DNA of 64,000 nt from Zancudomyces culisetae HAW-14-8 (GCA_052426225.1 JBNJNM010000012.1:1736001-1800000); one strand, 5' to 3'. Shown: positions 1 to 64,000, counted from the first letter of the stretch. Notes: generated from the sequence alone by a model not told the origin. Program-made: numbers and translations.

Positions 1-2
1 AT

Positions 3-2249
3 AACAACGATAACGATGAGGGTGATCATAATCGCAAATCTACCAACAAATATGTCGCCGGCTTTATATCACTAGGCTATGTTTACTTTACAAACCACGA
101 AACCGGAAGCGAAGATCGGAATACCAACAAATCCAATCCGTCAATGCTTGACCTAACTGGCGTTGACCAATTATCGTACAATCAACTGCTTCTACCTACT
201 AAACACAGCAGAAACACGACCACATCGAATCTTGATAACTACGTTTCTAGCAGAATTGATATTCTTCACAACTTGTATCTAAAAAAGAGGCGCAGGAGGA
301 ATAACATAGACAAGGGCCAACAACAGTTATCGCTAGAAGATGGCTCTTCAACCGGGGATGTCTTTTCTGATACAAGCTCTTTTGGTTCTCTTAGTAGCAT
401 CTACAAACTAATTATCGCTCCTGAAGCCAAACTATTAACGACCATTGTAGTTACGACTCTATGTTTATCAGCTGTAAATCTGTATATTCCAAAAGTCACT
501 GGTGATTTAATAACAGTGATATCGTCAAAGTTGGCGGGAGTTGGCGATACAACAATGTCTGGGATGATTGACGAAATTCTACCACCGGCAAAAATGCTGG
601 CTGGCTTATTTCTTGGAAATGGTCTACTGACTTTGGTAAATGTATACCTTCTTTCAGCATATGGCGAAAGAATATCGATTCGAACGAGATTGGAGTTATT
701 TGACAATATTATGAACAGGAAAATGACATTTTTTGATCAAAAAAGCACGACTGAGCTTATAAGTAGGTTGACCAGCGAGGTAAACGAATTCAAATCACAG
801 GCCAAACTAATTGTCGGACAGGGAATAAAAGCGGTAAGTATCACAGCTGGATCTGTTTACCAGCTGTTCAGAATATCAAACCGCCTAACTCTGTTTTTGA
901 TCGGGAGTACCGGAGTTATGTACCTGAGTCTGTGGATATATGGCAAATTACTCATTGCAGCGCGTGAAAAATCAAAGCAAATCAACGAAATGATGCACTC
1001 TATAATTACCGAAGCAATTGAAAACAGTAGAGTAATCAAAGGGTTTGGAAACACATACATTGAATACGAACTGCTCAAACGCGCAGCAGAAGAAAACCAA
1101 CATCAAAATCTGGTGTTTGGATTCCATATGGGTGTCTTCCGCGCACTTAGTAACATAAGTGTTGGTGTTTTGATGATTAATGTGTTGTTATTTGGAGGAA
1201 GGCTGGTGATGAATGGCGAGATTAGTGGTGGGAATCTGATGAGCTATCTAATGAATGTTCAGAATACCGAAAGGGCGCTGGTTAGCATTGGCGAGTTATT
1301 GGGACAGTTTATCAAAATGAAGGGGAATGTAGGCAGAATTTCCGAGTTACTTGATGAAAAAGTGGACAGTGCTAACTGGACTGATCAAAGTAATTCTGAT
1401 AAGAACAATCGTGCTCATACAGTACCAAATAAAAATCTGACAAGCACTGGCTTAGAGATGAGCGTCGGGGCAAGTAATGGCGCTAGTAGTGCGCATACAG
1501 GCGAAAGAATGGAGTTTAATGATAGTATTAGGTTTGAAGATGTTTGGTTTAGCTATGCTACAAGGCCCGAGCACAAAGTCCTCAAGGGATTCAACTTGGA
1601 AATCAAAAAGGGAATGAGTATTGCATTATGTGGCAAGTCTGGTAGTGGAAAAACTACAATATCACAACTGATACAGCGTTTGTATACCCCCGATAGCGGT
1701 ACAATATATATTGACGATGTACCACTACAAGATATGGATCTGCAGACGTATAGGAACTCAATTTCGATTATTGAGCAAAACCCGGTTCTTTTTACAACAT
1801 CAGTTCTTGAAAACCTTCGGTATTCAAACCTGGACGCTAGCCACGATCAAGTCGTTGAAGCCTGCAGGATTGCCAACTGTCTTGAATTCATAGAGGGCGG
1901 GGCTCTGAGTAATGGATTCGACACAGTGATAACCAAGGATAGTTTGTCAGGTGGCCAGAAACAACGCATTGCTATTGCCAGAGCCATTCTGCGAAATCCC
2001 AAACTTTTGATTTTAGACGAAGCAACTGCGAGTTTGGATGCCCAAAACGAAAAATATGTCGTAGATGCCATTGATAATTTAGTCAACTCTAATATTACCG
2101 TTTTAATTATTGCGCACAAACTCAACACAGTCAAGAATGCCGATTTGATTGTGGTGCTGGGAACTGCTGGTCAGATTGTTGAAATGGGCACGCATGATGA
2201 GCTAATGCGCCTTAGAAACCACTACTACGATATGGTTAACACAGATTAG
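3..2249 (+). CDS. ABCB-family half transporter (MDL1/ABCB8/ABCB10-like, probably mitochondrial); 5' end lies outside the window
   Basis: Transmembrane domain followed by NBD with Walker A GKSGSGKT, signature LSGGQKQRIAIARA, Walker B LILDEATASLD and H-loop IIAH. The frame stays open upstream of the Met at 144 back to position 3. Confidence 0.92.
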   Translation, partial: NNDNDEGDHNRKSTNKYVAGFISLGYVYFTNHETGSEDRNTNKSNPSMLDLTGVDQLSYNQLLLPTKHSRNTTTSNLDNYVSSRIDILHNLYLKKRRRRNNIDKGQQQLSLEDGSSTGDVFSDTSSFGSLSSIYKLIIAPEAKLLTTIVVTTLCLSAVNLYIPKVTGDLITVISSKLAGVGDTTMSGMIDEILPPAKMLAGLFLGNGLLTLVNVYLLSAYGERISIRTRLELFDNIMNRKMTFFDQKSTTELISRLTSEVNEFKSQAKLIVGQGIKAVSITAGSVYQLFRISNRLTLFLIGSTGVMYLSLWIYGKLLIAAREKSKQINEMMHSIITEAIENSRVIKGFGNTYIEYELLKRAAEENQHQNLVFGFHMGVFRALSNISVGVLMINVLLFGGRLVMNGEISGGNLMSYLMNVQNTERALVSIGELLGQFIKMKGNVGRISELLDEKVDSANWTDQSNSDKNNRAHTVPNKNLTSTGLEMSVGASNGASSAHTGERMEFNDSIRFEDVWFSYATRPEHKVLKGFNLEIKKGMSIALCGKSGSGKTTISQLIQRLYTPDSGTIYIDDVPLQDMDLQTYRNSISIIEQNPVLFTTSVLENLRYSNLDASHDQVVEACRIANCLEFIEGGALSNGFDTVITKDSLSGGQKQRIAIARAILRNPKLLILDEATASLDAQNEKYVVDAIDNLVNSNITVLIIAHKLNTVKNADLIVVLGTAGQIVEMGTHDELMRLRNHYYDMVNTD

Positions 2250-2501
2250 GTTTTTTCAGTTTAACTACAATACCACTTGATGCTTAATAGTTGTTCACGA
2301 TGCCTATGCATTCTAGAGCCTTACCAAAATACAAATAATTAATAAACATTTAACTGTAAAACAAGTATGTATTTACAACGAGGTTGAAAAAGGTAATATT
2401 GAATAGCCCAGTTTCAAAACGCTTCATTTCAAACAATTATACAAAAACAGATAAAAACTGTGTATTAACCTTAAAAATGAATGTTTTTGCACAATATATA
2501 T

Positions 2502-5492
2502 CTATAGTTTATAACTAGCTAGAATTTGCGAAACCCGCTCACTCGCACGATTAACAACAGTATCTGGAATATCAACAAAACGCGCCAGGTTAAAGATGTC
2601 AATATAAGATAGCTTTTGAAACCTTGGTTTGTTCTGCGAACGGTTGTAACAAAGAGCCGCGTCTAAAATACCATCCAACTTGTTGATTACCTGGTCACAG
2701 CATACCAACGATTTAAACGAGCTATTCTTGTATCTTTTCTTTTTAGTATTGTCGCTTATGTTTGCTGGAGACTCCAAAACAGGGTTAGTGTTGATGGACG
2801 GTATGTATGTCTTTTGAATATTCACTCTGGAGCTTTTGCCATTATCTGAATGCGTTGCAATGGTAGAACTAGAATCCTTTATAGAACTACCAGGCTGGTT
2901 GATCTCGTTATTAGCGCGACAAAAGCTAGAAACTGTGGGTGTTGATGTTATGAAGGAACTGGTCCCAAAATTTCCAGACTCAATAATCCTCAGAAGTGAA
3001 GTTTGAACGCTAGGTGATCTAAACAATATACTTAGGCTATCATTATCAGTGTTGTTTGCCAAAAAAGGCGTCGAAATAGATTGGTTTCGGACGACTTTGC
3101 TGTGGTCAAAGTCCATGTTGGCTGGTTCAGCAAGATCCTTATCGCTGTTACTACCGCAAGCTTCTTTAGTTTCAGTCTCGCTATCATTTCTATTGGTGGC
3201 TTCTGGACTCTTATTCATGTACCTTGACATCAAATCTTTTTCGTACAGATCAAATACTCTCTCATTTTTAACCTGAATATATTTGTTTAACAGTTTGGCA
3301 TTGTCATACTTTGGAGCTTCTTTGTTATTTTTGTAATCTGAACTTATTAAATTGTATATCCTACACCGATTGTTTAAAAACGGGTTCCGTTTTCGCTCTC
3401 CTGGCTCATCAGTATCATTATCATCTATAAACGAGTCAGAAGAGTCATAATTTTCATCATCATTCTCCTCCAAATCTGAATTTAAATCCAAATAATCGTC
3501 TTTTTCACTTTTATTTTCTTTCTCTGCCTCTTCTAGCATTGAACTTAGTGAAGGCTCTGCTTCTTCTAAATCAAAAAGCCTTGTCAGTGTTACAGGATCA
3601 AAAACTCCTTCGATAGGTTTGAGCATGGGTTGTTTATTCTTTGTTTTTTTCTTAGCTTGATTTCCATCTTTATCACGATCACCACCACTTGAATTATCTT
3701 GTTTATTTATATGAGAGGCAATCAAAATGTTCATCAACTTTGCCTTTTCGGTATAGGAATTCTGCACGCTGTCTCCATTAGACCAGTTTTGGGATCCCAT
3801 ATATCGCTTAAACAGAGTGTAGTGATAATTTGCTCTATTACGTTGTGCCCTCGAGTTAGCATATTCTTCTACTATCGGCATTCGTACATCATAAACATCC
3901 TTGTTTATCCGTTTCAGCTTTGTATTTTTAAAATCTTGATTTGATTCTTCAAGCTTAGATGATGCTATGGCTCGCTTACGGGTCCGTTTCAAACTGAACA
4001 GCTGCAAAAGTTCTTGTTTTATTTCATCATCGAGATTATTTGTGTCTATTCCGTACTTATTCTTTATTCGCGTTTCTAAAAACCCATCCATGACACCTTT
4101 CTTGGTAATAAGAACATCATTCAGGATGCGATCCTGCTCATTGTCATCATCATCATCAACATTGAATTCATAATTTTCTATATCGCCGCGAACGCCCGTG
4201 TTTCTAAATTTAGTGCCGTTGCTAACACTTTTAACACCCAGTCCTTCCAACATAGTATCAACCTCTTTGTCAATCCCCAGCTGCTTAATTGAGTCTTTTA
4301 CAGGCCACGTTCCGCTAATTCCGTGAATACGTGTTGTTGAATCAATTACCTTTTTCGATGATCCGCTTTTGTTAAGGTTAAACAATATATTGAGATTGGT
4401 GTTGCAGAGTACATCTTTCTCAGGATCAAGCTCGTTTTTAAGAAATACATAAGTTGATAGTTGGTTGTAGTACCTCATGTTTTTATCAACTAAAGGAGTT
4501 GACCTTTTTTGAGTGCTAGACTTGATCGAATGAGAATCAGATTCCATCAGTTCGTTGTTGCTTTCTCCACCCGATTCAAATTCGCTTTCCCTTTTTATCA
4601 CTACATCGTCTATAATGTCTTCTTCATCTAAATAGATGGCTTGAGAGTCCTCTATCTCGTCTATACCACTGCTATACACATCCTCCTCCTCATATTTTTC
4701 TATTTGTGTTTGTTTTTCATAAAACCTTTTATATATAGGCAAAATAGTTCGAAGATTAAAATTTCTATTTGAATTTTCCCCAGTTTTTTCTGAAAAACTA
4801 TACAAATTTCCAAGAGGCTCAGAACCAATATCCGAGAAAGACTCAGAGTTATTGGAAATTCCCAAAGATTCTCGAGACATAGTCTTATATCCATCGGATT
4901 CCGATAGATCATCTTTATCACTCGATTCTGATTCGTTTTCTTTGTCGCGTACTGCTTGCCTCATTGAGCTAGCTTTCAAATATGCTAATTCGAGAGGACC
5001 AAATCGATCTTTCCACTGATGCCCAAATTGCGTATACATTTTGAGCCGCCTCTCTCCATCTCTAACTGTTTTCCTTTTCACTTTGCGCTCATGTTTTTCT
5101 GATTTTCCTTTTCTTTTCCGACTATTTCTAGAAGAACCTGGTCTTTCATCGCCAATATCATTTATTCTGTCGTTATTATCGGAATGGATATCATTGAGTT
5201 CGTTTTCGCTCGGTTGAATGTACTCAGATCCCTCTGATATATTTTCTAGTTCAAGATCTAGGCTCTCGTTCTCTGAATACGTATCGAAATCGTCTTGATC
5301 ATGGTTTCGAGAATGAAAAGAGTTTTCTGATTCAGGCGAAGAATCACTTTTGGAAATTTGATTTGATTCTTTAAATCTTTTACTTTGTCTATTTAGAATT
5401 CCTGTGTCCGATTCATCCGCCCCGATATCGAGCTTAATGCTGTAATTTACACTTTTTAGCTTCCCTCGGTCTCTCAGATTCATTTTATTCAT
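2502..5492 (-). CDS. 996-aa acidic, low-complexity nuclear protein, possibly Rrn9-like (Pol I UAF subunit)
   Basis: Long single-exon ORF with basic NLS-like patches. GTWP motif and C-terminal KLDGILDAAL...SYIDIFNLARFVDIPDTVVNRASERVSQIL resemble fungal Rrn9 motifs (recalled, not searched). The ORF itself is well supported; the product call is not. Confidence 0.6.
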   Translation of the reverse strand: MNKMNLRDRGKLKSVNYSIKLDIGADESDTGILNRQSKRFKESNQISKSDSSPESENSFHSRNHDQDDFDTYSENESLDLELENISEGSEYIQPSENELNDIHSDNNDRINDIGDERPGSSRNSRKRKGKSEKHERKVKRKTVRDGERRLKMYTQFGHQWKDRFGPLELAYLKASSMRQAVRDKENESESSDKDDLSESDGYKTMSRESLGISNNSESFSDIGSEPLGNLYSFSEKTGENSNRNFNLRTILPIYKRFYEKQTQIEKYEEEDVYSSGIDEIEDSQAIYLDEEDIIDDVVIKRESEFESGGESNNELMESDSHSIKSSTQKRSTPLVDKNMRYYNQLSTYVFLKNELDPEKDVLCNTNLNILFNLNKSGSSKKVIDSTTRIHGISGTWPVKDSIKQLGIDKEVDTMLEGLGVKSVSNGTKFRNTGVRGDIENYEFNVDDDDDNEQDRILNDVLITKKGVMDGFLETRIKNKYGIDTNNLDDEIKQELLQLFSLKRTRKRAIASSKLEESNQDFKNTKLKRINKDVYDVRMPIVEEYANSRAQRNRANYHYTLFKRYMGSQNWSNGDSVQNSYTEKAKLMNILIASHINKQDNSSGGDRDKDGNQAKKKTKNKQPMLKPIEGVFDPVTLTRLFDLEEAEPSLSSMLEEAEKENKSEKDDYLDLNSDLEENDDENYDSSDSFIDDNDTDEPGERKRNPFLNNRCRIYNLISSDYKNNKEAPKYDNAKLLNKYIQVKNERVFDLYEKDLMSRYMNKSPEATNRNDSETETKEACGSNSDKDLAEPANMDFDHSKVVRNQSISTPFLANNTDNDSLSILFRSPSVQTSLLRIIESGNFGTSSFITSTPTVSSFCRANNEINQPGSSIKDSSSTIATHSDNGKSSRVNIQKTYIPSINTNPVLESPANISDNTKKKRYKNSSFKSLVCCDQVINKLDGILDAALCYNRSQNKPRFQKLSYIDIFNLARFVDIPDTVVNRASERVSQILASYKL

Positions 5493-5902
5493 TTATTCAT
5501 TTTTTCATCCTATATATGATTAACTGAATAAAAAGTTTTTAATTTAGCTTATTTGCAAAATAATGAACATTAAATGTATTTAATTGGAAATCAAGTTATA
5601 AATTTACCACCAATTACTATTCTCGATGAAAAATCAACAAGCAGGCTGAAAGTATTTCATGCTACGAATTTCAAAGCTTTCACGTGACAAGCCAATATCA
5701 TTTAACTGTTGATAAAAAAATCCCAATTCTTTGTTTGTGTATATGAAAGACGAGAATAGTATATAATGTTGAAAAATGCCAACTCAAAACTTCAATTTGA
5801 AACTAACTATAAGAGTGAAATTAGAATTGGTAATCAATTTGGAGTAAAATAGCTGTGCATTATTAGTCCAATGTTGGTTTTTTATTTAAAGAAAATTAAA
5901 AC

Positions 5903-6235
5903 TTAATCGGTGTAGTAGATACTAAAGCTAAATAAAGCGGGGCAAGCTTCCATGTGAGGCAATTTACCAGTAGTATTTGAGGTATCCCCATACTTATCCT
6001 CATTCCCGCCACCAACGGTCACCAGTTCCATTTCCTGCACTACTATCATCTGCTGAACCATCAACAATCTGTGAAAGCTGTCATCAGCTGGAGCAGCATA
6101 TATTCTAAAGTCCTGGACTTGTCCCATTGGTGGTTGCATAGGACCAGCATTTGCTCTTGATCTTGAGGTGGCTGCAGCATTTGCTGATACTGTGGCAACT
6201 GTAGCTGTGAGGAGTGCGAGCGTTAACTTTACCAT
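5903..6235 (-). CDS. Small putatively secreted protein, possibly decayed
   Basis: Signal peptide MVKLTLALLTATVATVSANA. Its first ~60 nt are clearly similar to the start of the gene at 17105. Confidence 0.45.
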   Translation of the reverse strand: MVKLTLALLTATVATVSANAAATSRSRANAGPMQPPMGQVQDFRIYAAPADDSFHRLLMVQQMIVVQEMELVTVGGGNEDKYGDTSNTTGKLPHMEACPALFSFSIYYTD

Positions 6236-6484
6236 TTTTGATATTCAGTTTAAAATGAGCGTTGTGTGTAGCAGATTGCTGATGCTTTATGATAATGGTT
6301 ATGCGTTTATTTTGAATCGAGGTTGTTGTTCTTGCTAGTGGATGATACGACAGGATTAGAACCGACAGAGATGAAAGCACAGGTTGGTGGGGTTGAGCTG
6401 GTGAAGCTGGTTGGTGGTGATAAACTGGTTGAAGGTGTTCAGCTGATAATTTAGTTGACCATGAGGATACTGAAATCGATAGGG

Positions 6485-9304
6485 TTAGTAAGAGTAATAA
6501 GGATAATGGTACTGGTGAGGCTCATGGGATTGATAAAGTTGATAAGAAATATAGGGGTAATAAGCTTGGTAAAGTTGAGCAGGTTGGTAAGACTGAGCAG
6601 GTTGGTAAGATTGGTAAGATTGATGAGGTTGAGCAGGTTGAGCAGGTTGAGCAGGTCGATGAAGCTGAGCAGGTTGATAAGATTGAGCAGGTTGGTAAGA
6701 TTGAGCCAATTGAGAAGGTTGAACAGATTGGTAAGGTTGGTAAGATTGGTAAGGTAAGTAAGATTGGTAAGATTGGTAAGGTTGGTAAGATTGGTAAAAT
6801 TGGTGAGGTTGATGAGATTGAGCAGGTTGAACAGGTTGGGCAGGTTGAGCAGGTTTGACAGGTTGAGCAGATTGGCAAGGTTGAGCAGGTTGAGCAGGTT
6901 GAGCAGGTTGAGCAGGTTGAGCAGGTTGAGCAGGTTGAGCAGGTTGAGCAGGTTGGGCAGGTTTGGCGGATTGAGCAGGCTGTGCAGGTTTGACAGGTTT
7001 GGCGGATTGAGCAGGTTGAGCAGATTGAGCAGGTCGAGCAGGTCGGGCAGGTTCAGCAGATTGGCAAGGTTGAGCAGATTGAGCAGGTTGGGCAGGTTGG
7101 GCAGGTTGAGCAGATTGAGCAGGTTGAGCAGATTGAGCAGGTTGAGCAGGTTGAGCAGGTTGAGCAGATTGGGCAGGTTGAGCAGATTGAGCAGGTTGAA
7201 CAGGTCGACCAGGTCGAGCAGGTTGGGCAGGTTTGGTGGATTGAGCAGGTTGAGCAGATTGAGCAGGTCGAGCAGGTTTGGCAGGTTGGGCAGGTTTGGC
7301 GGATTGGGCAGGTTGGTGAGGTTGGTAAGGTTGAGCAGGTTGAGCAGGTTGAGCAGGCTGTGCAGGTTTGACAGGTTGAGCAGGTCGAGCAGGTTGGGCA
7401 GGTTTGGTGGATTGAGCAGGTTGAGCAGATTGAGCAGGTCGAGCAGGTTTGGCAGATTGGGCAGGTTTGGCGGATTGGGCAGGTTGGTGAGGTTGGTAAG
7501 GTTGAGCAGGTTGAGCAGGTTGAGCAGGTTGAGCAGGTTGAGCAGGTTGAGCAGGTTGAGCAGGTTGAGCAGGTTGAGCAGGTTGAGCAGGTTGAGCAGG
7601 TTGAGCAGGTTGAGCAGGTTGAGCAGGTTGAGCAGGTTGGGCAGGTTTGGCGGATTGAGCAGGCTGTGCAGGTTTGACAGGTTTGGCGGATTGAGCAGGT
7701 TGAGCAGATTGAGCAGGTCGAGCAGGTCGGGCAGGTTCAGCAGATTGGCAAGGTTGAGCAGATTGAGCAGGTTGGGCAGGTTGAGCAGATTGAGCAGGTT
7801 GAGCAGATTGAGCAGGTTGTGCAGGTTTGACAGGTTTGGCGGATTGAGCAGGTTGAGCAGATTGAGCAGGTCGAGCAGGTCGGGCAGGTTTGGCGGATTG
7901 AGCAGGTTGAGCAGATTGAGCAGGTCGAGCAGGTCGGGCAGGTTCAGCAGATTGGCAAGGTTGAGCAGATTGAGCAGGTTGGGCAGGTTGGGCAGGTTGA
8001 GCAGATTGAGCAGGTCGAGCAGGTCGGGCAGGTTCAGCAGATTGGCAAGGTTGAGCAGATTGAGCAGGTTGGGCAGGTTGGGCAGGTTGAGCAGATTGAG
8101 CAGGTTGAGCAGATTGAGCAGGTTGAGCAGGTTTGGTGGATTGAGCAGGTTGAGCAGATTGAGCAGGTCGAGCAGGTTTGGCAGATTGGGCAGGTTTGGC
8201 GGATTGGGCAGGTTGGTGAGGTTGGTAAGGTTGAGCAGGTTGAGCAGGTTGAGCAGGTTGAGCAGGTTGGGCAGGTTGGGCAGGTTGAGCAGGTTGAGCA
8301 GGTTGAGCAGGTTTGGTGGATTGAGCAGGTTGAGCAGATTGAGCAGGTCGAGCAGGTTTGGCAGATTGGGCAGGTTGAGCAGATTGAGCAGGTTGAACAG
8401 GTTTGGCAGATTGGGCAGGTTTGGTGGATTGAGCAGGTTGAGCAGATTGAGCAGGTTGAGCAGGTTGAGCAGGTTGAGCAGGTTGGGCAGATTGAGCAGG
8501 TTGAGCAGGTTGAGCAGGTTGAGCAGGTTTGACAGATTGAGCAGATTGGCAAGGTTGAGCAGGTTGAGCAGGTTGAGCAGGTTGAGCAGGTTGAGCAGGT
8601 TGAGCAGGTTGAGCAGGTTGAGCAGGTTGAGCAGGTCGACCAGGTTTGGCAGGCTGTGAAGGCCGAGCAGATTGGTGAAGTGAGGTTGGCGAGGTTGGTG
8701 TCGAATTTTTGCAGGTAGAATCATCACATTTATATTCCACGTTTTTGATTGATGTAGAGTTTTTTTCAGCTCCAAATGCAAGACTTACACTTTGTGAGTT
8801 CACAAATGTCGCTACATCATAATCAGCTGGTGACAGTGTCAAAATTGGCTTATAACTTCCAACCAATCCAACATTGATACCTGAACTGTTAACTTGAACA
8901 TATACTTTTTGAGTATCTGCTACTCCAGAGACGACATCTGCTCTTCCAGAGTATACCGAAGATCCAATGTACCATGAACCAGAGTTTACACCAATTACGC
9001 CTTCAATTACCTCCTTGCCAGTGATTAATTTCTTTTGAGTACTAATTGCAAAGTAAACATCAGAGGTTTGATCAACATCGAAAATAACAAAGTAATTTTG
9101 TCCTGGGCAAGAAACATCAATAGCGCTGTCCCAGCTGTAATTGATAATTGAACAATCACCAGATCCTTGGGCAATCTCAAGCTGGCTGATATGGTCAAAA
9201 CAGTTAACTCTCTCGTTTACAGCCATGGTGGGAGCTCCTACTATTGGTGGAAGCAAGTTAATTAGCACTATCGAGAATATTGATTTATATGCACTTGATT
9301 TCAT
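6485..9304 (-). CDS. Secreted protein: signal peptide, ~180-aa Cys-containing globular domain, ~690-aa (QPA/QSA/KPA/RPA)n repeat and Tyr/Gln-rich tail
   Basis: ATG, hydrophobic leader and non-repetitive domain are contiguous with the repeat only in this frame. Confidence 0.85.
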   Translation of the reverse strand: MKSSAYKSIFSIVLINLLPPIVGAPTMAVNERVNCFDHISQLEIAQGSGDCSIINYSWDSAIDVSCPGQNYFVIFDVDQTSDVYFAISTQKKLITGKEVIEGVIGVNSGSWYIGSSVYSGRADVVSGVADTQKVYVQVNSSGINVGLVGSYKPILTLSPADYDVATFVNSQSVSLAFGAEKNSTSIKNVEYKCDDSTCKNSTPTSPTSLHQSARPSQPAKPGRPAQPAQPAQPAQPAQPAQPAQPAQPAQPCQSAQSVKPAQPAQPAQPAQSAQPAQPAQPAQPAQSAQPAQSTKPAQSAKPVQPAQSAQPAQSAKPARPAQSAQPAQSTKPAQPAQPAQPAQPAQPAQPAQPAQPAQPYQPHQPAQSAKPAQSAKPARPAQSAQPAQSTKPAQPAQSAQPAQSAQPAQPAQPAQSAQPCQSAEPARPARPAQSAQPAQPAQPAQSAQPCQSAEPARPARPAQSAQPAQSAKPARPARPAQSAQPAQSAKPVKPAQPAQSAQPAQSAQPAQPAQSAQPCQSAEPARPARPAQSAQPAQSAKPVKPAQPAQSAKPAQPAQPAQPAQPAQPAQPAQPAQPAQPAQPAQPAQPAQPAQPAQPAQPYQPHQPAQSAKPAQSAKPARPAQSAQPAQSTKPAQPARPAQPVKPAQPAQPAQPAQPYQPHQPAQSAKPAQPAKPARPAQSAQPAQSTKPAQPARPGRPVQPAQSAQPAQSAQPAQPAQPAQSAQPAQSAQPAQPAQPAQSAQPCQSAEPARPARPAQSAQPAQSAKPVKPAQPAQSAKPAQPAQPAQPAQPAQPAQPAQPAQPAQPCQSAQPVKPAQPAQPVQPAQSHQPHQFYQSYQPYQSYQSYLPYQSYQPYQSVQPSQLAQSYQPAQSYQPAQLHRPAQPAQPAQPHQSYQSYQPAQSYQPAQLYQAYYPYISYQLYQSHEPHQYHYPYYSY
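6590..8660 (-). repeat. 9-bp coding minisatellite (CCTGCTCAA and variants) with higher-order blocks
   Basis: On the + strand, ttgagcagg is repeated about 200 times with recurring variant blocks. Confidence 0.97.
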
Positions 9305-10859
9305 TTTTATGATATGCTTTTATTGAAGTCTATAAATTTAATTGTGTGAATGCATGTATAAACGATTGAATTGTGATTTATTGATTATACTGAAAAATGT
9401 TGGTTTATATGTATTTTCGGCTCATCAAACTCTTAATATAAAAGCTAATTAATCTTTCTAGCCAAGTTTTTGTCATCACAAGTCAACCTTAATCTTTATA
9501 ATTAGCTTTTCCTATTTTTAGGTTTGGAGAAAACGTAATACAGGACAACTGTTTTTTTTTGAAAGAGTGAGGCAAACCCGATTCTGTCTATTGTAAAGCA
9601 AACGAAATGAAACTATGACATACTGTGCTATAAAACACTTATTCGTTAATTAATTTAGTAAGCGATAGCGATATTAGCAAATAAAATATGCCTCGAACAG
9701 TACCACCTTATGCTTGCAGCAAAATATGATTAAAACATTAATATGTAAGCACCCCTATCTAGTAAAATACGCGATTCCAGATGAGGAGAATCACCTATTC
9801 GCTTTAACTTTATAAAATTACCTTTTTAGTTTATTACTTTCTTGGTAAATTACCACTGCTATCAGCCATTTAACTGAAGAATAATGATTTTTAAATACAC
9901 TGAAAACTGTATTTTTCATTTGGAAGATTGTAGTCTAACAAAATTCGGTCACAAATCCCTTAAATTACAAATAGTGTATTTTTAGAATATTTTTAGTTTA
10001 AGCAAAAATAGAGCCTTGGAATAGGGCCCCACAAAATCTTCTATAATTAACAAATCTCTATTTTTAGATGCAAGCTATCATTTATAACGCTTTGAATAAA
10101 TATTGTAAATCTAAGAAAATTGTAAGGAACAGGAGGGTTTATTATCAGGGCAATTTCCGAGAAATACTAGATAACCGAGATGATTATACTCCGTAACACA
10201 TACCCTGAGATGCATAGTTTTAAAGCTATTTTAGTATATATTTGTTAATAATTAGATAAAACTTTAGCTAATGCCATATAAATAAATATATAATTTTGAT
10301 CCGATGCTCTGATGTTCATCAAATTATACACAATTGGCTTCGGAAAATATTTATTTTCCAAAAATAGATGAATTTAAAATATACTTTTATAAAATATTTA
10401 GCAAGACTATTATTACACATATATGTAGATGAGTTTTATTAGATATTAAATAAACAAAAAAAGTTCATAAAGTTAACGAATATGAAAAATGAGGGATCAA
10501 TGAACCCCAATCAAAAAGTATCATATTCGTACCCAACCAATAAGGATCCAGATCGCGCAATAGCTAAAGAGGGAACACTCGGGCATTATTCAAACAGAGT
10601 ATAAACAAGCTGGGACAATCAGTTAAAAGAGTGGAGATAACAGAGTTTTAATTAGACATATAAATGGAAGGTTAAGTGTATGTAATATTTTGCATTTTGG
10701 GGGAGTAACTGTTGGTGGTGTTTTGAGTTTTATTTTGTTAGTGCTAGTGTTAGTGCAATTTTATCATACTTTTATTATTATCCTCAACTATTCGAATGTA
10801 AAAGTTTCTTAAAAGGCAGAAAGATCATTAATTGTTAAAAATTAATAGCAGAGTTTAGA

Positions 10860-11330
10860 CTCAAACATTTAGAGTAGAACCAGAATGCCTGAGAATAGGA
10901 AATTAAAGCATCATCACTGAGATTGTAAACTCCACCTAAATTCAAATGAACGAGTGAAAAGTTGCCTGTTTCGTTTTCCACCAGCATAATCAAAAAATCT
11001 CAAAACCCATCCCCATTTATATTTGTATAGTAATACAACACAAGTTCTGTTCTTTGTTTCAACGTTGATATTAAAAAGAACTAAAGTGTGTCGTTATCCA
11101 AAACATGTATTTACTAATAATCCTACACACTTTGTTCATGGCATCTTAAGAGATAACTCCAAATAAAGTGGTATCCCTTATATGTTTTCCGATATGCAAA
11201 CATGCAAGCCCAACAAGATGGAAAATATTCAAACCTATCTTTAATAACCTAAGTTCAGTTTTCACTACCTTTTTTTTACGTTATCTTTGTCATTCTAGCT
11301 TCGTATTTCATCTTTGCTGTGTTTGTGGAG
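10860..11330 (-). pseudogene. Possible decayed RNI-like leucine-rich-repeat gene fragment
   Basis: Minus-strand reading ...TELVLYYYTNINGDGF*DFLIMLVENETGNFSLVHLNLGGVYNLSDDAL... shows LRR-like periodicity interrupted by stops. Confidence 0.25.
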
Positions 11331-14300
11331 TAGTATCGAGTTTTTTCCAAGATGTGACGCAGAACTAACTGGAACGAATTGTTTTTTTAACTTGTGCCTA
11401 TATTTTGTTTCTGTTACCATTGAGATTGGGTACTGTCGTGTGTATCCCGATGAAGATAGGGATTAAACAATTTCAAATAACCTTTATTTACTACCTGTAC
11501 AAACAACAAAGTTTAGCAAAGTCAATCACATAAAACAAATCAACTATTAAGTCATAAAAAAAATGCTTTAATAACTGAAAAATATAAAATTCAAAATATA
11601 ATTAAAAAGAATATCATATAGAAAGTCAACCACAAAGATAAGAACAAACAGAGATATAAACGAACGTAAGACAGATCCACAGGCTAGACACAGTATAACA
11701 AGAGTATAACATAGGTTAATTAAATATGGCTACTAGTTATTTTGTTAAAATATTATAATATAAACAATAGAATCCTCTATGAGTCTCCCTTAGTTCGTTT
11801 AATAGTTATAAGATGTAAAATATAAGATGTAAAATGAATAGTAATTGTGAAAAAAAATCGAGGTTTAGCCTATTTAAGAAGATTATTAGGAATAGTGTTA
11901 CGGATTGAATAATAAAAGCTTTAAATAATATAATTACTGTTGAAATCTCAAGAAAAAGAATGTCAAGTTCATGAGTGAATTTAGAGTCGCGTATTTTCAG
12001 TTAGCTAAATATGAGGGCCGATAATCATCAGATTGCAATCGTTCAGAAGAAACTTCTATTAAAGTCGATGCCGAAGAATTGCGCGACCCGCTTGCTGATG
12101 TCAAGGATCACGTTTTCTTGCAAATTAAGATTCCAACGATCGTATGGGTTACGCCCGATCCAATCCGAAGTTATTAGATATAGCATTAATTAGTTAAATA
12201 TTAGTTTTCAATTACGAAGATTTTTATTCGATTTTTATATTTTGAATTATATTAACTATAATGATAAGATGAGTATCATAACATTTTTCAATACTAAAAC
12301 ATAAAAATATTATTTAAATTAATTATATTAGTTTTATAGTTATTGATATAGGTTATAAAATATGGTTTTAAAATTCATATATGTTTTATTAGATATAATT
12401 GATTTAGATATAATTTCCCTTCATTAATAATAAAGTTTGTCAATATCATTGATTTATAATAAAGATATAAAAGTAAAATTATAATTATAAAGTGTGCATA
12501 CAAGTATTTATAATAAATTTTCTAAATTACATATTATAAATTTTTTAATACCATTTAAATTGTTTGTAGTATCGGTAACTAACACATTTTTGGCCGCACC
12601 ACTGTAAAGCTGTGGGTTTTCACTTACCTTTTGGGAACACATTTCACCTATTCTAAATTTCAAAATTTTATTTTTTTTATTTTATTATTTTATACTTTTT
12701 GTGTATTTATGTAGTTTAATAGTGTTTATTAGACTTTATTTAGTATATTAATCTTTTTCGATGACACTAGCGAGCTTGGTTAAAGAAATATAAAAATTTT
12801 TAGATTTAAAATCTCAAGATGAGATATGGTAAATTTATTTATGTTTTTTTAATAATTTATAATAATTTATAATAATAGTATATAAAGTATGTATCTAAGA
12901 TGTACTTAATGTATTTGTGGTTCTTATCGGGATTCTTGTTGCTTTTTGTCTGCAATCTCTTCTCATCTGTTTTCTCTTTCTTTTTGTTTATTTACATCAA
13001 TTTATAATTATTAAATTCAACAAGGTTTAGCTCACTATATCAGTCATTTAAGCTCTACAAAAATTATAAACTCACCATCTAGTTCTTTGTTCGATATACT
13101 TTCTAGGAATTCTAAATATGTTGTTGACTATAATGAATCTAATTATGGTATATATATTTACCGAATTTAAACCCCAAACACACTAGAATTTCGGTAGTCG
13201 TAATATCATTTTTTTTCTTTCTTTATATTTACCTTTTTCGTTAAATTCCCTCGTCCAACAAAACTCGATTTATCTTTTATAAGGTACCATTTCAACTAGG
13301 CCTTAACTTAAAAATTATATTTTTCGAAAATATCAGGAATTTGTCTAGAAACATTAATATCTTCCCACTACAACATATTAATGTTGTTCTTGTCAGTATT
13401 TTTCATGGAAATTATCAAAAGTATGTATTTGTTATCACCGAATGCATATTTACTTGCAACTATTACATTTGAGGACGGAAGGAGTAAGGTAGAGGAAACA
13501 ATTATATCAACACTTTTTTATTTTCTTTATAGAAGGTCACTGTTAAATAACTGTATCTGACCTTGATATTTCATCTTGCAATTTATTCTAGATGGTTTGT
13601 TTTTGAGTATTTATAACATCAGACATATAATTATTTAATTTTTTGCAATAGTAAACGCCTAAATATACGAAACTATGATTATCTAAAAACAAATTAGCCG
13701 TGCGAGTCGTGCGAGTTTTGATTATGTTAGCTGGTAAGTATGAAACTTTATGTCCAGCAATACACACATAAACTAAATTTTAAAGCTGCAATAACTAGAC
13801 TATAAAGTATTACTATTTATTAATACAATATAACACTTATTATACATAGTACTCTGATAACATAAAAAAAGTATAAATACTTATAAATTCCTTGTAGAAT
13901 TCTTTTTTCAAAACTTCAAAAACCTTGAGAAAATTATCTTTGAGAAAAGGAAACGTTTCTTGAAATTATAAAATAGAAAAAAAAAAGGTAGCAAGCGCAC
14001 TCTGCGTTACTTCAAGGTTTGCAGCCGGAACTGCAATTTCATACACTCAGATAACCGATGCAAAAGAAGAACCTGGCTACAGCACCAGTATCTGTTATAA
14101 AGGTCATCATCACGGACTTCAACTTAATGAGCTTCATCTTGAGAATCTCTACAAATATACTAGGAAATTCAAATATTTAAAACGAGTTTTTATAGAAATC
14201 AAATAAAGAAAAAGTAACAAAACCAAATCGTTACTACAATTTACCAAGTATTTGTTTTGCGCGCCTTGATGGCACTAAGCCTGGTGCTGGTTCAGTCACG

Positions 14301-15144
14301 TTTTATGCTGTATACAAACGGAGAACTTTGCTCCCACAGCAAACGCGCAGTCTGAGCTAGATGAACAAGCAATGTCAGTATATTGGTTTTATTCAAGATT
14401 TCTTAGTTATCTAAAACTTACCAGCCTTTAACATGTTTCATATTTATTCTCATAGACAATATTATTTAATTAAATATGATTTGGTAGTATCTATGTTATT
14501 CTATTCATTAATACTGTGTACTTTTAGCCACTTTTATTAATATGGCTTTTTTAAGTTTTTTATAGTATTTCATCAATCTAAATAAATAAACGAGATCAAT
14601 GTACCTACTTTTGTAACCGAATGATATTGGGATGATTTATTATGAACGATTATACTTTCATGTATGACTAAGATACAACCAATGTAAACCAGTTGTGCTA
14701 AAATTATTGACAGTTCTTATTAAGCCTACCTTACCAAGGGTGAAACTAGTGTAACAGTTGATGTATTATTGAATATAAATGTTATAATTAAATCATAGCA
14801 ATCATAATGTCTTATATACTTATATTAATTCATAGAATTGGAGATCTTATACAGAGTCTAGTTGTGTGCATAAAATTAAATAAGAAAAATCGATATTTGT
14901 GTTGCTTGATTTATATAGAGTAGAACTTTCACTAATGTAGTAATAGTAATCCAATGCTCAAATTTTTGTTACATCCAGGGCCAGAGATGTTTTTACAACC
15001 ACCTAATCAACGTACCAGTAAGACATGTTTGATTTTTACATTTTTTGATAGCTTTATTCAAAGCAGTTTATTTAAAGATTCACTAAATATCTCAATAAGC
15101 AAAATAAATTAATCAATTGCTTCAATTTCTATGATATGTTAGAG

Positions 15145-15576
15145 TTAAACAATCCAAGCATAGGATTTTGAATAGCCTTTATTAACATACCACCATACAT
15201 CATCAATCTGGATTCCTGGGTTTATAAAGGTATAACAGTCAGTTGAACAATTTTTATCTCTGCAAGCCATAAAGGCAACTGTTTTGACACCTGTTGCACT
15301 AATTCTTACTGATGTAAAATCGGGTGCTGCGTAACATCTATTTGGTTCGGGAGTGAAACTACCTTGATAGCCTCGATAGTAGCTGTAATGCCATAAGTTG
15401 ATCTTCATACTACCATATTTGAATATCGCCGGGCTAGCACCAAGTCCTGGAAATCCTCTTTCACTTGTTGTGTCTAGGGTTTGGTTCTGTCCGCTCTGTG
15501 GCAAAGCCGAACTAACTACCAGAGTGGTGAAAATGCTGAAAATACTGAGGATGCTGAGAATTGTTGACTTGATCAT
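15145..15576 (-). CDS. Small secreted Cys-containing protein (143 aa)
   Basis: Signal peptide, CY...C-x4-C-x3-C pattern, terminal S-x-x-W-I, and a TATAAAA on the minus strand ~100 nt upstream (~15671-15677). Confidence 0.8.
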   Translation of the reverse strand: MIKSTILSILSIFSIFTTLVVSSALPQSGQNQTLDTTSERGFPGLGASPAIFKYGSMKINLWHYSYYRGYQGSFTPEPNRCYAAPDFTSVRISATGVKTVAFMACRDKNCSTDCYTFINPGIQIDDVWWYVNKGYSKSYAWIV

Positions 15577-17104
15577 TTTCGGTTTTTGTATTCCTTTTTC
15601 AATGAGGTTTGGATTGCTGAAATTCAGTTGAATGTGGTGTAATGTCTTTCAATATCGAAAAAATAGTTCCTTTTATACTTTTCACCTACAATGAATATGC
15701 CACTAACCATTTTAGTAGAAGTTAGGCTTAAATAATTGTATTGACATGTTATTATGTCCATCATCCTAAATATAATATGTGTGTATACTTCTCCCTTAGT
15801 TAATCTGATATTATTAATAGATACTTGACTTCATTGATTTACCCAATATAATGAAACTAGTATAGCTAACATCAGTATGACGAGTTTATATTTAGTAAAC
15901 TTTTGTATAATAATCTGTGTAGCGATCGATAACTAATTATAGATTTTTATAAAAATATAGTAAACTAGGACTATCTGCGAGTAACATCAACATATGAATA
16001 TCACATTGTGTGATATATTACACTTTGATTTGATAATGATTCTATTACAACTTTGCTTATTATACCAAAATGCTTTTGAATAATTCATTAGTGTAAGTGC
16101 TGCCTTCCTACAGGCTAGAAACTTAAATTTGCTACTCGTCTTTTACAATGCTCTTTGACCTTGTTAGTTAAGTGGTGTATTCTTAGGGGAGAGGTCTAAA
16201 AACGTAATTTTAGGTTAACAACAAATTTGTAATTATTACCAATCTAATTATTAAACTCGATGACTGCCTCTTGTCGGGAAGAATGGAAATAAGGAGTAAT
16301 ATTCCTTGAAATTGCAGGAGCCGATCACTTTGTCGGTTTTACAACGTTTCCAAGACACCTAATGGTATGTGGGTCTGTTTTCTCTTTTTAATTGGAAGTT
16401 TGTGGAATAGTGTTATTTTTAGACGAACTTAAAATGTCGCTCTAAATCAATCTTCTCAAGTAGTAAATCGATTTTGAATGTGATATTTATTTACTTTGAT
16501 TACATAACCTTATTACTTGTTGGGGTTAAGTGCTTTTAAGGTTCATAGTTGAGAAATCAAATAATAAAAACAGAATGTAATATTATGTAATAATTACAAA
16601 TGAATTTGTATGTTAGTTTGATAAGATTATGTCAATTCAGAAAAAATTGCTTAACTATCTTATAAAGTACACTTGTTCTAGTAAACCACCACAATTTGTC
16701 TAAAAGACGTAAAAAAGTTGTCAAAGGTTAAAATTAGAAGCTATATATTACATACTTGCAAAAATATATCACATCCTAGTACATTGACTTTCAATTCGAT
16801 ACTCTTGATTGTCGAACTGCTCTTCACCTCTCTAAAATTAGAATGCTGTTACAAAGTAGTTAAAAATAACACAGTTAGATATCATTAATACAAGCTAAAG
16901 ATAGTTATAGAAAAAAATTTATGATGAGGAAAAGTATGAAAGGTTCAAAGTATCACTGGAATAAAAAAATATCAACTTTGGTATTCCATCAAGCATCACA
17001 ATAAGACATACTCATACTATTATTCATCTTCATAGTCATCGTCATTTCCACACTGCATCAGTGCATTAGCCTCTCACAATTTTCTTTAAAGTCGAGTAAC
17101 AAAT

Positions 17105-17473
17105 ATGGTAAAGTCAACGCTAACACTTCTTGCGTCCGCAGTTGCCGCATTTCCAGTAAACGCCTCATTCCAAACCCTACACGCCATAATATTCTAAGAC
17201 TATCGTTTTTCAGGTGCTGTCGTGAACGAATTCCAAATGGTAAAACACCAATGTTATAGCATTAACCAGGGTACCTCAGCACAATTTCTTGACCCCACAG
17301 ATGGATCAGGAGTAATGTTGTTATGTAGGCAAAGGAACTGTCAGGGTGTATGTACAGCTAACGACAATTTTATAAGTACAGGTCTGTGGAATTTCCCAGA
17401 AGATCTCAAATCAGGCCCTCTCTCAATGAAATGGATAGCATTTGGTCAGGCTGCTAATGAAAAAGATTTCTAA
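17105..17473 (+). pseudogene. Paralog of the 15145 small secreted protein with an in-frame TAA at codon 31 (17195-17197)
   Basis: Reads MVKSTLTLLASAVAAFPVNA...IIF*DYRFSGAVVNEFQMVKHQCY...CRQRNCQGVC...SMKWI, with the same Cys spacing and end motif as 15145-15576. Confidence 0.65.
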
Positions 17474-19174
17474 CTCTTTAAATTGAAATAATCTATTACT
17501 TTAGAACCAAGTTTAGTTGGTAGTAAAATTGTTTTTATTTATCTAGAACTTGTGCTTGAATAAAGTGTCAATCACATCACCAAAGCTGGTAAACATATCC
17601 TGCTTTGAAATGATTATAACTGCGATCTACTCACACTAAGGTAAATATATTTTAGTTTGAGCAAAAATATTTTCATACTGCAACGAGTCTACTGAGGACC
17701 ATTATGTCTGATAGGTAAAGAATATCAAATAGTATATATCAAACCTATTCCTTTCTGCCCCATTAGAAACTCCATACCCACAGGCTATTGGTTTGAAATG
17801 TTTATTTCTACTCTGAGTCAATCTAAGATAATAACACTCGCTCGACAGACACCATTCTAAAATTTTACTGTGCTCTGCTCGACCAAGGATAGTATTTTTA
17901 CTTCTCTATTGTTTATAGGTAGAGTAACCAGCCCTTGCGACTCCTCTCCAAGGATTCTACCTACAATAAATCATTTCTACACCTTTCTCCCCCTACTCTC
18001 ATTACATTTCCCTTTTTCAGTTTTTTGATAACTTTGTGATGTATTGTTGCAGATACGATTTCTTAACTATCACCAACTAATTGCAGTGAAAAATTATGAT
18101 CTATCCGGTTTTTTTACACCAAAAAACGACCAAGTACAGATAGTTTACTTATTACTGGTGTAGTTGAGTATCTTTTTAGAGCTTCATCCATTTAGTCAAA
18201 CACCCTGAATCTAATCTTAATTTACTCAACATTGATAATATTTACTAGTTCGTTATGATTTACGCTACCCTCAATCTTGATTTTCCCTCCCTTTATATAA
18301 TATACTGTGAATCTTATTCTCCTTTACAATCAAACATGTACCTCTCAACTAAAATAACAGTAATTTAAACCATTATCATCACGTATTCTCACCTAATCAA
18401 ATCAATTAACTCAGCTCTCACTTCTATTCTGCGATTTTTTTTACTTTTTTTATTAAACAAAGACACTTAAATTAATATATTTTAGCAAACATATTACATA
18501 ACAATAATTTTTTAGGCACCAAGAATATTTATCCATGAGCAAGTGCCTAATTGTTTGTTTTCGTTTAATTCGTTCCATCTCTTTTCGTTATCTGTTTTTA
18601 TAAATTCTATCTCGTGTTAAATAATTTAAAACCCATCAAAAACTTATTAAATACGTTCTATAAACGTGTAGCGAGCAAGTGTCGTATACTGCTGCGATCA
18701 ATATCTTTTGATTTTTTATGTATTCGTTCGTATCTGAGGAAAGTTAATTTTATTGAAAAAGAGTATGGTTATAGTCCAGATAACTGAACGGCTTTTTAAC
18801 TAAGCTTAACGAAGGTAGCTGAATATCAATTAACAATTGTATATTATCATTCAACGGTTGTAACAATGAATGGTAGTTCAACCCCGTTCTTTTTACAAAA
18901 TCTAAAAAATGAATCCAAAATGCTATCTTATAACCAGTTCCTATAACTGGATTGATTATCCTTGTCTCACCCTTCAGATAGCATAAGGGCATTAACACCT
19001 TTTTTCTATTTTTGAGTTTTCGCTTTCTTCAATTTAAAATAAACAGCTAGTATTTTATATCTTATACTTACTATTTGAGGTTAGTCGGGTCTACTGAGAA
19101 TCACTGTCAAACGGGGTTGGGCGTAACTCTATCTTCTGTCGGTTTCTTCATTTGTAAAATGATTTGATCCACAA

Positions 19175-19584
19175 TGTCAAGATCTGGAGTCAGGGGTGTT
19201 ATATTTAAATTATTAAAGTTTATTGTATGAATGTATACAAGATACTAGATACTGAATCCAAGACAGGAAAATTGTACCCTTTTTATACTTTTTTCCAGCC
19301 TTGGTTTTTGAACAAAATCACTAGAAAACTGCGGAATAGCTAAATATGCAAGCTAAAGAAAAACGTGTTTGATTACTAATCAAATTGGATTAGTAATCAA
19401 ACAAAAATCAAACTCGAATGCTAATAAAATTAAACATGTGAAAATTATTACTTAAGAAAAATTAAGAAATAATGTGAATTTTCGGTAATGTTCTAGAATG
19501 TTGGGGAACATTCTAAACATTACTGCGGAATAAAATCAAATGATTCTAGAACGTTTTCGAACATTCTAGAATCAGTTCATGACA
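19175..19584 (-). repeat. 3' LTR of element A (family B, ~410 bp)
   Basis: TG...CA ends; about 99% identical to 43133-43543 by eye. Confidence 0.95.
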
Positions 19585-22500
19585 CGACCTCCCCTCTTAA
19601 GGCTGAGCTCCGTGAAGCATTTGTGTTGGCTTTGGTTTTTCAGGATGGTGACGATGGAATTCAGTGACAAGATATTTTGCATTTGCTAAGTCAGAATATG
19701 TTTGCCAGGTACGTTCAGTGTCTGGGTATCCTTTCCAGTGTACCAGGTATTTGACAGTTCTACCAAATAGTTTACTATCTAGGATTTTTTCAACTTCATA
19801 TTCTTCTTGGCCATCAATATCTCAGGTGTAAGCCGTTTTGATGGTCTGTCTGGGATCAGATCTGGTTTACAAGTTTCAAGGAGATTGACGTGGAATACTG
19901 GGTGAATCTTCATTGTGTGTGGTAGCTGGAGTTTGTATGATCTTTGTCCAATCTTTTCCAATACTTTGAATGGACCAACTTTCCGATAGTCAAGCTTCTT
20001 GCTAGGTCTTTGAGTCCTGATGTTTTTAGTTGAGAGATAGACAAGATCAACAATGTTGAAGTCAGCTTGTGATGATACTTTTCGGTTGTAGTATTTCTCA
20101 TGGTCTTCAACGGCAAGGGATATGTTAAACTTCAGTTCTTGATGGATATCAGATAGTAGTTTGGATCTATCTGAGGAAGCAGGATTTAAAACTTGAGTAC
20201 GAGGAATTGTGACTGAGAAGCGTGGATGGAAGCCATAGTTGGCGTAGAAAGGTGTGGTCTTAGTAGAAGCATGAGATGTGTTGTTGTAGGCGAATTCGGC
20301 AATTGGTAACCACTTTGACCAATCAGTTTGTTGGTAATCAATGTAGCACCTGAGATACTGTTCCAATACAGAGTTTACGCGTTCAGTTTGTCCATCTGTC
20401 TGAGGATGGAATGCGGTGGACATTTTCTGTTCAATATTCAGTGATTTCATTAGAGTACGCATGAATGATGAATTGAACGTTACACCTCTATCAGATACGA
20501 TGTCTTTAGGGAGCTCATGTTTGCAGAAGACATGTTGGATAAACAGATCTGCAGTACCTTCAGCATCAATTTCATTGGTTGTGGGAACAAAATGCGCCAT
20601 CTTGGTAAGGCGATCCACAAATACACAGATTGCAGTAAAGTTATTGGATGGAGGTAGCTGAGTGATGAAGTCGACAGAAACAGATGACCAAGGTGAATCA
20701 GGAACGGGAAGTGGAGCGAGGTAGCCATATGGTTTATGGCGAGAGGGTTTGTTGCGTTGACAGGTATCGCAACCAGAGATGTAGTCTTTGATATATTTTC
20801 GCATGTTTGGCCAGTAAAAGTTGCGAGATACAAGCTCGTACGTCTTTGCATTTCCAAAGTGGCCGGCAGCAGGGGAATCATGGTATTCAATCAGGATAGT
20901 TCTTTTGATGTTGTCGTCCGAGGGGATACAGATTAGTCCATCATAGTGCAGAAGATTGTCAACAAGAGTGTACTTTTCATGGGAATCAGGTTTCTTGGAT
21001 AAGTCAGTGTAAATGGGTCCAAAGTACGTGTCTTTGGGTTGTAGTGACTTGATGTTGTTCATGAGCGCGGAGAACAAAGGTTCAACAGGTGTACTAGTCA
21101 TGGACTTCAAGAAGATTTCAGGAGGCAGCAAAGTTATTTTGTTTTGGTCAGTACGGGAGTCACCCCCCTTCCAAGGTTGGTCTTTCCGAGAAAGAGCGTC
21201 GGCGGCAGTGTTCTGTTTTCCAGGGCGGTACTTGATGACAAAGTTGAAGTTACTGAGGTATTCTGACCATCTGACTTGGTGGCGACTAAGATTTCTGGTA
21301 GTGGAGAAGTATTCTAAGTTTTTATGGTCGGTCATAACAACGGTTGGGTGTACAGAAAATTCAAGGTAGTGACGCCAGTGAGCAAAAGCGTCGATAATTG
21401 CTAACAGTTCCTTATCATAGATTTGATAATTCACCTCAGCAGGCAGGAGTTAGCGGGAGTAGTATGCAACAGGGTGGAGTTATCCCTCGTTGTCATACTG
21501 GCTGCAAATGGCACCTAATGCAAAATCTGATGCATCGGTTTCGATGATACAAGGCTGGTCAGGATTGTAGTGAGCTAAGACTGGGTTACTGATCATGGTT
21601 TCTTTTAGCAAGGCGAAAGCTTCTTCAGCTTTGGGTGTCCACTGGAATTGGACACCTTTTTTCAACAAGGCGGTGAGCGGCAGAGATATCTTGGAGTAGT
21701 TCAGAATAAAACGGCGGTAGAAGTTTGTAAGGCCAAGGAATACCTGAACGTCACGGACACAAGTTGGTGTCTTCCATTCGATGACGCTGGATACTTTTGA
21801 TGGATTCATAGAGATTCCGTTGGGGCCAATTACAAAACCGAGGAACTGTACTGATTGTACATCAAACTCACATTTCTCTAGCTTGAGGGTGAGATTGTGT
21901 TCCTGAAGCTTCTTCAAGACAAGGCAGACGTGATCATAGTGCTTATCGATATCATTTGAGTAGATTAACAGATCATCGATGTACACAACGAGGAATTGAT
22001 CAATGTATTCACGGAAGAGATCATTAACAAAGGACTGAAACGTGGCTGGAGCATTCATAAGGCCAAACGGCATGACCTTATACTCGAAGTGGCCGTAGCG
22101 TGTACGAAACGCGGTTTTCCATTCTTCACCAGGCGAGATCCTGATCATGTGGTATGCGGATTTCATATCCAGCTTGGTGAATATCTTGGCTTTGCCAAGC
22201 CGATCCAAGGTTTCAGAGATGAGTGGCAAGGCTGCACGGTTGGGGACAGTGATCTTATTCAGGGCTCTGTAGTCAACGCACAACCGGAGACTACCATCTT
22301 TCTTTTTTACAAATAGGACGGGAGCCCCAGCCGGGGATTCAGAGCGTTGGATAAAACCATTGGCTAGGTTTTCCTGGATGTAGTCATACAGGATCTTTAG
22401 TTCCAATTGGGAGAGGTTGTACAATGGGCCATATGAAATTTTGGAGTCAGGAAGCAAAGGAATGGTATGATCATATGGACGATGTTCAGGCAGTTTGGCA

Positions 22501-22666
22501 GATTGGGATTCAGAGAAGACAGATTCAAACATTTTATACTTTTCAGGGATTACAGGAGTCCAGGGGTTTCAGGATTAGATTCAGAGACAAGACAGAGATT
22601 TTCACAAGATTCAGGAGCTACAAGGGATTCAAGATTGTTCACGGTAATTGCACCAGCATAGACAGT
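19175..22666 (-). mobile_element. Element A: 5'-truncated, inactivated copy of chromovirus B (RT-RH-INT-chromodomain plus 3' LTR)
   Basis: Near-identical to 45349-48843 in inverted orientation. Premature TAA at 21480 and ~21450, a 1-nt deletion near 19818, and a PPT at 19585-19599. Confidence 0.95.
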
Positions 22667-22787
22667 TGTCAGGAAACTAATTTATTTAAGTTGGGTAACT
22701 TAATGTTCCCAAGTTAGGATTCTAAGGTAATTAAATATGATTAAAATTAAATATTAAAACTTATGGGTAAATAATGCGATTCTGACA
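22667..22787 (-). repeat. 3' LTR of D (121 bp)
   Basis: TGTCAG...CTGACA inverted ends, adjacent polypurine tract, and a second copy at 28580-28700. Confidence 0.92.
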
Positions 22788-23273
22788 TTATCCCCCCTTA
22801 AAGAATATTTTAAATATATAAAAATATATCTTGAACAAAATGTCATATAGTGGGCAGGAGAGCATGATGACAAATTAATTAGTCATCATGCAAACGAACA
22901 AATTATTAGTTTGCGATAACTAATGAGGATCAGTTTTTTTCACTATTGATGAAAATAACGTCATCTAGTTTTTTCTGATGACTCATAGTGTCGCAATACA
23001 AACGTTTGTTTAGTCATATAATTTTTAATAGTACTTTATTGATTTTGTATTAAAGAAGTTTAGTTATAGTATCTTAGTTTAAATTAATTTTTACATAGAA
23101 AGAATAATAGTATATTAAAGGGAAATATTTGACAAAATATAGAAAAACATACTGAAAATAATTAGTTAAAGATAAAATACTTTGTTATAGTTAATAACAA
23201 TAACTTGAAGAAATATTATAGAACAATTATAGTAAATACATATATTTTATAAATAAAATATAACAAAAAATGT

Positions 23274-23540
23274 GAGCATATAGTCGAGTGGCTAAGGCGT
23301 CGAACTTGTATTCTGCAGGACCCTGGTTCGATCCTTCGCTGTAAGACCGTAATTGGGAAGTAATTAGCTGTAGAGTGGATGTGATGTTTCACGGGGCCAA
23401 TGTGCGCGATAACGTCCTTCGGGACTAGTACCGGACCGTTTCACCTCTCCGATAACTCTTTCGGGATCTCGAGCAGTTAATTCGAATCACGTGATCGTGT
23501 GGCCCAAGACGTTAGCGCCCTCCTAAGTTCATTCTTTTTT
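23274..23540 (+). ncRNA. Putative Pol III transcript: tRNA-derived head plus conserved structured RNA module (23338-23516) and T6 terminator, antisense within the D 3' UTR
   Basis: A box TAGTCGAGTGG at 23281-23291, B box GGTTCGATCC at 23325-23334, C(UUCG)G tetraloop, G-U pairs that favour the + strand, T6 at 23535-23540, and homologs at 35579-35795 and 39240-39409. Confidence 0.7.
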
Positions 23541-23613
23541 ATTTTTTCTTTTATAATTTTTTATGCTTTTTAGTTGTTTTTAGGTTGTTTTTATAGATAT
23601 TTTTGTTAAGTAT

Positions 23614-26600
23614 TTAGGTATAATATTGGTTAAATAATAAAATATAATGTTGCTCATATGGTTTGTTGTGATATGTCTTATAGTATTTTTTCAATAGTTG
23701 AGGCGCGTTTATGTTTTCGATCGGCTCCCAGCTTCTTTCACTTATGTCAAAGCCTTTCCAATCAACTAAGTAATATTTTTTACCCCGTACAAGCTTAGAA
23801 TCCAAAATAGCCTTAACTTCAAATTCTTTATTTCCATTTATGATTAGAGGTGGAGGAGGACTGTTTATTAATCTGCGGTTACTGCTGGGTTCGATATACG
23901 GTTCCAATAACGAGACATGAAATGTGTTATGGATTTTCATTGATGGTGGGAGGTCTAAACGGACAGAAACAGGATTGATAATTTTAGAGATGGTGAAAGG
24001 GCCTAGAAGTCTATGGTCAAGCTTTTTAGAAAGCCTTTGAGTTTTGATATTTTGGCTGGATAGCCAAACCTTGTCACCTAGTTTATACTTTGGATGTTCA
24101 GATCGGTTTACATCAGCATACTTTTTATATTCCTGAGATTTCTTGTTAAGTATGGAAGTGAGGGCTGATTGAAGTTCTTTAAGTTGTTTTATCCTATCAG
24201 AAGCGCTGGGGACGTGAACGTTTTTAGTGATTTGAGGATCAAATCTTGGATGGTAACCATATAGAGCAAAGAAAGGAGAAGTGTTAGTGCTGGAGTGGAG
24301 AGTGTTGTTATAAGCAAATTCGGCAATTGGGAGCAGTTCAAACCAATTATCTTGCTGATAGTTGATGAAACAGCGTAGATACTGTTCCAATGTTTGATTT
24401 ACCCTTTCCGTTTGACCGTCTGTTTCTGGATGGAAGGCTGTAGACATCCTAGTATCAACTTTGAGCAGTTTGAATAGTGAACTCCAAAATTTGGACGAGA
24501 ATTGGGTTCCACGGTCAGAGATTATGACGTCTGGTAGTCCATGAAGCTTGAATACGTGGGTAAAGAAGGCGGAGGCAGTTTCTTCTGAGGATGGCAGCTT
24601 CTTAAGCGGGATGAAATGGCTCATTTTAGTGAACCTGTCTACAACTACCATAATAGTAGTGTGCTTGTTGGATGGAGGAAGATCAGTTATGAAATCCATG
24701 GTGATAGATTTCCATGGGCCTGAGGGAGCGGGTAGCGGAAGTAGTTTACCGTAAACTTTGTGTCTTCTGTCCTTTGATCTATTGCATGTATCACAGGTTT
24801 GAACAAACTCTTTAATAAATTTGCGCATTCCTGGAAACCAAAAGTCTCGTTCCACGAGCTCCAATGTCTTCTTAGCACCAAAATGGCCGGCTGGGCCACT
24901 GTCATGTCTAGAACTTACAACTTGCGGCTTCATTTTGTCGGGGACGACAACACGGTTTCCAAGCATTACAATCCCATCTTCAACTTCTACTGGCTCGTTA
25001 GACTTATGGCTGCTCTGGTATCTTGCGGCATCCAATAATCCTTCTAGATGGGCTTTGCTGGATTTGGCGATTTCTTGAGCAAAATCACTGTCCACTATGC
25101 TGATAATGTCTATGAAGTGGTCTTCGCCTATGATGTTGTTGTTGGCGACCTTATCAGGTGTGTGATTGGGCAAACGAGAAAGAGCGTCAGGTTTGCCTCC
25201 TTGAGATCCAGGCCTGTAGGTTATGATGAAGCTGAATCTACTGAGATCAAGAGACCACCTTGCGTGTCTTCTGTTAAGTGACTTCAGATTTTTAAAGGTC
25301 TCCAGATTCTTATGGTCAGTAAGAATCTTGAACGGGATGGAGGAGCCTTCCAGATGATGTCGCCATTCTTTGAGTGCCTTGATGATTGCCAAAAGTTCCT
25401 TGTCATAGATATTATAGTTGGATTCGGCAGTGTTGAGTTTGTAAGAGTAGTAGGCACAAGGACGGAGATCACCGTTTTCATCTTCTTGGGACAGAGCAGC
25501 CCCAATGGCGTAGTCTGAGGCGTCAGTTTCCAGAATAAACTGTTTTCCTGGGTCAGGGTATCTGAGAACGGGGGAAGTGGTGAGATCCTGGATAAGAGTA
25601 TTAAAGGCTTCACCTGCCTCCTTACTCCAAACGAACAGTGTATCCTTTTTCAGAAGTCTTGTGATTGGCAGGGCTTTCAGCGAGAAGTATGGGATAAACT
25701 TTCGGTAGTAATTGGCAAAACCGAGAAACTTCTGGACCTCCTTAACATTGGTGGGTGGTAGCCATTCTTTTACACACTTGACTTTAGCAGGATCGGTGGC
25801 TATTTCATCTGAAGACACAACATGGCCTAGAAATTCGACTTCCCTGATATGGAAGTGACATTTTTCGGCGTTACAGTACAGACCATTTTCAAGCAGCTTT
25901 TTCAGAACAGATTTCACATGATTGATGTGAGTGTCAGTGTCATTGGAAAATATCAAGATGTCGTCAAGGTATGCAATTGCATAGAGATCCAATACATCTC
26001 GTAACACATCATTGATATAGTGCTGAAAGGTGGCAGGAGCATTTGTCAAGCCAAATGGCATGACCTGGTACTCAAAGTGGCCATATCTGCACCTAAATGC
26101 AGTTTTCCACTCGTCACCTTCCTTGATCCGCACCAAGTTGTAGGCACCTTTGAGATCCAATTTTGTAAAGACCTTGGCTGTACGCAGCCGATCGAACGCC
26201 TCATCAATCCTATGTAATGGGTACCTATTCTTGATGGTAGCTTCGTTCAATCGGCGGTAGTCAACACAAAGGCGCAAGTCTCCAGACTTCTTCTTTACAA
26301 ACATGATTGGTGCACCGGCAGGGGAAACAGAGCGTCTGATGAAGCCATTGGTGAGGTTTTCACGGATGTAGCCTCTTAGAGACTCTAACTCTACTTCAGA
26401 TAGCGGGTATATTGGCCCCCAGTAAGGGGTGTAACCCTCTTTGGTGTTGACAGGACAGTCATAACGGCGGTGAGGAGGAAGTGAAACGGCAGACTTGGGA
26501 TTGAACACTTCCTTGAATTCAGAGTATATTACTGGAAGTTGCGGGAATTCTTCCAAGTACTCTAGTGGGGACTCAGAAACGGCAAAAGTTACAGGATCTG

Positions 26601-27615
26601 GATCCAAGGAATATTCTGGCTCGGGGGTGGTGACTGGGGTATTTTTATGAAATGGCCGGGATCTGACGACTGGTTCTCTTGGCTCAATTTTCTTCAGGAT
26701 TGCTTTGGGAAGTTCAGGTCTGAGTGGTACTTTTGGCACAGGGGTTACTGGACGACGGGGCTCAGGAATTTGCTTGACAACATGGTTATCTACTGGGTTC
26801 TCAATAGCTGCGGGTTTGGGCAAACTTTGGGTTTCAGGTTCTGGAGTGACTGATTGGACTGGTGCAGAAACAGGAACAGGAAGAATCTCTTCAATTCTGG
26901 CGTATGGATTTGACGGGGCTGGGCTGGGGAGATCAGGAGACGGAGGCGGTGAAAATCTTTGATTTTCAGTGTTTGAATCGTCCAATTTGACCGATTCGAG
27001 CAAATTGGCACTGTGTGGTAGCAGGGTAGTTGATAATCTATTCAACACCCTTTGGAGGATAGTTGAGTTTGTGGACGTATTCTGACTGGTATTTTGTTCT
27101 ACTGGATCTGGATCTGGTTCTGGTTCATCAGGTGACTTGATCACGGCCTGGATGGAGTGGGTATCAACACAATTTGTACTGCAAAAGTCAGAGTCGAAGT
27201 GGATCTGGAGGTCTGGCCAAGTTATACTAGGATTGTGTTTGCGTAACCAGGGTAATCCAAAAATAATGTCAGCGTGATTGGTTGGAATCGGGATAAGGTC
27301 TAGGTGTTCAGAGTGGTTAGGACCGGACTTGATATGGGCATTATCAACCTTGACATTTATGCCCCCTGGGTATATCTGGTGACCATCAACACTTTCTAGG
27401 ACAATGGTTTTTTCTGCTTGTTTGGTTGGGAGGTTTAGTTTTTCTAATAAATCTTGACGAATAAAGTTGGCTGAAGCACCGGAGTCCACTAATGCAACAA
27501 GTTCGTGTAGATTATTTAAAACAACTTTATTATGAAATTTATGACTAGAAATATTAGAATTATTTGCTACGCTCAGGAGTAACTCCCGGACTACATCTGA
27601 GCACTGTCTTTTGGC
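23614..27615 (-). CDS. pol: Pol polyprotein of D (protease, RT, RNase H, integrase, chromodomain), in the -1 frame relative to gag
   Basis: [38 protein letters not shown] and YLVDWKGF motifs. The frame is open upstream of 27489 to the gag overlap. Confidence 0.92.
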
Positions 27616-28559
27616 ACCCCAGGTATAGGGGGTCTTGGCCTGCGGAGCGGACAGTTACGGAGAATGTGGTTCGGCTGACCACAGTATAGACAAAGATTAT
27701 TGGCTAATCTTCTCTGGCGTTCGGCTGTATCTAGCGGTGCTCTTGGACGGGAGGTGACGGCATCAACGTCCATTGGTTCAGAAGTCTGGTGATCTGGGAC
27801 AGGCATGGCTGGACGGGGGAAGACCGGTGGAGCCGGAGTACTCCAGTTGCGGAATGGGACGCTTCACTTGAGCAGGTAGGCACTGCGGGCATTGATTCTG
27901 TTCTCAAGCTCAATCACCTGATCAATGAGCTGATCCAAGGTGTTTGGTAGCGGTTCAGTGGCAAGGCGCTGGACAAGGCTAGTATTCAATCCGATGTAAA
28001 ACAGGTGGATTTTGGCTGGCTCGTTGAATCCACTGAGAGAGGCGAGGTTTCTGAACTCGGTTGCAAATTCCAGGACGGAACGCTGGGACTGGCGGCAACT
28101 ATGAAGCTGGGTGATAGCTCGGGCTTGGTGGCCAGGATCTGAGAATCTCTTTTGAAATTCATTCTCAAACCCTTTGAAATCTGAGAGCAACGGCGATTGG
28201 GTATCGATAAGGTTATCGAACCACAGGGCAGCATGACCGGCAAGGTGAGAACTGATGAACCATATCTTGTTATGGTCACTCTGGAACACGTCTGGTCTGG
28301 CCCAGAACTGGCGCTTGATCTCGGCGGTGAAGGCTCGGAACCTTCCTGATTCTCCTGAGTATTTCTGGATATCTGGTATTCTGATACCATCAATCCTTGG
28401 CTGCGGATTTGCTGCAGGCAAATTCTGCAACTGACTGGGGACTTGGGCGGGTATCTGGGCTTGAGTCTGGGCTTGAGCTTGACTTTCTTGCAAAGCTTGT
28501 TGCATAGCTAATTTTGCGATCTCATCTAATTGGTGGACCATCATTAACTCTTCAACCAA
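27591..28559 (-). pseudogene. gag: gag of D with an in-frame TGA (probably CGA>TGA) at 27864-27866
   Basis: ORFs 27864-28559 and 27591-27806 are in the same frame. PMDVD motif and [14 protein letters not shown] knuckle. Confidence 0.88.
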
Positions 28560-28579
28560 TAATTAGAAGTTATCCAAAA

Positions 28580-28700
28580 TTTCAGGAAACTAATTTATTT
28601 AAGTTGGGAAACTTAAGGTTCTCAAGTTAGGATTCAAAGGTAATTTAATATGATTAAAATTAAATATTAAAACTTATGGGTAAATAATGCGATTATGACA
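28580..28700 (-). repeat. 5' LTR of D
   Basis: 7 differences from 22667-22787 over 121 bp (counted by eye). Confidence 0.9.
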
Positions 28701-29006
28701 GACCTTCCCAGATTGGGTCAAACTTGCCTCCAGGTCCACTTATTCTTTTTAATACTAAGTCTCCTTCTTTGAACTGATAACGCTTTACCACTTTGTCGTA
28801 TCTCTGCTTCATTACTGACTTTGACTTTGCGTTATTTTCCATAGCTTTTTCTCTCATCTTTGGAATACTGTTCTGCACGACTCTCATTCTCTGCAATATC
28901 TCTTTCTCTAAGTTATCAATTTCAGCCGGCGGCATCCAAGTTGATGGTGTTTGCATTTTTACACCATATAACATCTCTGATGGACTGAACCCAGTAGATC
29001 TGTTTT

Positions 29007-32000
29007 TCATTGATCTAACAACCAGTAGGGCTTTCCAAATATACTATCCCAGTTGTCTCTGTCCATTACGCATATTTTTGCTAAGACATTCTTAAATGTT
29101 CTATGAAATCTCTCGACTTGTCCGTTAGTCTGAGGCCTGAAAGCAGTAGTTGGTGTGTGTTTTATTCCCAACTGCTTGTATAACTCCGTAGTTATTTCTG
29201 ATACAAATGAACTGCCTCTGTCTGAAATTAACTGAGTTGGTACTCCAAACTCCTGTACTACCTTACTTAACAGAAATTCTACAATGGTTTCTGACTGGAA
29301 ATTTGTTACTGGTACCGCAATGGGCCACCTAGTAAAATAGTCTATCGCTGTGATGATAAATCTATTCCCAGATTTTGATATAGGGTTAATGGGTCCTACT
29401 ACATCTATACCCATGATTTGGAATGGTGCAGGCGCAATTATCGGATGCATTTCCGTTCTTCTAAATTCGCCTTCTTCATATTTTTGGCACCGTTCGCATT
29501 CTTGTACCACTTCTTCTACAATTTTACGCAAGCCTCTTCCTACATATTTATTTTTCACTCTATTGAGAGTGTTTAGAATCCCTTCGTGTCCTTCTTCATG
29601 AATTTCTCTTATCATTAACTTAGCATTGTCGCTGTGTAACACTTCTCGGATTCCTGATTCCCTAGAGTACTTGCATACTTTACCGTTTACTAGTTTATAC
29701 GGCTTTGCTCTTTTTCTTAGCTTGGCTCTGAACGCCTCATCAGCTCGTAGCGGATAGCTGAAATCTCTGAGGTAGTTCTCAATGGCTTTATGATGTAAGA
29801 CATCGATTACCATAAGTTCCTCATACTTTGTTATCTTGTTTTCCTTTTCTCCGGTCTCTAAGTTCCTGGATAAGTAATCAGTAGGATTATTTGGACCGCG
29901 GCAATGCTCCAATTCAAAGTCGTACTCTCTTAGGAACATGGCCCATCTAGCGACTCTTCCATTTAACTCTTGAGAATCAAAAACTTTTAACAATGCCATA
30001 TGGTCGGTTCGAATCTTGAACCTCTTTCCCCACAGGTAGTGCTTAAACTTTTTGACTCCCCAAACTACTGCCAATCCTTCCAAGTGTGTGATTGAGTAGT
30101 TCTGTTCATGCCTGTTGTTTGTTCTACTGGCATATGCTATGGGTCTTTCTTCCCCATTTTGTACTTGAGATAGAATTGCCCCCAATCCAATTCCAGATGC
30201 ATCCGTTGTGAGTATAAATGCCTGTTCCCAATTTGGGTGTGCCAGAGTCGGTGCTTCTGTTAGTTTTTTAATTAGTGTTTTAACCGACTCTTCACAACTT
30301 GCGCTCCAAGTCCAGGGTACGTCCTTCTTTAATAGCTCTGTAAGCGGCTTTACTATCAATGCGTATCCCTCTATAAATTTTCTGTAGTAACCTGTGAGCC
30401 CCAAGAACGATTGAATCTCTTTGACGTTCCTTGGTGCGGTTACTTTTTCCATGGCCTCTATTTTATCCTTGTTGGTAGAAATGCCATGTTTAGAGACCGT
30501 ATATCCCAGATACTTGATTTCGGTCTTTGCAAACTCACATTTTTCTTTGTGGAGTTGCACCTTGTGTTGCTTCAATAACTCAAACACTTCTCTAAGGTGT
30601 TGAGAGTGGTCTTCTGTGTTTTTTGAATAGATGATTATGTCATCTACAAACACAATAGCAAACTTCCAGAGTACTTTTGCCAGTACTCGTTCCATCATCT
30701 TTTGGAATGTTGCCGGACTATTGCATAATCCAAACGGCATTACATTATAGCAATACATACCATCACCTGGTAATGCAAACGCGGTCTTGTTTTTATCCGC
30801 GCTGTTCATACGTACCTGCCAGAATCCACTCATGGCATCGACTACACTGAATACTCCTGCTTCTCCGAATGCTGCCAGTATGTCGTCAATTATGGGTAGA
30901 AGATAAAGATCTTTTCTGGTAATCATGTTGAGTTTGCGGTAGTCAGAACAGATCCGAAGTTTTCCATTTTTCTTTTTGACTACAACTACCGGTGCACACC
31001 AGTCTGATTGACATGGCTCTATGATCCCTCTTTGTTCCATAATTTTTAGTTCTTCCCTCACCTGTTCCCTTAGGTGGTGAGCTATTCTGTATGGTCGCAC
31101 TCTTACTGGGTTTGAATCTCCAGTATCAATACTGTGTTCCAACACATTTGTTTGCTGGAGTTCTAGCAAGTCATCCACGAATATCTCTGCATACTCTTTG
31201 AGCACTTCTGCAATATTTTCTGGTAGTTTTTCTTTCTGTTCGCGGTTATCGACTTCCTTGATCATCGAGTAGTATTCATACTCGTTTGTCTGTTTTGGAC
31301 CATCTGTTTCAGTTATCATCAGTGAAACTACAACGTCCCCTTCTACCGTTGGTAAGAGCAGCTCCATGTTGCTCAAATCGATGTTGGCCTGGTGTTTCAG
31401 TAACCAATCTGCTCCCAACACCATCCTGTTTAATCCTCCTTCCATAACTACTAAATCTCCTGGGAAGATGAACCCTGCTATAACAAATGGAACATCTCTG
31501 ATTATTCCCAGTGTCTCATGCTTGGTGCCATCAGCGGTTATGAGCATTGAGTGATCTTTTTGCTCAATTTTTAAACCTAACATGTCCATAAATTGCTCTG
31601 AGATTAATGAACATGCTGCACCTGTATCAATAACTGTGAGCTGGTGCTTTCCAAATACTTCAATGTAAGCTTTGCAGTTTGTGGTGGTTGTCTTATCTTC
31701 TACAATGGTGTTCAGCTCCTTGGCTTCTATCTTCTTAAAGAGATCGACCAACTCTTTCCTGATTTCGGGTGAAGACTGTAACAGTTGACCAAGTGAAATA
31801 TCTGGTTTTAATTTATCCAACTCTGAACTTATCGAAAACTTTTGAATGTTCTCCAATAGTCTAATATCCATTTTCTTCCTAACTCTTAGGGTAGCTGGTT
31901 TGATTACTGGCCCCGTCTTGTTAGGTTCTTTTTGTGCCACACGGATTTTTGCATGAGCTGGCTGAAAATCCATGCCATTGTTTTCGTCTCTCTTACGTTT

Positions 32001-32852
32001 GTCCACTGCATAGAGTTCCGTATCTTTGTTTCCATCTGTTTTTCTTTCTATCTCTATGCAGTTAATTTCTTGTTTTTGGTCCTTCTGCCTCTTGTAGCAC
32101 GCTGCGGCCTCATGCCCTGGCCTTTTGCAGTATGTACATTCCACTTTCTTGAACGGTCTTCTTGGTTGTGGAGCAGACTTTTCAGAGTAATTGGGTCTCT
32201 TTTCTAATCTAGCTAGAAGATTAAGTGAAAGCTCGTCAAACTTTTTAATCAACGCCTCGTACATATCTGGACCCTCATTAGATTTATGTACCTTCATCAC
32301 CTTCCTACTAGTGCTTTTTGGTTTTTCTGATGTTTCCCTGACAGTAGGTAATATTTTCTCGACATCCTCTTCTGCCTGGATTATTGCTATGGCAGATTTG
32401 ACATCCTTAACTTTGGCTTTTAAAATTTGCCTTTGATACTTGGGGTTAAGAGCGTCTACAAAAAACTTAAGTCTGATCCGTTCGTCTTTAATATCGACTG
32501 TTGAGACCAGTTTGCTGAACTCCGTCTCAAAATCTTCAAAGTCGAGGTAGTCACTTTGTTTAAGGCTTTGCAGTTGATTCCACGCTCGTGCCTCTCTGTC
32601 TTTACCTTCAAACTTTTCCAGGAATTCCTCACGAACCTTTTTCCATTTTTCTAGTTTAGACTTATTGATCTTGTACCATCGAAGGTCTTTCCCCGTTAAA
32701 AACAATTCTAAGAAATCAATCTTGTCTTTTTCCATCCAGCTGTTGATCCTAGCCATTAGCTCATACCTATCGAGCCATTCTTCCACGTTTGTAGTAGTGT
32801 TGCTATCGAACATTGCTACATCTGGAATTCCTCTGTTGAACGTAAAATTCAT
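29007..32852 (-). CDS. Gag-Pol polyprotein of E (1-nt frameshift near 29045 in the integrase)
   Basis: CTYCKRPGHEAAAC knuckle, IDTGA protease, FVDD RT, TTDAS RNase H, H-x3-H...C-x2-C and GIDVVGP/SDRG/GQVER integrase motifs. Confidence 0.93.
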   Translation of the reverse strand: MNFTFNRGIPDVAMFDSNTTTNVEEWLDRYELMARINSWMEKDKIDFLELFLTGKDLRWYKINKSKLEKWKKVREEFLEKFEGKDREARAWNQLQSLKQSDYLDFEDFETEFSKLVSTVDIKDERIRLKFFVDALNPKYQRQILKAKVKDVKSAIAIIQAEEDVEKILPTVRETSEKPKSTSRKVMKVHKSNEGPDMYEALIKKFDELSLNLLARLEKRPNYSEKSAPQPRRPFKKVECTYCKRPGHEAAACYKRQKDQKQEINCIEIERKTDGNKDTELYAVDKRKRDENNGMDFQPAHAKIRVAQKEPNKTGPVIKPATLRVRKKMDIRLLENIQKFSISSELDKLKPDISLGQLLQSSPEIRKELVDLFKKIEAKELNTIVEDKTTTTNCKAYIEVFGKHQLTVIDTGAACSLISEQFMDMLGLKIEQKDHSMLITADGTKHETLGIIRDVPFVIAGFIFPGDLVVMEGGLNRMVLGADWLLKHQANIDLSNMELLLPTVEGDVVVSLMITETDGPKQTNEYEYYSMIKEVDNREQKEKLPENIAEVLKEYAEIFVDDLLELQQTNVLEHSIDTGDSNPVRVRPYRIAHHLREQVREELKIMEQRGIIEPCQSDWCAPVVVVKKKNGKLRICSDYRKLNMITRKDLYLLPIIDDILAAFGEAGVFSVVDAMSGFWQVRMNSADKNKTAFALPGDGMYCYNVMPFGLCNSPATFQKMMERVLAKVLWKFAIVFVDDIIIYSKNTEDHSQHLREVFELLKQHKVQLHKEKCEFAKTEIKYLGYTVSKHGISTNKDKIEAMEKVTAPRNVKEIQSFLGLTGYYRKFIEGYALIVKPLTELLKKDVPWTWSASCEESVKTLIKKLTEAPTLAHPNWEQAFILTTDASGIGLGAILSQVQNGEERPIAYASRTNNRHEQNYSITHLEGLAVVWGVKKFKHYLWGKRFKIRTDHMALLKVFDSQELNGRVARWAMFLREYDFELEHCRGPNNPTDYLSRNLETGEKENKITKYEELMVIDVLHHKAIENYLRDFSYPLRADEAFRAKLRKRAKPYKLVNGKVCKYSRESGIREVLHSDNAKLMIREIHEEGHEGILNTLNRVKNKYVGRGLRKIVEEVVQECERCQKYEEGEFRRTEMHPIIAPAPFQIMGIDVVGPINPISKSGNRFIITAIDYFTRWPIAVPVTNFQSETIVEFLLSKVVQEFGVPTQLISDRGSSFVSEITTELYKQLGIKHTPTTAFRPQTNGQVERFHRTFKNVLAKICVMDRDNWDSIFGKPYWLLDQ

Positions 32853-33354
32853 TTTAGAGGTATTCGGTCAGTTGTTGGTTCAGGAGTGCTCGTCTCCTGT
32901 ACTTCGACCTCCTCTGATTCATCATCAGTTGTATCCTCTCTCAACTTTTCTGCTCTTTTACTAAACATTTTGATTTTGTTGTTAAACTTTAAATAATTGA
33001 TAAATTTTTGTTATTTTGTAATTTTATAATTTTTATATTTTTATATTTTTAGGTTTAATTTTATAACAATATTTTTAATATATATTATTTTATTATAATA
33101 TGTTTTGATTATTTATTTTTTTTTATTATTATAATATTTTTGTTTTAAATTTTTAATGTATTATTATTGTTGTAGTTTGGTATTGTTTAGAAAACTTGTT
33201 AAACCGTTGAAAGTTGGATAAACTTTTAAATTTATAGGATTTAATTTCGATTTTGTTTGATTTGAAGTCTGATTTGATTTTAGTATTTCGACTCAATTAA
33301 TTTTTAAATTTTAATTTCTTTGCTGGTTTAGATTAGTTTTACTTTGTTTTAATT

Positions 33355-36150
33355 TGGACTGTGTCCCTGCTTTATATCTGCTCTGTTATTCCGACTTGTA
33401 TTCATTAAATTTAATTCCCAATTTAAGTTACCAAAAGTTCAGTCAGTTTAGAAGTGATGAACAGTTTGGGTTTGATGTTTTACCCAACTCCCGAACGGTT
33501 TGGAAGGGAGGACCTCCCCGCCCAAAAGATTGGACATCGGATTTGTTTTACCCCCATTTCATATTTCCACACTAGATCTTTCGAACGTTGGAGGGATTTA
33601 ATCTAGTGTAATAAAAGATTATTGAATATAATCTTTTCAGTATGTTTCGGTTCCGAATAATATTAACTAGAAAGTAGAAACTAGTTAAATGATATTTACC
33701 GTTCTGAAGACGCGCCGCTCTAACAGAACTCATAAGACGACAATATTGTGCATCTTACCTTGGTACCACTATTGGGTTTGGTTGAAATAAATAATAAATT
33801 CTACCTCTCCCTAGCCCCTTGGGAATGTTGAACTTACATCACCCAAATGACTGTAGAATACCTAGGAATTGACCTCCATGGTATCCTTTACTCTTGGAGT
33901 GCTTTGGCTACTCCGTAATTGGTTATACTAAGACCCCCATCTAACTTATCTATCCTTATTTTGATAGAATGGTTAGGCCGGACAAAGAGAGTAAACCAGT
34001 TCTGCTCCTGTCCCATTAATGACGTAGGTTGATTCCTGCAGGGTTATCACCTCGTAAATATTTATCTCACCTTATTAGCTACTTAAGGTGTAGAAAGGTC
34101 CCCAGAACTGAAAGTACTCTTACCACGTAGGTTGGAGGGTTTGGAATACTTCCGTTTGTTCTACCGAACCCAAGGTGTCCCTTTTTTGGGTACTACCATT
34201 TACTGACTTACTGGGTAAACTTTTTAGTTTCCCGATATTATTAGGCTGATGGCTAATAAATACTACCCCCAACCTAATACCAACTTAGTTCCATATTTTA
34301 CGGAACTTTACCACAAAATTCCTCCACCAGTTTCATTCACTCGGTTTTGGAATCGAGTATTTTATTACTCGTATAGTTTCTGGGTTAACTGGTAGGGTAG
34401 AAATTATATCCCCAGTTATTTCCTTACTTAAAACCAATTAAAGAAAAAATTATTCCTTTAAAACCACCCGAGAAGTCTGATTCAGTTTCCCTAAATCTTG
34501 AAAAAGGATTTGGATAACTAACTTCAACTTCTCAAAACTTATGAGTGTATCTGGAGATAGATACGGGATCTCCCTATTTAAAGTGTGAAGTTTATTTCTA
34601 CCTTTAAACTTCTTACACTTTTACTACTGGAGTTCAACTCCAGGTAGTTTCCCAGCAAAACTGTGGCCTAGAATAAGCTTGCATATAGCTCGCATAAACT
34701 TACCAAGTGACTTTAGTAGGTTGGTTAACTCTTACCTTCCCACTGTCACTGGTAGCTTTTCTCCACTTTAAGGATGTTATTCTTAAAGTTAGCTACAAAA
34801 TTGCCGGTCTAGTAACCTATGGTCGGGCTCCTAGACTCGGTGTAGTAAGAAAAAATTAGGATTTTTACATCCTATTATCCCCATTACTACTAGTGGCTTC
34901 CACTAAGACTAAATGGCATTGCATTTAGTCCCTAGACGCCGGTGATATGGTGTAAAACCCGCCGCAGAAATCCCCAGTACTTCTCAAAGAAGTCCGTCTC
35001 ATTTCTGTTTTGAGCCCACCTTTGGTGACTTGTGTACATGTATTTTTAGGTTACTTACACATAATTTTGCTTTTCAGCAGTAAACCCCCAGTATCCATCT
35101 TTCTTCTCCCAAGTATTGGAAGGTCTCCGTACAGCTAGCATTAACGAAAATTAACTTTCTTTAGCTATCACCGTATCTAGGAGATTTCAATATTTGGGGA
35201 ATCCAGACGAACCCGTCTCGTTTCCGCTTCCAACAAAAAATATGCTTATCGGCCTAAAAACCCATAAACATTTACCACCAACACCTGGTAAGTATCCAAA
35301 AGTATGCGACATAACGCACATTTTGCTTCAACTCCCGCAGGTAACACAGCATTTTAAGCTGTTCTGGGAAAAGTTCCCAAAGACATTTGTTGAATTTAAC
35401 TGTTTGGAAATGTTCTATTAAACTTAATTTTATCCCAAGTCCCAATTCGTTAAATTCCCCAAAAGCCTAAAAAAGAAAAGGTCGGGTAATGTGGGAAATT
35501 CAATTACATTTAGGCTAAAATGTAAATGAAACCCGAAAAAGTATTGAGAAAAATCTTAAAGGGTAAAATATATTTAAAGCCAATGTTCCTAGCCCCACTG
35601 AAAGTGTTTCGCATTTACCAGCGCGAGTCCCTAAAAGGGCTTTCGTGGTTACCTTACCTGGTCCGGTGGTTCAGAGAATTTATTCCTTATTTAAAAGGAA
35701 CAAACCTCCTACTAGCCCACATTGGTCCCAGATGATGTAAGGTCCAACTCGTCTCGTAAATGGCTTCTAGGCGACATAGCCGAAGCTTTTACGGCAAATT
35801 TTTGGTCATTAGAAAGAAAATCTTTCTGACCAAAAATTTAACTTTTCTCCCAAATTCTCCTCATACCATTCCCGGCAGAGCCCCCATTTGTTGAATTCGT
35901 TTTCATTTTTTAGTACTAGTCCAATAGGATTTTCCCAAAAAACTTCCACTAATATCAATCACGGTTCCCTAGAAGGGTGGTTATTACTGACACAGGATTT
36001 ACCATTTCTAGCCAGTTAACCACTATCTATAAAACCCCCTCGGAAAGAACACAACTGGACAATTTCCACAATTTTTGGTAAAAATAATTTTATTTAAAAG
36101 AATTCCTCCCAAAACCTGGAAAATATAGCCTAAATGGCCCTTTCCTTACA
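33355..36150 (-). ncRNA. ~2.8-kb densely structured non-coding RNA upstream of the E gag
   Basis: No ORF over 80 aa. Dozens of hairpins and long-range helices (36126-36136/35507-35517; 35454-35463/35193-35202). A-C mismatches on + become G-U pairs on -. GC-richer than its A/T-rich flanks. Confidence 0.65.
35579..35795 (-). ncRNA. Copy of the conserved RNA module inside the large E RNA
   Basis: GCCGUAA...CCUAG AAGC CAUUUAC...CUGG GACCAAU GUGG...CCAC CGGA CCAG...GUAAAUG CGAAA CACU-UUC-AGUG GGG CUAGG...UGGC. Confidence 0.7.
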
Positions 36151-36435
36151 CTAAAAAAATAGTATTACGCCTCTCTATATATGTTTATTTTTACTTTTAG
36201 TGTGGTTATGGTCGGATTTACAAATTTTTCAATTTATACTAATAATTTACTAATAAAATTGATTAAAAATAAATCCACTAATAAAGTATAAAATCGATTC
36301 GACTATAATATAAATCGATTTGTACTATTAAATTGGCTGTAAAACTGACAAAAAATTATGACATGGTCATAATTTTTGTACTCTAAATTGAATTGCGCAG
36401 GAAACAATTTTTATAAAATTGATTTCTCTGCTATT

Positions 36436-36915
36436 TGTTAGATACCAATATTATACACTATAATATTGATATTAACTAATTAACACACAGTTAATTTATA
36501 AAAGTTATTATTAATTATACTAGTTTATAACACACAGTAATAAATAAAATATCAGTTAATAATATCTTTATTATTGTTAAACGAGATTAACAAACTTAAT
36601 TGTTCATGAAAGGGATTTGTATTACCTTTTATACAATTAAGTTTGTACTAAAACTTTAATATAAACTAAAACTATCAATATAACTCTTATGAATAAACAA
36701 ATAAACTACTATCATTAATATACACGATATTAATGATGACACATTTAAATTGATCATTGTATCAATATTAATTTTTAAACTAATAATTATATAATAATTA
36801 AATAAGATAACTTAAAATTAAATACTATTAATGATAACATTATTAATTAATATTAATTAATACCATATTGTATTTTAATATACAATATTGTTATGATACA
36901 ATTGTATTCTTAACA
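36436..36915 (-). repeat. Probable 3' LTR of F (left boundary tentative)
   Basis: Starts TGTTA after the PPT, has TATAAAAGG near 36632, and ends ...CTAACA at 36436. Confidence 0.55.
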
Positions 36916-38892
36916 AGATGCCCCCATCTCGCTCACGAATCTTAAATCTTTTAAGTTTTGATTTTAAAGTTGTGGTAACATCTGGTATCATATTATTGCT
37001 TGCATAATAATTCTTTAACATATCTCCATTTACTAATTCTCGGTTTCCAAATTGATCGAATATTATGTAAGTTCCTTTATATAAAACTCTTTCGATTTCG
37101 TAAGGCCCTTCCCAATAACTTTCAAGTTTCGACCTTTCCATTTCAACTCTTTTTAAAACTTTGTCTCTAACTTTAAATTTATATAACTTGACATCCTTAT
37201 TATATTGTATCTCCATGTTCTTTTTCGATTTTACCGAATTTCTATATGCTATGCTTCGTAATTCCGGAAGATCGACTTTGAAATTCTTAATTCGACTTAA
37301 TACATTTTCTTCAATGTTTTCGATTTCACCGTTATATTTCCAGGTACTTGGTAAATGAACGTTGACAACATATAAGAGTTCCGCAGGTGTATATCCTGTT
37401 GATTAATTTTTTAAAGTTCTGATAACCAGTAAAGTTTTCCAAATAAAACAATACCAATTGTCTTTATCGTTTTTACATTGTTTTATTAAGATATTCATAA
37501 ATGTTCTGTTTAATCTTTCCACTTGACCATTACTCTGTGGTCTATAAGAAGTTGCTGGAGTATGATTAATGCCTAACCATTCGAATACATTTGTTGTTGC
37601 TTCGGAAACAAAACTTGATCCTCGATCACTTATAATCTGTTGTGGAACACCATATAATGATACTATATCATTGATTATAAAGTTGATTATCGTTTCGCTT
37701 AAAAGATTATCCACCGGAATTGCAATAGGCCATTTCGTAAAGTAATCGATTGCTGTTAATATATATCGATTTCCTGTTTTCGATATTGGTGCTATTGGTC
37801 CAATCGCATCGATTCCTATAATCTGAAAAGGTTTTGCTGCGATAATTGGTACAAGTTCGTTTCTTTTACTTTTTCCATCTTTGTATAATTGACATATGTG
37901 ACATGACTTCACAATTTCCAAAACATCCTTATATAAATTTTTTCCCGTATACTTTTCTGTAACACGCCTCCAAGTGTTCTCAATTCCTTCATGACCTTCA
38001 TTATGTATTTTCGTTACAATGTTCTTAAAATTCTTTTCGTGTAATACTTCTTTAAGATTTTTATTAACTCGTTTATATAATAATCCATTACTAATCCTGT
38101 ATTGTCTTGACTTATTTCGGATTTTCTCTCTGTCTTTATCTGATAATCCTTTAGGATACTCCATTCTTGACAAATATTGAATTATGTCAGAGTATTCTAA
38201 AACATCCATTGCTAATTTATCATGAGTTGATTCCGATTGATTATCCTCAAAATCTGATTTTAGTTCGACAATTTTTTCCTTATCCGAATTATCATTCTCG
38301 ATAATCCATCAGCGGGATTATATTTTCCAGGAAGATGTTCGATATCGTAATCGTAATTTCGTAATATCATCGCCCATCTTGCAATTCTTCCCGATAATTC
38401 TTTTCCATTAAAAATTTGCTATAATGACTTGTGATCCGTTCGAATTTTAAACTTCCTGCCCCATAAATAAAACTTAAAATTCTTTACTGCCCAGATTACT
38501 GCTAGAGCTTCCAAATGACTTATTGAGTAATTCTTTTCCGCTTTATTTGTTGTTCGACTTGCGTATTCGATTACTCTTTCGTTGCCGTCGATAAATTGAG
38601 ATAATATTGCTACAATTCCCATAACCGATGCATCTGTTGTAATTACAAATTCTTTATCCCAAACAGAAAATCCTAAAACTGGCGCAGATATTAATTTATC
38701 CTTTAATTCTTGTAAAGCATCCTCGTGTAATTTATCCCAAATCCATTTAGTATCCTTACAAAGTAGCTTTGTTAATGGACTTGGATCTTAGAGTATCCAG
38801 ATATAATTTTCCCATAATAACCAGCTAATCCAAGCACAGACTGTAATTCTTTGATATTATTGGGTGCAACAATTTTCTTAATCGATTCAATC
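36436..38892 (-). mobile_element. Element F: 3' part (RH-INT, PPT, LTR) of a decayed Ty3/Gypsy element related to E
   Basis: ORFs 38419-38622, 37403-38209 and 36875-37216 are homologous to E pol, with stops and frameshifts. PPT GAGATGGGGG precedes TGTTAAG at 36915. Confidence 0.85.
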
Positions 38893-39032
38893 TGTAACAG
38901 AACGAGATTTATTGAATAAACAAGTTGTAATTCTTATACTATTACAACGAAGCATAAACGAAATCATTAAATAGAACATAAAATATTAAGATTAATTATG
39001 GGTAATAAGAATTAATATTATTGGCTATAACA
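38893..39032 (-). repeat. 3' LTR of C (140 bp)
   Basis: TGTTA...TTACA ends next to the PPT; homologous to the solo LTR at 40611-40750. Confidence 0.88.
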
Positions 39033-39233
39033 TTGTCCCCCTCCAAAGTAGTATTAAAAGTTTACTTTGATACTATATTTTAATTTGTGGTTTTTTATAA
39101 TAATAATTATAGATAATTATATTATTTTTTTTATATTGTTTTGATTAGATATAATTTTTAGTTAATAATATATTGTTATATATTATAATATATAACTATC
39201 GGATTTTGGGAAATTTGACTTTGCATTTTTTAA

Positions 39234-39478
39234 TCAAAATCAACGTTGAGAGACACACCATTCGATGATTCGCGAATCAGTACCGGCTTCCTAAAGGAAA
39301 TTTAGAAGAGGTGGGAGGCTCCGGTGCTCGCTTTCACTTGCGCAAATTGGCCGCCTATAGCCCCACATTCTCACCAGCTGATTTGTCTTCTTCCTGACGA
39401 TCTTACAGCAAACTCTCTTTAATTTTAAGCGAGTTGGTTCGATTTTAATTTTTCATTTTGTCAGGGGGAAGTTGGCAT
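39234..39478 (-). ncRNA. Copy of the conserved RNA module (core 39240-39409) in the C 3' UTR, sense orientation
   Basis: GCUGUAAGAUCGU...AAUCAG/CUGAUU, GUGGG/CCCAC, AGGC-GGCCAAU...CGGA-GCCU, GAAA tetraloop, CGAAU-CAUC/GGUG. Confidence 0.68.
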
Positions 39479-40610
39479 ATTTATACTTTTTTAAAAATTT
39501 TGAAAATTTTGAAATTTTTTTTCAAAATTTTTTTCGGTTATGGGTAAATTTTGTTTAATTATGATTTTGATTATGATTTTGATTTTGATTTTGCTTTTGA
39601 TTTTGATATATTTATTTTTTTTTTTTTTTTTTTTGAGTTAAATTTTTCAAAACTTCTTTAATTTTGTTAGGATAATTTTCATGAAATTTTTTCGCAATCG
39701 CTCAACGGATATGTTTCAATTGGCTCCCAAGTTCTTTCGGTGATGTCGTATCCTTTCCAATGTACTAAATAGTATTTTTTATTTCTTCAATTTCGTATTC
39801 TTGTTCATTGTTGACGATTATTGGTTCAGGAGGTTCGGGAAAAACAGAATTTGTAGGCGGTATGTATTTATCCAATAGTGAAACATGAAAGACTGGGTGA
39901 ATTTTCATAGAGGCGGGGAGGTCAAGTTTGTAAACTAAATCACTAAGCTTTTCTTTAATTTTGAATGGTCCAATTTTCTTATAGTCAAGTTTTTTACTAG
40001 GCCTAGTAGTCTGAATATTCTTTGTTAGAAGCCAAACTTTTTCACCTATAGTATATTCAGGATTTTTTCTTCTTTTCTTGTCTGCAGATTTTTTGAATGT
40101 TGAAGAAGCGAGAGTGATTTGCCTATTGGTTTCTTTCCAAATATGATGGATTTGGTTGATTCTTTCTTCCACAAAAGGCATAACATGGCTATTGATTAAA
40201 GGTGGATCAAAGCGTGGGTTAAACCCGTAGTTAATGAAGAACGGGGATGATCCAGTAGATTCGTGAGTAGAGTTGTTGTAGGCAAATTCTGCCAATGGCA
40301 GAAGATCTGTCCAATTATCTTGTTGATATGACAAAAAACAACGGAGATACTGTTCCAGAGTCTGATTTACTCTTTCAGTTTGTCCATCAGTTTCAGGATG
40401 GAACGCTGTTGAGAGCTTAATTTTGACACCTAAAGTGTTGAAAAGAGCTTTCCAAAACTTTGATGCAAACTGAGAGCCTCGATCAGAGATGATCTCTTCA
40501 GGTAAACCGTGGAGTCTGATGATGTTATTGAGGATGATTTCAGAAGTTTCCATAGATGAAGGCAGTTTCTTTAGTGTTATAAAATGGCTCATTTTACTGA
40601 ACCGATCTAC

Positions 40611-40750
40611 TGTCATGGCCAATCAGGTGACATCTAACCTCCCATAACATTTATTCTAATATTTACTTAGTATTTAATTAATAACATTTGCCTATCTGTA
40701 ATTCCTTAAGAATTACAACCTGTTTAACTAATAAAACTCGTTCTGTGACA
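40611..40750 (+). mobile_element. Solo LTR (140 bp) of a sister family of C, inserted in the C integrase
   Basis: TGTCA...TGACA ends with a perfect 5-bp TSD TCTAC (40606-40610 and 40751-40755). Confidence 0.93.
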
Positions 40751-43545
40751 TCTACAACCACTAAAATTGTAGTATTCCCTTTTGAAAGGGGCAAATCTGT
40801 GATGAAATCCATTGAAATAAATTTCCATGGCGAATCAGGAGCGGGTAATGGCTGAAGAAGTCCTTGTTTTTTCTTCCTTGAGGTCTTGGATCGGTTGCAT
40901 CTGTCGCAACCTGCGATGAATTCCTTGACTGAACGATGCATATGTGGGAACCAGAAGTCTCTTTTCAGTAGTTCTACTGTCTTTTTGTATTCATAGTGGC
41001 CTGTCAACTTGCTATCATGCCTTGAACTGATCACTTTAAACACTGATGCTTTAGGCACAACGACTAAATTTCCAAGAGTAATGAGATTGTCTGGTGTTGA
41101 TCCTACAGCGAGATGTTTTTTAGCTGCTTCTGTTTCTGCCCTTTTAGTTAATTCTATTCACTCGTTTTGTGTTTGTAGGACGAGATCATCTAGGAGAAAC
41201 GGATTGGTGGTTATTAGACTGTCGATAAAAACTGAGGCTGGGAGTATTGATTTGTCCTGTAGAGTGCGATCATGATCTAAATAACGTGATAAAATGTCTG
41301 GTTTTCCACCAAGCTTTCCTGGCCTATAGGTGATCACAAAGTCGTATCTGCTGAACTCCAATGACCATCTTGCGTGGCGTCTATTGAGTACCTTTGAGGT
41401 TTTGAAAGTCTCCAGGTTCTTGTGGTCTGTTAGAACAATGAACTGGTGTCGAGCGCCTTCCAAGTAATGTCTCCATTCCTTAAGTGCCTTTACTATTCCT
41501 AATAGCTCCTTATCATAAACATTGTAGTTTAGTTCTGCTGCCTTGAGCTTGTAAGAGTAATAAGCGCAGGGGCGGAAGTCACCTTTCTCATCAGCTTGAG
41601 ACAGAATTGCACCAATGGCATAGTCTGAGGCGTCTGTCTCCACTATGAACTGCTTACCGGGGTCAGGATCTGTAAAACGGGTGAAGTCGTGAGCATGGTT
41701 TTCAGTGTGTCATATGACTTTTGCTGATCAGGACCCCAAATAAACCTGGTGTCTTTCTTCAGCAGATTGGTCATCGGCAACGTAATCTGGGCATATTCAG
41801 GAATGAATTTCCGGTAATAGTTGGCGAATCCCAGGACAGATTGGATATCCTTGCAATCCTTTGGAACCTTCCATTTGTGGATTGACTGAATCTTGGCTGG
41901 ATCTGTACTGATTCCATTTGAAGTCACGCGGTGTCCTAAGAAATCCACTTCCTGCTTATGGAATTCGCACTTTTCCAAGTTGCAGTACAATCCATTGGCC
42001 AGTAGTTTGTTCAAGACTTTATTGACATGAGAGATGTGCTCTTGGAAATTATCAGAAAATATCAGAATATCATCAAGGTAAGCGATGGCGTAGCGGTCAA
42101 GCACATCTCTTAGAACATCATTGATGAAATGTTGGAAGGTCGCGGGCGCATTTGTCAAGCCAAAAGGCATGACATTGTATTCAAAATGTCCATAGCGGCA
42201 TCTGAACGCGGTCTTCCATTCGTCCCCCTTCCTGATCCTGACTAGATTATAAGCACCTTTCAAATCTAGTTTGGTGAAATATTTGGCAGATCTAAGCCTA
42301 TCAAAGGCTTCATCGATCCTGGGCAGAGGGTATCTGTTTTTTATAGTCATATCGTTGAGCTTACGATAGTCTACACAGAGGCGGAGGTCACCAGATTTCT
42401 TCTTAACGAACATGATTGGAGCACCAGCAGAGGATTTGGACTTTCAGATGAATCCATTTGCTAGGTTTTCAGTAATGTAGTCACGAAGCGTCTGGAGTTC
42501 CCTTTCAGATAATGGGTAAATAGGGCCCCATGGTGGTTTAGATTCTTTTTTGATGTCAATTTGGCAGTCATATGATCTGCGAGGAGGGAGTTTGGTGGCT
42601 AGGGATAGGTCAAATACCTTGGCTAGAGAGGCATGTTCAGGTGGGATTTCAGGAATGAGATTGTTATTTGCAGATTTTTGTTCAGGAATTGGCTGTAATG
42701 GCGGAATATTTGGAACTTGGTGTCTGACTGGTTTAGTAATTTTTTTTCTTATAGTTTTTTTGATTATTGGTATTTTTGATGACTTTTTAATATATTTTTT
42801 TGGTTGTTGTGAAATAGTCAAAAGAGGCATTCCTATGTCAAATGCAGTAGATACGGTTCAGGCGGAGGCAAATCTTGTTGGGGTAAAATATTGGGAGCTG
42901 GTGAACTTGAAATTTCAGGTTGGATAGGCAAGCTTTGTATACGAGTTACTGGAAGTGGTAAAGATACCATTGGTGTGGGTCGTCCCAGACGGGGTAAAAA
43001 TGTCTTTTGAGGCTGATATTAACTGATCTGAGGAGAGGTCACGATGGAAGTCAATGAGAGTTCGGAATATGATGAGTCTGAATCTGAATGGTATGCGGAT
43101 ACATGGCTGTCATCTGGCTGGTAGGCTTCAAGTGTCATGAACTGATTCTAGAATGTTCGAAAACGTTCTAGAATCATTTGATTATATTCCGCAGTAATGT
43201 TTAGAATGTTCCCCAACATTCTAGAACATTACCGAAAATTCACATTATTTCTTAATTTTTCTTAAGTAATAATTTTCACATGTTTAATTTTATTAGCATT
43301 CGAGTTTGATTTTTGTTTGATTACTAATCCAATTTGATTAGTAATCAAACACGTTTTTCTTTAGCTTGCATATTTAGCTATTCCGCAGTTTTCTAGTGAT
43401 TTTGTTCAAAAACCAAGGCTGGAAAAAAGTATAAAAAGGGTACAATTTTCCTGTCTTGGATTCAGTATCTAGTATCTTGTATACATTCATACAATAAACT
43501 TTAATAATAATAAATATAACACTCCTGACTCCAGATCTTGACACT

Positions 43546-43554
43546 ATACTAGAT
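43546..43554 (+). promoter_or_regulatory. Self-priming-type primer-binding site of B
   Basis: ATACTAGAT is the reverse complement of ATCTAGTAT at 43467-43475, ~30 nt downstream of TATAAAA (43430-43436). No TGG tRNA-type PBS is present. Confidence 0.65.
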
Positions 43555-43603
43555 CAAAATATTATATTTATTATTTTCTGAAACCAGCCTAAGTATTTTA
43601 ACC

Positions 43604-44824
43604 ATGGAACCGTTTAGCCCAGAACAAGTTGAATTCCTCAACAAAGCCGCTGTGACCCTGCCAGCAGTTGAAGAAGCCCTCCAGCAACTACTAATAAGAG
43701 TAGAAAAAGCCGAGTCTGCCATCAAGGAACACCCTGCCACAGTATCCAAGAAAATTTATGACAAGGTCAAAGCAGACACTACCAAGTCCATCCAGACCAT
43801 TCTTGACTCCATGAACAACCTCCAGTCCGATATCCAGAATTCAGACCAGCTAACCCAAAGCGCCATACAGGCCAACCAGTTGGAAATCCAATCCCTTCAG
43901 GACCAGCTCAGTACCCTCAGGAACGAAGTCATACTTTTTATAACTGAAAACCGTGCCACCAAAGTTGCTAGTACTTCTGAACCTAGTATCAAAGTAAGAC
44001 ACCCAGACACATTTTCAGGAAAACCCTCCGCCTGTTCCAACTTCTTTTCACAGCTTGCTCTCGTCTTTGCCGCTTCACCCGACAAATTCAACACTGACTC
44101 AAGTAAAGTCTTGTATGCCATCTCCTACCTCTCAGGCACACCATTCAGTTACATGGAACCTTACCTCATGAAAGCAAACCTTCCAGAGTCTGACCGTCCT
44201 GCCATCCTCTCCAACTACAATCTGTTTAAAGAAACTATCACTCGTGCTTTTGGTGATCCCAACCCTATTGAGAATGCTGATAGGGCAATCCGCCAACTCC
44301 GCCAAACCACTTCCGTTGCCGCATATGCCACCGAGTTTAGACGCCTACAGATGTTAATTGACTGGAACCAACCACCTTTGATCTCACAGTTTCTATCCGG
44401 TCTCAAGTACAACGTATCCCAGGAACTCAACCGTAGAGAACCAATAGAAGACATCGATACCCTGATCTCTACAGCCATCCAGATCGACAACCGCCTCTTC
44501 AGCCATCCACTACGTCGTCAACCTCCAGTTAACCCCACTGCAACTATGCCACCCAAACCCACTGCTTACAACCCGTTTGCTTCACCTGTTTCTGCACCAT
44601 CTACCACTCCACCAGCTAATAGTGATGGACCGCAACCAATGGATCTCAGTACCGCTTCATCGACTAGAAGACCACCACTTACTCCTGCTCAAAGAGCATA
44701 CCGTATCGAAAACAACCTCTGTCTCTATTGTGGCGGTAATGACCATTTCAACATCAACTGTCCAAAGAAACGCCACAACATCTCCAGCATTACACCAACA
44801 CAGGAAAACGACACCGCCCAGTAG
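43604..44824 (+). CDS. gag: Gag of B
   Basis: Coiled-coil N-terminus, PDTFSG capsid motif, PMDL motif and CLYCGGNDHFNINC knuckle. Confidence 0.95.
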   Translation: MEPFSPEQVEFLNKAAVTLPAVEEALQQLLIRVEKAESAIKEHPATVSKKIYDKVKADTTKSIQTILDSMNNLQSDIQNSDQLTQSAIQANQLEIQSLQDQLSTLRNEVILFITENRATKVASTSEPSIKVRHPDTFSGKPSACSNFFSQLALVFAASPDKFNTDSSKVLYAISYLSGTPFSYMEPYLMKANLPESDRPAILSNYNLFKETITRAFGDPNPIENADRAIRQLRQTTSVAAYATEFRRLQMLIDWNQPPLISQFLSGLKYNVSQELNRREPIEDIDTLISTAIQIDNRLFSHPLRRQPPVNPTATMPPKPTAYNPFASPVSAPSTTPPANSDGPQPMDLSTASSTRRPPLTPAQRAYRIENNLCLYCGGNDHFNINCPKKRHNISSITPTQENDTAQ

Positions 44825-44862
44825 ACAGTAAGGGACACCTATTGGGCAACTTAGCCAGTCCC
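44803..44862 (+). promoter_or_regulatory. -1 ribosomal frameshift signal of B: G_GAA_AAC plus H-type pseudoknot
   Basis: Heptamer at 44803-44809 in gag phase, 6-nt spacer, stem 1 GCCCAGTAG/CTATTGGGC, stem 2 GGGAC/GTCCC. Pol is in the -1 frame. Confidence 0.8.
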
Positions 44863-47800
44863 CACGCCACTGTAACCACTCCTGTTTCTGACACCCAATC
44901 TCCTGATAAACCAAACACCTTGACCATTCCTGTAACCATCTTGTCCAAGCACCTCCACATCAAAACCTATGCTATGGTTGACTCTGGTGCTTCGTCCTCG
45001 TTCATTGACGCCACCTTTGCTCTAAAAAACAATCTACCATCTATATCTAGAAAAATGACAATCACTCTCGCTGACGGATCTAAGCTTAGATCCAACTCTG
45101 CCTCCCAAGTAACCCTAAAAATCAATGATAACCATCTCGAAAGTATCTATCTGCAACAAATAGACCTTGGATCTTCACCAATCATCCTTGGTCTTTCATG
45201 GCTTCAACAACACAATCCTGATATCAACTGGACTGAGAACATAGTCCATCTGCCTTGTACCTTGACTTCTTGTGGGCCCAACCATGTCAACCTAGACATC
45301 TCTCTTGTGGGCTCAAACCAGTTTAAAGAACATCTGAAGGCACCAGACACTGTCTATGCTGGTGCAATTACCGTGAACAATCTTGAATCCCTTGTAGCTC
45401 CTGAATCTTGTGAAAATCTCTGTCTTGTCTCTGAATCTTCTCTTGAAAACCCTGTTACTCCTGTAATCCCTGAAAAGTATAAAATGTTTGAATCTGTCTT
45501 CTCTGAATCCCAATCTGCCAAACTGCCTGAACATCGTCCATATGATCATACCATTCCTTTGCTTCCTGACTCAAAGATACCATATGGCCCATTGTACAAC
45601 CTCTCCCAATTGGAACTAAAGACCCTGTACGACTACATTCAGGAAAACCTAGCCAATGGTTTTATCCAACGCTCTGAATCCCCGGCTGGGGCTCCCGTCC
45701 TATTTGTAAAAAAGAAAGATGGTAGTCTCCGGTTGTGCGTCGACTATAGAGCCCTGAATAAGATCACTGTCCCCAACCGTGCAGCCTTGCCACTCATCTC
45801 TGAAACCTTGGATCGGCTTGGCAAAGCCAAGATATTCACCAAGCTGGATATGAAATCCGCATACCACATGATCAGGATCTCGCCTGGTGAAGAATGGAAA
45901 ACCGCGTTTCGTACACGCTACGGCCACTTCGAGTATAAGGTCATGCCGTTTGGCCTTATGAATGCTCCAGCCACGTTCCAGTCCTTTGTTAACGATCTCT
46001 TCCGTGAATACATTGATCAATTCCTTGTTGTGTACATCGATGATCTGTTAATCTACTCAGATGATATCGATAAGCACTATGACCACGTCTGCCTTGTCTT
46101 GAAGAAGCTTCAGGAACACAATCTCACCCTCAAGCTAGAGAAATGTGAGTTTGATGTACAATCAGTACAGTTCCTCGGTTTTGTAATTGGCCCCAACGGA
46201 ATCTCTATGGATCCATCTAAAGTATCCAGCGTCACCGAATGGAAGACACCAACTTGTGTCCGTGACGTTCAGGCATTCCTTGGCCTTACAAACTTCTACC
46301 GCCGTTTTATTCTGAACTACTCCAAGATATCTCTGCCGCTCACCGCCTTGTTGAAAAAAGGTGTCCAATTCCAGTGGACACCCAAAGCTGAAGAAGCTTT
46401 CACCTTGCTAAAAGAAACCATGATCAGTAACCCAGTCTTAGCTCACTACAATCCTGACCAGTCTTGTATCATCGAAACCGATGCATCAGATTTTGCATTA
46501 GGTGCCATTTGCAGCCAGTATGACAACGAGGGACAACTCCACCCTGTTGCATACTACTCCCGGAAACTCCTGCCTGCTGAAGTGAATTATCAAATCTATG
46601 ATAAGGAACTGTTAGCAATTATCGACGCTTTTGCTCACTGGCGCCACTACCTTGAATTTTCTGTACACCCAACCGTTGTTATGACCGACCATAAAAACTT
46701 GGAATACTTCTCCACTACCAGAAATCTTAGTCGCCGCCAAGTCAGATGGTCAGAATACCTCAGTAACTTCAACTTTGTCATCAAGTACCGCCCTGGAAAA
46801 CAGAACACTGCCGCCGATGCTCTTTCTCGGAAAGACCAACCTTGGAAGGGGGGTGACTCCCGTACTGACCAAAACAAAATAACTTTGCTGCCTCCTGAAA
46901 TCTTCTTGAAGTCCATGACTAGTACACCTGTTGAACCTTTGTCATCCACGCTCATGAACAACATCAAGTCACTACAACCCAAAGACACGTACTTTGGACC
47001 CATTTACACTGACTTATCCAAGAAACCTGATTCCCATGAAAAGTACACTCTTGTTGACAATCTTCTGCACTATGATGGACTAATCTGTATCCCCTCGGAC
47101 GACAACATCAAAAGAACTATCCTGATTGAATGCCATGATTCCCCTGCTGCCGGCCACTTTGGAAATGCAAAGACATACGAACTTGTATCTCGCAACTTTT
47201 ACTGGCCAACCATGAGAAAATATATCAAAGACTACATCTCTGGTTGCGATACCTGTCAACGCAACAAATCCTCTCGCCATAAACCATATGGCTACCTCGC
47301 TCCACTTCCCGTTCCTGATTCACCTTGGTCATCTGTTTCTGTCGACTTCATCACTCAGCTACCTCCATCCAATAACTTTACTGCAATCTGTGTATTTGTG
47401 GATCGCCTTACCAAGATGGCGCATTTTGTTCCCACAACCAATGAAATTGATGCTGAAGGTACTGCAGATCTGTTTATCCAACATGTCTTCTGCAAACATG
47501 GGCTCCCTAAAGACATCGTATCTGATAGAGGTGTAACCTTCAATTCATCATTCATGCGTACTCTAATGAAATCACTGAATATTGAACAGAAAATGTCCAC
47601 CGCATTCCATCCTCAGACAGATGGACAAACTGAACGCGTAAACTCTGTATTGGAACAGTATCTCAGGTGCTACATTGATTACCAACAAACTGATTGGTCA
47701 AAGTGGTTACCAATTGCCGAATTCGCCTACAACAACACATCTCATGCTTCTACTAAGACCACACCTTTCTACGCCAACTATGGCTTCCATCCACGCTTCT

Positions 47801-48420
47801 CAGTCACAATTCCTCGTACTCAAGTTTTAAATCCTGCTTCCTCAGATAGATCCAAACTACTATCTGATATCCATCAAGAACTGAAGTTTAACATATCCCT
47901 TGCCGTTGAAGACCATGAGAAATACTACAACCGAAAAGTATCATCACAAGCTGACTTCAACATTGTTGATCTTGTCTATCTCTCAACTAAAAACATCAGG
48001 ACTCAAAGACCTAGCAAGAAGCTTGACTATCGGAAAGTTGGTCCATTCAAAGTATTGGAAAAGATTGGACAAAGATCATACAAACTCCAGCTACCACACA
48101 CAATGAAGATTCACCCAGTATTCCACGTCAATCTCCTTGAACCTTGTAAACCAGATCTGATCCCAGACAGACTATCAAAACCGCTTCCACCTGTGATCAT
48201 TGACGGTCAAGAAGAATATGAAGTTGAGAAAATCCTAGATAGTAAAATATTTGGTAGAACTGTCAAATACCTGGTACACTGGAAAGGATACCCAGACACT
48301 GAACGTACCTGGCAAACATATTCTGACTTAGCAAATGCAAAATATCTTGTCACTGAATTCCATCGTCACCATCCTGAAAAACCAAAGCCAACACAAATGC
48401 TTCACGGAGCTCAGCCTTAA
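44809..48420 (+). CDS. pol: Pol of B (PR-RT-RH-INT-chromodomain), reached by -1 frameshift
   Basis: VDSGA, YIDD, ETDASD, HHCC, DDE and YLVHWKGY motifs. The frame is open upstream of 44842 through the slippery site. Confidence 0.95.
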   Translation, partial: RHRPVDSKGHLLGNLASPHATVTTPVSDTQSPDKPNTLTIPVTILSKHLHIKTYAMVDSGASSSFIDATFALKNNLPSISRKMTITLADGSKLRSNSASQVTLKINDNHLESIYLQQIDLGSSPIILGLSWLQQHNPDINWTENIVHLPCTLTSCGPNHVNLDISLVGSNQFKEHLKAPDTVYAGAITVNNLESLVAPESCENLCLVSESSLENPVTPVIPEKYKMFESVFSESQSAKLPEHRPYDHTIPLLPDSKIPYGPLYNLSQLELKTLYDYIQENLANGFIQRSESPAGAPVLFVKKKDGSLRLCVDYRALNKITVPNRAALPLISETLDRLGKAKIFTKLDMKSAYHMIRISPGEEWKTAFRTRYGHFEYKVMPFGLMNAPATFQSFVNDLFREYIDQFLVVYIDDLLIYSDDIDKHYDHVCLVLKKLQEHNLTLKLEKCEFDVQSVQFLGFVIGPNGISMDPSKVSSVTEWKTPTCVRDVQAFLGLTNFYRRFILNYSKISLPLTALLKKGVQFQWTPKAEEAFTLLKETMISNPVLAHYNPDQSCIIETDASDFALGAICSQYDNEGQLHPVAYYSRKLLPAEVNYQIYDKELLAIIDAFAHWRHYLEFSVHPTVVMTDHKNLEYFSTTRNLSRRQVRWSEYLSNFNFVIKYRPGKQNTAADALSRKDQPWKGGDSRTDQNKITLLPPEIFLKSMTSTPVEPLSSTLMNNIKSLQPKDTYFGPIYTDLSKKPDSHEKYTLVDNLLHYDGLICIPSDDNIKRTILIECHDSPAAGHFGNAKTYELVSRNFYWPTMRKYIKDYISGCDTCQRNKSSRHKPYGYLAPLPVPDSPWSSVSVDFITQLPPSNNFTAICVFVDRLTKMAHFVPTTNEIDAEGTADLFIQHVFCKHGLPKDIVSDRGVTFNSSFMRTLMKSLNIEQKMSTAFHPQTDGQTERVNSVLEQYLRCYIDYQQTDWSKWLPIAEFAYNNTSHASTKTTPFYANYGFHPRFSVTIPRTQVLNPASSDRSKLLSDIHQELKFNISLAVEDHEKYYNRKVSSQADFNIVDLVYLSTKNIRTQRPSKKLDYRKVGPFKVLEKIGQRSYKLQLPHTMKIHPVFHVNLLEPCKPDLIPDRLSKPLPPVIIDGQEEYEVEKILDSKIFGRTVKYLVHWKGYPDTERTWQTYSDLANAKYLVTEFHRHHPEKPKPTQMLHGAQP

Positions 48421-49604
48421 GAGGGGAGGTCGTGTCATGAACTGATTCTAGAATGTTCGAAAACGTTCTAGAATCATTTGATTATATTCCGCAGTAATGT
48501 TTAGAATGTTCCCCAACATTCTAGAACATTACCGAAAATTCACATTATTTCTTAATTTTTCTTAAGTAATAATTTTCACATGTTTAATTTTATTAGCATT
48601 CGAGTATGATTTTTGTTTGATTACTAATCCAATTTGATTAGTAATCAAACACGTTTTTCTTTAGCTTGCATATTTAGCTATTCCGCAGTTTTCTAGTGAT
48701 TTTGTTCAAAAACCAAGGCTGGAAAAAAGTATAAAAAGGGTACAATTTTCCTGTCTTGGATTCAGTATCTAGTATCTTGTATACATTCATACAATAAACT
48801 TTAATAATAATAAATATAACTCTCCTGACTCCAGATCTTGACATCAAGGTCATGATTGGCCTCTAAAACTTGGACTTGTGGTGTCTGAACGTGAGATACG
48901 GGTACTTCAGTGTTGTGCTGTAATATATCGCTTGGGTCCATATTTTGCCAATGTATTGCTTCTGGCTGGGTATCATAAAATCTTCCAAGGTCATCATCGG
49001 ATTCGCTGTCAGAAGATGTATCACTTTCTGAATAATCATCCGAATCATCTTGGCTTCTATCTTCTGAGTCCATACTGTAATCTGATTCGGATACGCTCAT
49101 TCGGTTAACAATATTTTCTTCATCTAGTACTAATTTATCATCCATCAGCTGACTTAGTTTTTTGATATCATTTTTTGAAATTCTGCGGTTAGGATCAAGG
49201 TTCAGATTGTTAACAGCTACAATCTTAGATGTGGAGGACCTGGTCTTCAGGGTGAGCTTTTTCCAATTGATATCGGGGTTATGTTTTTGTAACCATGGAA
49301 GGCCTAATACAATTTCGGCATGAGTGGCGGGTATCACGTATAGGTCCGAGGTGAAGTGGTATTTATCCTTGGTACTGAGCTTGATGTTGCGGGCTACTGC
49401 ATTGATACCTGAATTTGTGAGTGGTTTCCCATCAATAGTTTCTACAGGAATCGGGGTTTTCAGATTTTCTATGGGCAAGGCTAATTGCTTTACGAGGTTT
49501 AGACTAATAAAATTTATAGAAGCACCAGAGTCAATTAGTGCATTAACTGTTATTAAGTTATTTATATTAACTTTATTAAAAATTTATTAGCTTGGAATCC
49601 CTGT

Positions 49605-49657
49605 AAGGTGAGCCCCAGTAATACCTTGCCGGTTATTCCTGGGGTTCGACGTTTAAA
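49605..49657 (-). promoter_or_regulatory. -1 frameshift signal of C: U_UUA_AAC plus stem/pseudoknot
   Basis: Heptamer at 49651-49657 in gag phase, 6-nt spacer, CCCCAG/CTGGGG stem, and loop AAGG complementary to downstream CCTT. Confidence 0.75.
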
Positions 49658-49912
49658 TTTGGCTCTGATGGTCTTGGGACACGTAACGGACAATTTCTCA
49701 ATATGTGGCCGGGTTGACCACAATAAATGCAAAGGCTATTGAGGATACGTCTCTGGCGCTCTTCGGCTGTTAACGGTCCTCTAGGCTTCGGGATTACGGC
49801 ATCAATATCCATTGGTTCTGGGGTCTGAGGGCGGTACTGTCTTGGCTGGCGCTGGAAGTTATGGTTCTGGTACGCGTGTTGCTGATACTGATATTGCTGG
49901 TAATTTGGGAAC

Positions 49913-50501
49913 TGTTAAGACTTGAATATTTTAAGATTAAATTATTTATTACTATTATATTATTTAGAAAATATGATATTCAATATTGAATAAGATATTT
50001 TTCTCTGAAGTTCTCTTTCGATGGATTTCGAAAGAGTTTTTATACTTTTTCTCCAGAGATTTTTCCATATAAAATTTTCTTAAGTAAAGTTGCTATCAAA
50101 CTATAAATTTGACTATTAAACTTATGAGTAACTGATGTGATTAACTACCGTGAGTTTAGTGTGTCAATGATTGCGTCATTCATGTTATTCTGACGATTCT
50201 TTGAATTATTAGTTTCGGAATTCTTTCTAGGTTTCTTATTTCCTAAAATGGTCTGTATATATTTTTATAACGGAATTTCATCGCGAAATTCATTTTTACT
50301 CGACTTGATTAGATTAATTTATAATTTGTACTTAGTTACATTTAATTACTTTGTACTTAGTTACATTTAATTAATTTGTACTTAGTTACATTTAATAAAT
50401 TTGTATATGGTTACGATATCATTTTGTAACTTTCTTGATTTGGTCATGGAGAATTATGAAAACATGAATTAATTTAATTTATTTTGAAACAATTCCTAAC
50501 A
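49913..50501 (-). repeat. LTR (solo or orphan) of another family, with internal ~27-bp tandem repeats
   Basis: TGTTA...TAACA ends, minus-strand TATAAAA near 50043, tttgtacttagttacatttaat x3 at ~50325-50400, and similarity to 51201-51760. No TSD. Confidence 0.7.
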
Positions 50502-50540
50502 AACAGAAGTCAGCCAAATAGCAATCCTGGCAGTCGTATG

Positions 50541-51200
50541 TGTCAGGATTTGACATATGAGTGATAATATTAAAATATTTATAATGAAAGTTTAGTTAAG
50601 ATACAAGTATATATTTTAATCCTAAAGAAATTAAAATAGAACCTCCAACTATTTATGATGTAAAACTCACTATAAAATTAATATATTAAAGCCTAGACTA
50701 TAACTATCTAGGCATGAAACTAAATAGAACAACTCGATATTAAATGTAATTTAATATGAAGTTGGGGTTGGTTGATTGAAAAAGAATATTAACCAATTTT
50801 GGTTTACCCAAAATGTGATAATTTATTTTTTTCCAAAATGTGGTTAATATTGATTTACCCAAAATAATTTCATTTTTGTTTTGCTCCTAAAACGCATATA
50901 ATTTTGGGTTTCCCCAAAATGTCATGATTGGATGATGACAGTTTGTTAATTAATAAGCATAATATTATAATTTCTTACTAATCCTACTATGCCTATGCTC
51001 TAGAGGTTATAAATAATTATATTAAATAGAATTTTGATGTTCACTTCTGATACTCAACAATTATAAATAGTCATCGATTTTCTACATTTATTTATCCTTA
51101 TCTGACAACAATTGTCACAATAAATACAGTAGTACTCGGTTATTCCAAAGTTCTAAAATAATTAACCTAAATAATTAATTAAATAAACACAGTCCTGACA
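50541..51200. repeat. Orphan LTR
   Basis: 8-bp terminal inverted repeats TGTCAGGA/TCCTGACA. No TSD. Confidence 0.6.
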
Positions 51201-51760
51201 AGAATGCTATATAAATACTTTTTGATGACTAATCAAACTTGCTTTGTATTAAAAGTAATTATTTACTGATGTTAAAATGTTTTACATGTAAATATTATTA
51301 CGTAAGAAAATTAAAATTCAATGAGAAATTTTTGAATTGTTCTAGAACTTTAGGAAACATAATAGTACATTGCTGTGATGATATCTGAATACTCCATTAA
51401 AAATAATAGCTATAAACTATAGATTTTGAATATTAAACATATGAAGAATCAAATGTGATTAACTGCCATGAGTTTGAGAGTCAATGATTGCGTCATTCTT
51501 GTATACTTTGACGATTTTTGTGATTAATTATATTCGTTAACCATTTATTAAAAATTATTTAATTATATAAATGAGAATAGTTTAAAGTATTTTTTATAAA
51601 ATTTTTTTTAGGCTTAGCAGGTATATTAATTAGATTTTTACTTGTTTCAGTTGTTAATTAAACATGGAAAATTATGTCTGAACTTTCTTGATTTATACAT
51701 AGTGATTACGTTAACGTGATAAAAATATATTAAATATTTATTTAAACATTAATACTAACT
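51201..51760 (-). repeat. Degenerate LTR related to 49913-50501
   Basis: Shares the block gtgattaact..c.tgagttt...gtcaatgattgcgtcattc.tgt and a similar right end. Confidence 0.55.
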
Positions 51761-53413
51761 GATGCTTACCAATGAGGTAAAATTATCTACTATAAAATAA
51801 CCTAATTTACACTAAATTAGTTTTAAATTTTTTTAATTTTTTTTTCTGAACAATTCATAATTTACTATATTTAATATGTTCTATACTATGTAGAAGTTAG
51901 CCTTTAATATATTAGAATTAGTTATTACAACCTAATAGTATGATTCATTTATTTATACTAGTTTGACAATAATATAATATAATTTGTATTTACTAAATAT
52001 CATTAACTTTAAATCAGTGATATCTATTTTAACAAACACAAATTATAAATTATATTGCTTTAAATGAGTTTATAATATTCAACTTTGTAAGTTTAAGCGT
52101 TATTGATTGATTATATTTAATTAAATATCAATATTCATAATCACTAAAAGTATGGTTAATTTTGTTAATTTGCTTTTATTATATCCTTATTAACTTTTTC
52201 TATCAACATTTTATAATAATTTTATTATTGGATTATTATATCATTATCTAGGTTATAAATGTAAAAGAATTAGTAATCTTTTTTGAATTACACATAGATT
52301 ATTCATTTTTTAATTGAATCAATAAATTTCGTACTGACCAATTAGTTTTAAATACGTCGAGCCTGCCCATTAGTTAATTGTATACTTTAACTCTAATATT
52401 ATTGGCGAATTTGTTTAATTAAAGTTTTTAGCAAATCGTTAAATTTCAATAAAAGTAAATCAGTACATTCCGAAATTATACCTCGATAATATTTAATGGT
52501 ATCACAAACATCACATATAATAAAACAATGTTCTGATTGGATAAATAATAAAGAAACTAGCCAATCAATTTAAATATGATAATTCTGAATTTTATTTAAC
52601 TTTGCATTACATAATGCATATGGAAATATAATTGTGTTTGTATATATTTCAAGAATTATTTAGTGCATTAAATATATATTGTAATTTGATGTAACACTAA
52701 TGTTAAAAATTACGACAGTATAAGCTATATGCTACTATTTGAACAAATCGAAGTATATTCGAAAGTATTGAACAAAATTTATATATCAACACCTATTATT
52801 ATACATACTTGTGGGAATTTTTATCGCAAATCTTGCATTATAATTATTAGCCAACTTAGTATTTCCAATTAAAGTACTCTAAGATTACCATTATTTTGTT
52901 TTTTCACTACTCAATGTTATCATATATGCGTCAATATAATATATTGGTACATAAATGTATCATAAACACCATATTTGTACATAAAGTTTCTACTGAGTTA
53001 CCTATGACTAGTATTATGTTACATTCTACACACCACTAGGTATATGTACTTCTCAATTGCATTTGTTTTGGAAATTACTGGTTTTTTGTTGTTTGTAATA
53101 GCTATTTCCCAATCAACCACCTGCACTAGTTTTTGATTGATTTAATTTTTTTTGTATTGGTTTAGATTGAAAAAGAATTTCGCGTTGCCAATTCTCGAAA
53201 TCAATTGGAGAAGTTTAATTTGAGTTTTGAAAAGATTTGTTTTTTCATTAGTTTCTATAAAAGCGCAATAGAAGCACAATAGACATTTGAATAAGCAAAA
53301 TAATTATATAAAGATTTATGCACAGTCAACAAAAAACAATTACTTGCGATTGAATGATAACGAGTGAGAACATACTTATTGATCTGTAGAGTAGGCAATT
53401 GTCACCAATATAA

Positions 53414-56400
53414 ATGAGCAAATCATTTGGAAATCGAAGAGGTGACAGGTTTGTAGGGAAAAGACTGAGTTCCAAATACGGGATTGAGTACCTTTCACTC
53501 ATTGGACATGGAGAGCGGAGAGTTGAAAGATGGATAAGCGAAGATAGAGCGAGTACAGACTCGGTAGAGGAGCTTGAAAAAAAGCTCAACTCTGAGAGAA
53601 ACAAGGAATCAGATCCGACAAGCGAGCCCTCGTCTAATTTCGAAAGATTCAGCGACTATACTCTAAACACTAGAGGATATATGAGAGTAGACAGTGTGGA
53701 TACTAGCAACTATGGAATACTGATGATGACTGAACAGGGAAGAGACTATTTGCGAGGGAAAAGTGCCTTTACTAATGAGAACTATTTCAGCAAAGAGGTA
53801 GAAAATATTAGACGAGAAAACGAAAGAATAGCTCCGTTACGACCTACTGATGAATGGAACCCGATAAAAGTTAGAGAGAAAATAGTTGATAAAAGTGGTG
53901 AAACGTTTTACAAGGTATTGGGGACTAATGGCGTTGAGCGATGGCTTAATTTCGATGAAATGGATGTTGCATTGCATATAATTGAGGAATACGACAATAA
54001 ACTGGGAACTGCAAAAATTAAATACAGTTGGGATGGTGTTATTCCTTCCCGGGCCGTGGCTGCGTCAGTTGAAGGTAATTTAAATGTAGTTTTTTTTATA
54101 TATATCTAGTACCACTAGGACTTTAATCGTAAATGTTGGCTAATGAATTTTGCTATTATAGGTGAGCATAAGAAGTATAGAGAACTTAGTAAGAAACAAC
54201 CAGTAGCCATAAAATCGAATATTAGTGCTAACGACGAATCTGGAGCTAATCCAGTCACTTCTGGGAATAAAAGTGAAGTTGATAACAGAATGGAAAAAAG
54301 TGGAGATCAAGGCAATGCTAATACAACCGGGGGGACTGGCCACAAAACTACAACCAACCAACACTTCAAAGAATTACGACCTAACTCCGCTGCACACACA
54401 GTTGGACATGGGAATATTTCTAAGGGTTCGCACAACACTGAGTATTTAGACAACGAACTAAAGAAGCTCGGAATATACTCTGGGGGAGCTAATGAAAATC
54501 AAAAGGTTACAAATCCAACAAGCATGGAGGCAGGATGGTATACGGCACATGGTGGCAAAGGAGAAGGTAAAGTTGGGCAACCTGAAAAAGGGATGGGAAT
54601 AGGTAATGGGGATGCTACCAGTAACAATAGGGAGCGACAATTTGAAAACATGAGGACCGATGACGCTCAAGAACCTATGTGGGAAAACAGCAAAGTAACA
54701 CCATATCAGGCTAATCTTGACCGAAGTGTAGCTAAGCCGTTATCAAGAAGGGAAATCAACAAAAAGTCGATTAATAATATGTACGCGAATGCAATGCCAG
54801 TGAAAAGGAAGCATGTCAACACCAACTTATCTGAGCAAACGGTGATATCATTCGGCACCAGTACCTTGATCCCTCAAAAGAAATCGTTGCCAGTTGCGGG
54901 TATAAAAGAGAAATCGAGTACTCAAGCAGATATAGTTATTTTGAGTGATGGCGATAGTGATGGTACTGCTGTTAAAGCCAACGACGATAAGAAGAGTTCG
55001 AAGGTTGTGGAATCCGATTTTGGGAATATTTTCAGTAAAAATTCAATATTAAAGGGCAAAATGAACAAGATACTGCAGAAACACAATGTGGCCGAGGTAA
55101 AAAGAATGCGGAGTAATGAGCAAAAGAATGCACATATTGCGCCAAAGAAATCACACACAGCACCAAAGAGCTCGCCAGTATTGACAAAGAGTTCGCCTGC
55201 AGTACCAAATCGCTCCGCGACATTTGGAACCAGCAATTTAAGCCACATAACGACTATAAAGACAGTAAAGCCATCTGGTTTGGCTGTAGAGGCAGAGAAA
55301 AGCATTGAGAGTTTACCATCTTCACAGAGTTCTGGTACAATTAAAATTCGAAAGTTTAACACGTCTAGGAAAGAACCACAACCAGTTGTCTTTTTGGGAT
55401 CCTCCAAGTCAGCAAAAAAGCTAAAGTTATCATATTATAGTGACAAAATGGACTTGGATTACAGCTCGGACAATGGATCCAAAGCTAAGTCTAGAGAGGT
55501 TATATTGAGTTTGGAAAAAAAGACTAGCGAAGGATTGGGCGATGAGAGTAGCGAAGAAGAAGAGGAGGAAGAAGTTGAGTTTGAGGAGATTCTTGCAGGA
55601 AATACAATCGGTAAAAAACTTGGATCGGATAGGGATAGAATTAGAGCCAGGTTGGAAGAAATCGAGAGCAGATCGCGCATCATAATGAAAGACGATGAAT
55701 CTGAAGTTAAAACCCGAAGCAAACATGAAACCAAAGATGAAAGTAGAAAGCGAAAAAGGGTTGTAGCTCTGTCAGACTCTGAAGACGAGTTATCTGTAAA
55801 TATTGATAAGTTTAAGCAACTAAATGAGACTGAAGCCATGATTGAGGATTCTGAAGATTCCAATGAGTTTGTACCAGAGATTTCTGATGAAAAGAATGAA
55901 TCCGATGTGCAACAAAAAAAGAGAGGTCAAAGGGAAGTAGACGAGATTTCTAGCAGCGATGTTGAATCGGTAATTATAGATGAAGAAGAGAACTTAGAGG
56001 ATGAGTATCTCGAACCTGCAGCTGATGACACGCGCGAAGTGAGTGTGGGTAATCAGGCTTTGAAATGTGTGTTTTGTAGCGAAAGCGGGCTTTTGTATAG
56101 ACCAAAGTCTTTGTGGAAGGGCGATAATATACGTTGTTGTATTGAGTGTAAGCTGGTTTCCCACAGCGGCTGTTTGGAGAAATTTATAAACTCATATGTT
56201 ATATCCAAATATGAAAAAGGACCAGCGTTAAGTAAAAAGGAGAAAGAAAAGTATTTATACGAAATTAAGGGATATGGGGATTGGAAGTGTATATTCTGTA
56301 AAGTTTACGATAACATGTTTCGAAAACTTTTGGCATATAGGAAACTACAAAGCTCAAAAGAAACATTTGAACCACAAAATAATGAGGACAAGAGTGAGGG

Positions 56401-59400
56401 TGAAGGTGAGGGTGAGGGTGAAGTGGATTGGGATAAACAAGAGTTTTTAGCCTTGTATATGAAGGAGTCATATCGAAACTTGGGATTTATTCCCGTTATT
56501 TACCTTCGACAAATCTGTAAAGCCAGACTTACGTTTGCCACCAAGAAAGGAATAAAATATACGGAACAGTGGAGGAAGGAAGCAATACCGGATAGTTTTA
56601 CGCGTGCAGAAGTTGTTTTAGAGACGATTCCTAGCAACGGAAACGATATAGATGCAAAAGCTCGCGAACTGAAACTGATTTCAGACAAGAGTGCGCGGGG
56701 CGAGGAATCCGAAGCCGCATACGAAAAGATGTATAAGGAAACGGACTTAGTTTATGTGAAATGGAAGGGACTGCCGTTTGATCAAAGTACATATGACAAA
56801 CCACCTCATCCATACTACGAGAGCGAGCAGTATAAGGAATGGCGAGTAGCGCTTCAAAGATATTTTGAAGTTGGTAAGATCAGTTCTTGGGCGGCTAGAA
56901 ACCATTTTAGGCAGTTTTATCATCATTATGGATTCAATATGACGAAGAGAAGAAGGCTGATTTATGAAACTCGTGATAGAATGTTGCATAAATTGAGCTT
57001 GGAATATGAAGCAGAAAAGAACAGTGCATCGCCAAAATACAATTATAAGGAATACATGAGGAAAAGGAGAGCTATAATAGATGAAAAAGACGAGGAACTA
57101 GCTAAACTAAACGCATCCAAATCGAGAGAAACAAAGTTATCGATTGAAGACACATTCACTGAAGTAAAAGAACAACCATCATATCTTGTAGGTGGAAAAT
57201 TATATCCATACCAACTTGAAGGAATTAACTGGATGTTGTACAAGTGGCTGCACGGTAGGTCGTGTATTTTGGGAGACGAGATGGGATTGGGGAAAACGGT
57301 GCAGATTATTTCGTTTATATCGATACTTATGAGGCTTATGGCACCTAAAGAGCCGTTCGCCAAGTCGGCTGCGCACAACAGATTGGTGTTTCCATTTCTT
57401 TTGGTTGTTCCAGCTTCATTGGTTGACCAGTGGGTTAGAGAATTTAAGACTTGGGCGCCTGAAATTGTGGTTGTAGCATTTGTGGGAAACCGACCGTCAC
57501 GTGATATTATCAGGAGACATGTGATGTATTATCAGACAGCGTCGGACGAGAATACACACGATCTATGCTGCCATGTGGTCATTACGACTTATGAATGCAT
57601 CGTTAGGTCTGATGGACTGAAAATTCTAAGATTGTTTAAGGGGGAATGGCAGAGTGTTATTGTGGATGAGGGTCATCGACTTAAAAATGACAAAAGCAAG
57701 AATTTCGAAAAGATAAAAAAGATACGCTGCAGAAATAGAATTGTTATTACAGGTACTCCTGTTCAGAATCAAGTGCGTGAAATAATCAATTTGCTTAATT
57801 TCATTCGACCTGACATGTTTCCTAGCACATTGAAATTGGAAATGGAATATGGGAGAACTACTTCGCTAGAAAAGCTTTCAGAATTGCGTGAGATGCTGAA
57901 GCCGCATCTTTTGCGTAGGCTGAGAGATGAAGTGCTATTCAACCAGATTCCAGCCAAGCACGAGATTATTGTTCCAGTAACTCTTTCATCATGGCAACGT
58001 CAGCTTTATAGAGCAATATTGCAAAAAAACGTCAAAACATTGGAAATAATTCAACAGCTTTTTAAAAACAATGGTGAGCAGCCACCAGACGCTCATCTGT
58101 CAAAGGCCAAACACATGAATCTAAATAATGTCTTGATGCAGGTTCGCAAGGTTATTGACCATCCGTATCTGACCGAAGTGGATCTTCCAGAGTTCTCAAC
58201 GGCAGATGAGGCTCAGGAGCATTTTATCCAGGCCTCAGGAAAGATGCAGTTGTTGCATCTCCTGCTTAAGCAGTTGCGAGAACGGAAGAAGCGGGTGTTG
58301 CTGTTCATGCCGTTTCTAGATATGCTGGACTATATGGAGGATTATTTCGATAAAGAAGAGATAGGATACGTACGGATGGATGGGAATTTGCCGTTAGAGC
58401 AGAGGATTAAGGTTGTGGACAGCTTCAACAACGAGCCTGAAAAGTATTTTTGCTTTATGTCTACAGCCAGAGCTGGAGGAGTTGGGCTAAACCTGACTTC
58501 GGCAAATGTTGTGATATTGTTTAGTCCCGATTGGAATCCACATGTTGATATGCAGGCATTAAGTAGAGCATATCGAATTGGTCAAAAGTCGCCAGTGTTG
58601 GTTTTCAAGATTATGACTAATGATTCGGCTGAGGAGCGAGTAATGCAAAATGCAAAGCGCAAGCTGCGAATTGACCAGCAGCTAATAGACTATGATGAAA
58701 CGCAAGAAAACGAAGACGTCCAGGATATTGATTTGGCAAGCGCGCTTAAATGTGGTGCCGAACAGCTGTTTTCGCAATCTGAAGCCAGCGTCCAGACTAT
58801 CACTTATGATGAAAACAAAGTCAAGCTGATGCTTGATGAGAACGAGAAGACTTTGGCTGAATTAAATGAGCTAAGGTCCAAGCAGTCAGCTGAAAATGGT
58901 ATCAAAAGTCAGTTTGCGTTTGCTCGGGTATGGGACGTTGCTCAAAGCACCGAGGCTCCATTGGCTGACTCTGATGATGAACATGAAAACGGCGGCGAAG
59001 ATCTCGATTGGATTTCCAAGGCAATTCAGGAAATTGAAGCAAACCAGGCGTCTGCGGAGGAACAGTACGGCCGAGGTTTTCGTAAAAAGGCACGAGTCAA
59101 CTATTATTCCGAACATGACGCAGAAAAAACCGGCAAGAATAAATCATTGGCTTCAACACACAGCGCAAGCCAAGCTGAACAACCTGCAAATGGCATTGAA
59201 GCTCTTCTTGATGAAACACTGGCTAAAAATAAACGAAAGCGGAAAAACAACTCTAGCGATCAAGAATTCCAAGCACATTCTAGCTCATCTTCACATCCAG
59301 CGTCAGATGATCTTTCACATCTTACCACTGAGGATTTAACTGGTCTTTCTAACTTGTCTAATTTTTCTGGTTTGTCTGCTTCGGGATCTCGGCAGAAACA

Positions 59401-59905
59401 GCTACTACCCAAGTCATCGGATAAACAAAACTTTGAGGCCACTCAGTTGCCAATCATTTTCAAGTATGCCCTGCATCTTGGACGTACTTACAACCTCCAA
59501 GGACTGCTGGCACATGCGATCCGGCTGGGTTACAAAGATGATATTGAAGGACTGGTGACGTTTATAACAGACTACTACTATCATCTGAAGGCTGGGATAA
59601 ACGAGGTTTGTCAAAAACTGGCGTTTCTAATGATTATTTGCTGCAGCGAGGCGGCGAGATTGGGACCAAAGACGGCCAGCATACAGTTTGCCTCTCGAGC
59701 TAAAAAATACGTCTTTGCGTTTTTCACTTCTGATGCTATGCAACGGTCGCCTGAAAATCTGGCCGTTTACAACTCTGACCATTTGGCTGATATATTTCAA
59801 ACCCGGCTTTCTGCCTTACCTAAAATCGGTATTGATCCTTCACCTGGAGTACTGACCACTGATCATACATCACGAATCCTAGCACCAGCACAGCCACAGC
59901 CACAA

Positions 59906-59994
<89 letters not shown>

Positions 59995-62230
59995 ACAACA
60001 ACCACAGCAACAACAACAGCAACAACAACAACAACAACAACAATCATTTATTCCTAGTTTACCAACAGCACAGACTTCAGTATCCGCATTAGCCTCACTT
60101 CCACCACAACCACAACAACAACCACAACCACAACCACAATCTCCTGTTCCAGCATCGGTTTCAACTCCTGGTCCAATTCCCGTGGAAGGCTCTTCAGCCA
60201 CCAGTACAAACACCGATACCAATGCAAATGTCCTTGCTGTTGCAAACCACACAAGTCCAATCTCCGTACATCTTCAAACCTCATCCCCTCATCCCGACAC
60301 CTCCCTTCAGAAAAAAACCTCGCCGCTTCTAACCGAAATTGAGACACACTCACTCCTCATAAAAACGACGCTTGAGCAACTAAGATCTAACTATTCTCCC
60401 TTGCTATCACCAATAATCACAGCTCCGTTCAACATTTATTTTGCATCTCAGATTGAAAGACTATTACTATTCAGTATGAAGCTCGCTGCTCTGAACGATG
60501 AAGCCAACCCACCCGAAAGCACCTACATGTTGGCTCTAAACATAGCTTTCCAAACCTCAATCAAAGCAATTGATGCAAATATTTCTAGGATCAACATGCC
60601 AATTAACATTTTTTCTCACAATCTCAGCCGTGTAACCCTCACAAAAAAATTTTTGGTGGCTTTGCTTCTACTTAACTCCAACTGCCAAATTAACCCTGGC
60701 TGTGTTCACCCAAATGGCTATTGTCCATTCATACTCACTCCCCACCTTTCATTTTTGTTTTCATACCTGCGACGTTTGAAAGGATTTGTAAATAGCACTA
60801 CTCATAACCGGTTTAAAGACTGGTATGGCCGCGAGCTTGTGATTTTCAAAATTGCAAGTACCCAGCCAATCTTGGTAAAAAAAGCCCTCAGTTTGACTAC
60901 GGGTATTAAGAATGCTCAGCAAAGTGCGCCCGCTCGCTCTGCTTCTACTCTTTCCCAAGCCCCCACTCTACCTCCCTACTTGGCTAACCACACAGATCCT
61001 GTCATAAACACAAACAATTCTAGTCCCCTACCAATCTCTAATGTTCGTAGTTCTCCTGGAAATATCTCTGTCTCATCTCCTGCACAACCCTCTATCTCTG
61101 CAAATCCATACCCAAGTACTGCTGGACTAGGCCAGCTTATTTCCACAGGCTATTCTCAGGCCACCGGTGGTTCATCCAATCCACTTGCACTAGATTCCAA
61201 CTTGTTCTTAGCTGGCAATTCCGATCCAAACACCTTGGCTATGTCTTACCCTGCCACCAATTCCTCTCAAAACCTATCCAACTCTTCTCTGCCTGCAACT
61301 TACTTTGAAACGGAGCGATTGCCTGATCAGCCATCCAAGAATCACCATGCCCAGTCTCTTGTAGAACCTAGCAGTGATATCCAGAAGCTTGTATCCCCTG
61401 CATACTATCACAATCGCGACACATCCATAACTCCACAGATTGGCTCTTCTCCTACCATGTCTCTCTTCCAGCAACCTACTTTCTCTTCTAGCGTTGTGCC
61501 ACTTAACAGTGTGGCCAATCGATCTATACATGTTTCTACTGGTGTTCAAGAACACTTGAATAGAAACAGCCCCACAATTAGCAATAACGTTAGTAATAGA
61601 AATTTCAGTGAGCCACCTTCGCTTGTTTCCTCAATTACATCTTCTGTTAATGTGAATCCTACAAATTCTTCACATGCCACACAAATAATACAGCAATTAC
61701 CACCACAACAACTGCACCAATTGCAACAACCACAACACCTGCAACAACCACAACACCTGCAACAACCACAGCAACTGCACCAATTGCAGCAGCAGCAATT
61801 ACCATCACTACAACAACATCAGCAGCAATTACCATCACTGCACCAACAACAATTACCACCTCTACAGCAACAATTACCACCTCTACAACAACATCAACAT
61901 CACTCACAGAAGATTTTACAAGCTCAACAGCAACATATTCAACAAATTAAACAGCAGCAACTCCAACAGCAGCAACTCCAACAACAACAACTCCAACAAC
62001 AACAAAGAAACCCCAGTGACCATTATCTAAGTATTGATTCTGTCATAAACTCATGCCCCCTCTGTGGCGCCAACAAGCCTTCTCACACCGCATCAACATG
62101 CCAATTCAACTCCAATTTGCCCTTCCTAACTCATAGAAGAGGTTTTGTGTTTAATAACCCAATGATCCCTGTTAATTTTAAAGAAATGTATCTGGCAGTT
62201 ATTGATACATACTTGTCCAAGCTTCAATAG
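53414..62230 (+). CDS. CHD-family (Mi-2/CHD3-4/Mit1-like) chromatin-remodelling ATPase, 2 exons (53414-54074, 54162-62230), ~2909 aa
   Basis: An 87-nt GT..GCTAAT..TAG intron at 54075-54161 joins the two ORFs in frame. PHD-like finger, chromodomains (YVKWKGLPFDQSTYD), DEMGLGKT, DEGH, helicase-C QALSRAYRIGQ, and a C-terminal Cys/His finger. Confidence 0.9.
59903..60043 (+). repeat. CAA/CAG polyglutamine tract
   Basis: (CAGCAA)n encoding ~46 Gln with one Pro interruption. Confidence 0.97.
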
Positions 62231-62624
62231 AATTTTTTTCTCTTTTCTTGTTTGTTTCTTGTTTCATATACCCTAATTCATATAATCTTTTTTCTGGTCT
62301 AATTGATGTTTCATCATGTTTTTACACTTTATTAGAGTCCAATATTATTTTATAATATATCAATCTAGCCAACCTCTGTGATGTGTTATACAAGTTCTAT
62401 ATAAGGTTTATTATTTTACAAAAAAATAAAGTATTTTTCGAATCCAATAGTTGTCAACTCATCCTGAGCTTTCATCAATAAAAAATTTGATATGGAACTA
62501 AGCTAAGAATAAAATATTAACATACGCCCAACACGCTACATATTCACACTCTCCACTTTGAATAATATAGCAGAGTCCATTTCTTTTCTATATTTTCAAT
62601 CCTTGACCTGTATTTTTGTCTGTT

Positions 62625-62724
62625 GTTAGACTGCAAAACTGTGAACTAAAAATATCTTGGAAACCCCATCCAATCAAAAAGATGATACCAAGCTAATTAG
62701 TGAATCATTTGAATCATCATCACC
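62625..62724 (-). ncRNA. Candidate box C/D snoRNA with a guide against LSU rRNA CUAAUUAGUGA
   Basis: Box C RTGATGA at ~62714-62723 and 11-nt antisense TCACTAATTAG at 62693-62703. Box D is not clear. Confidence 0.4.
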
Positions 62725-62999
62725 ATTCCCAAGCTTTGGTATTTTCTCAGTACTCTAATCCTGTTTCAAATTTATTTTTTCGCTTATTTTTGATCAAGAT
62801 GGGTTTTGTTACTATTATCTATATATACCACTAATCCATTCAAAGAATAATCAAGAATAACAATAGTAATCTGACACGAGTAAAATTTTTTTTATAATGA
62901 TAAAACATCTTTTATTTGACCAATATTCTGAAAAATGCATTATATTTCACAAACTTTTCAAAATTCAACTAACAGATACTTTGGGTTCATACTTACTAT

Positions 63000-63105
63000 T
63001 TCAAGCTAACGCTTTAATGTGTAAAAACAATATTGCGCACTTTTTGTACTCTTAATCACACATTGAGCTTTTTTCGGAAAGTTTGACTGCTTTTCATCAT
63101 CCTGA
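63000..63105 (-). ncRNA. Candidate box C/D snoRNA with a guide against LSU rRNA AGUUUGACUG
   Basis: Box C ATGATGA at 63094-63100 and guide CAGTCAAACT at 63080-63089 followed by a D'-like CCGA. Confidence 0.35.
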
Positions 63106-63134
63106 TGGATTGGAGAATTTATCTTTGCTTACAT

Positions 63135-63210
63135 AATCAGAATGTGAATTACACAAGGGGGACAATTTCAAAACAATCGGCATAGGATGAGCTTGTTTTC
63201 ATTCACAACG
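63135..63210 (-). ncRNA. Candidate box C/D snoRNA with a guide against 5.8S rRNA AAUGUGAAUUGCA
   Basis: Guide TGTAATTCACATT (63141-63153) lies immediately before box D CTGA (63137-63140). Box C is imperfect. Confidence 0.4.
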
Positions 63211-63583
63211 GAATTTGTTATAATAACGTAACAAGTCATTCCTTAGATAAAGTTTCTTGATTAACTCCTGAATTTTGTACTTCAACAAGATGGGAAAGGG
63301 GGAAATAAAAGTCAAAATCGAGCCGATGTCGCTTTAATTTATAGCCGAAAATCTACATTTGTTGGTGGCTTTTGTTAGGTTCTTACCACCTAGTAGTACC
63401 ACCTTAGTACCACCTATAACACGATCAGATGGTTATATTATACACATCCTAAAACACGGGGTTGTACTCTTATTTTTTTTTTTTCCTTTCCTTTCATTCT
63501 AATTTTTTTTGTAAAAAAAAATAACATAAATACTAGTAGTAGACTCCTTGAAGTATGAAGTAGTAGTTTTGTTGCAAGGAATA

Positions 63584-64000
63584 ATGACAGGAAGAGTATC
63601 AATAATTGTACATGGTGGTAAGTATAGTTTTTAATTTAATCCACTTTATGCAATATATTATAGACAAAGCTAATAACTCTACTAAATATAAATAAAAAAA
63701 GGTGCATGGAACATCCCAGAAGAGCTTAAACAAGCTCACGTCGATGCAGTGTCTGAGGCTTGTGAGCATGGATACAACCTATTGGCTGAGCAAGGGGAAA
63801 GTTATCACAGAGCCATAGACGTTGCGCAAAAAGTGATAGAAATGTTGGAGAGTTGCCCGGTTCTAAACTGTGCAAGAGGCTCTCCTCTTAACGCAGATGG
63901 ATACGTAGAAATGGACGCGTTTATAGGCGATGATAAATATAATTTTGGTGCGGTAATGGGTCTGAAGAGTGTATTGCATCCTATAAGAGTGGCACGAGCA
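63584..64000 (+). CDS. Isoaspartyl peptidase/L-asparaginase (type-2 asparaginase, Ntn hydrolase), runs off the window; intron 63618-63701
   Basis: Spliced reading MTGRVSIIVHGG|AWNIP...LESCPVLNCARGSPLNADGYVEMDA...GAVMGLKSVLHPIRVAR; GTAAGT donor. Confidence 0.88.

Follow-up and report, generated by a model that had tools for sequence, protein, structure and literature searches.

Three segments within 16 kb of one fungal genome are copies of a single, previously undescribed structured RNA of approximately 170-220 nt (here the module, with copies D, E, and C), the fold of which has been held by selection while the sequences of its helices were rewritten, and the conservation of which ends sharply at a terminal stem joining the two ends of the RNA. 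These three copies constitute the whole sample and lie in a window of 64,000 nt from Zancudomyces culisetae HAW-14-8 (GCA_052426225.1 JBNJNM010000012.1:1736001-1800000), in which coordinates are counted from the first letter; Z. culisetae is an insect-gut fungus.

LTR retrotransposons are usually thought to carry just gag, pol, and short cis signals. The reading tentatively favoured here, to which slightly less than even weight is given, is that the module is an undescribed retrotransposon-borne accessory RNA, situated past the pol stop codon and ahead of the polypurine tract (PPT), acting as a discrete folded RNA and spreading with the element as a passenger or helper. It may be a protein-binding RNA, with the invariant unpaired motifs as putative binding surfaces, and could act without the need for one fixed linkage to the messenger of the element. 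The module would be transcribed within the element's own RNA in E, and probably in element C2; in D, the inverted module would be driven by a decayed tRNA with predicted polymerase III A and B boxes, giving a predicted transcript of ~270 nt that ends at T6 runs. Candidate benefits to the element are help with RNA export, stability, or packaging, or interference with host defence. A further proposition, considered unlikely, is that the RNA is a retrotransposon counterpart of the viral VA/EBER RNAs, that is, a structured small RNA which one lineage of fungal LTR elements encodes, which polymerase III expresses, and which acts in trans; selection would maintain it, and distant Ty3/gypsy lineages with 34% pol identity would share or exchange it. 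A module conserved in this way, with its own predicted polymerase III promoter in one copy, would provide autonomous retrotransposons with an RNA "accessory gene" and would constitute a new RNA family, the putative protein-binding motifs of which are clear and open to test. The Cassandra/Helenus theme of polymerase III units in LTR elements would then reach beyond the capture of a promoter to an RNA product under selection. The module persists through full helix rewriting in at least two, probably three, Ty3/gypsy lineages and represents a class of structured RNA missed by both Rfam-based annotation and sequence aligners.

Fold and covariation of the module

The initial annotation had proposed one structured RNA family with compensatory helices, and the coordinates and strands that it gave for the three segments are correct (Table 1). 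Every string of its seven helices was found at homologous positions in all three copies, the sole non-canonical pair being one A.C in helix 1 of E. A terminal stem (GCYG/YRGC), weaker in E and coincident with the segment ends of the initial annotation, was added together with two further helices (YGU/ACR and UGS/SYA), and the added stems also covary (GCUG/UAGC in D vs GCCG/UGGC in C; CGU/ACG vs UGU/ACA). The invariant unpaired motifs are a UAARA loop, AAG / CGAAW / KGK at the first three-way junction, and the GRCCAAU / ACCGGA internal loop, while the 5' internal loop beside the terminal stem carries UGUAA in D and E and CGUAA in C. The apical hairpins differ wholly between D, E, and C, both in the long arm (UUCG, AAGUGAAA, and a 47-nt insert, respectively) and in helix 6 (UUCG/UUUA/UUUUA). 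Outside the terminal stem, the flanks of the three copies have no mutual similarity, in agreement with the earlier statement that the upstream sequences differ in each copy, and the GC content is 16-25% as against 46% in the modules. Copies E and C begin at the exact nucleotide where the body of D begins, but without its tRNA-like head.

The single family was borne out by a covariance model of 31 bp, trained on D and E alone with C left out, which recovered C at 46.8 bits (E=9.6e-10) upon searching the 64 kb and returned no further match in the window, including 30 kb of non-retrotransposon DNA. C was thus found via its fold, since a sequence-only model built from the same D/E alignment missed it even at E<=10. 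In the model-fitted alignment (A6), 94.6% of 93 cells were paired and 16 of the 31 pairs showed double-sided change, as compared with 36-46% paired and 1-5 doubly changed pairs in controls with partners slid by 1-3 columns; none of 500 shuffles matched any measure. RNAalifold on a hand-anchored alignment gave 43 pairs, 22 of them doubly changed, with a z-score of -11 relative to shuffled columns, a value that is generous because the alignment was fitted by eye. Plain MAFFT alignment recovered helices 1 and 6 only, owing to the 47-nt apical insert of C, and the single-sequence MFE z-scores are unremarkable (D +1.3, E +2.0). The earlier claim that G-U pairs and UUCG loops fix the strand holds in part: five G-U cells against one A.C cell and three UUCG loops favour it, but the alifold energies of the two strands are near-equal (-37.8 vs -36.9), and the strand assignment is only moderately supported. 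Pairwise module identity is 57% for D-E and 50-52% for the other pairs, a floor set by the invariant positions, so that it is uninformative on whether the module descended vertically or was exchanged laterally among the lineages of elements.

Table 1. Positions of the module copies and of features of their host elements in the 64-kb window.
Feature	Position	Strand	Remarks
Element D 3' LTR	22668..22787	-	120 bp, TGTCAG...CTGACA
Element D polypurine tract	22788..22799	-	AAGGGGGGATAA; abuts 3' LTR
tRNA-derived leader of module D	23277..23337	+	directly 5' of module; too decayed to count as tRNA
A-box-like TAGTCGAGTGG	23281-23291	+	in leader of module D
B-box-like GGTTCGATCCT	23325-23335	+	in leader of module D; 44 nt from A-box-like match
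Module D	23338..23516	+	179 nt, antisense to host element D; long arm has GGCCAAU/ACCGGA internal loop; also terminal stem and two three-way junctions
Two T6 runs	23535-23540, 23542-23547	+	19 nt past module D terminal stem; polymerase III terminator-like
Element D pol stop codon	23614-23616	-	97 nt from module D
Element D pol ORF	23614..27489	-	protease-RT-RNaseH-integrase-chromodomain
Element D 5' LTR copy	28581-28700		95% identical to 3' LTR
Module C	35579..35795	-	217 nt; fold as in D/E plus extra UUCG hairpin in 5' loop and 47-nt apical insert
C2 pol stop	36875-36877	-	1079 nt upstream of module C, same strand
C2 C-terminal integrase ORF	36875..37216	-	GPY/F-type motif WEGPYEI
C2 integrase	37403-38209		
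C2 RNase H	38419-38622		
Element E 3' LTR	38893..39032	-	140 bp, TGTTAT...GTTACA
Element E polypurine tract	39033..39044	-	GGAGGGGGACAA
Module E	39240..39409	-	170 nt; sense to host element E; pol stop 269 nt before, polypurine tract 195 nt after
Element E pol stop codon	39679..39681	-	ends chromodomain
Solo LTR related to that of E	40611-40750		inverted

Position in the host elements

The host elements are Ty3/gypsy (Tf1/sushi-like) retrotransposons, in which the module is carried in both orientations (D antisense; E and C sense), as had been claimed. Their attribution to three different families requires qualification: the hosts of D and E are sister lineages (71% amino-acid identity in RT), whereas the host of C is distant (34% pol identity with D). 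Modules D and E are both internal to their elements, with the pol stop codon on one side and the PPT on the other. Element E, now in fragments and split by element A, retains the order of pol stop, module, PPT, and LTR. The pol ORF and module of element D are enclosed by its PPT and LTR pair; this 6-kb gag-pol element has uninterrupted reading frames (gag 231 aa, pol 1291 aa) and is the sole one here with both intact. Element A is nearer to D than C is (pol identity 48% vs 34%), yet it has no module, with 11 bp between its pol stop and its LTR.

Copy C had been assigned to a 5' leader, a placement that found no support: the C1 gag start is 2.6 kb further downstream, across ~2.2 kb of non-coding DNA, and upstream of the module is the pol stop of another C-like element fragment, C2. 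Module C is therefore probably also in a 3' tail, that of C2, so that D, E, and C all fit one position after pol. The boundaries of the LTRs of C1 and C2 could not be defined; a PBS-like similarity to D near 33420-33440 is ambiguous.

The argument for an autonomous RNA is drawn solely from D, where a tRNA-derived leader with A/B boxes precedes the module and a terminator-like T-run follows it. The boxes are on the strand of the module, in the internal region of the element and 490 bp from the LTR, and end 3 nt short of the module; just four A-box and six B-box matches occur in the whole window. At a relaxed threshold, ARAGORN reported a pseudo-tRNA at 23277-23348, although the leader yielded no tRNA at the default setting and no Rfam tRNA match. 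Given that the D copy is flipped and has its own predicted, tRNA-derived polymerase III promoter, the elements appear to carry a small-RNA passenger. D may nevertheless be rearranged and not an active copy, and its inversion may be an accident, as its two LTRs are only 95% identical and have no matching target-site duplications. Upstream of E or C, no polymerase III promoter was detected by ARAGORN or by alignment to the leader of D; downstream, the T-runs extend no further than T4 in E and comprise a T4 and then a T5 in C, with two U4 runs inside module C. The contention that the module is cargo rather than a UTR cis-signal was not borne out; two of the three copies are sense and would belong to the element's own RNA.

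Searches for known families and homologues

The module matches no Rfam family, as the initial annotation had supposed. Rfam 15 (4227 models, including tRNA, 5S, SRP, RNase P/MRP, snRNAs, Y/vault RNAs, and self-cleaving ribozymes) gave no match at the gathering threshold in the whole window and none at E<=10 over 23100-23700. Over 35300-39700, E<=10 returned just four matches with E ~4-8, far under gathering, one of which (mir-4510, 17.6 bits vs gathering 60) overlaps the apical insert of module C at 35658-35730. The suggested ribozyme, decoy, and SRP-like functions found no support in any of the tests run.

Several candidates were rejected by eye on their consensus motifs, namely a kink-turn (no tandem G.A pairs), the cores of the hammerhead, HDV-like, and hairpin ribozymes (mismatched helix order), and the conserved regions of RNase P/MRP. 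For 5S rRNA, there were short word matches, though to an unreliable reference sequence; there is no correspondence of helices, and the Rfam model of 5S was negative. tRNA identity was likewise rejected, ARAGORN being negative by default and its relaxed setting giving the decayed leader of D only.

A scan with the module motif pattern hit one IMG/VR locus and 89 JGI metagenome stretches, approximately the chance expectation, and neither the IMG/VR locus nor the 80 listed JGI loci (of the 89 stretches) passed the covariance model. No pol relative exceeded 57% identity, the closest ones deriving from metagenomes or large animal genomes; two small metagenome elements contain no module. No homologue was found outside the 64-kb window in IMG/VR, the JGI metagenome loci listed, or these two elements. 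The retrotransposon proteins have no record in NCBI GCA_001969505.1, to which the window's own genes map.

Comparable systems and competing explanations

In simple retroviruses/IAP, the constitutive transport element (CTE) of MPMV and the IAP RNA transport element (RTE) follow the last gene and precede the 3' LTR (PMC1363727). The module resembles them in being structured, with ~150-230 nt, in its location past the last reading frame but before the 3' LTR, and in having conserved internal loops on variable helices; it is sense between the last ORF and the PPT in E and likely so in C relative to C2. It differs in having no established sequence or model similarity to them, and in D it is antisense with its own predicted promoter, which would be impossible for a cis export element. 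A purely cis-acting, sense-only 3'-UTR element (a CTE/RTE-like export, packaging, or stability signal), with D an inverted non-functional derivative, is deemed somewhat unlikely. It would be in keeping with the location of all three copies downstream of a pol stop and of D and E upstream of a PPT, with the sense copies E and C, which may simply be a cis element of the RNA of their hosts, with the rod-like stem, conserved internal loops, and rewritten helices, and with the closer identity of the D and E modules in sister hosts (57% vs 50-52%), as vertical co-inheritance predicts. However, the antisense copy resides in the sole element with intact frames and has only canonical pairs, with no A.C; its A/B boxes and T6 runs are correctly oriented, which makes a dead inversion hard to accept; and element A lacks the module despite being nearer to D than C is.

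Cassandra, Helenus, and Ajax ("TRIMp3") are LTR retroelements with polymerase III units from 5S or tRNA genes, in which the elements are tiny and non-autonomous and the unit, located in the LTR, acts as promoter (PMC10886601; PMC7215508). [quoted passage not shown] Its unit, in contrast, is antisense and is not in the LTR but in the 3' tail, internal to a gag-pol element that is autonomous, and would drive a separate 179-nt RNA with a selected fold, while E and C have no recognisable polymerase III promoter. The insertion of SINEs into LTR elements proposed for Cassandra, Helenus, and Ajax (PMC10886601) is also a precedent for an independent polymerase III retroposon (SINE-like, with a tRNA-derived head and structured body) landing in AT-rich retrotransposon tails, so that target preference and not cargo would explain the distribution. 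The layout of D (tRNA-related head, unrelated body, T-run), the occurrence of both orientations, and the sharp unit edges conform to this account, which is nonetheless quite unlikely. No copy has an A-rich tail or target-site duplications, the longest flanking direct repeats being 8-9 nt, AT-rich, and at non-corresponding distances; a head with A/B boxes is present in D alone, and the exact start shared by E, C, and the body of D is unlike random 5' truncation; identities of 50-57% with compensatory change are unlike a recently amplified family; and the window's 30 kb of non-retrotransposon DNA holds no copies.

A captured host small-RNA gene, as Cassandra carries 5S, would ascribe the conservation to the cellular ancestry of a polymerase III RNA too divergent for Rfam, and is very unlikely. 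Fungal SRP RNAs have previously been missed by standard models, and their hallmark is helix 8, in which a conserved apical loop of the GNAR type accompanies internal loops of both symmetric and asymmetric form (PMC4605306). The 5' UGUAA of D and E resembles the UGUNR that the SRP Alu domain carries, but sits beside the terminal stem and not between helices 3 and 4. As in Alu/B1 SINEs, compensatory change preserves the fold in dispersed copies, and a terminal stem and T-run are usual in RNAs that cellular polymerase III genes produce. Conversely, the Rfam SRP models were negative, with no relevant Rfam match at E<=10; C has CGUAA and departs from UGUNR; the loop pair of helices 3/4 and helix 8 are absent; the apical loops of the module are not conserved, so that a conserved GNAR or AGCA-type loop is absent too; and the window contains no free-standing copy.

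Adenovirus VA RNA and the EBERs of EBV are virus-encoded polymerase III small RNAs, the genes of which have internal A and B boxes. By analogy, the module would share with them a size of ~160-180 nt, extensive structure, 5' and 3' ends joined by a terminal stem, a T-run terminator, a mobile parasite as carrier, and a presumed action in trans; its boxes are instead in an upstream leader, and in D only.

HDV-like ribozymes occur in R2 and L1Tc, and hammerheads in retrozymes and Penelope-like elements. A self-cleaving ribozyme processing the element RNA at a conserved UUY|G boundary would agree with this precedent, with the conserved unpaired nucleotides at the junctions, and with the UUY before the first G in 3/3 copies. 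It is highly improbable, as no Rfam ribozyme model matched at E<=10, the helix order is unlike that of the hammerhead, HDV-like, and hairpin cores, and in E and C a cut ahead of the PPT and 3' LTR would leave the template destroyed.

As regards the idea that element D supplies its own primer, complementarity between its leader or module and the region after its 5' LTR extends to 8 nt at most and is not at the boundary. By eye, the LTR of D has AAGTTACCCAAC, nearly complementary to the post-LTR TTTTGGATAACTT, which is suggestive of possible Tf1-style self-priming.

Fold and covariation of the module

The structured RNA module is present in three copies, named D, C, and E after their host Ty3/gypsy elements, each with a GC content of 46% against 16-25% in the flanks. 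Reading of the three segments bore out the coordinates and strands proposed in the initial annotation, and all seven helices claimed there were found at homologous positions in 3/3 copies, with an A.C pair in helix 1 of E as the one non-canonical pair. The motifs GCYGUAARA, AAG, GRCCAAUNUGNGC, ACCGGA, CGAAWCAY, and AACRUUR are common to the three modules, occurring once each and in identical order, and the combination GCYGUAARA...AACRUUR has no further occurrence elsewhere in the 64-kb window. The proposed module ends match those of an additional terminal stem, but their description as invariant did not hold, the ends being actually paired: GCUG/UAGC in D is compensated by GCCG/UGGC in C, while E forms 3/4 pairs, including wobbles. 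A second added stem reads CGU/ACG in D and E versus UGU/ACA in C, and the apical closure beyond the GRCCAAU/ACCGGA loop takes the forms UGC/GUA, UGC/GCA, and UGG/CCA.

Since the ends are paired in the terminal stem, the module RNA is predicted to be a closed rod. From its base, the predicted structure runs from the terminal stem through the UAARA loop and helix 1 to a three-way junction of helices 1, 2, and 7, lined by AAG, CGAAW, and KGK, and then to a second predicted junction of helices 2, 3, and 6, which is followed by a long arm bearing a 5-6-nt bulge, the invariant internal loop, and a top hairpin free in length and sequence (14-47 nt).

The fold is under selection, and the contention that the copies form one RNA family with compensatory helices was upheld by a covariance model built from D and E only (31 base pairs; helix 2 was left out, being out of register in MAFFT). 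This model retrieved C at 46.8 bits (E=9.6e-10, 64-kb window); it found no fourth copy in the 64 kb, and disabling the filters over the unannotated 9.4-19.2 kb produced none either. Trained on D and E as well, a sequence-only model missed C even at E<=10; C, which contributed to neither model, can therefore be recognised only by way of the common fold. Two structural alignments, each of three sequences and fitted to structure, were evaluated: in the model-fitted one, 94.6% of 93 cells are paired and 16/31 pairs show two-sided change, values not attained in any measure by a shuffle and lowered to 36-46% and 1-5 pairs when the 3' partners are shifted by 1-3 columns; in the hand-anchored one, RNAalifold gave 43 consensus pairs, 22/43 with two-sided change (z=-11 versus column shuffles). 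Plain MAFFT recovered helices 1 and 6 alone, and the single-sequence folding energy of D and E was no better than that of shuffles.

The strand of the fold is indicated by G-U versus A.C cells (5 to 1 on the proposed strand) and by UUCG loops on that strand in three variable hairpins; the alifold energies hardly differ (-37.8 versus -36.9). Relative orientation is set by sequence homology, D(+) aligning with E(-) and C(-). Module identity is 57% between D and E and 50-52% to C, values that sit at the minimum imposed by the invariant positions and therefore cannot distinguish vertical descent from exchange between lineages.

Placement of the module in its host elements

Coordinates of the modules and associated features in the window
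Feature	Position	Remarks
Module D	23338-23516	+ strand
Module C	35579-35795	- strand
Module E	39240-39409	- strand
A-box match, D leader	23281-23291	module's strand
B-box match, D leader	23325-23335	module's strand; ends 3 nt before module
D polypurine tract		AAGGGGGGATAA; abuts 3' LTR
E chromodomain end	39679-39681	
E polypurine tract	39033-39044	GGAGGGGGACAA; same kind as D's
E LTR	38893-39032	140 bp; downstream of module E
Element D	22668-28700	120-bp LTRs, TGTCAG...CTGACA, 95% identical
Element A	43132-48843	LTRs 412 bp
A', truncated twin of element A	19174-22666	
Solo LTR, D/E-type	40611-40750	inverted, within E integrase; related to E's 140-bp LTR

Module boundaries are sharp, and at least two retrotransposon lineages carry the unit in their 3' tail. 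In element D, the module follows the pol stop (23614) and precedes the polypurine tract AAGGGGGGATAA, on the opposite strand. With a polypurine tract and an LTR beyond it, module E is internal to its element in the same slot as D's, but sense. Module C had been assigned to a 5' leader, which is probably wrong: the stop ending the integrase C-terminus of element C2 lies on the same strand 1079 nt before it, and the gag start of element C1 lies 2.6 kb after it, with about 2.2 kb of non-coding DNA between module and gag. Module C is thus probably also in a 3' tail, a placement that is only probable because C-type LTR ends were searched for and not found. Element A, whose pol is 48% identical to that of D (C1, 34%), is without a module, its stop codon being 11 bp from the LTR. 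Among the elements, D alone has uninterrupted gag and pol, and its module is antisense.

In one copy, D, a leader and a terminator of polymerase III type lie on the fold's strand. The leader, directly 5' of the module (23277-23348), was called as a tRNA by ARAGORN at a relaxed threshold only, not at default, and was rejected by the Rfam tRNA model; its A-box and B-box matches are 44 nt apart, and such patterns match only 4 (A) and 6 (B) times on both strands of the whole window. Two T6 runs lie 19 nt past the terminal stem. Such is the layout of polymerase III units promoted from a tRNA-derived leader, like those of SINE heads. No comparable leader was seen upstream of E or C by ARAGORN or flank alignment; as already suggested from the differing upstream sequences, no flank of one copy aligns with that of another.

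Relatives and possible role of the module

No relevant Rfam match was obtained at gathering or at E<=10, in line with the initial annotation, which recognised no known family; the models searched include tRNA, 5S, SRP, RNase P/MRP, snRNAs, Y RNA, vault RNA, and the self-cleaving ribozymes. Fungal SRP RNAs are on record as having escaped models (PMC4605306), so SRP hallmarks were inspected by eye, and this candidate was rejected: the apical loops are not conserved, giving no helix 6/8-type loops, and only UGUAA (D, E) recalls UGUNR. A motif-pattern search gave 89 metagenome stretches and one viral locus, about as many as chance would produce; neither the viral locus nor any of the 80 listed metagenome loci passes the covariance model. 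For the window's retrotransposon proteins no database record was found; their nearest relatives, at most 57% identical, come from metagenomes or large animal genomes, and the module is absent from two small metagenome elements examined. Three copies are known, all in the window, and we rate the module as a new RNA family.

Its nearest precedents are Cassandra, Helenus, and Ajax, LTR elements carrying polymerase III units from 5S or tRNA genes (PMC10886601), and, in simple retroviruses and IAPs, structured export elements of the 3' region (PMC1363727). Unlike the former, the module is hosted by an autonomous element, and the D unit is internal and antisense whereas theirs is in the LTR; unlike the latter, it has an antisense copy with its own predicted promoter (D).

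We tentatively favour, at somewhat under even probability, an accessory RNA carried by retrotransposons. The module would act as a discrete folded RNA recognised via its invariant loops, independently of one cis orientation, because the one element whose gag and pol are uninterrupted, D, has it antisense with its own predicted promoter; in E, and probably C2, it would be delivered inside the element's transcript. A CTE/RTE-type 3'-UTR element acting strictly in cis, to which the sense copy in E would conform, would make D an accident and is unlikely. The earlier view of a portable cargo stands as regards carriage by retrotransposons in both orientations, but only one copy, D, argues for cargo as opposed to a cis signal. 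An independent SINE-like retroposon would suit the leader of D and is improbable; no target-site duplications flank any of the three copies. Capture of a host polymerase III RNA, as happened with 5S in Cassandra, finds no match in the Rfam search and is quite improbable, and a ribozyme, for which the same search offers no match, is very improbable.

The retrotransposon nest and its surroundings

Across 19-50 kb, five or six Ty3/gypsy elements with Tf1/sushi-type domains are nested (A', D, C1, C2, E, and A): D sits within the C1 integrase, E interrupts C2, and A splits E. Element D appears recombinant or rearranged, because its two LTRs are without a matching target-site duplication. After its 5' LTR (28535-28600), TTTTGGATAACTT is by eye near-complementary to AAGTTACCCAAC within the LTR (22668-22787), which would be compatible with self-priming of the Tf1 type in place of a tRNA primer; the similar TTTTGGTAACTT was seen by eye upstream of C1 gag at about 33420-33440. 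The module or leader as primer complement was rejected, neither being complementary to the D primer-binding region.

An inverted repeat with a 13-nt stem (TTTTTGGTCA...TGACCAAAAA) at 35800-35845 ends 3 nt before module C. The stretches from module to polypurine tract or pol stop (22840-23270, 36200-36875, and 39045-39240) have 9-25% GC and only low-complexity similarity to each other and to 33005-33170 and 12306-12587. Beside the 5' end of element E, two 128-bp direct repeats (50092-50217 and 51409-51536), 81% identical and 1.3 kb apart, could be LTRs bounding a small non-autonomous element.

On either side of the nest, at 144-2249 and 54143-62230, are two host genes encoding an ABC half-transporter and an SNF2/CHD helicase with a Mit1-like chromodomain (uninterrupted ORF, 2695 aa). 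The former is on record as an 826-aa protein on contig LSSK01000749.1 of NCBI GCA_001969505.1, which we take to be a short-read assembly of Zancudomyces culisetae (Harpellales). Long-read assemblies of this species also exist (PMC12611240). A long coding tandem array at 6430-9300 has about 227 units with a period of 9 nt; the 939-aa ORF that contains it (6485-9304, minus strand) has only low-complexity glutenin-like and histidine-rich Pfam matches.
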